64,000 nucleotides of DNA. Origin: Macrostomum lignano. Lineage: Eukaryota. The translations under genes and the position numbers were made by a program. How positions within the stretch are numbered: the stretch's first letter is position 1; each line of letters starts with the position of its first letter. The stretch spans positions 1 to 64,000 of the forward strand of contig NIVC01003259.1 in NCBI GenBank assembly GCA_002269645.1. Direction: 5' to 3'. Positions 1 through 64,000 of the stretch are shown in pieces. The notes under the pieces are model-generated. The model had not been told where the DNA came from. It saw nothing but the letters and a program-made list of their open reading frames with translations, and did no database searches.

Positions 1-1047
1 TGGCGAGTTCATCCAGCCACGGCTGCCGTGAAAATGCTGAAGGACAGGAGGAGTTCGCCAGAATTATTGGCGACGGATCGCCACCTGAAGCAGCTGGACG
101 CCGAAACAGCCGAGAGACTGAAGACTGATCCCAATCGATTGACGATCTGGTTTACTACATTGGAAATCGTGCTACTAAAAAAGCTCTGATAATTCATAAC
201 GTAAGTTTTCGTGCTTCCAACCTCGAATCGACCCGAGAGCTACATGGATTTTAAGAACCTGCGTCACGTGCTGACTCTTATGCAGTTCAGTGTGACAGAA
301 ATGGTTAACCTGACAGCTGAGCAGATGCGGGAGGCGTGAGAAACTTTGCCAACGATGACAGCCATGGAGACGCTTGCGTCCTGGCTATCATGTCGCACGG
401 TAGCCTCGGCATTATCTGCGGCACAGACTACAGAAGAGGGGAAAAATTGGGCATCGTTGAAGAGTTTGAAATACTCCAACTGATGTCCAGAGGCGCCGTC
501 AGGGCCAAGCCCAGACTGGTTCTCATTCAAGCCTGTCGGATCGATTTGAGCGAGGCCGTCGCCGGAAAACTGGCGCGAACTCGGAGAGAGTCTGCGCGAT
601 GATGACGGAGATGGCCATCCAGGTGGGCATTCACCAAGGCAATCCTGCCAGCGGATCTGAGCGCCGCCGCCTGAGCAGAGCGGGCTGATCGTGGCCCATT
701 CGACATCGCCTGGGGACTTCGCTTTTCGAAGTAGTTACGGCAGTCGCTTCATTTTAGCCCTGTGCGCAACCTTTTACGAGTTCGCCCATAAAGAGGATCT
801 GGTCTCCATGCTCACCAGGATCAACTTCGCCATGGTTCGCGGATTTAAACAGCCTGAACTGAATGGAGAAGTTCTGTCACTACAGCTGCCATGCTGGACA
901 GTGCAGACGCATAAGAAGTTTTTCCTTGTTAGTACGCAGAGTCTATTTGAAGGGCCGGCAGAAGCGATGGCGGATCGGGTGGATCAACAGCAGCCCAAGT
1001 CAAGCCGAATTCCTCTCTCCGGAGAGGTGTCGGAGAATCACTTATAG
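1..1047 (+). pseudogene. Caspase-family gene, 5'-truncated by the window edge and frameshifted
   Basis: Fragments in shifting frames: ..YYIGNRATKKALIIHNVSF.. / DFKNLRHVLTLMQFSV / DACVLAIMSHGSLG..KPRLVLIQACRID (336-602; SHG His and QACR Cys) / p10-like GLIVAHSTSPGDFAFRSSYGSRFILALC (691-1047). Several frame changes near ~235, ~335 and 600-680. Confidence 0.85.
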
Positions 1048-1540
1048 AAGAAAAACTGGTTGAATGCAGTAAAGCTATTTATGCTCAGTATCAAATATTT
1101 GCTGTTTCAAGATCCTATATTGCCGTCTTCTCTAAACTGTTCTACATTACGATAGAATCTTCTTGAGTTCAAATTCAAAGCATGTTATTTATTTGAACGA
1201 AAATCGGCTCTCAGATTGTGACTAATACGAGCGTAGTTGTTAAAAAGTGTGTAACAATAACCTTTTTCCTCTCCAAGTCAGCCGTCATTATATATTAGAA
1301 ACCCCGTCGATTATCATTTCTTTATCTAGGGACACGTTGCTATCCCGTTTTTATTTAACTATCAAACTTAATATAAACGGACTATCCCGAATTTACTATT
1401 TCATCAGTTCTGCGAAACACGGTGAAAACTTTTTTTAGCTTACTTTTTATTTTTGAAATATGAGAGTGCAGCGGGAAAGCAATTACTAACTTAATGCATC
1501 AGACAAATCTATCTATCTATGACAAAATGCTGGCATAGCC

Positions 1541-2336
<796 letters not shown>

Positions 2337-3070
2337 ATAGAGGGAATTAAAAGTACAAGTCCCGCCATGAAGATAAGGTCGTACTTTTTCTTGCGTGTTT
2401 TAAGCCATTGTATGTACGAGCTAGGAAACTTAAACAAATATCCGACAGCCTGTCCTTGAGCAATTAGATACTCGTTGGCAAAGAAGCCGCAAATTTGCGA
2501 AACATTGCAATGACACAGCACTGAGAATTAGAGACTATAGTTTTTACACTGAAGTGTATCTGATACAACATGAAGCCTGTAAATATGTAGGTACCAGTCT
2601 ATTTAGAATTTTTAAAGACAATAAAAATAGTTATTCGCCATCGCTAGATAAGAGAGTATTAGTCAGACTACTAAATCGTACTCTCGTAGCATTAAAAAAA
2701 TTCAACAGTATCTGACAATGTTTAAAGTTCTCGCTCAAATTCGAGCCAATGAAATACGACGTACAGGAAGTTACAGTGCTTCAGTTCACTTGTTTACAGT
2801 TTACAGTTTTCTTGTTAGTTTTGTCATGCTTCAGTTTTATTAGGCTTTAAAATAATCAGATAATAAAAAAAATAATAAAAAAGAAGTTGTTGCATATCAC
2901 CTGTTGTATTAGATCGATACAATTAGCGTACGATCCCAAAAACACTGGATGTGTCACCCCAAAATAATAAGAGGTCACTTTTTCGTTGCACTTCACGCAC
3001 ACATAAAAGGTCAGTTTCGCTTAGAGATTGTTCCAACTGGCTCAATGTCTCAAATAATACGAAATATAAT

Positions 3071-3330
3071 GAGGGGTTGTGACCTAGCTAGTGGCTAGAG
3101 CGTCGGACTCACGACTGAAAGATCGGGGGTTCGATTCTCGACCCATACGGAACAATTTGTGTTCTTAAGCAAGACACTAAACTCTGCAGTGCTTCAGGTC
3201 ACTCAGCTACCAGCATTCGCTGGGGTAATTGAGGGTGTGTGGTGACCCCCCCCCCTCAGTTCTTGGACTGAACAGCCGTACGCTGCCTTCAGATGCGCCG
3301 CGCAGTAGCTGCGGCTGAGCTGTCGGTTAC
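3071..3330 (+). mobile_element. tRNA-derived SINE (family 1)
   Basis: A-box-like TAGCTAGTGG (3085-3094), B-box GGTTCGATTCT (3128-3138), followed by GTGTTCTTAAGCAAGACACT, resembling the conserved core of metazoan tRNA-SINEs. 3' end approximate. Confidence 0.65.
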
Positions 3331-3796
3331 GAGTATCGAATAATGCAAAATATGGGCATTTGGGACCTACAGGTATTTACTAACTGAAATACCTCGGCAA
3401 CTGCAACAGCCATAAAATATAGATCAAACAGATGCATCAGTTCTTGGGCGAAATCGACATTCTATTTGTGGAACTCAAGCAAAAATAGTGACCACTTTTT
3501 TAATTTGAGTTAAAACGTCTAATGTTTTTAGAATTTGCGGTGCAGCATATAGTCTCCTACAGTGGCACTTTAGTTTTGTTATGACAACCAATCGGACTTG
3601 TAGCAACCCTCAATGTCAGACATTTTTTAATAATTTCTGCGATCTTCATATTATTAAGACTCAAACAAAGCATTAGCAGTTAGATTTAACGCTGAAAAAT
3701 AATAAGGCCAGAGAAAAAAATTGGATTACACTATCTAATCAAGAGTTGAGAAGCAAATAAGCAAAGTTTCTCAATAATAACACAAGAAGTATGAAT

Positions 3797-5225
3797 TCAC
3801 CACCTCGCGAAGAATGCCTCCAACTTTTTCCAAACGCTTGCCCGACACTTTCGGCTCCCAGCAGGTGCAGCTGCACTACGATTGGTGTCGCCGATCTCTT
3901 TCATTGGTGTGCCGCTGCCGAGCACAAAAGCACCTCTCGTTTGCAGCAGCCACCACGGCTGCTGAGTCCGCTCATCTTTACAGTCGGACCGATTGAAGCA
4001 GGTCAGGACCATGCAGTTCACCGCAGTTATCACTGATAGGATGTCCGCATCGGCTCCGCATTCATTCAGCACGGAGCACAGGCTCTGCACGAACCAGCTG
4101 CCTTGGAAGCGGTTTCGATAACCGAACTCCTCTGGGGAGGTGCAGTGAGCAATCACCATGTCGGGATAGGGTCTAATCAATCGCTCTGCTGAGCTGCTGG
4201 AATGTGGTTCTTCCAATCGCCTGCACGCCTGAAACACAACAAACTTTGATCTACCCTGAAGCCCACTGCCTTGCTCAGCTGATCAAGAATATCTGCTTCT
4301 TTCACATTCCTTTCGTCGCATCCCAAAATTTTTCCCAGATATCCGTGGGACATGATTGCCAAGGCGCAGGAGCGGCCGTGGTCGTTGGCACCAGCAAAGA
4401 GCTGCACAGTTTGCAAGATTTCAGCTGCCGTGAGGTTCGTTCTGATTGACACTCGAAACCCCAAGCCTGTAAGACATTCCGTCAGCCTCTGACAGTCGTT
4501 CTGGGTGCCAAATCTGATCTCGCCGGATTTGAAGACAATATTCTGAACGATTAGAGCCCTGCTCTGCATAGTGACATTCTGTAGAATAGGTTTCTTTGGG
4601 AACCATTTCTTTCGCATACTGGCTGTGCGGAATAAGTCCTGTTTCATGATGTCGTCACCCCTGATATTTCGGCTCTCTGGCCATTTGGGTGTCAGCTTCC
4701 AACCAGGATTGCTATCGCTGTATTGGTAAATCATTTTTGGCTCTTTTTTCCTAGTACGTAGCTTCTCAAAATTGTAACCAACAATTGGACTGCTTTTAAG
4801 ATTCTTCCTCGGCGTTTTTAGAAATAAGTCAAGGCAGAGATTGATTCGGTCTCGAGTGCCCTGGTAGCAAACCATGCTGAACTTCTCTGGCAGTTCATCC
4901 GGTAAGCGAATCTCAGAGGGCAGCTCATCAGTACCTAGTATCTCAAAGTAGATGAGTAGGGAACTGTTTTCGTGCTTGGTTGCAGTCTCCGACATGCACG
5001 CAATTACATCATCTACGCCGGCTCCGGCCTGGTGCTTCTTAACGATCAGCACAACTGCTAGCGGGCTTTGAGCGGCCGATGAAGTCACAATTTCTCTCAA
5101 AGAAGCGCTAATACCATCGATTCGTTCCGAGATTACTTGAAAGCCAGCAAAATCCAGAAACATTTGATAATCTCGGACTTTGTCGAACAAGCCTTCAGTG
5201 AGAATCAGTGCTACTCCAGGGCGAT
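3797..5225 (-). CDS. Terminal exon of copy 2: degenerate caspase-fold module + caspase with SHG/QACR
   Basis: ORFs 4177..5190 and 3797..4237. RPGVALILT start, EIRFGTQNDCQRL, SCALAIMSHG, FQACRR, GYRNRFQGSWFVQSLC. Confidence 0.9.
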
Positions 5226-5506
5226 CTGAAATTCATTAAGTTTATAGCTTCAAAAATTTTGGGACCTCCAAATCGATTTTTGTCTCAAATTTTTAGTTCA
5301 TACTTACTGTTTTGATCGAGAATGGGACGCGCTTGTCCGATTCTGCTGCTAAGCCTTGCATTGTCTGCAAAGTCGCTAACGGATCGGTTGCAGGTGCAGG
5401 ATTTTCAGGGGTATTTTCGGATTGAGCCTTGCCTGAAATTGAAAATTTTGACAGAAAACTTTATTAAACAATCTGCTTATTTTTTCAAAAACTCAAACAA
5501 ACTTAC

Positions 5507-6856
5507 TTGCGCTTCCGCTCCCTGTGAACTCAGTATTTCCAACATAGAAAAGTTTGGCAGTTTGCACACACCAAGTGGGTGGGGCGTCCTGCAGTCTCTC
5601 GTTGATGATTGAAATCATCGAAACCAAATCCTCGATGGCTGAGTGATTGATGAAAGTCTCGCAGATGGATCCAATCAGCGGTGTCGCATTGTCGCTTTCG
5701 GTGTCCGACGCTTCGGACTGACACCAGACGGTTCCGCTTAGCGGATGGACTCTGACCTCAGGCTTGTCGTTTCTGAACTGCAATCGCATCGCTTCCACTG
5801 CGTCAGGCAGGAATTGGGGAGCGACTTCGGCGCAGCATCCGATGCTTCTGAGGACTTCGGTTGGTACTCCTGAATGATGATCAGCCTCGGCTTACCCTTG
5901 ATAAGCTTTCGAAGGCCATGCTCTTACTGATGTTGCCAATGCAGCTGTTTGCTAGCCAGCCTTCGGAGAGCACAACCAGGCAGCAAGAGTCACCGTGCAA
6001 CTCAGAATCAGCAAAAGTCTTCACGCATTCTTCAAGCTGACTGCAGCTTGACGCGTCTGTTTGAACGTCTTTGACCTCGAACTGGAGCTTATCAAACAGC
6101 CAAAGAAGGCGCCTCCAGTCTGCGTGCATTGACTTGTTTGTCTTGCCGCTCTCTAGTTTGATGTTTAGAACGATCAAGGCGTACGGCTTTTGTATGCGGC
6201 TGTTCAGATATATAAAATCACCGTATAACGCCAGAGTATCCGGGTCAACTCGGTTGGTGAAGGACTCAATGCCGGCTATTTTGATCAGTTCTTGTGAGCT
6301 GCAAGGGTAAAATATTTCGCGCGGGAAGAAACACTTTTCGCTTCTAGGTTTTTTAATGTAAAGTTTAGACGACTGGTCCATATCAAGTGATTCCAGGACG
6401 TCACAAAGGCCAACAGTACGATTTCATTTCAAGTTGCAATCGTTCTTAAATTTATCAAAAAATCGTCCGACTCCATAGGAAGTTCCGAAAGTGTAAGCAA
6501 TGCTAGACTTTCGATAAGGAAAAGCACTGCTGCAGAATTGATTTCGCAGATCCTGATCGATTTGGGTCTCTGTCTCGGACAAGTTGCAGTACAGCAGTAG
6601 CTGATCCACGGATTCGTCAAATTGGTTTAGAAAATCTAGGTAGGCCTTCATGTAGCGCTGTGGCTGCGAAGCGGAGAAAATCACTAGGCAGACAATCTGC
6701 CTGACTGGTGCTCGAGACGGGTCTCGGATTCGGCAAAGTGACTGTTCAGGGCGAGCTTCTCAGTGTAAAAGCCGCAACGAGAGCTCATAAATTCAATGTA
6801 GCTGTCCATCTTTGCTGTAGTCTCATCAGCGAATACTAGCAATAGCCTTTGATGAG
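5507..6856 (-). pseudogene. Internal exon of copy 2: degenerate module + pseudo-caspase (no SHG, no QACxG)
   Basis: ORF pieces 6684..6905, 6424..6684, 5881..6381, 5493..5798 align in order with the 11456..12916 protein (HGDSCCLVVLS, KPRLII, VHPLSG, GKLFY). Confidence 0.85.
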
Positions 6857-7099
6857 CTGCAATTGTAAAAGTTTTGCAAAACTGTATGTTATAGTTGAAG
6901 TGCAAAATACAACTAAAAAAGTCTACTTAATGTGTCTTTGAGAAGTGCTCACCGAATGTTCCCTGCCAGCTGGGAAGCTTCGATACTGCCTGTACATCTT
7001 GAATGATGCCTGTACGTTTTTGTTGCAATTTAGAGCAAAAATTAATCTATAAACAAATATATTTAAAAAGAAACAATTAGATACTTTTTATAATATTTA

Positions 7100-7270
7100 G
7101 TAGGATATTCGTGGCACCCCTCGCCGAAGGCCCTAAAAACTTTTCTGACTCCTGAGCAAATGCAAGCGCGCCAATACACATTCATACACACATGCTCACA
7201 CAGGGTGTACAGCGGCCCTTGACTGTCTAATCGTCCAACATGCACACTCTCTGTGTGTTGAGTACTGGTC
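7100..7270 (-). mobile_element. Diverged fragment of SINE-like family 2
   Basis: The reverse complement contains GGCCGCTGTACACCCTGTGTGAG and downstream blocks shared with 8549-8890 and 17625-17945. Confidence 0.5.
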
Positions 7271-8548
7271 ATCGGGGTTTAAATAGCATGAAAAACCCTT
7301 CTTGGCCAATTTCGATCCGACGAACCGCTGAGCAGCTCTGCCCCCCCCCCAAACCCCCCTATGCGCGCATCTTACCAAATTCACTGCGAGTAACACGACT
7401 TGCTTCTGTAGTTTCTGCAATTATGAAGCATAAGCAGCTTGTTAAAAGTATTGGAGAATGATTTTAAATAAGTAATAAATTTGGTTTTAAACATCTAACA
7501 GACCTGAAGCTGTTGAAATTTCATGCAATACTGAAAATTTAAATGTGGGAAAAATTACTCAGAGGAATCAATCAGCCTATGTTTGTTCGAATTTATTTGC
7601 TAAATAATTTTATTGTAGGTTTGCACTTACTAGTAGCTGGGCTTTCGGTCTCAAATGTGTCAGGAAAATCAGCCATCGATACTGAGTTGGATCGTTTCTT
7701 CGAATACCAGATAAGGCTTAGTTATATAACAATTTTTTTGTAATTCATCTGAAAGGGGGAAATTTGGATTGTTGGATGGAAAGTTAAAATATCCCATAAA
7801 GCTTTTTTGTAATGTAAAACTAATTCTAAGCTAGCTAAGCTAGTAACCGTGTATATATACTTTCTATACTACTATATGCACTCGTACTCCTATACACTTG
7901 TAGATACACCTATATATTAACTAGCTAAGTTATACTAAACGTTGGTCAAAATAAAAAAAGCAGACATTTGGTGACAAGCGGAAAACTCTTAGTTTCCTTT
8001 GATTTATTTGAACTTAGTTGTTGTACTTGATTAGATAATCGTTCACATTTAAATAAACAATTGAATTAGGAATCAGCAGTTTACGAGCCTGTTAGTTTTA
8101 TGTTTACTATAAATAAAATAATCAGAGCTGGAGGAAAATCTAATGCAGTGATGCACTACTATCGAGGGCCAGTCGCAGTTTGCGATTTTGATACATTCAA
8201 ATTCAAAAGATCGATTACATTAAATACAACTCGTACTCCAATGCTAATTATACTTCTTTCAATAAAACATTAAAAATCAGGAAAACTTTGTAATCATTTA
8301 TAATTAGTTTTAATAATGAAAACATACACTAGGATAACATTTTTCTCAATTAAAAATTCGGCAACGGTTAGTTATAGCGAGAGCATTTCTGCTGCTGTTT
8401 TTAACTTAGACTGGCTTAAACTGTTTAGAATGGTCAGTCTAACGTCTTTCATTAAAACAATAAAAACAAATTTGTTCCATCGAAGCACTTACGGAAACAC
8501 GCTCCTTTTGTAATAATTATGTTATTATACTACGTAGTAATTTATTAC

Positions 8549-8890
8549 GGGGGCCGTAGCCTTGTGGTCTAACGCGGCGTTCTGATGTGCCAGCGGTCCA
8601 TACTCGATTCCAAGTGCAGTCAGCTTGGCTCTGCTCATGCAAGTAACGGCCTTAAGGGCCAACCTCAAGACACAGTAAAGTGTACATGCCTAGCGATAAA
8701 AATTGTTAAAGCCACTGTACACCCCTGTGTGCGTGTGTGCCTTTACGAATGACTGTATACATATCCGCGCGCTTGCTTGTGTGCCTGCTTAGGGGAGCCG
8801 GCGGAATGGGCAGTAATGCCTCTCGCTGATTGTGTGACAATGTCGCTTAAAGTGCACCAGGGTAAACAGCCCCCTGCCTCTAACCAAGAA
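8549..8890 (+). mobile_element. tRNA-headed SINE-like repeat (family 2)
   Basis: A-box-like TAGCCTTGTGG and B-box-like CTCGATTCC, then a body homologous to 17625-17945 (shared CTCGATTCCAAGTGCAGTCA, AAGTGTACATGCCTA, GACAATGTCGCTTAAAGTGCAC). Confidence 0.7.
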
Positions 8891-9187
8891 GCTAACTAGC
8901 AGTTTATTAATTTAATATTTGTGTAAAAAGTCTTCAAAGTAAAACAAATTTACAAACGCCTATAAACAGGCGTTATCTTTAATTGTCCCAACAGTTGTCA
9001 ATAGTAAATTTTTTATGGTTTGAATGTTAAAATCATATATACCGCTCTCACAGAAATTCATCAGATTTTGAACCGCTAAGAAAAAATGTAAGAATTAAAA
9101 TATTGCCACTGGTAGCTACAATATAAGCAATTAAACCTATTCAGTCACCACAATAGTCAAATTGATAAACTGCCTCTGCGTAGATTA

Positions 9188-10650
9188 TTACAACCGCATT
9201 TTTTGAAGAAGTTCCGTCACCTGAACCCTGCAGTCATTCGTTGTTTGGTTCCTAGCTGAATTGGCTTGATGGCGCGATTCACGACTGCTTTGAGGAGGCT
9301 CATTGACTCGAATCCAAAATTTCTTGCTTGTCTGCACAGACCACCAGGGCAGCTGGCTGATGCCCATATAAAAAGTAGCGTTTTGCACCACATAATTAAC
9401 GATAGGAACCATTGACGCAATGTCGCACGTGTCGGCGAACAGGTCGAGAACAGTGCACAGACACTGGATGAACCGACTGCCTCTGTCTGTCATTCGATAG
9501 CTGCTTTCATTCGGCGAAGTCGAGTGAGCGACGATCATGCCAGGAAAAAACGACAGCTCTGATTTAGGCAATCGACCAGGGTCTAGACAGTTCTGGAAGA
9601 TGACCAATTGCTGCTTTTCACTTGTGCGGTTTCCTTTGGAAATTCGTTTTAGAATTTTACTTTCCTTCGCTGATTCGCCGTCGAAACCAACTACTTCACC
9701 GAGACATCCGTGAGACATAAAAGCAACTACGACTGAGCTGCCGTGTCGTGCGTCACTGCAAAACATGTCTAATTCGCTTTCAATTTCTACTTTGGTGAGA
9801 TTCGACCTGATGCTCACTGAGTAGCCAAGCCTGAGCAAAGTGTCAGCCATTCGCTGGCAGTCGTACTGACTTCCGAACCGAGTAGATAGTTCCTTTTTCT
9901 GGAAGACAACGTTGTGAACGATGAGGGCTACAGCCTTGCACTCTTGAGTATCTAATCCAGGTGCATTCCATTCGCTTCTGAAACTCTCTAATCGGAGAGA
10001 ACCTCTTATTGCTGGTCTCGTCTGCGTGTCGTCACTAACGTCAATTGAAGACAGATTTGGGTGCGATGAACTCTCTTCTATATAAAAGTTTTCAAGCCAA
10101 GTGATTCTCTTCCTCCAGCCTGGGTTTTCGTCATTGACTTTGCAGTGCATTATTCCGTGATGGCAGGAGTGGCAGGAAAAATCTCTACCAACCACAAAGC
10201 TGCCATTGAGAGAGATGTTCTTCCTGGGAGATTCCAGCAGGGAGTCCAGAAATTCAATCACGCCGCACCGATTCCTGCAAACTCTGACAAGGCTAAACTT
10301 CTCGGGTAGCTCCTCTGGCATCTGAGTGTTCGCGAAATTCTCTTCAGACTCGGACACTTCGCAGAAGATAAGCAAAATGCTACTGCTGCACTTTTGAGAC
10401 GATTGCTGTTTAGAAAGTTCATCGACTATTTCTTGCAAGACGTTGTCGTTGCGATGCGTGCGTACAATTAGATAAAGGACAACATTTCCTTCAGTTTCTT
10501 TTGGAAGCCTGATGGCTGTCTTGATTGAGCTCGAATTGCCATCCGTGTAATCGAAGAGCACTTTGAAGGCTGCATACTCCAGAAACATCTGATAGTTTCT
10601 GGCCCCATCATACTGTCCTTCGGTGAGAATCATCGCAAATCCTGTTCGAG
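9188..10650 (-). CDS. Terminal exon of copy 1: degenerate caspase-fold module + caspase with SHG and QNC
   Basis: ORF 9188..10633: KAVALIVHNVVF..STRFGSQYDCQRM..VVVAFMSHGCLG..VIFQNCLD..GMIVAHSTSP..SYR..GSRFIQCLC. Confidence 0.92.
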
Positions 10651-13415
10651 CTGAAATACGAAAAAGTGCAAGTACAACTGAGCTTTGCTGAGATTAGCGA
10701 GTTTTATTGGCTTATACAGCACAGTGTTCTTTAATACATGAATCTAATAATGTTTAAACTCAAGCGTATCTTTCTGAAATACATGTACTTATCAGAAGGT
10801 TTTTAGATGAAATAATTCTTGATAGGATAAAAATGTTTGGACATCGCAGCAAAACGGAACAGATACCAGTATAATTAGAAGTGAGTAGTCTTGCAAAGAT
10901 GTTGCACATAGCTTTATATGGCTATAACGCATGAATCGGATCTCTACGTCGTAAGAGGTGTTTCTCGATAATTTAATATGCCACTTACCAATTCTGGCGC
11001 TTTCAGGTTCTTTAGATTTCTTCTCTAGACTTTGTTTAGGCTCTTTAGATTTCTTCTGTAGACTTTGTTGCGAAACCTCCTGACCGGTAGCTAAAAGCAA
11101 AATAGTGCAAATGATTATGCAATAATGATTTCTGCATAGTTGTAACTTTTCAATTTCGACTTTGGCAAAAGTGACCAATTTTGACAACAACAAGGAGAGA
11201 CTGAAGACGACTAGTGAAGTACCTCGACATAAATGTAAACACGGCCAAAGCAGTCAATCACAGATTTGTCATTCAAGATTGTATTGTTTAAAGGCAACTA
11301 GAAGGAACCGTTAGGTCAAAATTTACACCACCAGTGTCGCACACTAACACCAAAAAATGTTGGCGGTGGCACAAGCAGTCTGAGCTACAGAACTACAATG
11401 ATATTGATCACAAAGAATTTTAAGTCACTTTGACAGTAACAGTGACAGTCATAATTTATCGTGTTGCCAAAACTGAAATCACTTTTGCCAAAGTTCGAAT
11501 TGAAAAGTATACATGCATTGAGCTAAAAAAAGTTCTCTTACCCTGGATTCCGTCTGTTCCCATGAGATAAAAGAGCTTGCCAGTCTGAATAAACCACTTG
11601 GGCACAGATTCATCTAGTCGTTTGTGCTCATTAATTATGGTAATCATAGAGGCCACGTCCTCTGTGTGACCATACTGTCTGAAAGTTTCGCACAGTGTCT
11701 GAATAAAAGCGCTGCCCTCTGCTCTTGTCACATCGCTACTAACTGATCGACCGAACACCATGCCGCTGTGTGGATGAACCTTGATGGTTGAATCATGATT
11801 GCGAAAATAGGCCTGCAAACCGTCCACAGCATCTTCAATGATCTCATAAGTATTGCTGCTGAAACCATCAGTAACAGAGTCTGTCTGCAGTGTTGTGACA
11901 TCCCACTCGTGCAGAATAAAGAGTCGGGGCTTGGCCTCGAGCTTTTCGCCAATAGCCAAGCTTTTGTACAAATTCATGACAGTAGAGCTGCTCAGCTGCT
12001 GCTGCGTCTGGGACAGCACGACAAGGATGCAGGAGTCACCGTGTTCAGTATCTTCTGAAAAAAGCTCGATCCTTCTTTTCAAGGCGTCATTGGAGCGGGT
12101 TTGCACGTCCGTTACAATGTAGCCAAGATTTTTTAGCATACGCATAACTCTGCTGCGGTCAACTTGCAGAGCAGAGTATAGAGAGTCTCCTCGGTCATAT
12201 TTGATGATGACCAACGCTCGAGGCTTTTTCAGATTGCGCCGATTCGGATAGATTATTGAGGCATTCTCGCGCATCCAATCAGTCGGTTTGTCTTGAGCAG
12301 TCTGCTCTGATGCTGCTGGTAAGGCATCAACTTCATCAAGGTTGCTCTTGGGTTCCCTGATAAATTTGAATATGTCGCGCAGGAAATCTCCACCGAGCTT
12401 TCCTTCTCTATGATACAGAGAAAGGGACTCGTAAGCGAGTGGTAGCTTCAATGCCGTCTCCAGGATAGAAAATATACTTTTAGTCTCCCAACTGCACCTG
12501 CAGTCATCCAGGAAGCTTCTATAGAAGCCCTGTACGCTTTTAGTTTCCTTAGCCACGATGTAAGCGATAGTTGTACACTTGTATTTAAAATTCGCATTCG
12601 AAAATTCGTTTGCAAGTTTCGTGTCATCCAGGCTTTCTTCACCAGCGCGACAAAATAATAAACATCTGTTTTGGCAGTTGGGAAATGTACCCATTGTCAT
12701 GAAATCTAGGACGTCCTTCATGAAAGCATTGCCAGCTATCACGACTACAATTAGCTGCTGGACCTCGGAATTGTTCACGGAGTCGGATAGACACGAGCCC
12801 AGTTTGCTTTCATACTGCTGTTCCAGGCTCCTCTTTACGTTAAAACTGCACTCTTTTAGAAAGTCGGCGTACTCATCTGTCACTGACTCATTGCGAGCGT
12901 CGAAGAACAGAGCCAATCTTCGGGAACCTTAAATATCATTATTTGGCATAGGGTTTTTCATAGTTGGCTATTCAAGAGACCAGCATGTTTTCTTTGCTAT
13001 TGTAGCTTAGTTCAGTTCTATAACTCTAGTAGTAAGGGTCGCCGCTCTGAGCAAAGCAGAAATAGCTACAGGATTCTACTTGAAACTACCAGTCTCAACA
13101 GTGTAAAATCTGTACATCGCGTATTTTAGTTCGTTTGCAAGGAAAAATTTTAGCAAAACTTGATTGTAAAACTTACATAGTTCATCTTCAAATTTGAAAT
13201 CATCGGCAGAACTACTTTCAAGAAGAGCTGAAAGCAATAATAAAGACAACAGTTTGGTAGTGTTAACCTTCCTTTCGTAAAGTTCAGAAGAATGAGCTAA
13301 AAGTTCGACAGGTAAAAACTCTTCTATGGGAATTTAAACTACATTCATCATTCAAAAAAGACCTACTTGACGGTCTTAAGCGTATAATTTTTTTCACGTC
13401 GGTGACCTCGCTCAT
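9188..13415 (-). CDS. Multi-caspase-domain gene, copy 1, intact (predicted exons 13415-13367, 13227-13177, 12927-11542, 11090-10989, 10650-9188; ~1016 aa)
   Basis: All junctions are phase-1 GT-AG (donors GTAGGT 13366, GTAAGT 13176, GTAAGA 11541, GTAAGT 10988; acceptors TTTCAG/TTTAAG/TTTTAG/TTTCAG). Internal exon lengths 51, 1386 and 102 nt are multiples of 3, and the joined 3051 nt is open. The first exon is the least certain. Confidence 0.75.
11542..12927 (-). CDS. Internal exon of copy 1: degenerate module + pseudo-caspase (SHG->SQT, QACRG->HEWDV)
   Basis: ORF 11456..12916: KPRALVII, LKNLGYIV, HGDSCILVVLSQ, KPRLFILHEW, GSAFIQTLCETF, GKLFYL. Confidence 0.9.
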
Positions 13416-14320
13416 TAAGACAGGCCGAACGGTGGCGGCTTAGCTGGAAATTTGAAAGTGTAAACGATAATTTCGTGGTTGCTTCGCCAAACTTAGCAAG
13501 GGAGAGAGGGCTTGCAACGGGTGTATTTAAAATAGCCACACAAATAAAGAGACACTCCAGAATGGGGGCAAAAGCGTTGCCCGGCAAGATAAATTAACCA
13601 TAGGCTACAAGACCCCACCAGCAGCAGCAGCAACAGCAGTACAGTGCTCCACTTGGCGGCGGATTCTTTGGCGGCGGCCGATGCGGCCAGTAAGACCTTG
13701 AGTTCATTCGCTACTGATATCATCGGGTGCCCAGTTTAAGCTGCATATTACGCGGGTCCAAAAGGGGATAAATCATTTTCCACGTCAATTGAGCCAGTAA
13801 TTCAAGCCTTAGTGGGGAAAATGTGGCTACGGGATCGAAACAATCTGTTCAAGACAAGATGCTACTATTCGCGGTAAAACTTGACAGTAGTGTATTTTGG
13901 TTGGATAGAAGCAGCAAAGTGCGAACAATTGCTTCAGATTTTGCTTTTATAAAATGAAAAGTTGACGCCTTTTCACCTCCCCGAAATCACTGGTGCAGGT
14001 CTCTTCCTTAAAATGAGAAAGGAGAAGGAAGAGAGGAAAGGGAAGGAGGGAGAGCACGAGGATAGGAGGGGCGGACAGAAGTGGAGGGAGGAGGAGAGAC
14101 CATTTCAAGCATTCAGTGAAAATCTCACCCCTGATAGCAACCCTAAATAGTGTAACGGGGAACTGAATTCATACCAGTCTCACCAGAGTTAGAATGAGCT
14201 CTCAGACAAATCTCAAACTCAAACAAGAGTTTCTGTGACAGAGTTTTGGTATACAATGTTCAGTTTAACATTGAATAAAGAACGAACTGTTGCGGCAAAG
14301 TCTCAAAACTTATTTTGAGT

Positions 14321-14506
14321 TATGAGGAGACATGGAGATGGAGGCTCAAAAGTAATTTGTGACAAAAAGACAAAAGCAAAAAAAGGTTTGGCATGATCGC
14401 AATTTAGTATTTCCCTTTTTGGTTTAATTACGAGCTGTACTGTTTCTTTACTTATTTCTTTTTGTCACAAATTACTTTTGAGCCTCCATCTCCATGTCTC
14501 CTCATA
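14321..14506. mobile_element. MITE-like element, 186 bp, perfect 50-bp terminal inverted repeats
   Basis: 14321-14370 TATGAGGAGACATGGAGATGGAGGCTCAAAAGTAATTTGTGACAAAAAGA is the exact reverse complement of 14457-14506. The outer TA is compatible with a TA target site. Confidence 0.75.
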
Positions 14507-14589
14507 TTCCTTGTCTCCCCGTCTCCCCTACCACCGTTATCCGCAGCTCCCGATGCACAGACCGCCAAATAACTTTGAAAGCGAACTAA

Positions 14590-14657
14590 AAAGAAGAGAG
14601 AGAGGGAAAGAGACAAGGACAAAGAGAGGAGAGAGAGGGAGAGACAGACGGAGAGAT

Positions 14658-14696
<39 letters not shown>

Positions 14697-14770
14697 TAGA
14701 TTCAGTGAGAGAGAAAGAAAGAAAAAGACAGAGAAAAAAGAGGAGAGAAAGAGAGAGACAGATAGAGATA
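14590..14770. repeat. GA-rich / (GA)n low-complexity tract
   Basis: Direct reading. Confidence 0.9.
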
Positions 14771-15180
14771 ACCTTCGTATTAGCGTTTGCATTTGAAAAA
14801 CTTGTTTTAGTTATTTAAAACGAAAACAAAATAGACACAGCAGGCAGGCAGTAAAAACTTACTTGGCACGTTAGAGTGAATTATTAAAAATTCAAGAGCT
14901 GTTGACTAATTTTGTGTCTGCGACACTGTGAAGCTTTGACCAACAGCTTATATTTAAACTCGTAAGTTTGTTTATGGCCTCTTGCAAATGCATCCGTGCA
15001 AAGTATACACTGCTGCCCCTAGCTCTACCTAGCTGTTGCAGATAAATGGCTCGTATGAACTGCACTACCAGCTAGCCACCTAAATAGTCAAACGTGAGGG
15101 TAGAATGAACGCATTGATATTTTTGGACCGGAAACCCAACCCATCACACGATAAGAATCTCACTTCAGCTTAGCAAAATA

Positions 15181-16678
15181 CAGGGAGGTCCAGAAAGGTC
15201 TCCCGGACTAGAAGCAGAGTTTTCTCTGCACTGTATTGATGGATTGGGCTGAAACTTGACCTGCTTAAACTTTATTCTGAAAATATTTTTTGTCTAAAAA
15301 TCTTAGCAATTGCTAAAAAATCATGAAGTTACAGCAGTTTTTTGTTAAATCAGTAGGGTTTTAGCACAATCTGCTATGCAACTGTTAGTCAGTGCTCCAC
15401 ATGATGACCTTTGTTATCGATACAAGTCTGCAGGCGCTTCTTAAAGCTATTAAGGCTGTTGACACCAAAATCCACTGGCATATCATGCATTAGCTGCGTT
15501 TTCCGTGCCTTAGCTCATCCAGGCTGTCCACTGGCTGTCGGTAGACGTTGTCCTTCACCCATCCCCAGACAAAGAAGTCCTTAGGGTTGAGATCAGGACT
15601 GGGTGCAAGCCAATGAATTGTCTCATAGCGTCCGATTTCGCGCTCCTCAAAGTTGTGCTGAATCCATTCACGCACATTAAGCCCGATGTGGGCTGGAGCA
15701 CCATCCTGCATCAGCCACAAGTCACCAGCAACAAATGCCTCGTAATTCTGAACCACAGGCAGAAACTTTGGATCCAGCATTTCCACGTACCGCTCAGAAT
15801 TCACCGTAACATTTGCACCCTGCGCATCCTCACAGAAGAAAGGTCCAACAATGCCGTGGGACCAAATTCCAGCCCAGCATGAGACGCGTGGTCTGTGAAG
15901 GGGCATCTGGATAGAGAAATCTGGGTTTTCAATGGCCCAATACCGCGAGTTCCAGGTGTTATTGTGGCCATGCAGGGAGAAATGAGCCTCATCAGAGAAA
16001 ATGATGTTGGTTAACATTTCAGGATCACTGTCAAACATCTCCAGCATATCAGTTGCGAATAGCACTCGCGCCTCATTGCCGGCCTCATTCATTGCCTGTT
16101 GACGGCGCATGCGATAGGGGTGAAAGCCACTCTTATCCAGCACACGAAGGATGGACTGATGGCTAACATTCAGCTCCCGACTCGCACGACGTACTGACTG
16201 TTGTGGTCGCTCCTTGAAGTATTGAACAACTTGTTCCACATTCTCAGCAGAACGAGCAGTCCGTGGACGCCCAGAAATTGGTCGTCGATCCAAACCAAAC
16301 TCACAGGCCACCTTAAGTGCATCTTTGATGGTCTTAGCATCTGGAGGGCGTTGTTTGGCAGCCAAATTGAACTCACGACGCCATCGCCGCTGGACCAACA
16401 GCGGACTCTTCAATTCATCCAGCCAGGATGCCATTTTAAATCTTTCAACTGGCGTGTAAGTCGTGTAAGTCTGGAATGAAATGTGCTCATCAGTAAGTGA
16501 AAACGGTGTTTTTTAGAAAAACTGCTGTAACTTCGTGATTTTTTTAGCAATTGCTAAGATTTTTAGACAAAAATCATATTCAGAATAAAGTTTGAGCAGG
16601 TCAAGTTTCAGCCCAATCCATCAATCCAGTGCAGAGAAAACTCTGTTTGTAATCTGGGAGACCTTCCTGGATCACCTG
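15181..16678 (-). mobile_element. Tc1/mariner DNA transposon, DD41D (rosa/Visitor-type), ~165-bp TIRs, TA TSD
   Basis: TIRs CAGGGAGGTCCAGAAAGGTCTCCC.. / ..GGGAGACCTTCCTGGATCACCTG with flanking TA at 15179-80 and 16679-80. The transposase (15490..16434) has FSDEAHF, QDGAPAH and SPDLNPKD with 41 residues between the 2nd and 3rd Asp. Confidence 0.93.
15390..16434 (-). pseudogene. DD41D transposase with a C-terminal frameshift
   Basis: The main ORF stops at 15490. The typical C-terminus ..FKKRLQTCIDNKGHHVEH* continues in another frame to ~15390. Confidence 0.85.
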
Positions 16679-17624
16679 TAGATTGCGTGAAATTGCAACA
16701 AGCCCGCTGTGTGGCGTTTCAAAGCGGCTGAGTAAATTCTATATGACCGAAATACAAACAAATAATTTTTAATCATGTCTTGTACGAGCGTGGTTTTCAA
16801 TCTTCGGCAGAGGGCTATTTATAGATTTGAGCTCACCAAATCCTGCCTTGCTGGCTGTCCTCAGCCCTACCTGCTCTTAGGCTAAAGTGACGTAAGGAAA
16901 GCAAGTGCACGCCCGGTGATTTTTTTAAGGTAAAGAGTTTTTCGTGGATATTGGTTGCATGCAGCCTGTACTATACCCATGATCACCCTATTGCAACCGC
17001 CCCTTTGCGTCACTCCATCCTTCTTACCTCAGAATCTCAACGATTTCCTAGAGCAATTGACATCTCAACAACTCTCCCACCATCCATGAGCTTTGCTTAT
17101 CTCAGCATCTCAGCATTTTCAAAATTTTCAAAATTTGAACCACGTTGCTGCATTTTAAGACATGAATTGTAGCACGTAATAAATCTACATTCATACTAAG
17201 TCGGCTAGAGCAAAAGTCATAGGAAGCAGTTTTGACATAATCAACCTCTCAGTCAGTCAGTAGCAGTCTAATAAAGTTAACAATATGGTTAAGCAATCTA
17301 AATCAGTCGTGCACTATGCTATGCTGCTATTCTGCACTGTTTTCCGCACTGTGACGCAATTCAAGTCGGAGTCACGGTTGTGATACAATCCTTTTCAGAA
17401 TCAGAATTCAGTCAGTCCGTTTTGGCTCTATACAATAATCACAAATTCTTTTTACAGTCAAAAAATTTGCTTGACCTTTGCAAGAAAGCAAATGTTTTTC
17501 GAAAAAGTTTGTATATGTTACTACCGTCAATTTCTGATCGAATAGTGCAAGTTTCGTTATAATGTTTGGCGCCAAGTTCACTCAAAAATTGCTGACCAGA
17601 ATTCCTTAACTGCAACCGTACAAA

Positions 17625-17945
17625 TGTGCCGGCGGCCCAGGCTCGATTCCAAGTGCAGTCACATTAAATAATTTGGGGGCTAAATTAAAATTTCGGCTTG
17701 GCTCTGTCCGTTCAATTAACGAAATTGATCGGCCAACCCCAAGGCACAGTGAAGTGTACATGCCTAACGATAAATAAAGTTAAGGCCGCTGTACCCTCCT
17801 GTGTGAGTGTGTGCCTGTGCATATGACTGCGTACATGTACGTACATGTATATCCGCGTGCTTGTGTGCCTGCTCAGGGGAGTCGGCGGAAGGGGTAGTGA
17901 TGCCTCTCGCCGGTTGTTTGACAATGTCGCTTAAAGTGCACATGA
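17625..17945 (+). mobile_element. SINE-like family 2 copy
   Basis: Homologous to 8600-8870 (see shared blocks above). Confidence 0.65.
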
Positions 17946-18337
17946 ACTCCTTGCCACTAATTAAATTACTAAAAAACCTCATCCTGTGTGAAAACAGACA
18001 CTGTGTGATGAGTAATCTAGCTTGCTACTGACTGCATGCATGTCTAGAATAATATTACAACGCCACTACTGGTGTAAGTAGAGTATGGCACTTATTTTGA
18101 ACGTTTTTCACGAGTTTGCTGTTATAGATATTAGAAGGGGGGTCACTAGCCTTCCATATTTTTTGGGTTTCTAACTAGACTGCTCGATCTCGATCTCTAT
18201 CTATTACTATGCAGGCAAGCTTCGATTGAATAGACAGCGTTCTTCTCTTTTTTATAATCGCAGAATACTGCTGCTCAACCCGGAGAAACAACAATACTAT
18301 TGACAATATTAAGAATGTGAGCGCTATCATTTCTTAT

Positions 18338-18373
18338 GCGACATGTTTCGCCTCGCGTCAGGCATCGTCAGGC
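18338..18373 (-). ncRNA. Minimal type-I hammerhead ribozyme motif (Penelope-type)
   Basis: Minus strand CTGACGA-T-GCCT-GACGCG-AGGC-GAAA-CATGTC: CUGANGA core, 4-bp stem II, GAAA, palindromic ACATGT stem III, GUC site. Confidence 0.7.
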
Positions 18374-18670
18374 TCTTAAAATTAGTAACGATTTATTTGT
18401 TCATTTACGGGTCGATAAAAGTCAGAAATGTATATAAATTAACAGTAGATTGTACAGTCCGACGAAGCGCTCACAGAGTTGCAATGAGGGGAGAGAGGGA
18501 GAGAGAGAGAGAAAGAGAGAGAGAGAGAAAAAGAGAGTGAGATGAGCACAAGTGTACACCTAGAATACTCTAAGGAGGGCACTGGCACCGTGATTTGCAA
18601 GTTGCTTATTTAGGATTGGTTTACGCGAATTTATATACAGGGCTTAAATAAATCGTTACTAATTTTAATA

Positions 18671-18708
18671 GCCTGACGATGCCTGACGCGAGGCGAAACA
18701 TGTCGCAT
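18671..18708 (+). ncRNA. Minimal type-I hammerhead ribozyme motif (Penelope-type)
   Basis: CTGACGA 18673-79, stem II GCCT/AGGC, GAAA 18695-98, CATGTC with predicted cleavage after 18704. Confidence 0.7.
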
Positions 18709-19189
18709 AAAAAATGATAGCGCTAACCTTCTTAATTCTACTTTTTCTCAGACGCGACTTTACCACAGTATTGACAATATCTTTAAGATAGACTGCGGAG
18801 AAGGAAATAAAAAACAAATTCGACACAATGGTTTTTTTATTCAGTGCCACAGAACAGTGTTATTGTGCAAGTTAAGCTGTTTTGTCTAGCGATGAGATTG
18901 TCTCCTGTCTCACTTGTTTAGCAATCTACCACAGGCTTATGTAATGCCTGAATATTTGTACTGAATCACCTGGTTCTGTACTAGCGCATTCTCAGCCCAT
19001 GAATTAAACCTAAAGAAGAATGAAACTACTAAGGGATGCAAGATGTGTTGATTTTGGGAGGGGGGTGGGTGTCAACCCTCCTCGCCTCTCATTGGCTCGC
19101 GCCCCGATCACTAGGTGATCGATACGCGTATCGATATCGGCGCTCGGCGCGCGCGCGCCGCAGGCGCGTGGCGCCAAGCGCCGTCCAGC

Positions 19190-19421
19190 CGCAGGCGACC
19201 CTCCCGACATGTACACCCTCCCGATATGTACCCCGATATGTATGCCGCAGGCACACCCTCCCGAGCCGCAGGCGCACCCTCCCGATATGTACCCCGATAT
19301 GTATGCCGCAGGCGCCCCGAGTGTACACTCTCCCCAGCCAAAGGTACACTCTCCCAATACACTCTCCCAGTACACTCTCCCGATATGTATGTATACACCG
19401 ATATGTAGTCAACGATACGTA
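19190..19421 (+). repeat. GC-rich minisatellite block (CCCGATATGTA..GCCGCAGGC units), direct copy of 37005-37349
   Basis: Identical 28-mer TACACCGATATGTAGTCAACGATACGTA at 19394-19421 and 37322-37349, with shared sub-repeats. Confidence 0.85.
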
Positions 19422-19569
19422 CCCCGCAGGCACCCTCTACCTCACGCCCTACCCCTCACCTAGCCTCTCCCCCCTCTCCCACCCACATCTCAACTAGCGA
19501 AATCTAACCCAGGTCGCCCCCCACACAAAAGCGAATACGGTAGCCACTAGGCCGCTACACGGTTGGGTA

Positions 19570-20600
19570 TAGGGAGCGAGAATTTTCAACCCTGATGCTG
19601 ACGCAGCCCTGTACAGCGAGGCATGTAAAGGCAGAGGGGTGGGTGGACAGAGAGCCAGCCACTAGGATATTATACTGTTGAAGCATAGGGAGCAAGAAGT
19701 TTTAACCCCGATGCTGACGCAGCCCTGTACAGTGAGCGTGTACGGGCAGAGGGTGGGTGGACAGAGAGCTGTGAACAGCACGGCCTGCTGCAGGAGCCGG
19801 ATAGAGAGTCACATGCTAGGACAGAGAGGCAGAGTGAGTCACACACCCCCAATAGAGAGAGCCGTACAGACCCGCCCCAGTTACAGGCCAAGGGACAGAG
19901 AGGCAGGCAGGGTATGCAGGGCAATGCGAACAGTCGGGGGCCACGCGGGGATAGAGTGGAGGAGCAGAGATGTGTATGGACAGAGAGCAGGCCACGCGTG
20001 GGTAGTGTGAGGGAACAGAAACATATGGAGCAGGAGGGAGATGGGGAGCAAACGCGCAGGGTAAGGGAGCCACACAGGGCTGTACAGTGAGACACGAGCA
20101 GGGGTGGAGCCGTGCGTGGACATAGCTGAACGGCATGGTCAGCTGCAGGAATAGGATGATAGAGAGGCGCGGAGCGGAGGGGACAGAGAGCAGTGTGCCG
20201 GGGTAGGCAGCCGCGCAGGCTAGGGAACAGAGAGGCGCGTGTAGCCAGTTGCAGCCCGGGACAGAGAAGTGTGGAGCCGAAGGGGGTCTGGGACAGAGTT
20301 GCGAGCAAGGCACAGAGGTAGGGTCCTGTAGCTATGTATAGACAGGAGCCACGCGAGTCGCGAGGGGAGTAGAGGCAAGTTGCAGGCAAGGGCAGAGAGG
20401 TGTCGGCGGAGGGAGACAGAGAGCAGTGTGTAGGGGTAGGTAACAGCAAACTTAACTTTAGTAGAGGCACGTGCGGGGACGGAGAAACCAGTCAGAGCGT
20501 ACAGAGACGTTACAGAGAGGTACACAAACAGAGAACAAAGCGAGCAGAGCACATGTGTAGGGGCAGAGACGTGAGGGAGAATCGACCAAAACACGCTATG
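19570..20600. repeat. Degenerate GA-rich tandem region including a ~116-bp duplication (19571-19660 / 19687-19772)
   Basis: Repeated GATGCTGACGCAGCCCTGTACAG and GACAGAGAG motifs. Confidence 0.6.
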
Positions 20601-21578
20601 TATTATCAAAAGTTGGTTTTAGTGCAGCATATTTAATAGTGGGTAAATGGTAGTATAATAGTATGTACATAGTATGTATAATAGTAATAATAGTAAGTAT
20701 ATTAGCCCAAAAGGTAGACTAAAACAGGCTAAACTGTGTGTACGCATCCTCATCATCCCACAAGCCCCCTCTCCCGCCAGACTCACTCTTCCAAACCCCC
20801 TGTATTGCTGTATGAAGGAAAATATAGTGCAAAAATACAGATGTTAACCGCTAGACCGCTGAAATCAAGGCACACTAGAGAGGGGTTTCAGGGGTCTGCA
20901 TGCTCTACTTAAGCTGCTTGAGGAGGTTCCATGGGTGTTGGGAGGGTTTCCAATATGTTTTGAAAAAAACTAGGGGCTTAAATACAACGTTTTATTCAAA
21001 AAGTAGGTTATTTTAATGAAATAGCTGACACAATCATTGTAGAGAGTAGAAATTTTTATATGAAACCAGGTATTTTAGCAAAAATAAACCTTCAAACCAC
21101 ATAAAATGAATAAAAAGCAGACATCTCCAATTATAAACCGCAAGTATTTTAATAGAAAAGTAAGCAAACAAGGCACAAAACCAGCAAATTTTACCTTTTT
21201 TATTTTAATGTTACTGATAAGGTAGAGAGTAGAAACTTGTGAGCTGTACGGAGTTAGAAAGTATTAACCAATATGTATCGTATGAATTATTAGTTCAGTA
21301 CCAGCCATTGGTCAAGCGAGCATTTATGAAGTTATTACGAGCGAAGAAGGGATAGAGAGGTATATACAGGAAGACAGTCTCCTTCTTAAGCACCACGAAC
21401 AGATTGCTAATAGAGATAAGCTTTGTCGGTATGCAGTCTGAGTAAGCGAAGGCGGGGCAAATACTTTTCCACATGCCAGACAGAACAGTATTGTGCTAGG
21501 ATTTCTCTCGAAATCTCGGTACGTTACTAGTTTTTATCACACCATCAACTAGTCAGCAGTAGTCATTTATATGAGTAT

Positions 21579-22075
21579 TAGGAAAGTGGTACCCTCCACC
21601 GCCATCGCACCGGATTGGCCGGGGCACCCGGCCAATGAGGGCAGAGGGCCCCCAAAAGACGCCCACCCCGACCCCAGACCCATCACCGCCACGCACCCAC
21701 CCCCGACCCCAACGCCGCCACGCACCCACCCCCGACCCAAACCGGGCCCTTCAAAGACGCCCACCCCGACCCCAAACCCACCACTGCCGCACCTACCTCC
21801 GACCCCAAACCCACGCACCCACCCCCGAGCCCAAACCGGGCCCCCTCCTGTCCTGCACCCCATCCCATATAACACGGTCCTTCTATCCTGCACCCCATAC
21901 TAAGGCCCCTTCCTGTCCTGCACCCCATCCCATACCAAGGCCCCTTCCTGTCCAGCACCCCATCCCATACCAAGGCCCCTTCCTGTCCAGCACCCCATCC
22001 CATACCAAGGCCCCTTCCTGTCCAGCACCCCATCCCATACCAAGGCCCCTTCCTGTCCAGCACCCCATCTCATAC
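21579..22075 (+). repeat. Left arm of a ~0.5-kb inverted repeat (with 35-bp tandem units), candidate Polinton TIR segment
   Basis: Matches the reverse complement of 36265-36820 (e.g. AGGAAAGTGG.ACCCTCCACCGCCATCGCACCGGATTGGCCGG). 35-bp units start at 21921, 21956, 21991, 22026, 22061. Confidence 0.8.
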
Positions 22076-22469
22076 CGGAGGCAGGAGAAATGGGTCGGGC
22101 AAGCCCAGGAGTGGGGTCGGGCAGGCCGGTCGAGCAGGCCAGATGAGGGTTCGGGCAGCCGAGTGTCTGGTTGAGTGTCCAAGGGTGGGTATCGAGGTGT
22201 GAATGAGTGTCCATTGGCGAGTGTCCTCCTACCGCGTGTGGTGACACGCAACACAGAGTTTCAATGTGATCCGGTAGAGTGTCCGATTGCTTGGAATTTC
22301 CGAGTAGAGAGGGGAAGGGATTCTATTGGTCGATAGGTCCCTGGCGAACGATTTGGTTTGGACCCTGCGGGAGAAGGGCCCCAGTACCCTTTATAAACAA
22401 AGCACCTGGGACTCAGTAGACCCCATAGATTTTTTATTTATTTTAGATTAAATTAAAAATACAACGAAA

Positions 22470-23240
22470 TTGCAAATAACTTGCGACTTTTGCGAGTCAT
22501 CAGTAATCGGGGGCATTGAGGAGCACTATGCGGTAGGTCCTGCGATACCAGCACTGTTTGAGTCAGATGACTCCCCAAAGATTCATTTTCAACTGATTAA
22601 GGAGGCGTTTAATGGCAGGTCCCAACTTTACCGGGCCAGTGCATGCGGCGACCCGATGAATGTTTTGGAAAACACTCGTCAAGCTTTCATTGACTTGATC
22701 ACCCAGCATCAACGTGAGCCAGGAACCGCCATCAAAGTTCAGCTGCGCCTCGGGGTCCTGATGCAGCGCATCATTAATGGTAGCTGCGCCGCCGAGAACA
22801 CCGCCTGGTTTGCTGCTAAGGTCCACTCTCTTCTCCAGAGTGAGGAGGAGTACTACTTCTCTGACGACATGCAGACTATCCTCAACCGGATAGAGAAGTA
22901 CCTACGCAATGCCAGTGGCTGGGTAATCAGGGCCACTCGGTGTGTTGACGTGTCAACCGCAAGTTATTATCTACCGCATGGAGCGTCGTGCAAAAGGCCA
23001 AGAATGAGTTCAAGAAAGACTGCAACAAGCTGCTAAACAACTCCCTGTAGACCATCGAGTATGTTCGCAAGCAAGTGGACTACGTGCTGGTTTATTCAGC
23101 AGGGAAGCCTGTGGCCAAGCCGATGTTCCGTGATCAGATGATTTTCAATGGGGATTTAGCTCTAGTGCACATTCTCAAGACGAATGTTGTGCTCGACAGG
23201 CTAGTGTATATCGGCCAGTGCGATCTGTCTGGACACTAGC
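22470..23240 (+). pseudogene. Protein-primed DNA polymerase B relic with a large internal deletion
   Basis: N-terminal KVQLRL..IEKYLRNASGWVI (homologous to 58641..59309) is joined near 22990 to palm-region NEFKKDCNKLLNNSL*TIEYVRKQVD..KPMFRDQMIF..KTNVVLDRLVYIG. Confidence 0.8.
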
Positions 23241-23399
23241 AAGCTCTTTTTCTCACATTTTTTCTTTGTAAAAATCTGATTTAAAACAACTATATGCATG
23301 TAAATTTAATACGAACATACTATATTTTGAATAATAATAAATACAAGCTTTACTCTATGATATTTAATACGCAGAAATAGAGAAAAATACTCTTTCACA

Positions 23400-23760
23400 A
23401 GAATATTTTTGCCATAATTAGTCATTTTTTGTGCACAGCTCTGGGGTAAAATCCCCATTGAAATGTATTTATTTTATCCACAAGTATGTAAGTTTTCGTG
23501 CACAGTGATTAAAAGTGCGCAATATGACGTGACTTTTTTGACAACATCCGTCAATTTTCATGCACAGGTTCGAGTAAAAATCCCTATTTAAATACATGTA
23601 TTTTGTGCACAAGTATGCAAGTTTTCGTGCACAGTGTTAAAAAGTATGCAAAGTGTCGAGGTTTTTCGTGCACACATTCGGGAAAAAATTCCCATTGAAA
23701 TGTATGTATTTTATGCAAAAATGCATGATTTTTCGTGAACAACAGAAGCTAGAAACGCTA
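23400..23760. repeat. AT-rich degenerate tandem repeat (TTTTCGTGCACA and AAATCCCCATTGAAATG motifs, ~110-130-bp period)
   Basis: Motifs recur at ~23427/23494/23556/23601/23623/23663 and 23449/23578/23688. Confidence 0.6.
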
Positions 23761-24117
23761 AATCCGCAGAAATGGGTGGGGTGGGTAGTTTTTTTTTCAA
23801 GCCAGGTGTTTGACATAAGAAAATGATAGGTACTAGAAATTTGGTAAAGTGAAAAAGAAAAAGGCAATTTCCAAACTTCTGCGAGGTGCTTATTTTGACT
23901 GCAGTAGACCGGGCAGCTATGGCGGCTATCAGGCATTGAAACGAGAGTTGCACAAACAGCACGGACCCAAGTTTAGTGTAGGGCAGGTATGCATATACGA
24001 TATACTCCTGAACCAATGATTTTCTAGAAAATTCCAGCTTAGGCTTTTAGTTTTATCCACTAGCTAGCAATTTCCAGTTTTTACAATTAAAGGTAAAAAC
24101 GTGGCTCCAAGACCAAG

Positions 24118-25068
24118 ATGTCTACCACACTGCATAGAGATAAACGCAAAAACTTTCGTCGAGCGCCGATTGTGGTGCGGGGCATGGATGACCAGTGGGA
24201 ACTGGACCTGGTTGAAATGCTGCCGTTCGCCAAGTACAATGGCGGCGTACGATATATTCTATGCTGCATTGATGTGCTCAGCAAGTTTGCCTGGGCTCAG
24301 CCAGTGCGCCGCAAGACAGCCGATGAGGTTGCAGCCGGATTCGAAGCGATCCTAAATCGAGCTCACTCTCGATGCCCACGAGCAGTTCGGACCGACCGTG
24401 GAAAAGAGTTTTGCAACACCCAGTTCCGAGCCCTCTGCGTAAACCACAAAATTCATGCATTCACATCAACTAGTGACCAGAAATGCGCAGTCATTGAGAG
24501 ATGGAACCGCACACTGAAATCCCGAATGTGGCGGTACTTCCGTCACAAGTCAACATTAACCTGGACCGATGTGCTTCAACCCTTAGCAAAGGCATACAAC
24601 CAGAGTATTCATCGGAGTATTCAAAGCCGACCAGTTGATGTCGACAAGTCAAACGAGATGGAAATTTGGCACCGGCTTTACTATGGGAAGCTTCCTGAGA
24701 CTCGTGAAAAGGTCTCCAGACCAAAGTTCAAGGCAGGAATGATGGTGCGAATCTCTCTTCGCAATCCGACCAACCCATTCACCAAGGGATACACAAGGGG
24801 ATGGAGTGAGGAAGTATTTGAAGTCAAGTCCCTCCACCCCAAGCATTATCCATACATGTACACTCTGATCGATGCCCGAGGAGAAGAGTTGGAAGGCAAG
24901 TTTTACGAGCCGGAAATGCAGCAGGTGACTGGAAACAAGAAGCTGTGGATCATCGACAAGGTTCTCAACATTAAGAAGCTGAAGAGTGGAAAGATTCGGT
25001 ATTTGGTTCAGTGGCGCGATTTAGAAAAACCCAGTTGGATTGACGAAAAAGACTTAAGAAAAATATGA
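24118..25068 (+). CDS. Polinton retroviral-type (rve) integrase with a C-terminal chromodomain-like segment
   Basis: DQWELDLVEM, CCIDVLSKFAW, VRTDRGKEF, AVIERWNRTLK (DDE); C-terminal IDKVLNIKK..RYLVQWRD..PSWI. Confidence 0.95.
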   Translation: MSTTLHRDKRKNFRRAPIVVRGMDDQWELDLVEMLPFAKYNGGVRYILCCIDVLSKFAWAQPVRRKTADEVAAGFEAILNRAHSRCPRAVRTDRGKEFCNTQFRALCVNHKIHAFTSTSDQKCAVIERWNRTLKSRMWRYFRHKSTLTWTDVLQPLAKAYNQSIHRSIQSRPVDVDKSNEMEIWHRLYYGKLPETREKVSRPKFKAGMMVRISLRNPTNPFTKGYTRGWSEEVFEVKSLHPKHYPYMYTLIDARGEELEGKFYEPEMQQVTGNKKLWIIDKVLNIKKLKSGKIRYLVQWRDLEKPSWIDEKDLRKI

Positions 25069-25847
25069 AAAGGCAAAGATTTCAAGTAATGTCCGGCCCC
25101 GATGATGACCCGGCCAACTTTACTGCTGAGCTGCTGCATCCTGTGCTGCTGGAATCTGCTTTGGATTATGAGTTGGCTCTGCTTGGAATCAGTTTTATCA
25201 ACTGCATCTACACCATCCCTCATCCATTGTCGCTATATTATCAGCTTGAGGGTTCAATGCAATGTGCTGAAATTCCGGCTGGCAGCTACAATGACTTGAA
25301 TGAGCTGATTGATGCAGTAAATGCCCTACTGATTGTGAAAGATTTTGATGAGTCTGGAATTGGCGAAACACCTATAAATGTGCATCTAATTAAATTTACC
25401 CTTGATTCAGTTAGCCATCATGTATACTATCAAATGGCTGGGATCTGTGAGAGATTTATCTTTCCAGAAAACAGCCAGCTGGGGAAAATCTTTGGTGCTG
25501 CGCAGACAACCTATAGCGAGCAGGCAGGATGCTTTGAACGACCTGGCATGAACCCGGCCTGGAATACGGATTTGCTGCTTGTTGAGTGCGATCAGATTAG
25601 CCCGCGCTGTATTGGAAATCAGTTTACTCCAGCACTGCAGACTTTGAATATTGGTTGTCTTTTGCAGGGTCACCGGTCGGAACTCATCTATAAGAATAAG
25701 CTGTTCTTCCCAATAGCAGCAAACCACCGCTTAACGCACATGCAAATACGGCTACGACTGATCAACTGTATCGAATCTATTCGATTACTCTTTGGACCCA
25801 CAGTCTTGACTTTTGAGCTACGTGAGTCATGGACATTCGACAAGTGA
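25065..25847 (+). CDS. Polinton minor capsid protein (penton-like)
   Basis: NFTAELLHPVLL..YELALLGISF..IPAGSYNDLNELID..LLVECDQISPRCIGNQFTPAL. Position between integrase and MCP; ATGA overlap with the integrase stop. Confidence 0.75.
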   Translation: MKRQRFQVMSGPDDDPANFTAELLHPVLLESALDYELALLGISFINCIYTIPHPLSLYYQLEGSMQCAEIPAGSYNDLNELIDAVNALLIVKDFDESGIGETPINVHLIKFTLDSVSHHVYYQMAGICERFIFPENSQLGKIFGAAQTTYSEQAGCFERPGMNPAWNTDLLLVECDQISPRCIGNQFTPALQTLNIGCLLQGHRSELIYKNKLFFPIAANHRLTHMQIRLRLINCIESIRLLFGPTVLTFELRESWTFDK

Positions 25848-25859
25848 CCGAGTTTTATC

Positions 25860-26092
25860 GAGGCAGTTGCTTCAAACTTTCTCATGGGCACGGATATCCC
25901 ACATCGCTGCTATCTCGACTGCCCCCTGAGACTCATGAAAATGCAGTTCTCCTTTCCCTCATACCACCTCCATCGCAGAAAAAACATAAGAAGACGCCAA
26001 AAATCAAACCAAAGAAGAGCAAGCCAGTGCCCACAAAAAAGCGCAAGATATCATACAAAACAGTCAACCGAGTGCTCGATTCACTCTCATAA
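25860..26092 (+). pseudogene. Small Lys-rich Polinton ORF remnant (possible core/DNA-binding protein)
   Basis: ..HGHGYP..PSQKKHKKTPKIKPKKSKPVPTKKRKISYK..; no clear ATG. Confidence 0.35.
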
Positions 26093-27363
26093 TGTATCGG
26101 ACAAATCCACGGCTCAACCTGTTTGAGCCAAAGAAGCATGAAATTGGAGTGGATAGGTCTCACTTCATGGACTTTCGTCCCATCGGCAGTCTCACGACTC
26201 CTGATGCACCGATTGAATTCGACTGCCACGCCTCCTCTGAGGACTACACCGATCTGCACGCCACAGTGCTGCAAGTCACTTGCCGGATAACTCGTGTGAT
26301 AAACAATGCAGAGCTGACTAATGAAGATGATGCCCATGTCGGACTATCGAATCTCCCGCTTGCCAGCCTGTTTCGTGATGTCACTGTAAAACTCAACCAG
26401 AGGGTTGTGGGTAGTGGGGACCAGCTCTACCCATATCGAGCAATGCTTCAAGTGCTGACCAGCAGCAATGCCAACCTGCTTCAAGAACTGGCGGCCGCAG
26501 GTTATTATCCAGACACCGCTGGAGAGAGTGACACCATTGGGGAGCAAAATCATGGATTCACAAATCGTGCGAGATTGCATGAGGCTTCTGCTGTTGTGCA
26601 ATATGCCGGCCCGTTGTTTTCAGACATTTTCTCAATCCGGCAGAATCTGCTAAACCAAATCAGCCTGCAGGTCAAACTGACCCGGCATTGCAGCGCTTTT
26701 TCATTGATGGTACCCAATAATGGAGTTCAATATCGTATTGAAGTCGACAATGCTATTCTGCTTTTGAGGCGTCTCCGAGTAAACCCAACAGTGGCTCTCG
26801 CACATGAACAGGGGCTCTCACAGCGTAATGCTCTCTACCACTTTGATAGAAGAGAGCTTCAGACATTCACATTTTCCGTTGGGACAAGAAACAAGAGTCT
26901 CGATTCAATCACGCATGGTCAGCTGCCAAAATTTGTGCTCCTTGGAATGGTCAGCCAGACAGCTTTCAATGGATCTCTGCACCACAACCCGTTTTGGTTC
27001 CAAGCATTTGGATTGAATAGTTTAAGCCTGTTTGTCAATGGAGAGCCAATTACTGGGCAGCCCATAGAACCACAGGAGCAGCACTCATCCGAATTTTTGC
27101 AGTTTGCCCGCAGTCTCGGTGGAAACTATTGCATGGGCTTTGATGAATTTCGAAATAGTGCCTATTTGCTTGCGTTTGACCTTAGTCCAAGTGGCGATGA
27201 AGTAGGCAGCTGGTTTGGTCATAGGCAGGGTCAACTACGACTGGATATTCGCTTTTCCAACGCTCTCGCACAGCCAGTCACACTCATCTGCTTGTGCGTG
27301 TATGATTCATGCATGGAAATCACTAAAGAGAGAGATGTGCTGCTGGATTATCGCAGAGCATGA
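26092..27363 (+). CDS. Polinton major capsid protein (double jelly-roll), type 1
   Basis: LNLFEPK..DFRPIGSL..PIEFD..DYTDLHATVLQV..LASLFRDVTVKLNQ..YPYRAMLQVL..GQLPKFVLLGMV..NGSLHHNPF..LLAFDLSP..GQLRLDIRF..LLDY. Intact 423 aa. Confidence 0.92.
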   Translation: MYRTNPRLNLFEPKKHEIGVDRSHFMDFRPIGSLTTPDAPIEFDCHASSEDYTDLHATVLQVTCRITRVINNAELTNEDDAHVGLSNLPLASLFRDVTVKLNQRVVGSGDQLYPYRAMLQVLTSSNANLLQELAAAGYYPDTAGESDTIGEQNHGFTNRARLHEASAVVQYAGPLFSDIFSIRQNLLNQISLQVKLTRHCSAFSLMVPNNGVQYRIEVDNAILLLRRLRVNPTVALAHEQGLSQRNALYHFDRRELQTFTFSVGTRNKSLDSITHGQLPKFVLLGMVSQTAFNGSLHHNPFWFQAFGLNSLSLFVNGEPITGQPIEPQEQHSSEFLQFARSLGGNYCMGFDEFRNSAYLLAFDLSPSGDEVGSWFGHRQGQLRLDIRFSNALAQPVTLICLCVYDSCMEITKERDVLLDYRRA

Positions 27364-27833
27364 ATTCCGAAGAGTTGGAAGCGTTCATTTCTCGCTGCTC
27401 CACAGCTGTGCGGGATGCCTATTGCGGAATTTTTACAGTTGGAACAGTGACACCATTTTTTCGATTCAACCTGCCGACCCTGCTGCTTCATTTTGTATGA
27501 GCCATGGAATGATGAGTGCGGTCACTGGATTGCTGGAGTAGTAACCAGTAAAGTGCATTGTGAAATTTTCAACTCTTTGGGAGGCTTGAGTAAAAATATG
27601 AAGAGCTGGTTAAAGAAAACGAAACAACGCGGATGGTGCTACAATGGAATACGGTCCCTGTTCAGCCTAGTTCGTCAACTCTATGCGGCTGGTATTGCAT
27701 TTTTTACTTGATCCATCGACTACATAAGAGAATGTCGTATAATGCCTTGTTCATCAAGGTTTTGCACCCGGCAGCTGTGGCTCAAAACGATGCAATCATA
27801 CTCAGACTCAAAAATAAGTTGCAAGGTGTTTGA
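27360..27833 (+). pseudogene. Adenain-like cysteine protease, two frameshifts
   Basis: MNSEELE.. / GHWIAG..EIFNSLG / PVQPSSSTLCGWYCIFYL in three frames (His, Gln, Cys motifs). Confidence 0.85.
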
Positions 27834-28391
27834 TTCCAGACTGCGGATGGGCAGCTGCATGATGGTTTCGGGCCCTTCTCGAGCGGGAAAATCAACATTC
27901 TGTTTGCGGCTGCTGTCCCAACGACTGCTTCTGTTCGACCACTCCCAAGCGGATGATTTGGTATCATGGATGCCCGCAGCCGCAACTCCACGCGACTCTG
28001 CGGCGGCTAGGCATGCAAGTATGTGAAGGATTGTCGAATTTGGATCTGCAGCCCCATGACCTGATTGTGATTGACGATTTACTGGATGAAGCAGCTGCAA
28101 GTCGAGAGCTACGACATCTGTTCACCCGTGAGGCCCACCACAAGCCCTGCTTTGTCATTCTCATCACGCAAAATCTATTTTTACAACCCCAGAGACACCT
28201 CTGCGGTCCAAGCTTTAAGTCAGCAATGCTTTCCCAAACGGCGCACTCTGCTAGTAGAACTGATAGATCGATTGGTGCGAGATGGAGATCAGCGCTATCT
28301 GCTGCTTGATTTTCACCCCGCTTCACTCCATGAACTGCGCCTGAGAGCCAATTTTCTCCCCGATGAGGCCCCGCAGCGAGTTTATCTATAA
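27826..28391 (+). pseudogene. A32/FtsK-like packaging ATPase, frameshifted
   Basis: Walker A SGPSRAGKST; Walker B LIVIDDLLDE; FTREAHH..ITQNLF; NPRD..RYLLLDFHP..LRLRANF, spread over three frames. Confidence 0.9.
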
Positions 28392-28421
28392 GAATGGCTC
28401 AGTCTCTGCACTGGGTTAAAC

Positions 28422-28754
28422 ATGGATAAACACATTGCACTAATAACTGTCTTTTGTGAGGGCACTATATCCTTGCGTCGCTGCATACTTACCTATGCAA
28501 ATAAAAGCACCATGTGCTTTTTGGTCGAGTGTATTATCAACTTACTAGCAGGAAAAGTTGGCTGTGAAGATAGCTTGAAGCGGAGACTCAGGCGATATCG
28601 AAATACTCTCCGGCTTGTTGCACAAAGCAAAAGTGTGAAAGAGGCTCGGCGTAATCTCTCACACCCGCATATCCTTCGTTGTCTTCTTCTGATTCTCACC
28701 TGTATAAAAAGACATGTACAAGGAAATGATACTGGTACCCCGGTTGCAGTATGA
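28422..28754 (+). CDS. Conserved small basic Polinton protein
   Basis: RRCILTYANK..LVECIINLLAGKV..LRRYRNTLRLVA pattern recognised from Polinton accessory ORFs; name not assigned. Confidence 0.6.
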   Translation: MDKHIALITVFCEGTISLRRCILTYANKSTMCFLVECIINLLAGKVGCEDSLKRRLRRYRNTLRLVAQSKSVKEARRNLSHPHILRCLLLILTCIKRHVQGNDTGTPVAV

Positions 28755-29166
28755 GGCACTTGTGAATCAGAGGGGCATGGAGACAGTCTGTGAACCCGAG
28801 CTAGAGGCGGAAAAACAGTTGCGCAAGATTAGGGACGAGCGTTGCGTGCAGCAGCTGCAGGCAAGTGCGACCCAAGAACAGTCTCCAGTAATTCACAAAG
28901 AACCGCAGTGGAAGGAGGTGTTATATCTGACGGTGAATCAGAAATGGCATCATCGTCTGCAGGCATTGATTAGCTTCATAACCGTAAAGTGCAAGTCGAT
29001 TAGCATAGATGATGCATATGAATTTTCTGTCAATGGTAAACCGTTGTACAACTCAAATATCGTGGACCTGCTGCATTTCATAGTTAAAGATACGTACTCT
29101 AAGTACCTTCAGCCACCGAATGGGATTAATGAGTTTTTGTTACGTGTCTTCAAGAAAACCACGTGA
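28714..29166 (+). CDS. Conserved Polinton hypothetical protein (possibly truncated)
   Basis: MILVPRLQYEAL..; EFSVNGKPLYNSNIVDLL..PNGINEFL pattern. Confidence 0.55.
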   Translation: MYKEMILVPRLQYEALVNQRGMETVCEPELEAEKQLRKIRDERCVQQLQASATQEQSPVIHKEPQWKEVLYLTVNQKWHHRLQALISFITVKCKSISIDDAYEFSVNGKPLYNSNIVDLLHFIVKDTYSKYLQPPNGINEFLLRVFKKTT

Positions 29167-29290
29167 CTCTGTCTGCAGTTGGTCTGAACACTACAAAATT
29201 GCTGGAAAAGCCTCGGGAAGAAAAGTCCAGTCCTAAAAAACCTCGACTGCAAGGCTATAAGAAGACTCAGTCTCAGAAAGGATACGGCAA

Positions 29291-29745
29291 GTGGATCAAG
29301 TGGCCAAGATGATTGTCATTGATTTTGAAGGATTTCCGCACCTATACAAAACAGAGGACTTTGTGATTAAGGAAATTGCATGGGTTGAGTTTGCATGCGG
29401 TCAAACGACGGCTCATTACTATTGCTACCGACCGCCGCACAGCTTTGAGCTCTTTGATAGAGGACAGCGACGAACCTGCTACTGGCTCACCAATAAGCGG
29501 CACGGTCTAGACTGGGACAGGAGTGGGTTCCGACCCTACTCTTGTCTCTGGAGCGATATCTCTCATTTGCAAGGCCCGATATTTAGCAAAGGGGATGTCA
29601 AGTGCCAGTTCCTATCGCGTCTGCTGCTACAGCCTGTCTACGACCTAGCACACCTGGCCTTTCCGAGTGCCTCAAAGTACGTGCTACCCTGCGCCCTGGC
29701 CAAGGTGGCGCTGTACGCTGATTGGCTGCGGCCTCGCGGCTACGG
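29291..29745 (+). CDS. DEDD-like 3'-5' exonuclease-type accessory protein (ORF runs on to 30061)
   Basis: IVIDFEGF..FVIKEIA..HGLDW..IFSKGDVKCQFL..VYDL..CALAKV. The likely natural end is near 29745. Confidence 0.6.
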
Positions 29746-29756
29746 GTCTATAAAAG
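29721..29756 (+). promoter_or_regulatory. Candidate Pol II promoter of the TBP-like gene: reverse CCAAT (ATTGG 29721-25) + TATAAAAG (29749-56)
   Basis: Consensus TATA box ~46 nt upstream of ATG 29802. Confidence 0.45.
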
Positions 29757-29801
29757 TAGCGATCTGCAGCAGGCACTGGCATTTCTCTCGATTGTCTAAA
29801 G

Positions 29802-30387
29802 ATGGTCGCAACAATTCGCCTGACAAACATCGTGACAGGAGCCGACCTGGCGACCCGGGTGGGTCTGCCTCAACTATCGAATTTCCTGACTCTTCATCTG
29901 CCTCAGTATCACACAATCCGCCATCGCCTGGTTCATCCTCGAACACTGGCAGTGGTGATGAAGAGCGGGCAGCATCGAGTAACCGCGCTGGTGTATCCGA
30001 CCGGACAAGTGTCTGTCTGTGGAGCCAAAAGCATGGAGGAGGCTCTCGCAGAGACGGATAAGATTGTGAAGCTGTGTGCGGACTTCTTGCGATTGACCAG
30101 TCTGCCCCAGATTCGCATCAAGACTATTACCTCTGTGACGGGCTTTCCCGCGGGTCGGCATCCACTCCGGTTGGGGAAAGTCAAGTCTAAATGGCCGCAT
30201 CGGGCCACCTACGAGCCGGAAATGTTTAACGGACTTGTGCTCGAGTTTACTGATTTTGTTTCATTCGTATCGTTGTATAATAGCTGGTGCTCGCAGCGTG
30301 GTTGAGGCTCAGACTGCAGCTGATGCCCTCTCCCGCATTTTGCATGCAGACCAAGCATCCGAACCTACTTTGCTGGACTCTGACTGA
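29802..30387 (+). pseudogene. TATA-binding-protein-like (TBP/TRF fold) gene with one frameshift near 30280
   Basis: IRLTNIVTGADL..RVGL (TBP IQNIVATVNL..LDL); TALVYPTGQVSVCGAKS (TALIFxSGKxVxTGAKS); ATYEPEMFNGLV (SYEPELFPGLI); second-frame tail IIAGARSVVEA..* (IVLTGAK). Confidence 0.85.
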
Positions 30388-30856
30388 GCTCCTCTACGGC
30401 ATAACAGTAGTAGTGAGATCTGCCTATGCACTGAGTAATAAAAATAATAATGTTTTTGGTGTTACTTTACTTATGTATTTTTTGTGTACAAAAGATAAGA
30501 AAAAATAAACGCGAATGCGACTATAGTGCTTGTACAAAAATGCTTACGAAAATGAAATTTTTTTGTTTATTTTATTGGCAGGTCCATGGATTGCAAAGCA
30601 TAAAATTACATGTTAAAAGCTCGTTTTAGCACAAAAAAGTTTACGAAGAATGGAAGGACAGTATTAAGGCCCGTCGCGTGTAATTACAAAAACAGTATTA
30701 TCGCCCGGAATCAAAGCATGATGGGGCAATATTATGGCCAGTATTGACAAAGCAATATATACAACAGTGCATAATCAGTACTAATGGTTCAAAACTATAT
30801 TTAAAAAATTTAATTGACGAAATGACCAGTTGTCGCTTCATGCATTGCGCGTCGCT

Positions 30857-31522
30857 TCATTGGTGGCTGGTGGCATGAAGGCTGTTGGTTCTTATCAGCT
30901 GTTGATGGCTCTTCCAGAGTTCTTTCAGCCTGAACTGCCTGGAAGGCCTCCAGTGGTCGTCCCACTCTGCCGGCTGCCTGTCAGGTACTTGCATCAGTTG
31001 GTCGAGTGTAAGCCTTGCTGCCCATGCTGCACACTCTTCAGGCTCCGTAGGGTGGTATCCCATCCACCATGGATCGCCGATCGGTGGCTCGACCGGAGGC
31101 TCTCGCTTGTCATTTTGTCTAGGACCCATTGCTTTTGAGCCCAGACTTCGCGCCAAAGTGTAGTAGGAAGCGGTAAGGCGTGCCTTATGTGCACCGGCGG
31201 TCCGAGTACAGTTGGAAGGCGCCAGAGTGTGATTACGCCATTTTGCATATTGGTGTAGCCATTTTGCATATTTGCACTTGTTGGTGTAGCCACCCAGAAG
31301 GCATTGCGCATCGATACACTTTCTTGCAAACTCTTCCAGTCGTTCCTTCAGGCTGCCTAAGTGGCAAAACTGGTGGACGGTGAGCTCCATGCCAGGCAGA
31401 CCTGGTCGATACTCTTCATCAAATTTGTACCACTTTCTGATGCTGATGCACTTCGAGTGCGACCTGACGCCGATTCGAAATCTGTTCGATAATGTCTTGA
31501 AGTTCATTTTGTTCACTGTCAA
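30857..31522 (-). CDS. PC4/Sub1-like ssDNA-binding / coactivator domain protein
   Basis: SNRFRIGVRSHSKCISIRKWYKFDEEYRPGLPGMELTVHQFCHL matches the PC4 pattern [20 protein letters not shown]..EMKPGRKGISLNxEQWxQL. ATG at 31507; TATATAA on the minus strand at 31563-31557. Confidence 0.7.
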   Translation of the reverse strand: MTVNKMNFKTLSNRFRIGVRSHSKCISIRKWYKFDEEYRPGLPGMELTVHQFCHLGSLKERLEEFARKCIDAQCLLGGYTNKCKYAKWLHQYAKWRNHTLAPSNCTRTAGAHKARLTASYYTLARSLGSKAMGPRQNDKREPPVEPPIGDPWWMGYHPTEPEECAAWAARLTLDQLMQVPDRQPAEWDDHWRPSRQFRLKELWKSHQQLIRTNSLHATSHQ

Positions 31523-31576
31523 AAACTGTGAGCTTTCCTTCCGGTTGTGCGCGAGATTATATACGACGGGAGTTGG

Positions 31577-34500
31577 TGTTGTGTTCTAATTAACACAGAG
31601 AGTTTCTTTGATTGAAGCTTTCTCGGCGAGACACAAATCTCGCTCACAATATATTTATAGAGGTGAAACTCCTACTTGCACGTTGCATTGCAAATCGATA
31701 CGCAATCACCTACACATTCTAGTCTGAGTACAGTATACGCCCACGCATTCAATAAGGTCAATAGTTAATTGTCAGTGGTCAGTTCATTGCGCAAGCATTG
31801 TCAATCACAACATACTCCCCCCTTCCGGAAGAGGATAACGCGCCGGTTGCCGTCGAGCTCGAGTTGACCTTCGAAGTTCAGGTGGAGGTGGCGGCTCGCC
31901 CGTCCGTGGGGGCGGAGCCGGCGGCAGCGGCAAATCGAACAAGTCGTCCTCTTGGTCGGCCGCGCCGTTGTCAGCCGGTGGGCTGTTGCACTTAACCAGC
32001 CGACTCGCTTGCCACTTTGTACCGTCGGACAGCACGAAGGTGTTGCGCCCTGCTCGGGAGGCGATCTTTAGCGGTTCCTTCAGTCAGGTCGCCAGCTTGT
32101 GCGCTCGGTGCGGCGTCTGTCGCCAGACCTAATCTCCGGCCTGGAGCGTAGAGTCACGAGCCCGCCTTCGCTTGTTGGTGTTGGCTTGCCTCTCAGTGAT
32201 AGCGTGGCGCAGATCGCTGTCGTCCCGCTGTTGCACTGGAGTTGGCCTGAGCAGCTGCAGTCCGGACCGCAGCTTGCGCCCGATCATCAGCTCGGCTGGA
32301 GTCAGCCCGATGAGAGCGTGCTGACTGGTCCTGTAGGTCTTGAGCACCAGGTCGATGGCGTCCTCGAAATTCGCTCCCGCCCTCAGGTTCGCTGCCAGGC
32401 CCTCCTTCAGACTCCGGTTGAATCGCTCGACTCCGCCGTTGCCTTGCGGGTAGTACCGGCTCACTCGGCTGTGCTTGATGCCCTCAGCTCGCAGGAACTC
32501 TTCGAACTCGTCGCTGACGAACTGGGGTCCGTTGTCGCTGATCAGCATCTTTGGGACTCCCCACCGGCCGAATAGCTTCCGAAGCGTCTTGATGATGTTG
32601 GCAGAGGTGACGGTTTCCATGGCTGCAATCTCCGGCCACTTGCTGTACAGGTCGTGGATCACCAGTAGGAACCGCTGGTGTCGAGGAGCCGCGGCAACCT
32701 CGCCGAAGATGTCGATCTCGACCTTGTCCCACGGTCCATCTGGCCACTCGATTGGTGTCACGATCGTCTGTTAAGGCTTGCCGGACTTCTCCGCCAGAGT
32801 GCAGGCCGTGCAGTTCTTGACGTAGTCCTCCACCTGCCGGTCAATTCCAGGAAACCAGACCGTGTCGCGGCACCGCTGCTTTGACCGAACGACGCCCGGA
32901 TGCCCTTCGTGTGCCTCCTCGATGACTTGAAGTCGCAGGCTCGTCGGGATGATCGCGCGTTCACAACGGCCGAGGCACTGACCGTTGTTCCAGCAGAACA
33001 GCTCGTCCCGGACGTTGAAGTACGGCTTCAGAGAGCTGTCCACATTCGTCGGCCAGCCGCCCGAGATGTACTGCAAAACCGCCTGCAGCACTTCGTCCTC
33101 CTTGGTCGCCGTTGACAGTGCGTCTGCCGTCAGCGTTGTTTTCGAGTCGACGACTGCGTAGACGTAGCCCTCCTCGTCGGTCTCCTCGGCTGGAACGCGC
33201 TCCGTCGTGGCCCATCTGGACAGCATGTCCGCGCACTTGTTGTCAGCGACAGGGATGTGCTCAAACCGGACGTCTTAGCCGCGAAGTCTCTCGACCCATC
33301 GATGAATGCGAAGAGGCCTGTGCCCCATGCCTTTCGAGTCGAGCAGAGTTGTCAGGGCCTTGTGGTCGGTGCGCAGCGTTACTCGTCTGCCGTATAGATA
33401 GTAGTGCCAGCGTTCGATGCTCCATACACAGGCCAGGGCTTCTTGCTCTCCGGCTGAGTATCGCTTTTCCGCTGGGCTGAGTGCTCTCGATGCGAACGCA
33501 ATTGGCACCTCTTTTCCGTTTTGTACTTAGCTGAGCACTGCCCCCAGTCCGTCTAGACTTGCATCGCAGGTGACGTACGTCTCAGCTTGGCAGTCAAAAT
33601 GAGCTAACACTGGGCTGCTGGTTACGGCTGACTCGAGTGTACGGAAGGCTGTACGTTCTCGCTCACCCCAGTGCCAGTCCGCGTCCTTTTTGAGCAGTTG
33701 TCTCAGAGGCTCGGCAATTGCTGAGTAATGCGGTATGAACTTGTGCAAAAAGTTCACTGCCCCGAGAAACGATTGAATTTTCGCGACCGTTGATGGCTCA
33801 GGAATTCTTAGAATTGCGTCGACGTTGGACTTGGTCGGTTTGAGGCCGTCTGCAGAGATGACCAATCCGAAGAAATCCACGCTCGCCTGCCGGAATTTGC
33901 ACTTCTCTCGATTGAGTGTGAAGCCTTCGCGATGAATCCGCCCTAGGACTTCTCGGAGGTTCTTGTCGTGCTCAGTCTCGTCCTTGCCGTGCACCAGGAT
34001 GTCGTCCACGATGTTGATGGCGCCAGGAGCTCCTCGAAGCACCGTCTGCAGGGCTCGCTGGAAGGCAGCTCCGGAGCTGGATAGCCCGAATGGCACCACG
34101 GTGAACTGATACAGGCCGGCATCGGTGATGAAGCACGTCAGTCCTCGAGAGTCTGGATGCAGCGGAATCTGCTGGTAGCCTTGACGCAGGTCCAGCTTGC
34201 TGAAGCACTTCGAGCCGTTGATGCTGGACGATAGGTCCTCGATTGACGGTACCGGATAGCGGTCCGCGATCACCGCCTTGTTGACCTGCCGCAGATCTAC
34301 CCAGAGACGAACCTTGTTGGACTCCTTCTTGCGCGTCACGACAACGTTGCTAACCCACTCGGACGCGTCGACCTTCTCAATGATGCCCTGTTGCTCCATC
34401 CGGCTGATCTCTGAAGTCACTTCGTCTTTCAGGCCGATCGGCAGCTTCCGCATTGGCTGAGACACAGGCTTGACCGAGGCGTCGATCTTTGTCCGGTGAA

Positions 34501-35935
34501 TGAAGCTCTTGGACCGGCCCAGACCGTCCAAGATTCCGGGGAAGTCGCGCTCGATCGTAGTCTCGCTGATGCTCATCACTCTGTTGTCACCTTGGAAGAT
34601 TTTGAATCCGAGGGCCTGAAACAGGTCACGGCCCAGGATGTTCGCTCCTTTGTCGGCGACGTAAAATGTGGCTTCTGTCCTGATGCCGTTGAACGTCACT
34701 GGAAGCTCGACCTTGCCGATGGTCTTGATCACAGATCCACCGTATGCCTCCAGTTTTGTGCTCGTCGGAAGCAGCGGGTGCCTAGCGAATTACTTCTTGA
34801 ACGTCTCCGTGTTTAGCAACGAAACGGCAGCACCGCAGTCGATTTGCAGTCGAATCAGCTGTCCGTCCAGACGGCATTCGCAGAATAAGCTGTCTGTGCT
34901 CTTGTTGTTCACGGCCAGGACCATCAGGCTGGACTCTGCAGGCTCTTTGGTGTCGATCGCAGAGACCGCTTTCATGCGGCACATTTTCGCGAAATGGTTC
35001 GTCTTGCCGCATCGTCTGCATTTCTGGCCCATCGCCTTGCATTCGCCCTTGTGTCCGTGGTTGCCTCCGCATCGAGTGCACTTTGGACCTGCTGCTGCGG
35101 TCTTCTCATGGCGAGCAGCTGGCTTCGGCTTCTTGCTCAGCGCCTTCACGTGGAGCTCTGGGCCGCTGACCTGCTTGGCATTTCTGATGGCTGCTTCGAT
35201 TCGCTCAGCCTTCTTGATGGCGTCATCTAGCGTCAGATCGTCCTCCTCCATCAGGAGTCTTTCCCTAATGCGAGGTACGCAGGTTTTCTCCACAAGTTGG
35301 TCTCGAATCATTTTGTCGTGAAAGGTGCCAAAGTTGCAGTTTATTGCCAGTTCTCTCAGGGCCATCACGTAGTCTCCGATGCTCTCGCCGTCGTGCTGGG
35401 CTCGCTGCCGAAAGGCAAAGCGCTCTGCTATGACGCTTCTTGACGAGCTGAAAATCGCCTTCAGTGCCTTTTTGGTCTCCTGAAGCGACTTGCTTGCATC
35501 GACGTTTGCAGCTCGGCGGCGTCCTTCCTCACCAAACAGATCTAAGAGGATCGCATTTTTCCGACTCTCTGATGCCTCTTCGAGAGCTCCAGCTACCAGG
35601 AAGTTCTCAAATGACTTGATCCACCTTGCCCATGGCACAGGAGGTTCGCCTGGTACTGGTTGAAACTCCGCTGGGTACGGGAGTCCGCTCGTCGCCAATT
35701 GTTGTGTCCTAATTAACACAGAGAGTTTCTTTGATTGAAGCTTTCTCGGCGAGACACAAATCTCGCTCACAATATATTTATAGAGGTGAAACTCCTACTT
35801 GCACGTTGCATTGCAAATCGATACGCAATCACCTACACATTCTAGTCTGAGTACAGTATACGCCCACGCATTCAATAAGGTCAATAGTTAATTGTCAGTG
35901 GTCAGTTCATTGCGCAAGCATTGTCAATCACAACA
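31577..35935 (-). mobile_element. Ty3/Gypsy LTR retrotransposon, full length, nonsense-disrupted
   Basis: 236-bp LTRs 31577-31812 and 35700-35935 (TG..CA; one mismatch seen). PBS TGGCGACGAG next to the 5' LTR; PPT AAGGGGGGAGTA at 31813-24. Order gag(CCHC)-PR(IDCGA)-RT(IVDD)-RH-IN(HHCC, DDE). Flanks GTTGG/GTTTG (5-bp TSD with one mismatch). Confidence 0.97.
31805..35700 (-). pseudogene. Single-frame gag-pol with six in-frame stops
   Basis: Stops at 34790, 33527, 33275, 32771, 32129, 32084 all lie in one frame (differences are multiples of 3); no frameshifts. Confidence 0.92.
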
Positions 35936-36264
35936 GTTTGTAAGTAACACCAGCTCCCGCTCCATAGCAATAACCAATCCGAACCCCGAATCCAACCCCC
36001 ACAAAGCAGCCCTTTCGCAGGAGCTCAGGCCTTAACAAAGTCTCAGCCATCAACGTAAGTAACAGGAGGTGGCGGGACCTTCTTGCGGCCCTCTGGCCGC
36101 CAAGAAGTAGCGGTCTAGGTCTAACGACCTCCCGCTGTACCCTCCACAGCAAGATAGAGTACAACCAAAGCATTGAATGCGGGTTTTGCCTTGGCTAGAG
36201 CCTTAAAAGCGGTAAGTGAGACAGGGAATAAGATTGGGGTTTAGAAATTAGGAGGGGGCATTGG

Positions 36265-36820
36265 TTTTGGATAGGGTACTGGATAGAAGGACCGTGTTAT
36301 ATGGGATGGGGTGCAGGATAAGAGGGAGCCTTGGTTTGGGATGGGATGCTAGACAGGAAGGGGCCTTGCTATGGGATGCACGGGGGTGCAGGACAGGAGG
36401 GGGCCTTGGTATGGGATGGGGTACAGGACAGGCAGGGCCTTGGTTTGGGATGGGGTGCAGGATAGGAGGAGGCCTTGGTAGAGATGTACGGGGTGTAGGA
36501 CACGAGGGGGCCTTGGTTATGAGATGGGGTGCAGGACAGGAGGGGCCTTGGTTTGGGATGGGGTGCAGGATAGGAGGGGGCCCGGTTTGGGGTCGGGGGT
36601 GGGTGCGTGGGTTTGGGTTCGGGGGGGGCGTCTTTGGGGGGCCCGGTTTGGGTCGGGGGTGGGTGCGTGGCGGTGGTGGGTTTGGGGTCGGGGGTGGGTG
36701 CGGCGGTGGTGGGTCTGGGGTCGGGGGTGGGCGTCTTTGGGTGGCCCTCTCGCCTCATTGGCCGGGGGCCCCGGCCAATCCGGTGCGATGGCGGTGGAGG
36801 GTTCCACTTTCCTACTACTT
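36265..36820 (-). repeat. Right arm of the ~0.5-kb inverted repeat (partner of 21579-22075)
   Basis: Reverse-complement homology visible in the sequence and in mirrored ORF translations. Confidence 0.8.
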
Positions 36821-37004
36821 ATATGTTATTAGACCTTACCAACCCAGGTCCGGTAAATATTACAAAGAGTATATTACGTACACACGCCAACCCCGAATAC
36901 CAAGCCATACTAGTCTACTTGCAGTGCTCCCGGAGGGAGATGGTCAGGAGTTACACACCAAGAATGCATTCACACAAAGAGTACACCACTCGAGCCCTGT
37001 CCAG

Positions 37005-37349
37005 GCGCCCCGATATGTATGACGCAGGCAACCCTCCCGACATGTATGCAGCAGGCGGCCCTCCCGACATGTACCCCGACATGTATGTCGCAGGCGACCC
37101 TACCGACATGTACCCCGACATGTACACCCTACCATATGGCGCGCGAGCCACAGGTTCCAATCGCCGCCCGGCCCCCCCCCGAAATGTATGCCGCAGGCGC
37201 CCCCTGCCGAGCCGAAGGTACTCTTCCAATATGAGTGTACACTCTCCCAATACAAGTGTACACTCTCCCAATATGAGTGCACACTCCCCTGATATGAGTG
37301 TACACTCTCCTGATATGTGTGTACACCGATATGTAGTCAACGATACGTA
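37005..37349 (+). repeat. GC-rich minisatellite block, direct copy of 19190-19421
   Basis: Shared CCCGA(C/T)ATGTA units, GTACACTCTCCC units and an identical 28-mer. Confidence 0.85.
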
Positions 37350-38892
37350 TTAGCACAAAATTAGGCTAGTGAAAACTACTTATAGTAGGTGAAATTGCGT
37401 ATATTTACATAAAAAAGTAGGCAAAACACATATTAAACATATCAGTAGGTGTAAATATCGATGCATAATGCATTTTACGAAACATATAGGTGTACAGACA
37501 TTTAGAATTAAGCATATGGGCAGCAAAAAACACACAATGTAGGTGCATTTTATCGATATATTGACAGAAAAGTAGTTGAAATAGACAAAATCGTAATACA
37601 AAGCGGGTACATATCGTTTTATTAGTGTAGTAGGCGCTTGCAGATGCATTATAATGTAAACATAGGTTGAAATACACATACGCACAGTAGACACAAGTAT
37701 AATGCAGGTGCATATGCACACACTGTAGATTCAAATTATGTAGATGCATAGGCTAAAATACACACATCGTAGAGGCAGAAGCAGGCATAATGCAGGAAAA
37801 TTATGATACATATTAGTGCGTAAAAGTATCATATTATGACACACTGTAGCACATATTGACATAATGCAGGGGAAAATATTGACAGAAATGATGCAAAATT
37901 GTAGAGGTAACAACCCGCCAACTAGTAAGGGCATCCAGCACTTGTTCAGGTTCTTATTATTTCGAGACGAGTGTCATGCCCCCGCAAGAGATCTTATCAG
38001 ACATTTGTTGATCCCCACTGCAACTCCCTCCCCAGAGCCTCCAAATGCGGGTTTTTAACCCAGGGTCGAGTACAAAGGGCCCGCCCACTCTTAACCCCAA
38101 GGGGAGATCCCTAGCGGAGACCAAGTACAGTACGGACGGAGAGGGGTAACGGAAAGCGCTGCTGCATTCTGCGGAGCTGCATTCTTACCCGAGGTAGGCG
38201 CGTCAGCTCCCACTCCTCATTTAAACATCAAGTAAACTAAAGAAGTCAAGCAGAAAGCCTTACAATCACCCGCAACCAGCACAAGTAAGATTACTTTCCA
38301 CTAGAGAGCCATAGTGCAAGATTCGCGAGCCAAGTTGAAGCACAACAAATTACACTAAAGACATATGTATTAAAAAGCATACCGGCACCTCTACAAAAAC
38401 ACAGTATGTACCGACAAAAGTTGCTTTTGGTGCAGTGTAATTAATAAAAAGCGGGTATCTTAGCACAAAAGTAGGCATCAATGCGGTGCACGGGCTAAAC
38501 TGTATTGACCTGGTTGACGAATGGTAAACCCCGACTGCTGACTAAATCAAACTCACTTTTCTAGGACTGAGCTGGCTAATGACTAAATTAACTTCACTTA
38601 TGTCCAAAAATTGTTAAAAGGTATATTTCACCCAACTTTGTTCAGCAAAACTAATGTCTGTTGGGTAGTATGAGCGAAAAAAGCAACATTTATTTATTCA
38701 ACTAGGTGCAAATACACTGTTTCCCATTCAATTACAACAAGTCTGCAATACAATTTGGACATCTGGACATTCATTTTCGACAATCTATTTTTATACTTTC
38801 AGTTGCACTTTGAAATTAGACAAAATGAACTTCAATTTAGACACACTTATCTGAGCCCTTCAGATCTTTGCTTCCTGTCACCTCTGCCTCTG

Positions 38893-38895
<3 letters not shown>

Positions 38896-38954
<59 letters not shown>
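38896..38954. repeat. (GA)n microsatellite
   Basis: Direct reading. Confidence 0.98.
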
Positions 38955-38956
<2 letters not shown>

Positions 38957-40905
38957 CACGGCGTGTTTAAAAAAATCAAAAGACTAATTAATTTAATATG
39001 GGCTACCGGTTTCGCGCCTCTGGGCTCTTCGTCAGGCCAAAAAATCTGTGTGTCATGCAATTCAAGTTGGTCTTTTAAGTTTATTTTTAAACGATTAACT
39101 AATTATTTTTCTTAGTCTGATAGAATTGATGAGTAGTTGTACATATGAGGGATGTACATTTAAAACCCTGTTTTGCCTAGCTCTAACTTGTCCCAGAGGC
39201 TTTCCACCATTAATTTTAAACGACAGTATATTTGTTATAAAAAAATTGTTATTTCGAAGTACTATACGATATGCGATACTATACGATTAGATGAAATGCC
39301 GGTATTGGTGGTAGGAGCATAAAAATCAATATTGAGCGTACAATTAAGCAGTTGGAATAAAATAAAATAAATGACACGTGACTAAATATTGTACTTCAAT
39401 AGGGTAAAAGTGAGCGCATCGGTTAAATTATTCAATGGTTTCCTGGCTGAGACTTGAACTTATTGGGAGCCAGGAGGCTCTGTAAGTTACGTTGCCGTGT
39501 AAATGCGGGCAGTATGCGGAAGCCTGGTTTATTTTGTAGCTTATTAAAGTTTTTAGCAATCTCGTTGGCAAGCCAGACCGTAGATGGGTGAAAAGGAAGG
39601 ACCAGTGGAATGGGTCGGAGAAGATGATTCGGAGAAGATGATTCGGAGGCGGTTTGTCAGTCCCCAGTTTTTTAATCCAGATTTCTTCCCTTAGTTCGAT
39701 CTTGTTGTTATTAATTACCTGTTCAATGGCAATGGTGACAAAGTTTGCAATCGAGTGATTGGGGGTGAGAAAATGATCCCGAAGTAACGACTCTCCTGTT
39801 AATATTTGACCTATGCTGGTTAATTCTATCGCTCATTGTTCTTATAGTCATCCCTACATAGAGGATTTTCCCAGGGTGACACTGGTTACAGGAGATGCCA
39901 TAGATGATGCTCTTGGAGCCGCAGGACAGGCTCTGAGAGATTAAAAAACCAGAAGCCGGTTTCAGTCCCTGGGCGGAGAGAGCAGGCGGTGAGTGGGTGC
40001 AGCATTTGCAGCGGGATGACCCACAGGGATGGAACCCTTTGGGAAGCAGACCCAGATTGGTCGTTGGTCCTGCAGTCCAGTTCATAAGTTTGAGGACCTC
40101 CTTTTTGCAGTTTCTAAGAAAAATCTTTGAGTAGCCTAATTGCTTGAGTTCCGATTTTAAAGAATTGAAAGGCTTCAGCCGGGTGGTTCCAGTGAATGAA
40201 GATATCATCTATGTATCTAAAATAAATTTTCGGCTTATAAAGAGCAGTTCTAAGGGCAGTTTCCTCCCAGAGGCTCATGAAGAGACAGGCATAGCTGGGC
40301 GCAAATATGCGCCCCATAGCTGTGCCTCTAAGTTGTAGGAAGATCATTTTGTCAAATTCAAAGTCATTCCTGTACAAACACAATTCCAGTAGCTTTATTA
40401 ACTCAGCATCCGGTCTAATGGGATCCGGGTATCGGTTAAAGAATTCCTGGATCGCTGCAATGCCCTGGTCTATAGGGATCATGGAGTATAGACTCTGGAC
40501 ATCACAGGTTGCCAGAGTCGAACCTTCCGTGCAGCATTTATCCATAAGGTGTGCCTTGAACTCATAGGAGTCCTTAATGAAAGTGGGTTGCGCTTGGGCA
40601 ATCGGTTTAAGAAAGAAGTCTATGTACTTTTCTGCCCCAATAGCTTCAGCTAACAATAGGTCTGCCTGCTGGGACCCGAAAGGGGATCAGCCAGGTGGCC
40701 GGGTCCTTGTGAATTTTGGGGAACAGGTAGAAATGCCGGGGACGGAAGTTCTCTCCAGGAGAAAGAAAAGAAAATTGTTTCTTAGTTATGAACTTTCTGT
40801 TACATAAATCGAGGAAGATCCCCTGATAATTCCCGCAGTCTCGGGTTGCAGTGGCTGGTCCAGCTGTTGATAGGCATTAGTGTTGAGGATTATTGTTGAT
40901 AGGCT
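38955..40905 (-). mobile_element. Penelope-like retroelement (RT + GIY-YIG), internally deleted and frameshifted
   Basis: FYLFPKIHK..GRPIVS, CDVQSLYSMIP, GTAMG, YFRYIDDIF (RT); FHPCGSSRCKCC, IIYGISC..LYVGMT..RINQHRSNI (GIY-YIG); hammerhead motif in the 3' non-coding end. Confidence 0.92.
39000..39038 (-). ncRNA. Minimal type-I hammerhead ribozyme motif in the PLE 3' terminal region
   Basis: Minus strand GGC-CTGACGA-A-GAGCC-CAGA-GGCGC-GAAA-CCGGTA-GCC: stem I GGC/GCC, stem II 4 of 5 pairs, palindromic ACCGGT, GUA site. Confidence 0.7.
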
Positions 40906-40910
40906 CTAGT

Positions 40911-40922
40911 GAGACAGAGAGA

Positions 40923-40998
<76 letters not shown>
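40911..40998. repeat. (GA)n microsatellite
   Basis: Direct reading. Confidence 0.98.
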
Positions 40999-41001
<3 letters not shown>

Positions 41002-41349
41002 TCTTAACTGTCCTTCACGAAAGAAATTTTTAACAGTATCATTCGCTTGTTATCTCTCTTCCAACGACCGCCGTTTTATCTGCGCTATATTCAAGCCCAA
41101 GGCTACAACTACAAACGCCAAAAATCGTTCTCACTTACAGCCTCAGATGAGTGTGAAATTGAATAACGGTTGTCGAAATTGAATCCGAGCTTTGCTCCAG
41201 AACTCAAATTTAGACCATAGACAAAGCGTACTCAACGAGGAACTGTTCAAATTGAATATCCGCTGTCTAAAACGAATATCTGAATTGTATTGTCTTTGTC
41301 TTTGTCAATGTCTTTTTCGAAAATAATCGGCATTTTTACTTCAAATAAA

Positions 41350-42408
41350 TTATTTTTTGTTGAACCGCGAAAGCAGAAGCTCTCTCGCCCTCTTATCGAT
41401 GTATTTTCTCTCAAGCATTTTATTGAGGATGTGAACGAATTATTTTCTATTCTCGTCTTTCATTCCAGTCTTTGCCGCTCCTAGAAGAACAACTAGCCGC
41501 TTGTAGATTTCAGGCATGCCTTCTCCGGAAGAGCTTGGTGGTGATTCGAATGATTAGTCAGAGGAGGATGTTCCTGGTGAGGGTTGCTGAAGCCTAGGTG
41601 TGAATACTCTGTCTTTGATTTGCTTCATTCGTTCTGGGGAGAGCTGCTCTAATTGTCGCCAAGTCTCAGGATTTGTATCTTTGTACTGCGAAACAAGAAT
41701 CGGGTCTATGGTGTCAAGTTGATCAAGTACTTGTTCAACCTGGGTTTTTTGTTGCTGTGGAGGCGGAGGTTGTTGTGGTTGTTGTTGTTGTGGTTGTTGT
41801 GGTTGCTGCTGTGGTTGTGGTTGTTGTTGTTGTGGTTGTTGTGGTTGTTGTTGTGGTTGTGGTTGTTGTTGTTGTGGCTGTTTTCTTATGACCTTTTCTT
41901 GATCCGGCAAACCAAACCATTGTTTAAAGTATTTGTATTTTCTTAACCTGTTCAAGACAATCCCGTTTTCATGTAAAATTTTCAAAACACCGTCGTTCCT
42001 GAGCATATCTATGTCCCTATCGAGAGCAAAGGTAACAAGATCTTTGTAATTTTCGAGCTGCTTTTTAGACGTATTCTCTAGATTTTTAGTCATGTAATCA
42101 AGTAAAGTTTGAGTGAACTGGATTCTTTTAGTTTTTGCGCCTTTATTGATTGAAATGTTTTCCTTTGTCACTTCAATGTTGTAATCCACCGGTTCCCCGG
42201 TAATATTTTTTCGCCAGGCGCTAATTCCAAAAATATATTTTCCATCATCCAGTACGGGGCCAAAAAAGTTATCCGTCACTTTCATCTGCACCGGTTGTGC
42301 TTCTGGTTGTCCTGGTTGCTGAGCCTGTGGTTGTCCCGGTGAAGATGGAATTTTACCCAATGTGTTTTGCAAGTGGCTCTCTTGAATATCATCGACTGCT
42401 TCCTTCAC
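41350..42408 (-). pseudogene. Polinton-associated protein with a Q/P-rich repeat, in-frame stops at 41554 and 41440
   Basis: DNFFGPVLDDGKYIFG..TLLDYMTK..LENYKDLV; read-through gives GEGMPEIYKRLVVLLGAAKTG..FVHILNKML, resembling C-terminal motifs of Polinton accessory ORFs. Confidence 0.55.
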
Positions 42409-42530
42409 AGTGTCGATGTTTTTCTACGCTTCTGTGTATCCGGGTTTGTGAAATTCGGTGGCTGCTTGGACGAATTCATTGTAAGATTGTTGTTCTTTGT
42501 TGATTAGTCCGGTAACTCTCTTTTCTGCTT

Positions 42531-43868
42531 GTGCCAGCTAGTTTCCGCTTCATTTCTTATTTTATTTTATTTTTAGTTAAAAAAATTAACGAACCATTGA
42601 CACCAGTTTTCTACAAGATTAACAAGCCTATTTTGAGTGATGATAGCACAATCAAAGCGACTCAGGTAAGAGTTCCCAGTCAGGAACTTCAGAATGAAAC
42701 TAATCTTGGTCCTGGTCAAACACTGACATTCATTTACAATGGATGTTCGTCTCTGGTTAGTGTGCACAGTCTTAAGAGCGGCTTCCATATGAAATTTCAA
42801 TTCAAGACAAAAGGTGGTGCGGATGCGGCTCGTGCTAACGTTGACAAGCATGATGCGGATGTGGCTCTGATCAGTAACTTTTGGGCGTACATGTTCAAGG
42901 AGTTTAGTGTATCGAATGGGAGCACTGAGTTGGAGCGAATCGCCAACTTTGGAATTGTCTATGACGCTCATTGTTTGATCGAGAATCCTGATTTTATTCA
43001 GTTGGGAAGTGGTGCGGGTTTTATTGCAGATGAAAAAGGAGACATCAATGACAGTGGCTATAAAAAGAGGAAGAAGAGATACAACTATGCATTGCAAGGT
43101 GCTGATGATGCTGCTAAGAACCCGCTGTATCGGTCTGTTGATTTATTTGTACCACTAAGATTCATGAGTGGATTCTGTAATGCATTTAATCGATTGACTA
43201 GTAACTTTAGCTACACATTTAGACTGACTAGAGATGATCGCAGTAGAGTGTTGTGGACTGGGGCGGACCACACTGGGATGGCTGTGAAGCTAACCGGAAT
43301 CGAGCTGTATTTGGAAGTCATTGAGCCAAAGACTGCACTAAAAGCGGATTATCTTAAGGCAATAGAGAAGGACATTGATGTTGCATACACGGCCTACATG
43401 TGTCGAGATGAGCGAAACGAAACTAGAACAAACATCTGCATTAAAGAGGGATCATGCAGCAATCCAAGGTATATCATTATTAACATGAGAAACCCAAATA
43501 GCATTATACGCTACATGCATGGAGACGTGCGGTCCATTCAGCATGAAATCAATGATCATCTTTACCCTGCGCTGCCACAAAATGGAGATTTCAGTCAGAA
43601 CAAGATTAGCAAATTTTACAGCGAGTTGGTCGACTTGGCTGTGAAAGAGAACAATGGAATTGCTATCACTGCTCTTCAATATGGAACTCTATATCCGATG
43701 TTTGGCGCTGATGTGTCTGCCAGACAAATGCCTACTGATAACAGCCCTGTGAATATCGTGACTAACATTGAGAGGACTGTCGCAACACCCGTGGACCTGT
43801 ACATTATCTATGCATTTGAGAGGAAGGTGAAGCTTAACATGATCAACAATTCATCCAGTAAAGTTTAA
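42531..43868 (+). CDS. Polinton major capsid protein, type 2 (start codon uncertain)
   Basis: DDSTIKAT..NLGPGQTLTF..VALISNFWAYMFKEFSVSNGSTELE..FVPLRFMSGFC..NPRYIII..DFSQNKISKFYSE..LYPMFGADVS..ERKVKLN. Long open frame; no ATG near the 5' end. Confidence 0.8.
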   Translation: MPASFRFISYFILFLVKKINEPLTPVFYKINKPILSDDSTIKATQVRVPSQELQNETNLGPGQTLTFIYNGCSSLVSVHSLKSGFHMKFQFKTKGGADAARANVDKHDADVALISNFWAYMFKEFSVSNGSTELERIANFGIVYDAHCLIENPDFIQLGSGAGFIADEKGDINDSGYKKRKKRYNYALQGADDAAKNPLYRSVDLFVPLRFMSGFCNAFNRLTSNFSYTFRLTRDDRSRVLWTGADHTGMAVKLTGIELYLEVIEPKTALKADYLKAIEKDIDVAYTAYMCRDERNETRTNICIKEGSCSNPRYIIINMRNPNSIIRYMHGDVRSIQHEINDHLYPALPQNGDFSQNKISKFYSELVDLAVKENNGIAITALQYGTLYPMFGADVSARQMPTDNSPVNIVTNIERTVATPVDLYIIYAFERKVKLNMINNSSSKV

Positions 43869-43890
43869 ATATTTTTTGTGGGTGAAAAAA

Positions 43891-44805
43891 ATGGAAGCTA
43901 TAGCCGAAAGACTAAACAACATTGTTTCACACTCTAAGGAGAGCATTCCTATTACAATAACTGGGCGAATTAATGACTCAAACGGGATATTTGTTGAAAA
44001 ATTAGAGCAGGCGATTCGCCTGGATCCAGGTGCTAATTACCATGTCTATCTTAACGACTTCACTGGTTGGTCAAACGTTGCCAATGTGATGGCAGCAAAT
44101 AATAAGTTTTATTACAAATGGAAAGGTGCAGCAGCAGACCCTGTGGTATTCCATGTGAGCACGCAAAGTGTGGATACCTACAATAACTTTCTAGAAAATG
44201 TCTTTACTAAAAGAGGCCATTTTGAGACACCTGATGCGAGTAAGCCAGAGAAGAAACTGTTCCCTGTCAAACTAACCTATGATCTCACTGTAATGAGAGT
44301 GGTCATGCAAGTTCACAAAGATGCGGAGGTTGAGTTTAAAGATGACACTTGGTATAGGGAACTGGGATTCGAGAAGAAAGTTTTTAAGGCAGAATCCGCG
44401 GCGCGGACGCAGCCCCATCTCCCACCTGATATCCGTATCCCCCAGCTTCATCCCCCACCCGCCACTCAAGCATCGGGGGCCGTTAGAATGGTCCGGGAAA
44501 GTGTAAGCGGTTTGTTCTCAGCACCCAATATTGCAGACATTGTAAAGGGTTTGAGTATTATAATCAGAAGTAATCTCAGTCTTGATTGGGTATTTAAGGG
44601 AAAGCGAACGAATATTTTGTACAACATCTCCAACTCTGTTGCTGGAGGACAGATGCTGGTAGAGAAACCAAATCCGGTGAAAAGAGTTGTATTGAGTAAT
44701 AAGGAGATTCACGAGATTGTGCTACAGTTTGAGACTGAAGATGGGGTGGGTGTTGATTTCAACGGTGAAGAGTTTGTATTGACGTTGATCATTGAGAGAA
44801 TGTGA
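43891..44805 (+). CDS. Polinton minor capsid protein (penton), type 2
   Basis: AIRLDPGANYHVYLNDFTGWSNVANV..NNKFYY; IIIRSNL..GKRTNILY..GQMLVEKP..EIHEIVLQFETEDG..VDFNGEEFVLTLIIE. Confidence 0.8.
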   Translation: MEAIAERLNNIVSHSKESIPITITGRINDSNGIFVEKLEQAIRLDPGANYHVYLNDFTGWSNVANVMAANNKFYYKWKGAAADPVVFHVSTQSVDTYNNFLENVFTKRGHFETPDASKPEKKLFPVKLTYDLTVMRVVMQVHKDAEVEFKDDTWYRELGFEKKVFKAESAARTQPHLPPDIRIPQLHPPPATQASGAVRMVRESVSGLFSAPNIADIVKGLSIIIRSNLSLDWVFKGKRTNILYNISNSVAGGQMLVEKPNPVKRVVLSNKEIHEIVLQFETEDGVGVDFNGEEFVLTLIIERM

Positions 44806-45078
44806 GAAAATGCGTTCCCTTTTAAGTATGCTTACCGAGAATAGAGTGGTATGAAGAGAACTTACTATGTGTACTCAAAATCTCTTACCCCATTCTGGCA
44901 GTATGAGGGCGTGGGCCTCGCGTGCGTGGGAGAGAGGGGAGTGTATGTGTGTGGGCGCAGCGCGCGTGGGGGAGAGAGATTTTCACATTAACTGAGCCCA
45001 GCCGAGGAAGAATTCCGTCTCAAGGGAAGGCCAGAATGCAAACGATTTCGGCCTCGCGCAAGGCCAAAATGAAAAGGG

Positions 45079-45183
45079 TTTTGGCCTTTTGGCCTTTTGG
45101 CCTTTTGGCCTTTTGGCCTTTTGGCCTTTTGGCCTTTTGGCCTTTTGGCCTTTTGGCCTTTTGGCCTTTTGGCCTTTTGGCCT
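45079..45183. repeat. (TTTTGGCC)n octamer array, ~13 copies
   Basis: Direct reading. Confidence 0.97.
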
Positions 45184-45192
45184 TTCGGTTTT

Positions 45193-45435
45193 TTAACGCA
45201 ATTGCTTTATGATTTCTGCAAAGTTATAGTAGCTGTCGTAATCTTTTACGTAGGTTACTCCATACTTATGAAACCAGTGTCTTTGGAGAGCTAGATTAAT
45301 ATTAGGGACATTGATATCAACGTCGGGCCAATATTTTCTCATGTACTCGCTGCATTCAAGTTTGCATCGGTACTTACTCTTGTAATTAGGCTCGTGCGCT
45401 TTGTAATAAGAACCTGGAGAGACAACTAGAAACAT
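45193..45435 (-). CDS. Small hypothetical protein (80 aa)
   Basis: ATG preceded by an A-rich context; non-repetitive composition; no recognised motif. Confidence 0.3.
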   Translation of the reverse strand: MFLVVSPGSYYKAHEPNYKSKYRCKLECSEYMRKYWPDVDINVPNINLALQRHWFHKYGVTYVKDYDSYYNFAEIIKQLR

Positions 45436-45599
45436 TTTTTATTGAGAATTTAATTCTTTTTTAAAAGGGTAAGGACCCTGGGTTAGGGGATTTAATGTTT
45501 TTGGGATCTGGTAGCACGTTGCGGATTGAATGTGGGGAGAAGAATGCAGATTGTTTTCTGATTGTTTCGAAGATGCTATGGGTGGATGTCAGTGGATGA

Positions 45600-45905
45600 T
45601 GTAGGACACTTGTTATGCTCTGATTCTGTCAGGGAGGAAGGAGGATAGGTTAGGAGGATTATGGATGACGTTTTCGGAGCAAGTTTTTCTGATTCTGTCA
45701 GGGATAATATGGATGGATTTAGGAGGATTATGTTCGAAGTTTTCGGAGCAAGTAGGACACCTGTTATGCTCTGATTCTGTCGGGGATAATATGGATGGAC
45801 TTAATGGGATTATGGAGGACGTTTTGTGAGCGAGTGCGACCCCCCTTTTTTCTGATTCTGTCGGGGATAATATGGATGGATTTAATGGGATTATGGAGGA
45901 TGTGA
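45600..45905. repeat. Degenerate minisatellite (CTGATTCTGTC.GGGA..TATGGATG units, ~70-80 bp)
   Basis: Anchor motif at ~45620, 45689, 45771, 45851. Confidence 0.75.
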
Positions 45906-47494
45906 AAAATTTTGTCCCAAAAGCCCCCTCATGCCTTCTACTACCATGACACTTTACCGCCATTCTGACACTTTACCGCCTATGAACAACAACGAGCACA
46001 AAATCGCACTAACGGCAGAAAGCTTGAACAGCATGACAACCATCCGACCTCGCCAAAATTATATGGGAATGGCCTATACCTTACAATCGACAGCCACAGC
46101 TGACCTCCTTGTTCGAACGGGCCCGACACGACGCCATGATGACAACTGCCATACCCCCAGAGGAGATCTATCTAAATCTACTCCACGAAACAACGCCGGG
46201 GAGTACACCACAGTTCAACATATCATCTGGCCCATCGCACTATTAACGGCGAGCATCAACAAATACTTTATTACGACGTTAATTGATCCTTTTGCTTCCT
46301 GTTACTAACCATTTAACACTTAACATTGCTTAATTGACCGAATTTACGCAATGATAGATACTAAACTGCACTCTCAACCAATTATGGCCACACAGAGCAA
46401 ACCCTTGTTCCCCCACACCTATCACAAACATAACCCCGCTGTAAATTCGGGACGAATTTCTCGTAACCAAGGGAGATATTGTAGAGATCTCCAAATACGG
46501 TACAAAGTAAACTACTATAAGTAGTAACGTAAAAACGTGAAAACTCAAAAGCTAAAAACTGCAAATTGTCACACTTTATTTTTAAGACCACGAAAGCAAC
46601 AAATGACCATCTTTTGCAACATTTAAATTTAGAACTCCGAATATGGTATTCAAGTTCAAACCTAATGTATTCTATAGGGGTCAAATTTTCAAAACGCTAA
46701 ACTGTCACCTACTAAAAATAATCTGTTTTCAAGAAGTTTCCCTATAAATTCAAGCCAAAATCCGAGCTAAAAATCTCAGACTCGGAGCAGCCTCAAAACA
46801 TCTTGGGCTTACTGCAGAAGCTACTCGAGGCTACATCTCTGAGTAAGAAGTAAACCAATTGGTGAGCTCTTGTTCGAGCCTTTGTTATTGAATTGATTTG
46901 AGAGCGATTTTACTGCCGGCCGTTATTTATCAGTTGATTTAACTGAGTTCATTGAATTTGAGGCCTCCCATTTTCCTAAGGGATTGGATAGGATCTGCGG
47001 ACCGATTCCGATACCCTTAGAGGATTATCGAGTTGATTAATTTTGGTTATCCTAGATTAACCGATAGGAGCACACGAATCCGATTCCGTTATTGCTAGAA
47101 GAAGACGCCCTTCTTGGAGGACCTCGTGATTATTACAGAAAGTTTATTTGTTATAAGGGCGCATCGTTGATATTGATTACTGAGCTTAAGGCCTAAATTG
47201 ATTTTGCATTCGAGAAATACTGCGACGTCGCCTGATCTGATTGTCACGCTCTCATTCGGCCGATTCTAGACTTCAAGAAGATTCCTCCGGAGAAGAAGAT
47301 TTGAAGAAGCGAATTAACAAACGTGCACAACAAAGAAGATACAAGGAACAAGATCGGAGAACCTGCCCGACAAAGAAGAGGAGCCCGCCACAGTAAGTGA
47401 TCACTTGATTTTGTTCCCAGGCTTAAGTGTCTGGAAGTGGGAGTTTTCGGGTGACTGATCACCTCCCGAATCAGCTCCTCACTTAAGCTACTCA

Positions 47495-50400
47495 CTAAAT
47501 TCCAAACATTGGTTGCTCCCAAACATTGGTTGATCCCCAACATTGTTGAATCCCAAACATTGGTGGATCCCGAGAATTCTTGAATCGAAAATATCCTTCA
47601 TCCCAAAAATTGGTTGATCAAAGACGTTGGTGGATTCTAAACATTGGTAAATCCGTAACATTGTTAAAACCGAAACAGTGGTTGCTCCTAAATATTGGTG
47701 AATCCCAAACATTGTTGGAACCCAAACATTGGTGAATCCCAAACATTGTTGGAACCCAAACATTGGTGAATCCCAAACATTGTTGGAACCCAAACATTGG
47801 TGAATCCCAAACATTGTTGGAACCCAAACATTGGTGAATTCCAAACATTGGTGAATCCTAAACATTGGTGGATCCCAAACATCGGTGGATTTTAATTATT
47901 GGTAAACCAAACATTGGTAAATCTCAAACATTGGTGGAACCTAAACATTGGTGAAACCAAAACATTATTGGATGCTAAACACTGGTTGATCCATTATACT
48001 TGTGGATCATAAAACATTGGTTTTCCCAACATTAGGTTATCCAAAACATTGGTGGATCCCATAATTGGTGAATCCCAAACATTGGTGGATCCTAAACATT
48101 GGTTGACCCCAAACATTGGAAAATGCCAAACATCGGTATATCCAAAACATTGATTGATCCCTAACATTGTTGAATCCCAAACATTGGTGGATTCCAAACA
48201 TTGGTGAATCCCAAACATTGGTGAATCCCAAACGTTGGTGCAACCCAAACATTACTGGATCCTAAACGTAGGAAAGTCCAAAACATCGGTATATCCAAAA
48301 TATTGGTTGATCCCCAACATTGTTGAATCCCAAACATTGGTAAATCCCAAACATTGGTTGATCCCCAACATTGTTGAATCCCAAACATTGGTGGATCCAA
48401 AAAAATAGTTGATCTTAAACGTTGGTTGAACCAAAACATTGGTGGATCCTAAACATTGGTGGAACCCAAACATTGCTGAATATTAAACATTGGTTGAACC
48501 CAAAGATTGGTAAATCCCAAACATTGGTGAATCCCAAACATTGGTGAATAACAAACATTGGTGGATCCCATACATTGGTGGATCCCAAACATTGGTGAAT
48601 CCTAAAAATTGGTGGATCCCAAACATTGGTGAATCCCAAACATTGGTGGAACCCAAACATTGGTGAAACCAAAACATTAGTGAAACCAAAACATTGGTGA
48701 ATCCCAAACATTGCTGGAACCCAAACATTGGTGGAACCCAAACATAGGTGAATCCCAAACATTGGTGGATCCTAAACATTGGTGGAACCCAAACATCCGT
48801 GGATCCCAAACATTGGTTAATCCTAAACATTGGTGCAACCCAAACATTACTGGATCCCAAACATTGGTGAATCCCAAACATTGGTTAATCCCAAACATTG
48901 GTGGAACCCAAACATTGCTGGATCGCAAACATTGGTGAATCCCAAACATTGCTGGATCCTAAACATTGGTGGAACCCAAACATTGGTGGATACCAAACAT
49001 TGGGGCATCCTAAACATTGGTGGATCCCAAACATTGGTGGATCCCAAACATTGGTGAATCCCAAACATTGGTGGAACCCAAACATTGGTGAAACCAAAAC
49101 ATTAGTGAAACCAAAACATTGGTGAATGCCAAACACTGGTTGATCCTAATTATTAATCGATCATAAACATTGGTTTCCACAAAATTAGGTTATCAAAAAC
49201 ATTAGTTAATCCTAAACATTGGTAAATCTCCAACATTGGTGGAACCCAAACATTGGAAAATCCCAAACATTGGTAGATCCAAAACATTGGTGAATCCCAA
49301 ACATTGGTGAATCCAAAAAATTGGTGGAACCCAAACATTGCTGGATCGCAAACATTGGTGAATCCCTAACATTGGTGGATCCTAAACATTGCTGGATCCT
49401 AAACATTGGTGGAACCCAAACATTGCTGGATCGCAAACATTGGTGAATCCCAAACATTGGTGGATCCTAAACATAGGTGGAACCAAAACATCCGTGGATC
49501 CCAAACATTGGTTAATCCTAAACATTGGTGCAACCCAAACATTACTGGATCCCAAACATTGGTGAATCCCAAACATTGGTGGATCCTAAACATAGGTGGA
49601 ACCCAAACATTGGTGAATCCCTAACATTGGTGGATCCTAAACATTGGTGGAACCCAAACATCCGTGGATCCCAAACATTGGTTAATTCCAAACATTGGTG
49701 AATCCAAAAAATTGGTGAATCCTAAACATTGGTGCAACCCAAACATTACTGGATCCCAAACATTGGTGAATCCCAAACATTGGTGGATCCTAAACATTGG
49801 TGGAACCCAAACATTGGTGAATCCCTAACATTGGTGGATCCTAAACATTGGTGGAACCCAAACATCCGTGGATCCCAAACATTGGTTAATTCCAAACATT
49901 GGTGCAACCCAAACATTACTTGATACCAAACATTGGTGAATCCAAAAAATTGGTGAATCCCAAACATTACTGGATACCAAACATTGGGGGATCCTAAACA
50001 TTGGTGGATCCTAAAAATTGGTGGATCCCAAACATTGGTGAATCCCAAACATTGGTGGAACCCAAACATTGGTGAAACCAAAACATTAGTGAAACCCAAA
50101 CATTGGTGAATCCCTAACATTGGTGGATCCTAAACATTGGTGGAACCCAAACATCCGTGGATCCCAAACATTGGTTAATTCCAAACATTGGTGAATCCCA
50201 AACATTGGTTAATCCTAAACATTGGTGCAACCCAAACATTACTGGATCCCAAACATTGGTGAATCCCAAACATTGGTGGATCCTAAACATTGGTGGAACC
50301 CAAACATTGGTGAATCCCTAACATTGGTGGATCCTAAACATTGGTGGAACCCAAACATCCGTGGATCCCAAACATTGGTTAATTCCAAACATTGGTGAAT

Positions 50401-53400
50401 CCCAAACATTGGTTAATCCTAAACATTGGTGCAACCCAAACATTACTGGATCCCATACATTGGTGGATCCCAAACATTGGTGAATCCTAAAAATTGGTGG
50501 ATCCCAAACATTGGTGAATCCCAAACATTGGTGGAACCCAAACATTGGTGAAACCAAAACATTAGTGAAACCAAAACATTGGTGAATCCCAAACATTGCT
50601 GGAACCCAAACATTGGTGGAACCCAAACATAGGTGAATCCCAAACATTGGTGGATCCTAAACATTGGTGGAACCCAAACATCCGTGGATCCCAAACATTG
50701 GTTAATCCTAAACATTGGTGCAACCCAAACATTACTGGATCCCAAACATTGGTGAATCCCAAACATTGGTTAATCCCAAACATTGGTGGAACCCAAACAT
50801 TGCTGGATCGCAAACATTGGTGAATCCCAAACATTGCTGGATCCTAAACATTGGTGGAACCCAAACATTGGTGGATACCAAACATTGGGGCATCCTAAAC
50901 ATTGGTGGATCCCAAACATTGGTGGATCCCAAACATTGGTGAATCCCAAACATTGGTGGAACCCAAACATTGGTGAAACCAAAACATTAGTGAAACCAAA
51001 ACATTGGTGAATGCCAAACACTGGTTGATCCTAATTATTAATCGATCATAAACATTGGTTTCCACAAAATTAGGTTATCAAAAACATTAGTTAATCCTAA
51101 ACATTGGTAAATCTCCAACATTGGTGGAACCCAAACATTGGAAAATCCCAAACATTGGTAGATCCAAAACATTGGTGAATCCCAAACATTGGTGAATCCA
51201 AAAAATTGGTGGAACCCAAACATTGCTGGATCGCAAACATTGGTGAATCCCTAACATTGGTGGATCCTAAACATTGCTGGATCCTAAACATTGGTGGAAC
51301 CCAAACATTGCTGGATCGCAAACATTGGTGAATCCCAAACATTGGTGGATCCTAAACATAGGTGGAACCAAAACATCCGTGGATCCCAAACATTGGTTAA
51401 TCCTAAACATTGGTGCAACCCAAACATTACTGGATCCCAAACATTGGTGAATCCCAAACATTGGTGGATCCTAAACATTGGTGGAACCCAAACATTGGTG
51501 AATCCCTAACATTGGTGGATCCTAAACATTGGTGGAACCCAAACATCCGTGGATCCCAAACATTGGTTAATTCCAAACATTGGTGAATCCCAAACATTGG
51601 TTAATCCTAAACATTGGTGCAACCCAAACATTACTGGATCCCAAACATTGGTGAATCCCAAACATTGGTGGATCCTAAACATTGGTGGAACCCAAACATT
51701 GGTGAATCCCTAACATTGGTGGATCCTAAACATTGGTGGAACCCAAACATCCGTGGATCCCAAACATTGGTTAATTCCAAACATTGGTGCAACCCAAACA
51801 TTACTTGATACCAAACATTGGTGAATCCAAAAAATTGGTGAATCCCAAACATTACTGGATACCAAACATTGGGGGATCCTAAACATTGGTGGATCCTAAA
51901 AATTGGTGGATCCCAAACATTGGTGAATCCCAAACATTGGTGGAACCCAAACATTGGTGAAACCAAAACATTAGTGAAACCAAAACATTAGTGAATGCCA
52001 AACACTGGTTGATCCTAATTATTAATCGATCATAAACATTGGTGGAACCCAAACATTGCTGGATCGCAAACATTGGTGAATCCCAAACATTAGTGGATCC
52101 TAAACATTGGTGGAACCCAAACATCCGTGGATCCCAAACATTGGTTAATCCTAAACATTGGTGCAACCCAAACATTGCTGGATCCCAAACATTGGTGGAA
52201 CCCAAACATTGGTGAAACCAAAACATTAGTGAAACCAAAACATTGGTGAATGCCAAACACTGGTTGATCCTAATTATTAATCGATCATAAACATTGGTTT
52301 CCACAAAATTAGGTTATCAAAAACATTAGTTAATCCTAAACATTGGTAAATCTCCAACATTGGTGGAACCCAAACATTGGTGGATCCAAAAAATTAGTTG
52401 ATCTTAAACGTTGGTTGAACCAAAACATTGGTGGATCCTAAACATTGGTGGAACCCAAACATTGCTGGATCCCAAACATTGGTGGAACCCAAACATTGGT
52501 GAAACCAAAACATTAGTGAAACCAAAACATTGGTGAATGCCAAACACTGGTTGATCCTAATTATTAATCGATCATAAACATTGGTTTCCACAAAATTAGG
52601 TTATCAAAAACATTAGTTAATCCTAAACATTGGTAAATCTCCAACATTGGTGGAACCCAAACATTGGAAAATCCCAAACATTGGTAGATCCAAAACATTG
52701 GTGAATCCCAAACATTGGTGAATCCAAAAAATTGGTGGAACCAAAACATTGCTGGATCGCAAACATTGGTGAATCCCAAACATTGGTGAATCCCAAACAT
52801 TGGTAAATTCAAAAAATTGGTGAATCCCAAACATTGGTGGATCTCAAACATTGGGGGATCCTAAACATTGGTGGATCCTAAACATTGGTGAATCCCAAAC
52901 ATTGGTGGATCCTAAACATTGGTGGAACCCAAACATTGGTGAATCCCTAACATTGGTGGATCCTAAACATTGGTGGAACCCAAACATTGGTGAAACCAAA
53001 ACATTAGTGAAACCAAAACATTGGTGAATCCCAAACATTGCTGGATCCTAAACATTGGTGGAACCCAAACATTGCTGGATCGCAAACATTGGTGAATCCC
53101 AAACATTGGTGGATCCTAAACATTGGTGGAACCCAAACATTACTGGATCCCAAACATTGATGAATCCCAAACATTGGTGGAACCCAAACATTGCTGGATC
53201 GCAAACATTGGTGAATTCCAAACATTGCTGTATCCTAAACATTGGTGGAACCCAAACATTGCTGGATCGCAAACATTGGTGAATCCCAAACATTGGTGGA
53301 TCCTAAACATTGGTGGAACCCAAACATCCGTGGTTCCCAAACATTGGTTAATCCTAAACATTGGTGCAACCCAAACATTACTGGATCCCAAACATTGGTG

Positions 53401-54407
53401 AATCCCAAACATTGGTGGAACCCAAACATTGCTGGATCGCAAACATTGGTGAATCCCAAACATTGGTGGATCCTAAACATTGGTGGAACCCAAACATTAC
53501 TGGATCCCAAACATTGGTGAATCCCAAACATTGGTGAATCTAAAAAATTGGTGAATCCCAAACATTGGTGGATCCCAAACATTGGTGAATCCCAAACAAT
53601 GGTAAATCCAAAAAATTGGTGAATCCCAAACATTGGTGAATCTCAAAAATTGGTGAATCCCAAACATTGGTGAATCCAAAAATTGGTGAATCCCAAACAT
53701 TGGTGGATCTCAAACATTGGGGGATCCTAAACATTGGTGGATCATAAACATTGGTGGATCCCAAACGTTGGTGAATCCCAAACATTGGTGGATCCCAAAC
53801 ATTGGTGGATCCTAAACATTGGTGGATCCCAAACATTGGTGAATCCCAAACATTGGTGGATCCTAAACATTGGTGGAACCCAAACATTGGTGGATCCCAA
53901 ACATTGGTTAATTCCAAACATTGGTGCAACCCAAACATTGGTGAATCCCAAACATTGGTGAATCCCAAACATTGGTGAATCCCAAACATTGGTGAATCCA
54001 AAAAATTGGTGAATCCCAAACATTAGTGAATCCCAAACATTGGTGAATCCAAAAAATTGGTGAATCCCAAACATTGGTGGATCCCAAACATTGGTGGATC
54101 CTAAACATTGGTGGATCCCAAACATTGGTGAATCCCAAACATTGGTGGATCCTAAACATTGGTGAATCCCAAACATTGGTGGATCCCAAACATTGGTTAA
54201 TTCTAAACATTGGTGCAACCCAAACATTACTGGATCCCAAACATTGGTGAATCCCAAACATTGGTGAATCCAAAAAATTGGTGAATCCCAAACATTGGTG
54301 AAACCAAAACATTAGTAAAACCAAAACATTGGTGAATGCCAAACACTGGTTGATCCTAATTATTGGTCGATCATAAACATTGGTTTCCTCAACATTAGGT
54401 TATCAAA
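47495..54407. repeat. Satellite array, 17-bp monomer CC(C/T)AAACATTGGTG(G/A)A(T/A), ~6.9 kb, with a 1885-bp higher-order duplication
   Basis: Monomer read directly. Identical ORF translations and marker blocks are offset by exactly 1885 bp (e.g. 49128/51013, 48677/50562, 49729/51614). Confidence 0.98.
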
Positions 54408-56546
54408 TGTAATATTTTATTCCTTGCCTTAGAGGCAGTCTGAACTGTTAGCAATCGTGACAAATAATTAGCTGAATCATCGTATTGATTTAATGTACGT
54501 TCGCTCTCTATGTACATCGCAGGCTTAACTTCAAATTGCATAAATAAAGCGATCACGTCTTCACGGGGCTTTCGTGTTTTTGGTGCTGCCAAATACCGCG
54601 TGTTACAAGTGGTAGCAGAGCGTACTATGGCAGAGGGCGGCAGTCACCGTGCGATTCCTAGGGCGTTCAGCTCAGGCAACTTTAAGGAGTGGCTCCAGCG
54701 GTTTGAGTTGTGCGCGGCAGCCAACAAGTGGGTAAATGACAAGCATGTGCACCTGCCAACGTTTTTGGATGGTGAGGCTCTGGCTGTTTTTCTTGAGCTC
54801 GACGAGAATAGCAAGAGCGACTACAGCAAAGTGACCAAAGCTCTGAGCCAGGCATTTCACCCGGACAGCCAGCAATTCTCAGCGCTGGATGCATTCGAGA
54901 GCCGGAAGCTGCTGCCGGGCGAATCTCCTCGGCTCTTTCTCTATCACCTGAAGCAGCTGCTAAAGGACGCGGGCATCAGCGAGGCAGGCGCAACGGCCAC
55001 CATGCTGACTCACCAGTTCATCCGCGGACTGCCGGTGGACATCAGCAAGCAGATCAGAGCGGACGCGTCAGCCAAGACCGTGAGTGACGCTCTCGCACGG
55101 GCACAACTGCTACTGGAGCTGCCTTCTGCCACCACGGACGGATTCAAGCAGCCTCTTGCAGCGGCAGCCGGAGCTGCAGGCAGCGCGGAGACGGCAGAAC
55201 TGAGGGCTGCGGTCAGCTCGCTGCAGGCGACGGTCCAAGACCTGGCGTCGAAGCTGGGCTCAGAGGTTTCGGACTCCTGCGCGATTCGCGGTGCGTGGAG
55301 ACAGCGCGAGGTGACCTGCTGGAACTGCCACCGCCGCGGCCACATCGCCAGGAACTGTAATCAGCCGTCGGGAAACGGCACAGGCCGGGGCAGAGCCCGC
55401 ACCCCTGGCCAGTTCTGAGCGCGGGCCCCAGCGTGAGTGGGTTGTTCCTGGGCGCAGAGGGGAGCGGTGCAGCCAGCAGCAGCGCAGCGGCAGTCGTCAT
55501 CAGGCCGAACTCGGCGACATCCAAGCTGCAGTGCAGGATCGGAGGCGCGGACGTCACGGCGCTTATCGACTCAGGCAGCCAGGTGTCAATCGTGGACAAG
55601 CGGGTCCTGCAGAGCATGCGGCCAGCTCAGCTGGAGAGCGTGCACCTGGAGCTGCGGGCAGTCAACCAGCAAGCGGTGCCGGTGCGGCAGGTGGCCAGCC
55701 TGGCAGTGTCGCTCGGCGGCATCGAGCGGCGGCACCCGTTTTACGTGTCTGAAGGTCTGGTTGCTGCCGTCATCATCGGGCTGGACTTCATCAAGGCCTG
55801 CAACATGTGCCTGGACTTCAGCGACAGTGCAGCAGAGACCCCATCAAAGGACTCTTGTGTGATCAACGGCGTGAGTCACCTCGATGCTGACAGTCAGCTC
55901 GAGGAAATTGAAGAGAAGCTGGTGCCGGATTTCACCAAGGAGGAGATCGACCTGCCAGTCGCGGAGGACCCGGACATCCGAGCTTTGGTGCGCGAGTTCA
56001 GCGACATTTTCACCAGGCGGCCAGGGCTGACGGATCGACACGAGCACAGCATCCCGCTGACTGACGATGTTCCGGTGCGGATCCCGCCGAGGAAGCTGCC
56101 GGTGCACTGGGAGCCCGAGGTGAGGAAGCTGATTCAGGAGCTGCTGGACAATGACGTCATCGAGGAGTCGGACAGCCCGTACGTGGCGACCCCAGTGTAC
56201 GTGCGGAAGAAGAACGGTGACCTGCGGTTGACGATCGATTACCGCGAGCTGAACAAGAAGACGGTGCGGTCAGCGCAGGGGATTCCGCAGATGGACTTCG
56301 TCAAGGACAAGTTGGCTGGCAACGAGATTTTCTCGGTGATCGACCTGAACGGCGGCTACTTCCAAATTCCGATGAAGCCGGAAGACAAGCAGAAGACGGC
56401 CTTCAGCCCAGGGCCCGGAATGCCGCTGTACCAGTTCAAGCGGATGCCGCAGGGCGTCTGTGGCGGCCCGAGCTCGTTCACCATCCTAATGAACCGCGTG
56501 TTCAAAGGCGCCGCGCAGACCTTCACCTACATGGACGACACGCTGT
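54408..56546 (+). mobile_element. Ty3/Gypsy element 2, 5' half only (LTR-PBS-gag-PR-RT to YMDD)
   Basis: Putative LTR 54408-54607 (TGTAA..TTACA, AATAAA); PBS TGGTAGCAGAG 54610-20 (initiator-tRNA-Met-like); gag ATG 54627-55418 with CWNCHRRGHIARNC; pol in the -1 frame with IDSGS, IDLNGGYFQI, YMDD. Confidence 0.92.
55370..55426 (+). promoter_or_regulatory. Predicted -1 ribosomal frameshift signal (GGGAAAC + H-type pseudoknot)
   Basis: G_GGA_AAC at 55370-76 in gag phase; 6-nt spacer; stem 1 55383-90/55403-10; stem 2 GCCCGC 55395-400 / GCGGGC 55421-26; the -1 frame is open into pol. Confidence 0.75.
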
Positions 56547-57255
56547 GTCAGCGAGCGGCAGCAGCAGCAGCCTCCTAGCATCAGCGAGCAGCAGCAGCAG
56601 CCTCCAGGCATCGGCGAGCAGCAACAGCAGCCTCTTAGCATCAGCGAGCAGCAGCAGCAGCCTCCTAGCATCAGCGAGCAGCAGCAGCAGCCTCCAGGCA
56701 TCGGCGAGCAGCAACAGCAGCCTCTTAGCATCAGCGAGCAGCAGCAGCAGCCTCTTAGCATCAGCGAGCAGCAACAGCAGCCTCTTAGCATCAGCGAGCA
56801 GCAACAGCAGCCTCTTAGCATCAGCGAGCAGCAGCAGCAGCCTCTTAGCATCAGCGAGCAGCAGCAGCAGCCTCCAGGCATCGGCGAGCAGCAGCAGCAG
56901 CCTCCCAGCATCAGCAAGCAGCAACAGCAGCCTCTTAGCATCAGCGAGCAGCAGCAGCAGCCTCCAGGCATCGGCGAGCAGCCTCCTAGCATCAGCGAGC
57001 AGCAACAGCAGCCTCTTAGCATCAGCGAGCAGCAGCAGCAGCCTCCAGGCATCGGCGAGCAGCCTCCTAGCATCAGCGAGCAGCAGCAGCAGCCTCCAGG
57101 CATCGGCGAGCAGCCTCCTAGCATCAGCGAGCAGCAGCAGCAGCCTCCAGGCATCGGCGAGCAGCAACAGCAGCCTCCCAGCATCAGCAAGCAGCAACAG
57201 CAGCCTCTTAGCATCTGCGAGCAGCAGCAGCAGCCTCCAGGCATCGGCGAGCAGC
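56547..57255 (+). repeat. 30-bp (and 21-bp variant) minisatellite GCATC(A/G)GCGAGCAGCA(G/A)CAGCAGCCTC..
   Basis: Direct reading; ~24 units. Confidence 0.97.
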
Positions 57256-59764
57256 TTTCAAGCATCAACAACATTGGTGAACAGATTGCTCAGCCAAACA
57301 TTATTGAAGAACCGGCTGGATTGGATTCCCTGATGGAGGTATTGGGAGACGGGGAATTTGAGGCTGCTAATAATGTCGTACCTGGATACCAACTGCAACT
57401 GGTGCTGCCACCAGTAATTGGAGCAGGATATATTATAAAAATTGAAAATGACAGCATTATTTTTGTGTCTCGTTGAGCAAGCGAATTCTTGGTCACTTGG
57501 TCATTCTTGGCTATTGTGTATCTTAAAAATTCAATTTAACTTACATTTTTTACTTTAATTTGTACTTTAGCTTTTTTTATTTACAATAAGCCAAGAAGTG
57601 TTTTTTGTTTAAATCAATAGCGATTAGCAAAGCTAGATAGAATATTTCGAGCATCATAGCTTTCAGTAGTATCAATCTACAATTAAATAAGCCAATCATG
57701 TAATTGTTGACTCAAATATGAATACAAGTTTTTGAAAATCTAGAACTGCCTCAAGCAGCACCGGTCGTAGCCCCAGTTTTCAACCTTTTTTTGCCTGCGG
57801 TAACTGGCAGGGGCTATGAAATTCATTTTGACAATCAAAAGTTTACCCTGATAGCATTGTAATTGTAAGTCTAAATACTTTGATGCAGAAAAATTGAAGT
57901 AAAAATATACTGCTAGCATTCGATTTTTTACTTCATTATGACTGGATAAGTTGGAATTTCGTTTCTATTTAATCAATTTCAATATTAGTTTTTCACTTAA
58001 ATATAATAGTTTGAAAGTTTAATTTGTATCCATACTTTGTATTAGAGATGTATTTGACCACTCAACTAATTGCAGCTAATGGAATCAAATAACAGGCAAA
58101 GTGGCAGAGCAGGACTCAAGCGAGTTTTCAGAGTCCGATTGTGACTGCTGGTCAGAATCAGAGAGAGAAGATAATTGGTCTGAATCAAGTTCCGGGGCAG
58201 ACTACTCGGAGAGTGATTTCGATGGGCTCTCTGAAACCGACACCAACAACACTAAGCAAGATTGTGCTAGTAGCGGTTCCAGTCTGATCGACACCGGCGG
58301 TGGTAGTGCAGGAAGCGACACCGGCGGCGGCAGTGCAGGAAGCGACACCGGCGGCGGCAGTGCAGGAAGGGAACTCAGCTTGATCGAAAACAACGGTGCC
58401 AGCAATATTCATCCTTATCGTGAGTCAACAACATTTTTAATTTCAGCCTTAAGTTATTTAATTCCTGGGTGCATTCGAAGTTTTGTATTTAAAAATCGAG
58501 AAATTCGATTTAAGTGTGCTTATTGAGTCTAAATTTCATTACCATGGAATACCATCCTTTGAGTAACAGAAAATAAGCAAAGCTGTTAATTTTTCATTTT
58601 AGACATTCAGCAAGTAGCAAGTGCGCACAACGAAACCCTGGTGGTGTATCGAATTTCCGTGCCAAGCGATGCACCATGTGACCCATTTGAACTCGCCCGA
58701 CGGAGCAGGGAAGCAATACAGCGAATTTTATTCGAGAAGATGGTGAATCCAAATCTTTTAGTTAGAGCGCAGCTAAAAATGAGCATCCGAATGAACAGAA
58801 TCCAAGCTGGTGAAGTGGTGAACCAGGAAGAAAGATGGGTAAGCACTCGTTTGCAACCTGTCAATGACGCCGCTTGCTTTGATGATTGGTGGAAACAGCA
58901 GATTGATGGTTGCGAAGGCATCATTGAGAAGATGAACACAAATGGCAGTGGTTGGGTGATTGTGCGCGTCAACTGCATCGACTTGAACATTGCGGTTGGT
59001 CAAAGACTGCGCTTCTACTCTGGTCACGCAAGCAATTTTGAATTACCTCCTCTGCTGAAAGCAAAAAAAGCCGTCATCAATCCTCCTAGTACTGGCTCTG
59101 ATTGTTTTTTGTATGCCTGCCTTGCAGTGCTGCATCACGGTGATGAGAATTTGAGGAAAAACCCTCAAAGGCTTTCTACTTACAAGGACTGGTTGAACGA
59201 TATCAATCTTTCAGGAATTTCCTTACCCGTTGGACTTAACCAGCTAAATCGAATCGAATTACTGAACCCAAGGTTATGTTTTGTAGTTTTTTTCTTGGTC
59301 AAGCAGTAACGGTGTCAGTGTGCTGAGGCAGCCACGAGTTGAAGTCGCATGCAGTCGCAAAGTAGTTCTTCTCCTACTATTGAACAAATCAGCTAACAAG
59401 GATGAAGAGGATAAACACTGGTGCGGAATTGCGAGCCTTGATAGGCTACTAAACAGTAAAAGCGGTCTTTACCACAGAAAATGGTGTGAACGCTGCTTGA
59501 GCTCTTTCGTAACTGATCAGAAGCTAAGTGAGCACAGAGAGCAGTGCTATCGCTTTAATGAGTTTGCTGTCAGGGAACGAGTTCCTACTGAGAAGCGCAG
59601 CGTGCTGTCTTTTCAAAACTACTTCAAAACTATTGAAGCACCGTTCGCTATCTATGCTGATATTGAAGCATTTAATTCTCCGCTAGGCCCCCACACTCGA
59701 GAGGTCATGCATCAGAAGGTTAAGGAAATGGAGGTCAGCGACAATGAGCAAGTCTGCAGCACAC

Positions 59765-59849
<85 letters not shown>
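59765..59849. repeat. (GCA)n/(AGC)n tract, poly-Ser in the pPolB frame
   Basis: Direct reading. Confidence 0.97.
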
Positions 59850-59850
<1 letters not shown>

Positions 59851-59853
59851 CAT

Positions 59854-62800
59854 ACCGCCAGTCAGCGCCCAAAGACCTGCCGGCGAAATCACCGAAAACA
59901 ACCCACTGGAGCGCATCCCGACCACTAATCGCACTATTATCGGAGGCGACTTCAACGCCCACGGCGCTTGGGATAACCACATGGAGGAGGACGAGCGAGG
60001 ACAGCGCGTCGAGGAATGGGCAACCAGAAATGGGCTGGCTATCTGCAACAGCAATGCTCATACCAGGACTAGCCCCGCCACCGGCAAACGGTCAACCCCG
60101 GACATTACCTGCGTTTCCGGCTCCTTGGCCGAAACGGTCACACGCAGCTGGAGGACTGGACCAGACTGCGGTAGCGATCACCTCCCGATCCTGTTCAACG
60201 CCGCGGCGCCCCGCCCTGCGCACAAACCAGGCCCCCCCCGCTGGAACTTTCGCAAAGCGAACTGGACAACCTACAAGTCGGAACTCCAGGCCAACCATTG
60301 CGCCCAACAGCCCAACCCTATTGGATCAGTGGCGAACGCCATGACCATTGACCAGGAAGCCGAAGCGCTCAGCAGCATGATCCTGAAGGCAGCACATAAG
60401 AGCATCCCGAGAGGCAGCACGGCGGGACGTCGGGCCCCATTCTGGTCCGAAGCCTGCTCAAATGCTTGCGCGGAAATCCAAGCTGCCCGGTCCCAAGCTG
60501 AGGAACTACAGACCCAAGAGGCCATTACAGCCTTCAACAGAGCCCGTCACCAAGCCGCCAAGGTCATCAGGAAAGAGCGCCGCGATCACCTCGAACAACG
60601 CGCGGAAGCGCTCGATGCCAACTCTGACCTTTTTAAGCTGCTCAGATCTATGCGCGGCGAAGCGCCCACGGGACGCGACCCTGCGGCAGTTAGCAGCCAG
60701 GCCTCCGGCAATCGCCCGGCGCGCACCTGCAACTCCGATAAAGAAAAGGCAAATCTCTTCTGCCAGCTTTATGCCGAGGTTAGCAGGGTTGAACGACGGG
60801 CGAGTGACGCAGCCATCCGCTACGAAGCCAACAGCGGCCTCCGGCAGTCCGAAGAGGAGGCCCAAGACCCGACCGCGGCCGACTTCACGCTGGGCGAACT
60901 CCGCACCGCGCTCCGTAAATTGAAGTCCGGTAAGGCGGCCGGCCCGGATGGCGTCAGCAACGAAATGCTTAAGCACCTACCAGCGGAGATCGACGAACGC
61001 CTGCTGCACCTCATCAACCGCAGCTGGAAAGACGGCTCCACGCCGAACAGCTGGCGCCGAGCGTTCATCATCCCAGTGCCAAAAAAGGGGAAGGACCCAA
61101 AACTCCCGAGCAGCTATCGACCGGTCGCGCTTACGAGCTGCATCGCCAAGTGCGCCGAACGTATGGTGCTAGCCAGACTCAACTGGACGCTAAAAACCAA
61201 GAACCTCCTGACGCCCTGCCAGGCTGGCTTCCGCCGACACCGCGGCTGCGACGAGCAGATAGCCAGGATATGTCAGGATATTTTCGACGGCCTCGAATCG
61301 CAGCCTCCCATCCGCAGCATTCTTGCCCTGTTAGACTTCTGTCGCGCCTACGACATGGTTTGGAGAGCAGCGCTTTATGCCAAGATGCTCCGCATGGGGA
61401 TCAACCGCCGCATCATCAGATGGGTCCGCGGTTTCCTCTGCCAACGCAGGGCAGCGGTGAAGTGGAACGCTGCCACCAGCCGCGAGCGCTGCTTCAGGGA
61501 AGGACTGCCACAGGGCAGCGTCCTCGCACCTACGCTCTGGAACTGCTACATTAACGACCTACCGAAAGCCATCTCGCGGGCAGCCCCTCAATCAGCAGTC
61601 AGCCTTTACGCAGATGACTCGGCCATCCTCTGCTCAGCCACTACTCTTCAGCGCTGCGCAATCAATCTTCAACCGGCCCTTGACGCAGCCGCAGAATGGT
61701 GCCGCCGGTGGAAGGTCGAACTTAGCCCCAACAAGTGCTGTTTCACGACCTTTTCGCTGGCACCCAACGAGACCAATGGGAAAGTTCGCCCGCACCTCAG
61801 CATCTGCGGCGAGCCTCTGCAGTTTGAGCTACACCCGACTTTCCTCGGCGTCAAACTTGATGGCCAGCTAACGTTCCAACACCATGCGGCGGATATCCGC
61901 CGCCGCATGGCAGTCCGCCGACGGCCCCTCGCCGCCCTGGCGACTCGTAGCGGCGGCGCCTCCTTCCACGTCCTCCGCACTGCCTACGTCGCCACCGTGC
62001 GTGCTATTGCCGACTACGCCTGCGGAATCTGGGGTGCCTTTGCGGCGCCGAGCAGCAGGCTTCTCATCGAACGGCAACAGTTTTGCTGCGCCAGGATCAT
62101 CTCGGGGTGCATTAAGCCCACGAACGTCAGGGCGCTCCTCGCGGCCGTAGACCTGCCGCCCATCGGACACCTGATCCTGGAGAGAGCGGCGACCTTGCGG
62201 GAACGGGCTCTGAGGCTGCCCGGGGAGGTCCCGGTGCACCAGACTGCCGCTAGATCCTGCCCGCCCCGCCTGAAAACCCGTGCTCACGAGGCGTGGCTAC
62301 GGGAGCAACACCCGGTGGATGACCGGGTCCTGCTGGAGAGCGACTACCGCAGGCCTTTCCGTGGTTGCTGGAGGCGCGCCGCACTGGAGCTCGGCATCAA
62401 CGCCCTCGAGCCTGCGGGGAAGCGCGCCCCCTTCCCGATGCCCGAGCCGCCATGGCAGTCACCCAGCGAAGTCAGCTTCGACACCAGCCTGCAGGTCACC
62501 TGCGGCCGCAAAGTGCCGGACAGCATCAGACGGGAGAGAGCCATCAACGCCCTGGAATCCAGACCTCAACACGATATCGTCATCTGGACTGACGGCAGCG
62601 CAACGGATGGCTGCCGGGACGGCCGTGGCGCGGCCGTCCTGCACACCCTCCTGTGGGGCGAAGTTCACACGACAGCCGCTGGCTCCATCTGCAGCAGCAC
62701 GACGGCGGAGCTAGCGGCTATAGCTCTAGGCATCCGCCGCTGCCTACAGCTTCAGAAACCACACGGGGGCAGCATCGACATTCTCACGGACAGCATGGCG

Positions 62801-63413
62801 GGCATCCTCACCCTGCAGCGCGGGCCAGCTGACCAACGCGAGCCCATGGGACAGCTGGTGTGGAGCCTGCTCAGTCAAGAAGCTCGCCCGGTCCGCTTTA
62901 CCTGGGTGCCGGCCCTCGTCGGCGTCGATGGCAACGAAAGAGCCGACAAGGCGGCGAACCGGGCTTCGGACCTGACGCAGGACCAGCCCATCGCCTTCGA
63001 AGCCGCCAGGGCTGCCATCAAACGAGCCAGGCGACACCTCGATCTTAAACTCTTGAATCGTAGCTCGCCCTGGAAGCGCTACGGCGGCCTGACTCGTGGC
63101 GAGACGGTGGCGGTTTGCCAATTGAGGGCCGGCTGCAGCACAGCCTGCGCGGCCACCCGCTACCGTATCGGCCTTACCGAGACTCCGCTCTGTCCGGACT
63201 GCGGAGACGAAGACACAGAAGAGCACCTCCTGCAGCAGTGTCCACGCGGAGACTCCGCCCGCCTTGCTCACCCTCTCGACCTCAACGACGCGGGCGGAAT
63301 CTGCCGGTATCTGAGGATGATGGGGCGGCCTGCAGGTCGCCCTCCCCCCCAGCCGCCGGACAGCGGCGATGCGGGGGCTGCGTAGAAGAAGAAGAAGAAG
63401 AAGAAGAAGAAGA
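59854..63413 (+). mobile_element. 5'-truncated non-LTR retrotransposon (APE-RT-RNase H-CCHC; I-group/Ingi-like) with a (GAA)n tail and 12-bp TSD
   Basis: GGDFNAH, TPDIT, GSDHLPI (APE); KAAGPDG, YRPVALTS, QAGFR, GLPQGSVLAP, YADD (RT); WTDGS, AELAAI, TDS, NERADKAA (RNase H); CPDCG..EHLLQQCP. Stop at 63385; TSD AGCAGCAGTCAT at 59842-53 and 63414-25. Confidence 0.96.
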
Positions 63414-64000
63414 AGCAGCAGTCATGTACAAGCAAGACCAGATGAGGGCATGGTAACTGGCAAAACCGTCTTTATTAGCGAGCATCTGCCTGCAGCGGGT
63501 GGATTTCTACTCGTTGCTCGTGAAGGCATGAAGGGACCACCACTCAAGGATCAAGGTAAGGTGAAGTTGGTTTCCAGTTCGAATCCATTGGAGTGTATGG
63601 AAACGTTTCTTCATGAGCTGGAACGCGTAGCTCGAGAAGTCTATGAATGGAACAGAAGGCACAGCTACCAAACGGCTGAAGCAGACACTATTGCTAGTCA
63701 TATCTTCAGTGAATCCTCCAACTGTCATTACTGTGATCGACAGTTTACTGACACTAATGACAAGCACTATGACCATGATCATCTGACTGGAAAATTCAAA
63801 GGCTCTGCATGTTCACGGTGTAACAAATTAGCGCAACTTCGCCGAAGATTTCTGCCGATTTTCTTCCATAATCTCCGAAATTATGACATGCACCACCTGT
63901 TTTCAACAGCGTTAGGAAATATGAAAAACTGGAAGCTGAGTGTCATTCCTCAGACTTCTGAACGCTATATGTCTCTTCGAATAGATTTCCCAATCGCCGA

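Follow-up and report, generated by a model that had tools for sequence, protein, structure and literature searches.

The window analysed here, a stretch of 64,000 nucleotides from Macrostomum lignano (positions 1-64,000, forward strand, contig NIVC01003259.1, assembly GCA_002269645.1), contains two paralogous caspase genes arranged head-to-tail on the minus strand, copy 1 at 13415-9188 and copy 2 at 7676-3797, with 1511 nt between them. A first-pass annotation had proposed two homologous genes at these positions, and both tblastn and the exon models bear this out: copy 1 matches copy 2 module by module, in conserved order, with E values of 1e-35 to 6e-53. The genes are adjacent, lie on the same strand, are homologous over their full length and share three introns at homologous positions in phase 1, as expected of tandem duplicates. 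Common to both is a layout of short leader exons, a large exon encoding a dead caspase-like module (module A), a linker exon and a large exon encoding a module with a His/Cys dyad (module B). The sizes previously read for the ATG exons (46 nt in copy 2, 49 nt in copy 1) and for the linkers (125 and 102 nt) are exact in the window sequence. The proposal that copy 2 repeats the layout of copy 1 held for the order of the modules, the GT-AG exons and the three homologous phase-1 introns, and failed on two points, as copy 2 has one micro-exon more (two, against one in copy 1) and a broken reading frame. On the plus strand, convergent with copy 2, positions 1-1047 carry a third caspase gene, a single-module member of the same family, of which the contig end leaves just the 3' part; its C-terminal 127 aa match PAA82799.1 (P0015) at 99% identity. 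Apart from its interesting architecture, the locus is a gene-family expansion of an ordinary kind.

Copy 1 is intact, with a 1016-aa open reading frame spread over exons at 13415-13367, 13227-13177, 12927-11542, 11090-10989 and 10650-9188 (49/51/1386/102/1463 nt), GT-AG at all junctions and every intron in phase 1. Its product differs from UniRef A0A1I8J0J1 at 3 residues, and its first four junctions are also used by the NCBI model PAA47018.1 from a sister contig. The ATG lies in the 49-nt exon. Module A is encoded by the single 1386-nt exon (12927-11542) and begins with an alpha/beta domain (approximately 12925-12500), after which a spacer leads to the dead caspase-like domain (12226-11542); the module matches Pfam PF00656 (E=4e-11), with Gln at the His position (codon 12010-12008, LSQT) and Trp at the Cys position (codon 11905-11903, LHEWD). 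The low-complexity linker exon (11090-10989, 102 nt, phase 1-1) contains a 33-nt internal duplication (QSLQKKSKEPK / QSLEKKSKEPE), while the linker of copy 1 at the sister locus L003 has a single repeat unit in a 69-nt exon. Module B and the stop codon occupy the 1463-nt exon (10650-9188). The alpha/beta domain at the N-terminus of this module runs from 10648 to about 10220 and is separated by a spacer, predicted to be disordered, from the caspase domain, which spans 9940 to about 9290; the His codon is 9712-9710 (MSHG) and the Cys codon 9589-9587 (FQNCLD). Module B matches PF00656 with 104.1 bits (E=1.2e-29; cutoff 21.4 bits), its best PDB match is caspase-3, and both P1-binding Arg residues align (stRfG, syRm).

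Copy 2 retains its ATG, its stop and all of its GT-AG splice sites, with a frame that is broken. Its exons at 7676-7631, 7414-7376, 7009-6953, 6856-5507, 5432-5308 and 5225-3797 (46/39/57/1350/125/1429 nt) total 3046 nt, a length not divisible by 3; the ATG is in the 46-nt exon, module A in the 1350-nt exon, the linker in the 125-nt exon, and module B with the stop in the 1429-nt exon. The introns had been described as uniformly phase 1, which is true of copy 1, but the 125-nt linker of copy 2 as read cannot be phase 1-1. At the module A catalytic positions (5864-5964), Glu replaces His (5964-5962, LSEG) and Tyr replaces Cys (5866-5864, QEY), while module B keeps both His (4347-4345, MSHG) and Cys (4225-4223, FQACRR), and its two frame pieces score 57.2 and 48.3 bits against PF00656 (cutoff 21.4 bits).

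Relative to the intact copies at L001 and L003, two loci on other contigs of the same assembly, copy 2 as assembled carries five single-base deletions and one TGG>TGA stop. Three frame changes are needed in the 1350-nt exon, which also contains the in-frame TGA, and one more in the last exon. The first deletion, found only in the window (6719-6720; CCC[T]G in L001 and L003), shifts the frame in the N-terminal domain of module A, and is followed by the TGA at 6424-6426, which is TGG (Trp192) in L001, L003 and the gene models of the older ML2 assembly. Next come a deletion just upstream of the dead QEY motif (5911-5912, GG to G), a site that the ML2 models P0004 and P0010 read through, and one in a C run (5820-5824, 5 to 4), read through by P0010, which has the window haplotype there. 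The linker exon is 125 nt instead of 126 nt because of a single-base deletion at 5331-5332, again read through by P0010, and the last deletion shortens an A run (4271-4273, 3 to 2) between the His and Cys codons of module B. In total, models of the ML2 assembly read through at least four of the six defect sites. Additional small introns that would rescue the frame were considered and rejected, because L001, L003 and the ML2 models have ordinary exon sequence there, with one base more.

When the copy 2 boundaries are projected onto L001 and L003, each yields a clean 1017-aa open reading frame (46/39/57/1356/126/1430 nt and 46/39/57/1353/126/1433 nt, respectively), and the L003 product is identical to NCBI PAA75222.1 (1017 aa). 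The predicted junctions coincide with those of PAA75222.1 and PAA47018.1, models from an annotation built on a genome-guided, RNA-seq-based transcriptome (PMC5730564). Two gene predictions of the older ML2 assembly (P0002 and P0011) lack the linker exon in frame, the single hint of the exon skipping that symmetric exons would allow according to the first-pass annotation. A search for further copies outside the window found the gene pair on L001 and L003, bringing its instances to three, and a second, paralogous pair at another locus, L004, where the dead/active order recurs; the protein-homologue search missed known relatives such as P0012 and was left out of these counts. The L001 pair is in the reciprocal state to that of the window: its copy 2 is intact and its copy 1 is broken by a 2-nt and a 1-nt deletion that enclose a 365-nt out-of-frame stretch with stops. 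The copy 2 haplotypes are mosaic, module A of the window being closer to L003 and the sequence elsewhere matching P0010, and this mosaicism was probably produced by gene conversion.

Two explanations for the broken frame of copy 2 have to be weighed. We give an even chance to the first, in which the gene is intact in the animal and the five deletions are PacBio/Canu consensus errors that Pilon left uncorrected, in duplicated sequence close to the end of the contig. Pilon was the only polishing applied to this Canu assembly, of which 180 Mb are near-identical duplicates (PMC5730564). All five frame breaks are 1-nt deletions confined to the window, three of them in short homopolymers; 1-nt deletions of the window against L001 number 15, against 3 in reverse (p=0.008), and cluster within the contig's first 8 kb, where the partial gene at 1-1047 also contains frame changes. 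Although P0010 follows the window haplotype between aa 386 and 840, two of the sites are read through in it, and the start, stop and splice sites of copy 2 have all survived. However, base substitutions rather than indels account for TGG>TGA and for several private amino-acid changes, copy 1 is free of defects over 3 kb of coding sequence only 1.5 kb away on the same contig, and within 3.6-13.6 kb the lineage-specific indels (13 for the window, 8 for L001) are not significantly skewed.

The second explanation, to which we assign somewhat less than an even chance, is that the null state of copy 2 is real and very young on this haplotype or homeologue, a loss of redundancy following polyploidisation. 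M. lignano is a neopolyploid with redundant gene copies (PMC10733133, PMC5730564), and the reciprocal state of L001 would suit such a loss. The nonsense substitution and five frameshifts are absent from the same coding sequence in L001 and L003, and 1-nt deletions are as dense in the coding sequence of copy 2 (1.6/kb) as in the non-coding sequence that flanks it (1.3/kb). The assembled sequence, and only the assembled sequence, shows the disabling mutations of a pseudogene, but an omega near 1 was not found on the window lineage of copy 2, where dN/dS is not raised and constraint is no weaker than in the intact copies. A copy that had gathered five frameshifts would ordinarily also show tens of neutral substitutions, whereas copy 2 has only about 7-11 private nonsynonymous changes; its window-unique substitutions look constrained (20 synonymous, 30 nonsynonymous; p=0.005 against neutrality), these lineage counts being approximate because the copies are mosaics, which spoils three-taxon polarisation with L003 as outgroup. 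The bias of deletions toward the contig end also speaks against a null allele. Overall, we slightly favour consensus deletions. The locus demonstrates that redundancy after polyploidisation and consensus errors of long reads can resemble each other, and that exon lengths matching those of a paralogue are no guarantee of an open frame.

Each gene thus apparently encodes, as judged from its residues, a dead caspase-like module followed by an active one, where the label active refers only to the presence of the His/Cys dyad. Module B keeps the dyad in both copies (MSHG with FQNC in copy 1, MSHG with FQAC in copy 2), while across the paralogues the module A His is replaced by Q, E or L and the Cys by W or Y, with the motifs LSQT/HEW (copy 1), LSEG/QEY (copy 2) and LSLS/NEW (P0013, a third paralogue with the same dead/active pattern). 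The proteins therefore have the form of a single-chain pseudo-caspase plus caspase, in which the first domain lacks both catalytic residues and the second retains both. That the pattern is retained in both copies, as the first-pass annotation had it, is right for the gene and extends to P0013, but the window version of copy 2 has five frameshifts and a stop. The pentapeptide of copy 1 module B, QNCLD, is unusual; the P1-pocket Gln is present in module B of the window genes, and is lost to Glu in several other genomic instances (ENCRD). Every module is built from a five-stranded alpha/beta domain of ~140 aa, a disordered spacer and a caspase (C14) domain, in one large exon bordered by phase-1 introns. 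An AlphaFold2 model of the whole of module B was poor (pLDDT 57.6), too low for domain contacts to be judged.

The earlier reading of the proteins as divergent and the duplication as old agrees with an amino-acid identity between copies of 29-41% per domain and with saturated synonymous sites (pS 0.76-0.83). A-type domains are 38-41% identical among themselves and B-type domains 43-56%, while A and B types share only 28-30%, and phase-1 introns also occur in P0013 (982/42/27/1466) and P0015 (85/1658). The dead/active order predates the tandem gene duplication. These comparisons show an order of events in which the module duplicated first, A then lost its dyad and the gene duplicated in tandem; later the pair was duplicated as a unit to a second locus, and the polyploid copies of each locus came last. 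They also show that the two genes of the region are old tandem paralogues, members of a family that has so far been seen in M. lignano alone.

The persistence of the dead modules could in principle reflect decaying, neutral relics whose retention is a coincidence of recent duplication, and the first-pass annotation had argued the opposite, that these modules are selected. Since synonymous sites are saturated, dN/dS between copies 1 and 2 is unusable and only dN was compared; it is 0.62 in the dead caspase-like domain, as it is in the active domain. A dead-domain pN of 0.42 alongside saturated synonymous sites is not what neutral relics would show. Of six gene copies examined, five have an open module A reading frame of ~450 codons (copy 1 in the window, L001 and L003; copy 2 in L001 and L003), and the caspase-like part of P0013 is open as well. 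Pooling recent substitutions gives the dead modules an omega of ~0.60, tested against neutrality at p=0.007, and the active modules one of 0.46. Single recent comparisons of module A give omega values of 0.34-0.68, two of the three not significantly below 1 (0.65, p=0.08; 0.68, p=0.38), which speaks for the neutral reading and indicates that recent constraint is weak; copy 1 of the window and L001 differ by 11 substitutions in 3 kb, too few to inform. Given the equal dN, the open reading frames and the pooled omega, we consider neutral decay contradicted and highly improbable. Taken as comparisons of coding sequence, these results show purifying selection on the dead modules, and the earlier argument for selection stands, with dead-module omega departing from neutrality when pooled.

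A search of 1.84 billion representative proteins found the N-terminal domain that precedes each caspase domain in M. lignano alone. UniRef names the partial models P0004 and P0011 'TIR domain-containing protein', which would make these proteins TIR-caspase signalling fusions, and the AlphaFold2 model of the domain (pLDDT 84) has a five-stranded beta-alpha architecture in the flavodoxin-like class, which includes TIR. We nevertheless regard a TIR identity as unlikely: the Pfam TIR families gave no match to four N-terminal domains even at E<=10, PDB sequences gave none, and the 50 matches listed by Foldseek against the PDB are weak and generic (TM<=0.49), being to CheY receivers and flavodoxins, with no TIR among them. 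TIR is thus not supported by Pfam, PDB sequence or Foldseek, and hhalign instead aligns the domain with the p20 region of the family's own caspases, a weak match (probability 48%, E=1.8e-4) with the His and Cys strands in register. This match points to a degenerate half-caspase as a candidate alternative identity. We are doubtful of the wider proposal that joins two claims, namely that the family is an independent flatworm 'FLIP-caspase-8-like' single-chain switch and that its N-terminal domain is a degenerate p20-like half-caspase, with four caspase-derived units per protein created by repeated phase-1 exon duplication.

The closest known analogue is coral caspase-X. In Acropora millepora, AmCaspase Xa-d carry on one chain an N-terminal caspase domain without His and Cys, followed by an active caspase domain (Moya et al. 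2016, PMC4715348), and the dead domain was proposed to pair with the active one and modulate it (PMC4715348). Both systems have the dead-then-active order on a single chain and form small, lineage-specific multigene families; the flatworm proteins differ in having an alpha/beta domain before each caspase domain and in the duplication of the whole module as a unit. Because the lineage-restricted N-terminal domain is present in both modules, the module would have duplicated within the flatworm lineage, and the likeness to caspase-X probably arose by convergence. In c-FLIP(L)/procaspase-8, too, a dead caspase-like domain partners an active one and has lost both dyad residues while the rest of the fold is conserved, as here; those are, however, separate polypeptides recruited via DED, whereas the flatworm proteins are one chain without DED, CARD or DD, and no orthology is implied. 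Module B resembles effector caspases (caspase-3/7 type, MEROPS C14A) in its PF00656 match, His, Cys and both P1-binding Arg residues, but differs in its long N-terminal extension with a lineage-specific domain, its fusion behind a dead module and its pentapeptide, which is QNCLD or QACRR, with Q-to-E in some copies, rather than QACRG.

Conservation of the dead domain between the copies is best in its p10-like C-terminal part (41%, against 29% upstream). This part contains the motif P.W.[IV]QT.K.F[YW], common to the A and B modules of all paralogues, which we take to be the beta6 dimer-interface strand of caspases. We infer from the conservation of this motif that the dead and active domains may be partners. 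On this basis, the dead domain is probably a built-in partner of the active domain, the single-chain equivalent of the c-FLIP/caspase-8 heterodimer, as proposed for coral caspase-X, and would set or restrain the activity of the single active site; the N-terminal domains and the linker are probably recruitment or spacer elements. We find this account likely as a whole: old tandem two-module paralogues whose dead module is under selection and would pair with the active domain in cis.

If the dead domain does regulate the active one in cis, this family would represent a second, independently evolved case of the caspase-X/c-FLIP principle. M. lignano is a transgenic and RNAi-tractable species, so that the question of whether pseudo-caspases are regulatory partners or relics could be tested in vivo in the animal itself.

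Copy 1, on the minus strand, joins exons 13415-13367, 13227-13177, 12927-11542, 11090-10989 and 10650-9188 into 3051 nt encoding a 1016-aa ORF, with GT-AG at all junctions and phase 1 for all introns; its product is collinear with UniRef A0A1I8J0J1 (Macrostomum lignano; 3 residue differences). The 1386-nt exon, encoding the dead module A, matches the Pfam caspase family at E=4e-11, with LSQT in place of the His motif and LHEWD in place of the Cys motif. The 1463-nt exon, encoding module B, matches at E=1.2e-29 and carries the motifs MSHG and FQNC; caspase-3 provides its top PDB matches, and both P1-binding Arg residues align. Other genomic instances of copy 1 (protein models P0003, P0007 and P0009) have the active-site pentapeptide ENCRD, not QNCLD, and such a change from Gln to Glu in the P1 pocket of some copies raises doubt about canonical Asp specificity. 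The linker exon between the modules (window 10989-11090) contains a 33-nt in-frame duplication, present as a single unit (69-nt exon) in L003, contig NIVC01000896.1 of the same assembly. P0002 and P0011, gene predictions from the older assembly ML2, lack the linker exon and are in frame, which may hint at exon skipping or at a prediction artefact.

The first-pass annotation had given copy 2 the same layout, and its exons are present with good splice sites (minus strand: 7676-7631, 7414-7376, 7009-6953, 6856-5507, 5432-5308 and 5225-3797), but they total 3046 nt, no multiple of 3, and the frame is broken in the window. A tblastn alignment of copy 1 on copy 2 has to switch frame near 6720, somewhere between 5911 and 5820, and again near 4270, and runs across a TGA at 6426-6424. 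Contig L001 (NIVC01004605.1) is collinear with the window across 16 kb at 97.5% identity, and L003 is more distant (about 89-91%). At five sites (window 6719, 5911, 5820, 5331 and 4273) each of the two carries a single base that the window lacks, and both read TGG at the stop site. Applying the window exon boundaries to them yields clean 1017-aa ORFs, that of L003 being exactly NCBI PAA75222.1; the copy 2 gene and its junctions are therefore real, and as assembled in the window copy 2 is untranslatable. The reported 125-nt linker describes copy 2 as assembled; by comparison with the intact L001 and L003 copies, where it measures 126 nt, it is a 126-nt exon less one base. L001 presents the reciprocal state: its copy 2 is intact, and in the last exon of its copy 1 (L001 10148-11607, corresponding to window 10650-9188) a 2-nt and a 1-nt deletion bracket 365 nt out of frame with stops, where NCBI PAA47018.1 (660 aa) terminates.

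A third member of the caspase gene family, truncated by the contig start, has its 3' portion at window 1-1047 (plus strand); it is single-module, keeps QACRID and runs convergently to copy 2. Over its final 127 aa it shares 99% identity with PAA82799.1, and its upstream pieces lie in three different frames.

We lean slightly towards the frame breaks of copy 2 being an assembly consensus artefact. Mlig_3_7, the assembly to which the window belongs, was assembled from PacBio reads with Canu, with Pilon as the sole polishing, and was annotated from an RNA-seq-built, genome-guided transcriptome (PMC5730564). All five breaks are 1-nt deletions found in the window only; when the window and L001 are compared, 1-nt deletions number 15 in the window to 3 in L001 (p=0.008) and are bunched within 8 kb of the contig start, and the partial gene at 1-1047 looks frame-broken too. 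P0010, an ML2 model, shares its haplotype with the window over aa 386-840 and is nevertheless open across two of the sites. Substitutions unique to the window (20 synonymous to 30 nonsynonymous) depart clearly from neutrality (p=0.005) and look no more relaxed than those in intact copies. Two points count against an artefact and favour a genuine null allele, namely that the TGA stop arose by substitution and that the adjoining copy 1 is without flaw; also speaking for a null allele, deletions are as dense in the copy 2 CDS as in flanking non-coding DNA. We favour a null allele slightly less than the artefact.

A-type caspase-like domains cluster together (38-41% identity), as do B-type domains (43-56%), while A-type and B-type domains share 28-30%; the dead/active pair is therefore older than the gene duplication. 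Synonymous divergence between copies 1 and 2 is saturated (pS 0.76-0.83), in keeping with the earlier proposal that the duplication is old. A second paralogous pair lies in the same order on L004 (NIVC01000988.1, 5609-15192), with P0013 followed by a copy-2-like remnant. This pair is older; the module A N-domain of the copy-1-like P0013 precedes the annotated ATG and is in a different frame, and the remnant seemingly lacks the module B N-domain and has several frame changes. The exons of P0013 measure 982/42/27/1466 nt and those of the single-module relative P0015 (PAA82799.1) 85/1658 nt, in phase 1 throughout in both. One module per phase-1 exon fits an origin by exon duplication.

M. lignano is a neopolyploid (PMC10733133), and near-identical duplicates make up about 180 Mb of Mlig_3_7 (PMC5730564). 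Divergence of window 3600-13600 from L001 and L003 is highly uneven: L001 differs at 11 sites in the copy 1 CDS and 98 in the copy 2 CDS, and L003 introns are 13-16% diverged whereas its CDS is only 2-7% diverged. Together with the mosaic haplotypes of the gene copies, this suggests gene conversion among polyploid copies.

Between copies 1 and 2, the dead caspase-like domain and the active domain have the same dN, 0.62. Recent omega is 0.65 for module A and 0.39 for module B in copy 1 (window vs L003), 0.68 and 0.47 in copy 2 (L001 vs L003), and 0.40 and 0.44 in copy 2 (window vs L001). Pooling independent branches gives an omega below neutral for A, about 0.60 (p=0.007), and one of about 0.46 for B (p=2e-6), with no significant difference between the two (p=0.23). 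By these values the dead modules are constrained, somewhat less than the active caspase domain, which bears out the first-pass suggestion that they are selected rather than decaying.

Each module begins with an N-domain that has no Pfam match and no PDB sequence match; a profile search of 1.84 billion representative proteins returned six matches only, all from M. lignano. AF2 on a seven-sequence alignment predicted a five-stranded beta-alpha fold confidently (pLDDT 84). The UniProt label 'TIR domain-containing' is unsupported, because Foldseek with this model gave weak generic CheY-like and flavodoxin-like matches and no TIR among the 50 matches listed. With hhalign, the N-domain matched the family's own p20 region weakly (probability 48%, E=1.8e-4) with strands in register, and a relationship between the two is a lead only.

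Transposable-element ORFs dominate the rest of the window (15490-16434, 24118-27363, 33527-35770, 54510-56578 and 59744-63385). They comprise a Tc3-type transposase HTH, an integrase core, RT/RNase H with a gag zinc knuckle, an aspartyl protease with RT, and a LINE-like endonuclease-RT-RNase H ORF of 1213 aa. The plus-strand ORF at 42531-43868 shows weak, sub-threshold Pfam similarity (E=1.8e-5) to a double jelly-roll-like domain and might represent the capsid-like gene of a Polinton/Maverick-type element. At 1519-2340, a 12-nt unit forms a long tandem repeat that reads (SIYL)n in one frame and differs in length between the window and L001. A dispersed repeat of ~250 bp (8620-8857 and 17693-17941; direct orientation, about 79% identity) brackets copy 1 and an upstream transposase-like ORF.

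Conservation within the dead domain is highest at its p10-like end, which includes the motif P.W.[IV]QT.K.F[YW], common to all modules, that we assign to the caspase dimer-interface strand. Because of this, we favour a role in which the dead domain would act as a cis partner of the active domain, taking coral caspase-X as the model; there, a cis partner role was modelled and partly tested, and removal of the dead domain led to more killing (PMC4715348). A survey of lophotrochozoan caspases mentions a kinase-prodomain caspase as the sole oddity of M. lignano (PMC11463336). The family's gene models are already public, but solely as uncharacterised or domain-named proteins. The tandem duplication itself is ordinary; it is the architecture that is noteworthy, and probably convergent.

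Follow-up and report, generated by a model that had tools for sequence, protein, structure and literature searches.

Within the window, i.e. the whole 64,000-nucleotide stretch of Macrostomum lignano DNA analysed here (contig NIVC01003259.1), two long open reading frames (ORFs) lie on the minus strand at 9188-10633 (481 aa) and 11456-12916 (486 aa). An earlier note, made from the letters alone, had listed both and had proposed that they are joined in phase via a 102-nt linker exon, with two upstream micro-exons supplying the ATG. The splice signals it relied on are all present (slashes mark exon borders), i.e. G/GTAAGA at 11541, TTTTAG/ at 11091, G/GTAAGT at 10988 and TTTCAG/ at 10651, and joining 13415-13367, 13227-13177, 12927-11542, 11090-10989 and 10650-9188 yields an uninterrupted frame of 1016 aa. 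Prokaryotic or chance-ORF readings are ruled out, as the DNA is eukaryotic (M. lignano) and the ORFs have strong domain matches. The gene comprises the following features:

13367-13415, minus strand: exon 1, 49 nt; ATG and first 16 codons, donor CAA/GTAGGT; in frame in the model
13177-13227, minus strand: exon 2, 51-nt micro-exon, bordered by TTTCAG/ and /GTAAGT
11542-12927, minus strand: exon 3, 1386 nt; module 1, then module 2
12925-12227, minus strand: module 1 (aa 35-267), cryptic caspase-like, exon 3
12326-12337, minus strand: DEVD tetrapeptide (aa 231-234), read from the sequence, in a low-confidence linker between modules 1 and 2
12226-11543, minus strand: module 2 (aa 268-495), predicted pseudo-caspase, exon 3
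10989-11090, minus strand: exon 4, linker exon of 102 nt, rich in Lys, Glu and Ser, both ends in phase 1
9188-10650, minus strand: exon 5, 1463 nt including the stop; module 3, module 4 and a 31-aa tail
aa 530-766, minus strand: module 3, cryptic caspase-like, exon 5
9940-9284, minus strand: module 4 (aa 767-985), active-type caspase, exon 5
9710-9712, minus strand: codon of the predicted catalytic His843 of module 4, SHG motif, aligned to SHG of caspase-3
9587-9589, minus strand: codon of the predicted catalytic Cys884 of module 4, QNCLD in place of QACRG, aligned to QACRG of caspase-3

The 1016-aa protein is already in the databases as an uncharacterised entry: the M. lignano UniProt entry P0001 is the same model, in which 3 of 1016 residues differ, every junction is identical and the N-terminus is the one given by exon 1. 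A literature search for Mlig gene identifiers found no papers. A second copy of the gene (L001), ~90% identical, keeps the ATG micro-exon, the linker exon and all splice sites, including the donor of exon 1 and both sites flanking exon 2, and every length difference between its exons and those of the present locus is divisible by three (-6 nt in exon 1, -33 nt in the linker exon). The linker exon of the present locus contains a 33-nt tandem duplication (QSLQKKSKEPK / QSLEKKSKEPE), and that of the second copy is 69 nt long with one repeat unit, in frame and with both splice sites retained. An adjacent paralogue, gene 2 (P0006, 1017 aa, 34% identical), has the same intron positions and phases, its linker exon being equal in position and phase. 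Based on the conserved splice sites and the gene models, the product of this five-exon gene is most likely a single chain of 1016 residues.

The two halves might instead be separate products that act in trans like c-FLIP and caspase-8, i.e. a pseudo-caspase comprising modules 1 and 2, terminated by the stop at 11456 or within the linker, and an enzyme comprising modules 3 and 4, whose translation would start at the 10633 ATG once a spliced leader has been trans-spliced to the 10650 acceptor, the fused model being an annotation merge. As this ATG lies 15 nt 3' of the exon-5 acceptor and trans-splicing is extensive in M. lignano, where polycistronic precursors account for ~7% of the transcripts assembled (PMC5730564), an mRNA of its own is conceivable for the second half. 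Moreover, the RNA-based NCBI model of the homeologous copy (P0004) covers the last 318 aa only, the relative P0010 has a single-unit architecture, and the 151 proteins retrieved include 15 tandem-caspase predictions from other taxa, at least one of which resembles a merged tandem gene (Gryllus bimaculatus, 577 aa versus 287-316 aa in sister species). However, the 33-nt indel leaves the linker exon open and in phase in either copy, the exon structure is conserved in the 34%-identical paralogue, and in the model P0002, which lacks the linker exon, the frame is still kept and the halves are still joined. In addition, P0006 and P0005, both NCBI-annotated on the Mlig_3_7 assembly, each span both halves. 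These models are described as RNA-seq-guided and trans-splice-cut, and the transcriptome assembly of the M. lignano genome paper was guided by RNA-seq and split at sites of trans-splicing and polyadenylation (PMC5730564). We thus consider two separate products unlikely and discuss the protein as one chain in the following.

Along this chain the earlier note had predicted a recognisable caspase domain behind each N-terminal segment, and Pfam indeed reports Peptidase_C14 (PF00656) for module 2 (4e-11) and for module 4 (1.2e-29, 104 bits versus a cut-off of 21.4). As judged from its residues module 2 is unambiguously a caspase domain, and a dead one: Gln340 (12010-12008) stands in place of the catalytic His and Trp375 (11905-11903) in place of the catalytic Cys, and the Arg residues of the S1 pocket are lost. 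Module 2 is dead in all four paralogues examined, including P0005, P0006 and P0007. Module 4 has its best PDB sequence matches in caspase-3 (5e-12), His843 and Cys884 aligning to His121 and Cys163. Its S1 pocket for Asp is formed by Arg787, Gln882 and Arg915, equivalent to Arg64, Gln161 and Arg207 of caspase-3, and Cys884 is followed by a Leu, the corresponding residue being Arg in close paralogues. By sequence, module 4 is unambiguously a canonical, catalytically complete caspase (peptidase family C14A), for which Asp-directed activity is predicted. As the His-Cys dyad and the Asp-binding S1 pocket are confined to this last module, it is the only predicted protease of the chain.

Modules 1 and 3 have no significant match in Pfam, neither in searches with whole proteins nor with the isolated segments. 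Profile comparison indicates that they are homologous to each other (hhalign, P 2.2e-10), and module 3 matches a profile of 55 caspase sequences with a probability of 89.7% (P 1.9e-6, score 45.0), collinear over β1-β4, as well as the active domain of its own family (P 4.6e-6). Module 1 alone gives nothing against the caspase profile in hhalign. As a spurious P of 4e-5, over 27 columns, also came out of a control comparison of TIR with caspase profiles, hhalign P-values are not decisive by themselves, and shuffle nulls and a head-to-head comparison of caspase versus TIR were used instead of P alone. Against block shuffles the match of module 3 to the caspase profile has a z of 11.9. The best natural matches of the segment profile in PDB sequence space are to Spodoptera caspase-1, in register, with no TIR domain, and hmmsearch of caspase and TIR HMMs directly on the segments gave scores below 10 bits throughout, too low to be informative.

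Structure prediction and fold search, which the earlier note had suggested for each module, point in the same direction, for module 1 only weakly. The AlphaFold2 alignments for the cryptic modules contain only 7 sequences and the models are of moderate confidence (pLDDT 67-72). The model of module 3 (pTM 0.75) has, as read from secondary-structure strings, the order β1-α1-β2-α2-β3-α3-β4-loop-β5-α4-α5-β6, which, including the sixth strand, is compatible with a caspase, whose six-stranded sheet has the order 2-1-3-4-5-6 with β6 antiparallel. In a Foldseek search of the PDB ~38 of its best 50 matches are caspases or a paracaspase (best E 4.6e-4, TM at most 0.54), led by 3h11_B (caspase-8:c-FLIP complex), drICE (TM 0.54), MALT1 and CED-3, with no TIR domain among these 50. 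Module 1 (pLDDT 67.5) has drICE as its best match (4e-3, TM at most 0.45) in a list that contains CheY and flavodoxin folds besides caspases and, at rank 27, a TIR domain. Thus, profile and model together make a degenerate caspase fold the best explanation of module 3, whereas module 1 is tied to the caspases through module 3, the similarity of its own model to caspases being weak. The caspase-like nature that the earlier note had ascribed to both N-terminal segments is probable, for module 1 by way of module 3, but its statement that they are free of His and Cys is inaccurate: the 'LLIFC' strand retains its Cys (in this protein Cys126 and Cys626) in 6 of 7 family members, P0006 being the one without it, and in the module-3 type a His directly follows strand 3 (His595). 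These residues lie near the canonical positions, with the Cys displaced by two residues. Taken together with the Pfam matches and active-site residues of modules 2 and 4, the order is most likely the one anticipated in the earlier note, i.e. two inactive caspase-like modules, the linker, a third inactive module and one predicted working caspase.

The caspase fold and the flavodoxin-like fold have their first five strands in the same order, so topology alone cannot separate them, and modules 1 and 3 could be TIR-like or generic flavodoxin-like α/β domains. The protein would then be a TIR-pseudocaspase-TIR-caspase, i.e. a signalling or NADase-type adaptor coupled to a protease. The family member P0008 is named 'TIR domain-containing protein' in UniProt, a consensus of the segments matches Pfam TIR_2 (E 0.0055, 17.6 bits, below the cut-off of 28) with no Peptidase_C14 match listed, module 3 scores above the shuffle null against a validated profile of six TIR sequences (27.4, z 6.0), and the mixed fold matches of module 1 would fit as well. 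In the direct comparison, however, module 3 scores 45.0 against caspases (probability 90%) versus 27.4 against TIR (probability 15%, the highest value obtained with the validated TIR profile in hhalign), about three-quarters of its best 50 fold matches are caspases or a paracaspase, and its long β4-β5 loop and sixth strand are predicted as expected for a caspase. The absence of TIR domains from the PDB sequence matches of the segment profile also speaks against such a fold. The Pfam TIR models match no family member at E<=10, only the artificial consensus being hit, and the name of P0008 is the sole positive TIR signal at the level of family members. We regard TIR-like modules as rather improbable and treat modules 1 and 3 as degenerate caspase-like modules.

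How strongly the dead modules are constrained was assessed by comparison with the second copy. Ka/Ks is 0.21 for module 4, 0.63 for exon 3, 0.82 for the core of module 1 and 0.70 for the core of module 3, the values for exon 3 and the two cores resting on few substitutions. Constraint on the dead half thus appears weak between these two recent copies, exon 3 having 66.5 non-synonymous changes versus ~74 expected if neutral, a borderline deficit. Family members do decay: relative to P0006, the copy of gene 2 in the window carries a TGA and no fewer than five frameshifts of 1 nt. Both this decay and the Ka/Ks of 0.63-0.82 for modules 1 and 2 would suit an ordinary caspase with a long inert prodomain, whose first three modules are functionless relics of an internal duplication that drift near-neutrally. 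Yet both frames of 460-490 codons are open in this locus and in the second copy, the four-module layout is retained in paralogues of only 34-43% identity, where the pseudo-active site of module 2 varies while its fold signal stays, and exon 3 has accumulated fewer non-synonymous changes than neutrality predicts, if only by a borderline margin. We regard inert relics as very unlikely.

Within the family the layout is modular. P0010 consists of one cryptic module and an active caspase, suggesting that this pair is the basic unit, and P0007 is without the second cryptic module. An exhaustive phmmer search with the full protein found no relatives of modules 1 or 3 outside M. lignano, where the matches are ordinary caspase-domain matches only, and a word-indexed homologue search with module 3 alone retrieved a single M. 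lignano protein. As defined by these sequence searches, the gene family is confined to M. lignano.

The combination of dead and active caspase domains in one chain is not without precedent, although the earlier note knew of no described example: it has been published for coral caspase-X (PMC4715348) and for mammalian caspase-16 (PMC12198278). In caspase-X of Acropora millepora (AmCaspase Xa-d; Moya et al. 2016) an N-terminal caspase domain without His and Cys precedes an active one, the two were modelled with an intramolecular β6 interface like that of c-FLIP/procaspase-8, removal of the dead domain leads to more cell killing, and one A. digitifera prediction has four caspase domains (PMC4715348). 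The flatworm chain, as derived from gene models and splice sites, likewise contains two C14 domains, of which the N-terminal one has neither His nor Cys at the active site and the C-terminal one is intact. In caspase-X, however, both domains are recognisable as C14 and cryptic modules are absent, whereas two of the four flatworm modules are beyond detection by Pfam, and caspase-X has been assayed functionally, whereas the flatworm protein is known here from sequence and models. An origin independent of caspase-X is likely, since matches outside M. lignano never exceed an ordinary caspase-domain match. In caspase-16 the prodomain stems from duplicated caspase-domain exons, has lost the catalytic site and has a predicted caspase-like fold, with the active domain at the C-terminus (Eckhart et al. 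2025; PMC12198278). The unit of cryptic module and caspase in the flatworm protein and in P0010 resembles this arrangement, but the mammalian protein has one dead and one active module, whereas the flatworm chain has the unit twice, the second domain of the first copy being dead as well. Judged from its domains, the flatworm protein is a lineage-specific four-module extension of the known tandem caspases.

A further parallel is the best Foldseek match of module 3, chain B of PDB entry 3H11, the c-FLIP(L)/procaspase-8 heterodimer, in which a pseudo-caspase and an active caspase pair through β6. c-FLIP and caspase-8 are separate polypeptides that are brought together by their DED domains on FADD. 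In contrast, the flatworm chain has no detectable DED or CARD, and any partners would be covalently linked; in agreement with the earlier note, which saw no CARD or DED, no CARD, DED or DD is matched by Pfam at E<=10 in P0001 or its paralogues. It has been reported that platyhelminths have no FADD and that their initiator prodomains are reshuffled (PMC11463336).

Our main reading, to which we assign a probability of roughly 60%, is that this five-exon gene encodes one 1016-aa chain of two units, each consisting of a degenerate caspase-fold module and a caspase domain, separated by a short, charged, skippable linker exon, with the dead modules acting as partners in cis. Caspase domains are active only if they are paired through strand β6, and we therefore infer, by analogy, that the dead modules are built-in pairing partners. 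They might hold the active domain in a pseudo-heterodimer similar to c-FLIP/caspase-8 or mask it, and such pairing in cis, with the regulatory effect it would exert, may replace the CARD- or DED-mediated recruitment of other initiator caspases.

Going further, we tentatively suggest, as a possibility with the odds against it, that the unit is a self-contained, platform-independent activation device of independent flatworm origin, in which the dead modules are the obligatory dimer partner in cis and it is linker cleavage or linker-exon skipping, not apoptosome or DISC recruitment, that determines activity. The DEVD tetrapeptide between modules 1 and 2, which is also present in the second copy, might be such a cleavage site, but this is speculation. 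If this scenario is true, the flatworm unit would represent a third independent origin of caspase-fold prodomains beside coral caspase-X and mammalian caspase-16, and the first duplication of such a unit into a four-module chain.

Caspase activation needs dimerisation, and the manner in which this need is met defines each cell-death pathway. As "prodomains" that Pfam does not see can, as in this family, be relics of catalytic domains, counts of such architectures that rely on domain matches may come out too low. M. lignano itself lends itself to testing the idea, as the animal is amenable to transgenesis (PMC5730564). A lineage-specific family in which as many as three dead caspase-like partners are built into the chain of a single active domain would amount to a natural experiment on pseudo-enzyme regulation in cis, in parallel to c-FLIP/caspase-8, coral caspase-X and caspase-16.

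The minus-strand exon chain proposed in the earlier note for 13415-9188 (gene 1) is confirmed, as two long minus-strand ORFs with a Peptidase_C14 match in each (1.2e-29 and 4e-11) are present, all four splice signals it had quoted lie where it placed them, and joining 13415-13367, 13227-13177, 12927-11542, 11090-10989 and 10650-9188 yields an open frame of 1016 codons with a linker exon of 102 nt in phase 1 on either side. The predicted protein comprises four caspase-like modules, i.e. the cryptic modules 1 (aa 35-267) and 3 (aa 530-766), module 2 (aa 268-495) and module 4 (aa 767-985). A search with the spliced protein retrieved a UniProt entry of the free-living flatworm M. lignano (P0001, 'CASPASE_P20 domain-containing protein') of exactly 1016 aa, which differs from the translation of the window at 3 residues and has all exon junctions in common with it; the gene model is already public and is uncharacterised.

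In a homeologous, ~90% identical second copy of gene 1 (L001; GCA_002269645.1 NIVC01000896.1, Mlig_3_7 assembly) both large frames stay open, the ATG micro-exon is present, differing by 6 nt in frame and having a stronger donor than in gene 1, and the 51-nt second micro-exon is retained together with its splice sites. The linker exon keeps both splice sites, but has 69 nt in L001 vs. 102 nt in gene 1, where it contains a 33-nt tandem duplication (QSLQKKSKEPK/QSLEKKSKEPE; window 10989-11090) present as a single unit in L001 (~9095-9165). The introns of the neighbouring paralogue, gene 2, match those of gene 1 in position and phase and flank an unrelated linker exon of its own. Moreover, the NCBI paralogue models P0006 (1017 aa) and P0005 (838 aa) each cover both halves; the genome paper describes the annotation behind them as guided by RNA-seq and as cut at trans-splice and poly(A) sites that had been mapped by experiment (PMC5730564). 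The linker exon is missing from the UniProt model P0002 without loss of the frame; this would fit exon skipping and suggests a variable or skippable spacer. Against a single chain count the RNA-based model P0004 of the homeologous copy, which consists of the last 318 aa only, an ATG 15 nt into exon 5, and the heavy trans-splicing in M. lignano (PMC5730564). Weighing this comparative gene-model evidence, gene 1 quite probably encodes a single chain.

Gene 1 belongs to a small caspase cluster, and transposable-element ORFs fill much of the remaining window:

336-1047, plus strand: third caspase gene of the same family, truncated at the window start to its C-terminal part; of the type of the family member P0010 (580 aa), i.e. 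one cryptic module and an active QACR caspase
3797-7004, minus strand: gene 2, a tandem paralogue downstream of gene 1 and 34% identical to it, with four modules and a linker exon like P0006
12326-12337, minus strand: DEVD followed by Ala (DEVD at aa 231-234 of the gene 1 protein); this canonical motif of effector caspases falls in the disordered stretch that links modules 1 and 2 and is conserved in L001
15490-16434, 24118-27363, 33527-34732, 54510-57300 and 59744-63385: transposable-element blocks
42531-43868, plus strand: 445-aa ORF with a sub-threshold Pfam match to a double jelly-roll-like domain (E 1.8e-5; 24.6 bits vs. a cut-off of 27)

The third caspase gene and gene 2 are arranged tail-to-tail. 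The window copy of gene 2 is interrupted in frame by a TGA at 6426-6424, the place of a Trp in P0006, and by five or more 1-nt frameshifts (near 5330 in the linker exon, and near 6725, 5910, 5819 and 4270). Since the adjoining 3-kb gene 1 is free of such breaks, this copy of gene 2 is probably a pseudogene in decay. At 1519-2340 a long and perfect array resembling a microsatellite reads (SIYL)n in one frame, resulting in a spurious 273-aa ORF. The element blocks, with a GC content of 50-61% vs. ~41% around the caspase genes, include a Tc3-type transposase HTH, LTR-retrotransposon integrase, RT and protease ORFs, and an ORF of 1213 aa from a non-LTR element (endonuclease-RT-RNase H). The 445-aa ORF may represent a capsid-like gene from a viral or Maverick/Polinton-type element.

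Module 4 is predicted from sequence to be an Asp-specific protease, Arg787, His843, Gln882, Cys884 and Arg915 corresponding to Arg64, His121, Gln161, Cys163 and Arg207 of caspase-3. Its active-site pentapeptide is QNCLD, with QNCRD or QACR in close paralogues. Module 2 is recognisable as a caspase domain in which His is replaced by Gln340 and Cys by Trp375, and both S1 arginines are lost. Catalytic loss in module 2 is common to P0005, P0006 and P0007, with other replacement residues; module 2 was hence dead as early as their common ancestor and has been kept since.

Modules 1 and 3 have no Pfam match, and an exhaustive search found no relatives of these cryptic segments outside M. lignano. Within the family (n=7) they are alignable, with beta-alpha periodicity and five invariant positions, and the module 1 and module 3 types are homologous (hhalign probability 96.8%, P 2.2e-10, 145 columns). 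The module 3 type aligns collinearly over beta1-beta4 with a 55-sequence caspase profile (probability 89.7%, P 1.9e-6) and equally well with the active domain of its own family (P 4.6e-6), although single hhalign P-values are not proof, as a TIR-vs-caspase control gave a spurious P of 4e-5 over 27 columns. The caspase score of module 3 is 45.0, compared with a block-shuffle null mean of 19.1 and maximum of 29.5 (z 11.9). Against PDB sequences the best natural matches of the segment profile were to Spodoptera caspase-1, in register and not significant (E 0.64). The AlphaFold2 model of module 3 (pLDDT 72, pTM 0.75) has the order b1-a1-b2-a2-b3-a3-b4-long loop-b5-a4-a5-b6, and its leading Foldseek matches in the PDB are the caspase-8:c-FLIP complex (3h11_B, 4.6e-4), drICE (TM 0.54), MALT1, Sf-caspase-1 and CED-3, with ~38 caspases and no TIR domain among the best 50 matches.

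The main rival is that modules 1 and 3 are TIR-like or generic flavodoxin-like domains, as the first five strands have the same order in caspases and flavodoxin-like folds. UniProt automatically named the family member P0008 (A0A1I8GM93) a 'TIR domain-containing protein', and the segment consensus matches Pfam TIR_2 below the cut-off (E 0.0055). However, no Pfam TIR model matches P0008, whose name may be a mis-annotation that probably stems from a weak profile match on its cryptic caspase-like segment. Against a profile of six TIR sequences, which in a PDB check retrieved L6, RPS4, TLR2, TcpB, SARM1 and MyD88 at 1e-40 to 1e-62, module 3 reaches z 6.0, but with a score of 27.4 and a probability of 15%, and module 1 does not score at all. 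Thus, module 3 is best read as a degenerate caspase fold, with a probability of about 75-80% given the profile and the model, and module 1 likewise by its homology to module 3. The caspase topology claimed earlier for both segments is hence likely for module 3 from profile and predicted structure, whereas the model of module 1 itself is weaker (pLDDT 67.5), with drICE on top (4e-3) and CheY-like, flavodoxin-like and one TIR structure interspersed.

We infer that modules 1 and 3 are likely catalytically dead. The caspase L1 loop, which bears the S1 arginine, is deleted (a 12-column gap in the hhalign alignment), and the p10 substrate loops are unrecognisable in both. That they contain no His or Cys is not literally so: Cys126 and Cys626 are close to where beta4 ends, two residues ahead of the canonical position, and His595 immediately follows beta3 in module 3. 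This Cys occurs in 6 of 7 segments; as it is absent from P0006, there is no conserved dyad.

Between gene 1 and L001 constraint is strongest in module 4 (Ka/Ks 0.21), whereas module 2 (0.64) and the cores of modules 1 (0.82) and 3 (0.70) have higher values, all based on few substitutions. This leaves room for weakly functional N-terminal modules, but redundancy that followed the recent genome duplication of M. lignano may also account for it, and the persistence of open frames and the same layout in 34-43% identical paralogues argues for their function over the longer term.

The earlier note knew of no described example, but tandem dead/active caspases have been published. For the dead domain of coral caspase-X, whose deletion raised killing, c-FLIP/procaspase-8 was the modelling template (PMC4715348), and the prodomain of caspase-16 is a dead caspase fold from duplicated exons (PMC12198278). 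At least two caspase-domain matches were found in 18 of 151 proteins retrieved by search and cluster look-ups, 15 of the 18 being from other taxa, where some are probably merged gene models. For M. lignano a lophotrochozoan caspase survey mentions only a kinase-prodomain caspase (PMC11463336), and our literature search found no paper citing the Mlig identifiers of these genes. The apparent novelty is the four-module chain, which sets the gene 1 protein apart from caspase-X and caspase-16, together with the recognition of its two Pfam-invisible segments as caspase-like.

P0010, a cryptic module followed by an active caspase, looks like the basic unit of the family, and P0007 (cryptic, dead, active) like an intermediate. 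Caspase domains need beta6-mediated dimerisation. Based on these architectures and the caspase-X and caspase-16 precedents we propose that the dead modules of the gene 1 protein may serve as in-cis pairing partners that regulate its sole active domain, which would be sterically plausible given the long linkers between the modules, which are modelled with low confidence. We speculate that processing might take place at the DEVD motif; in paralogues, other xxxD motifs occur ~10 residues upstream of a conserved 'IYPN'. As no CARD or DED is detectable in the gene 1 protein, in line with the earlier reading, or in its paralogues, such in-cis pairing may stand in for CARD/DED recruitment.
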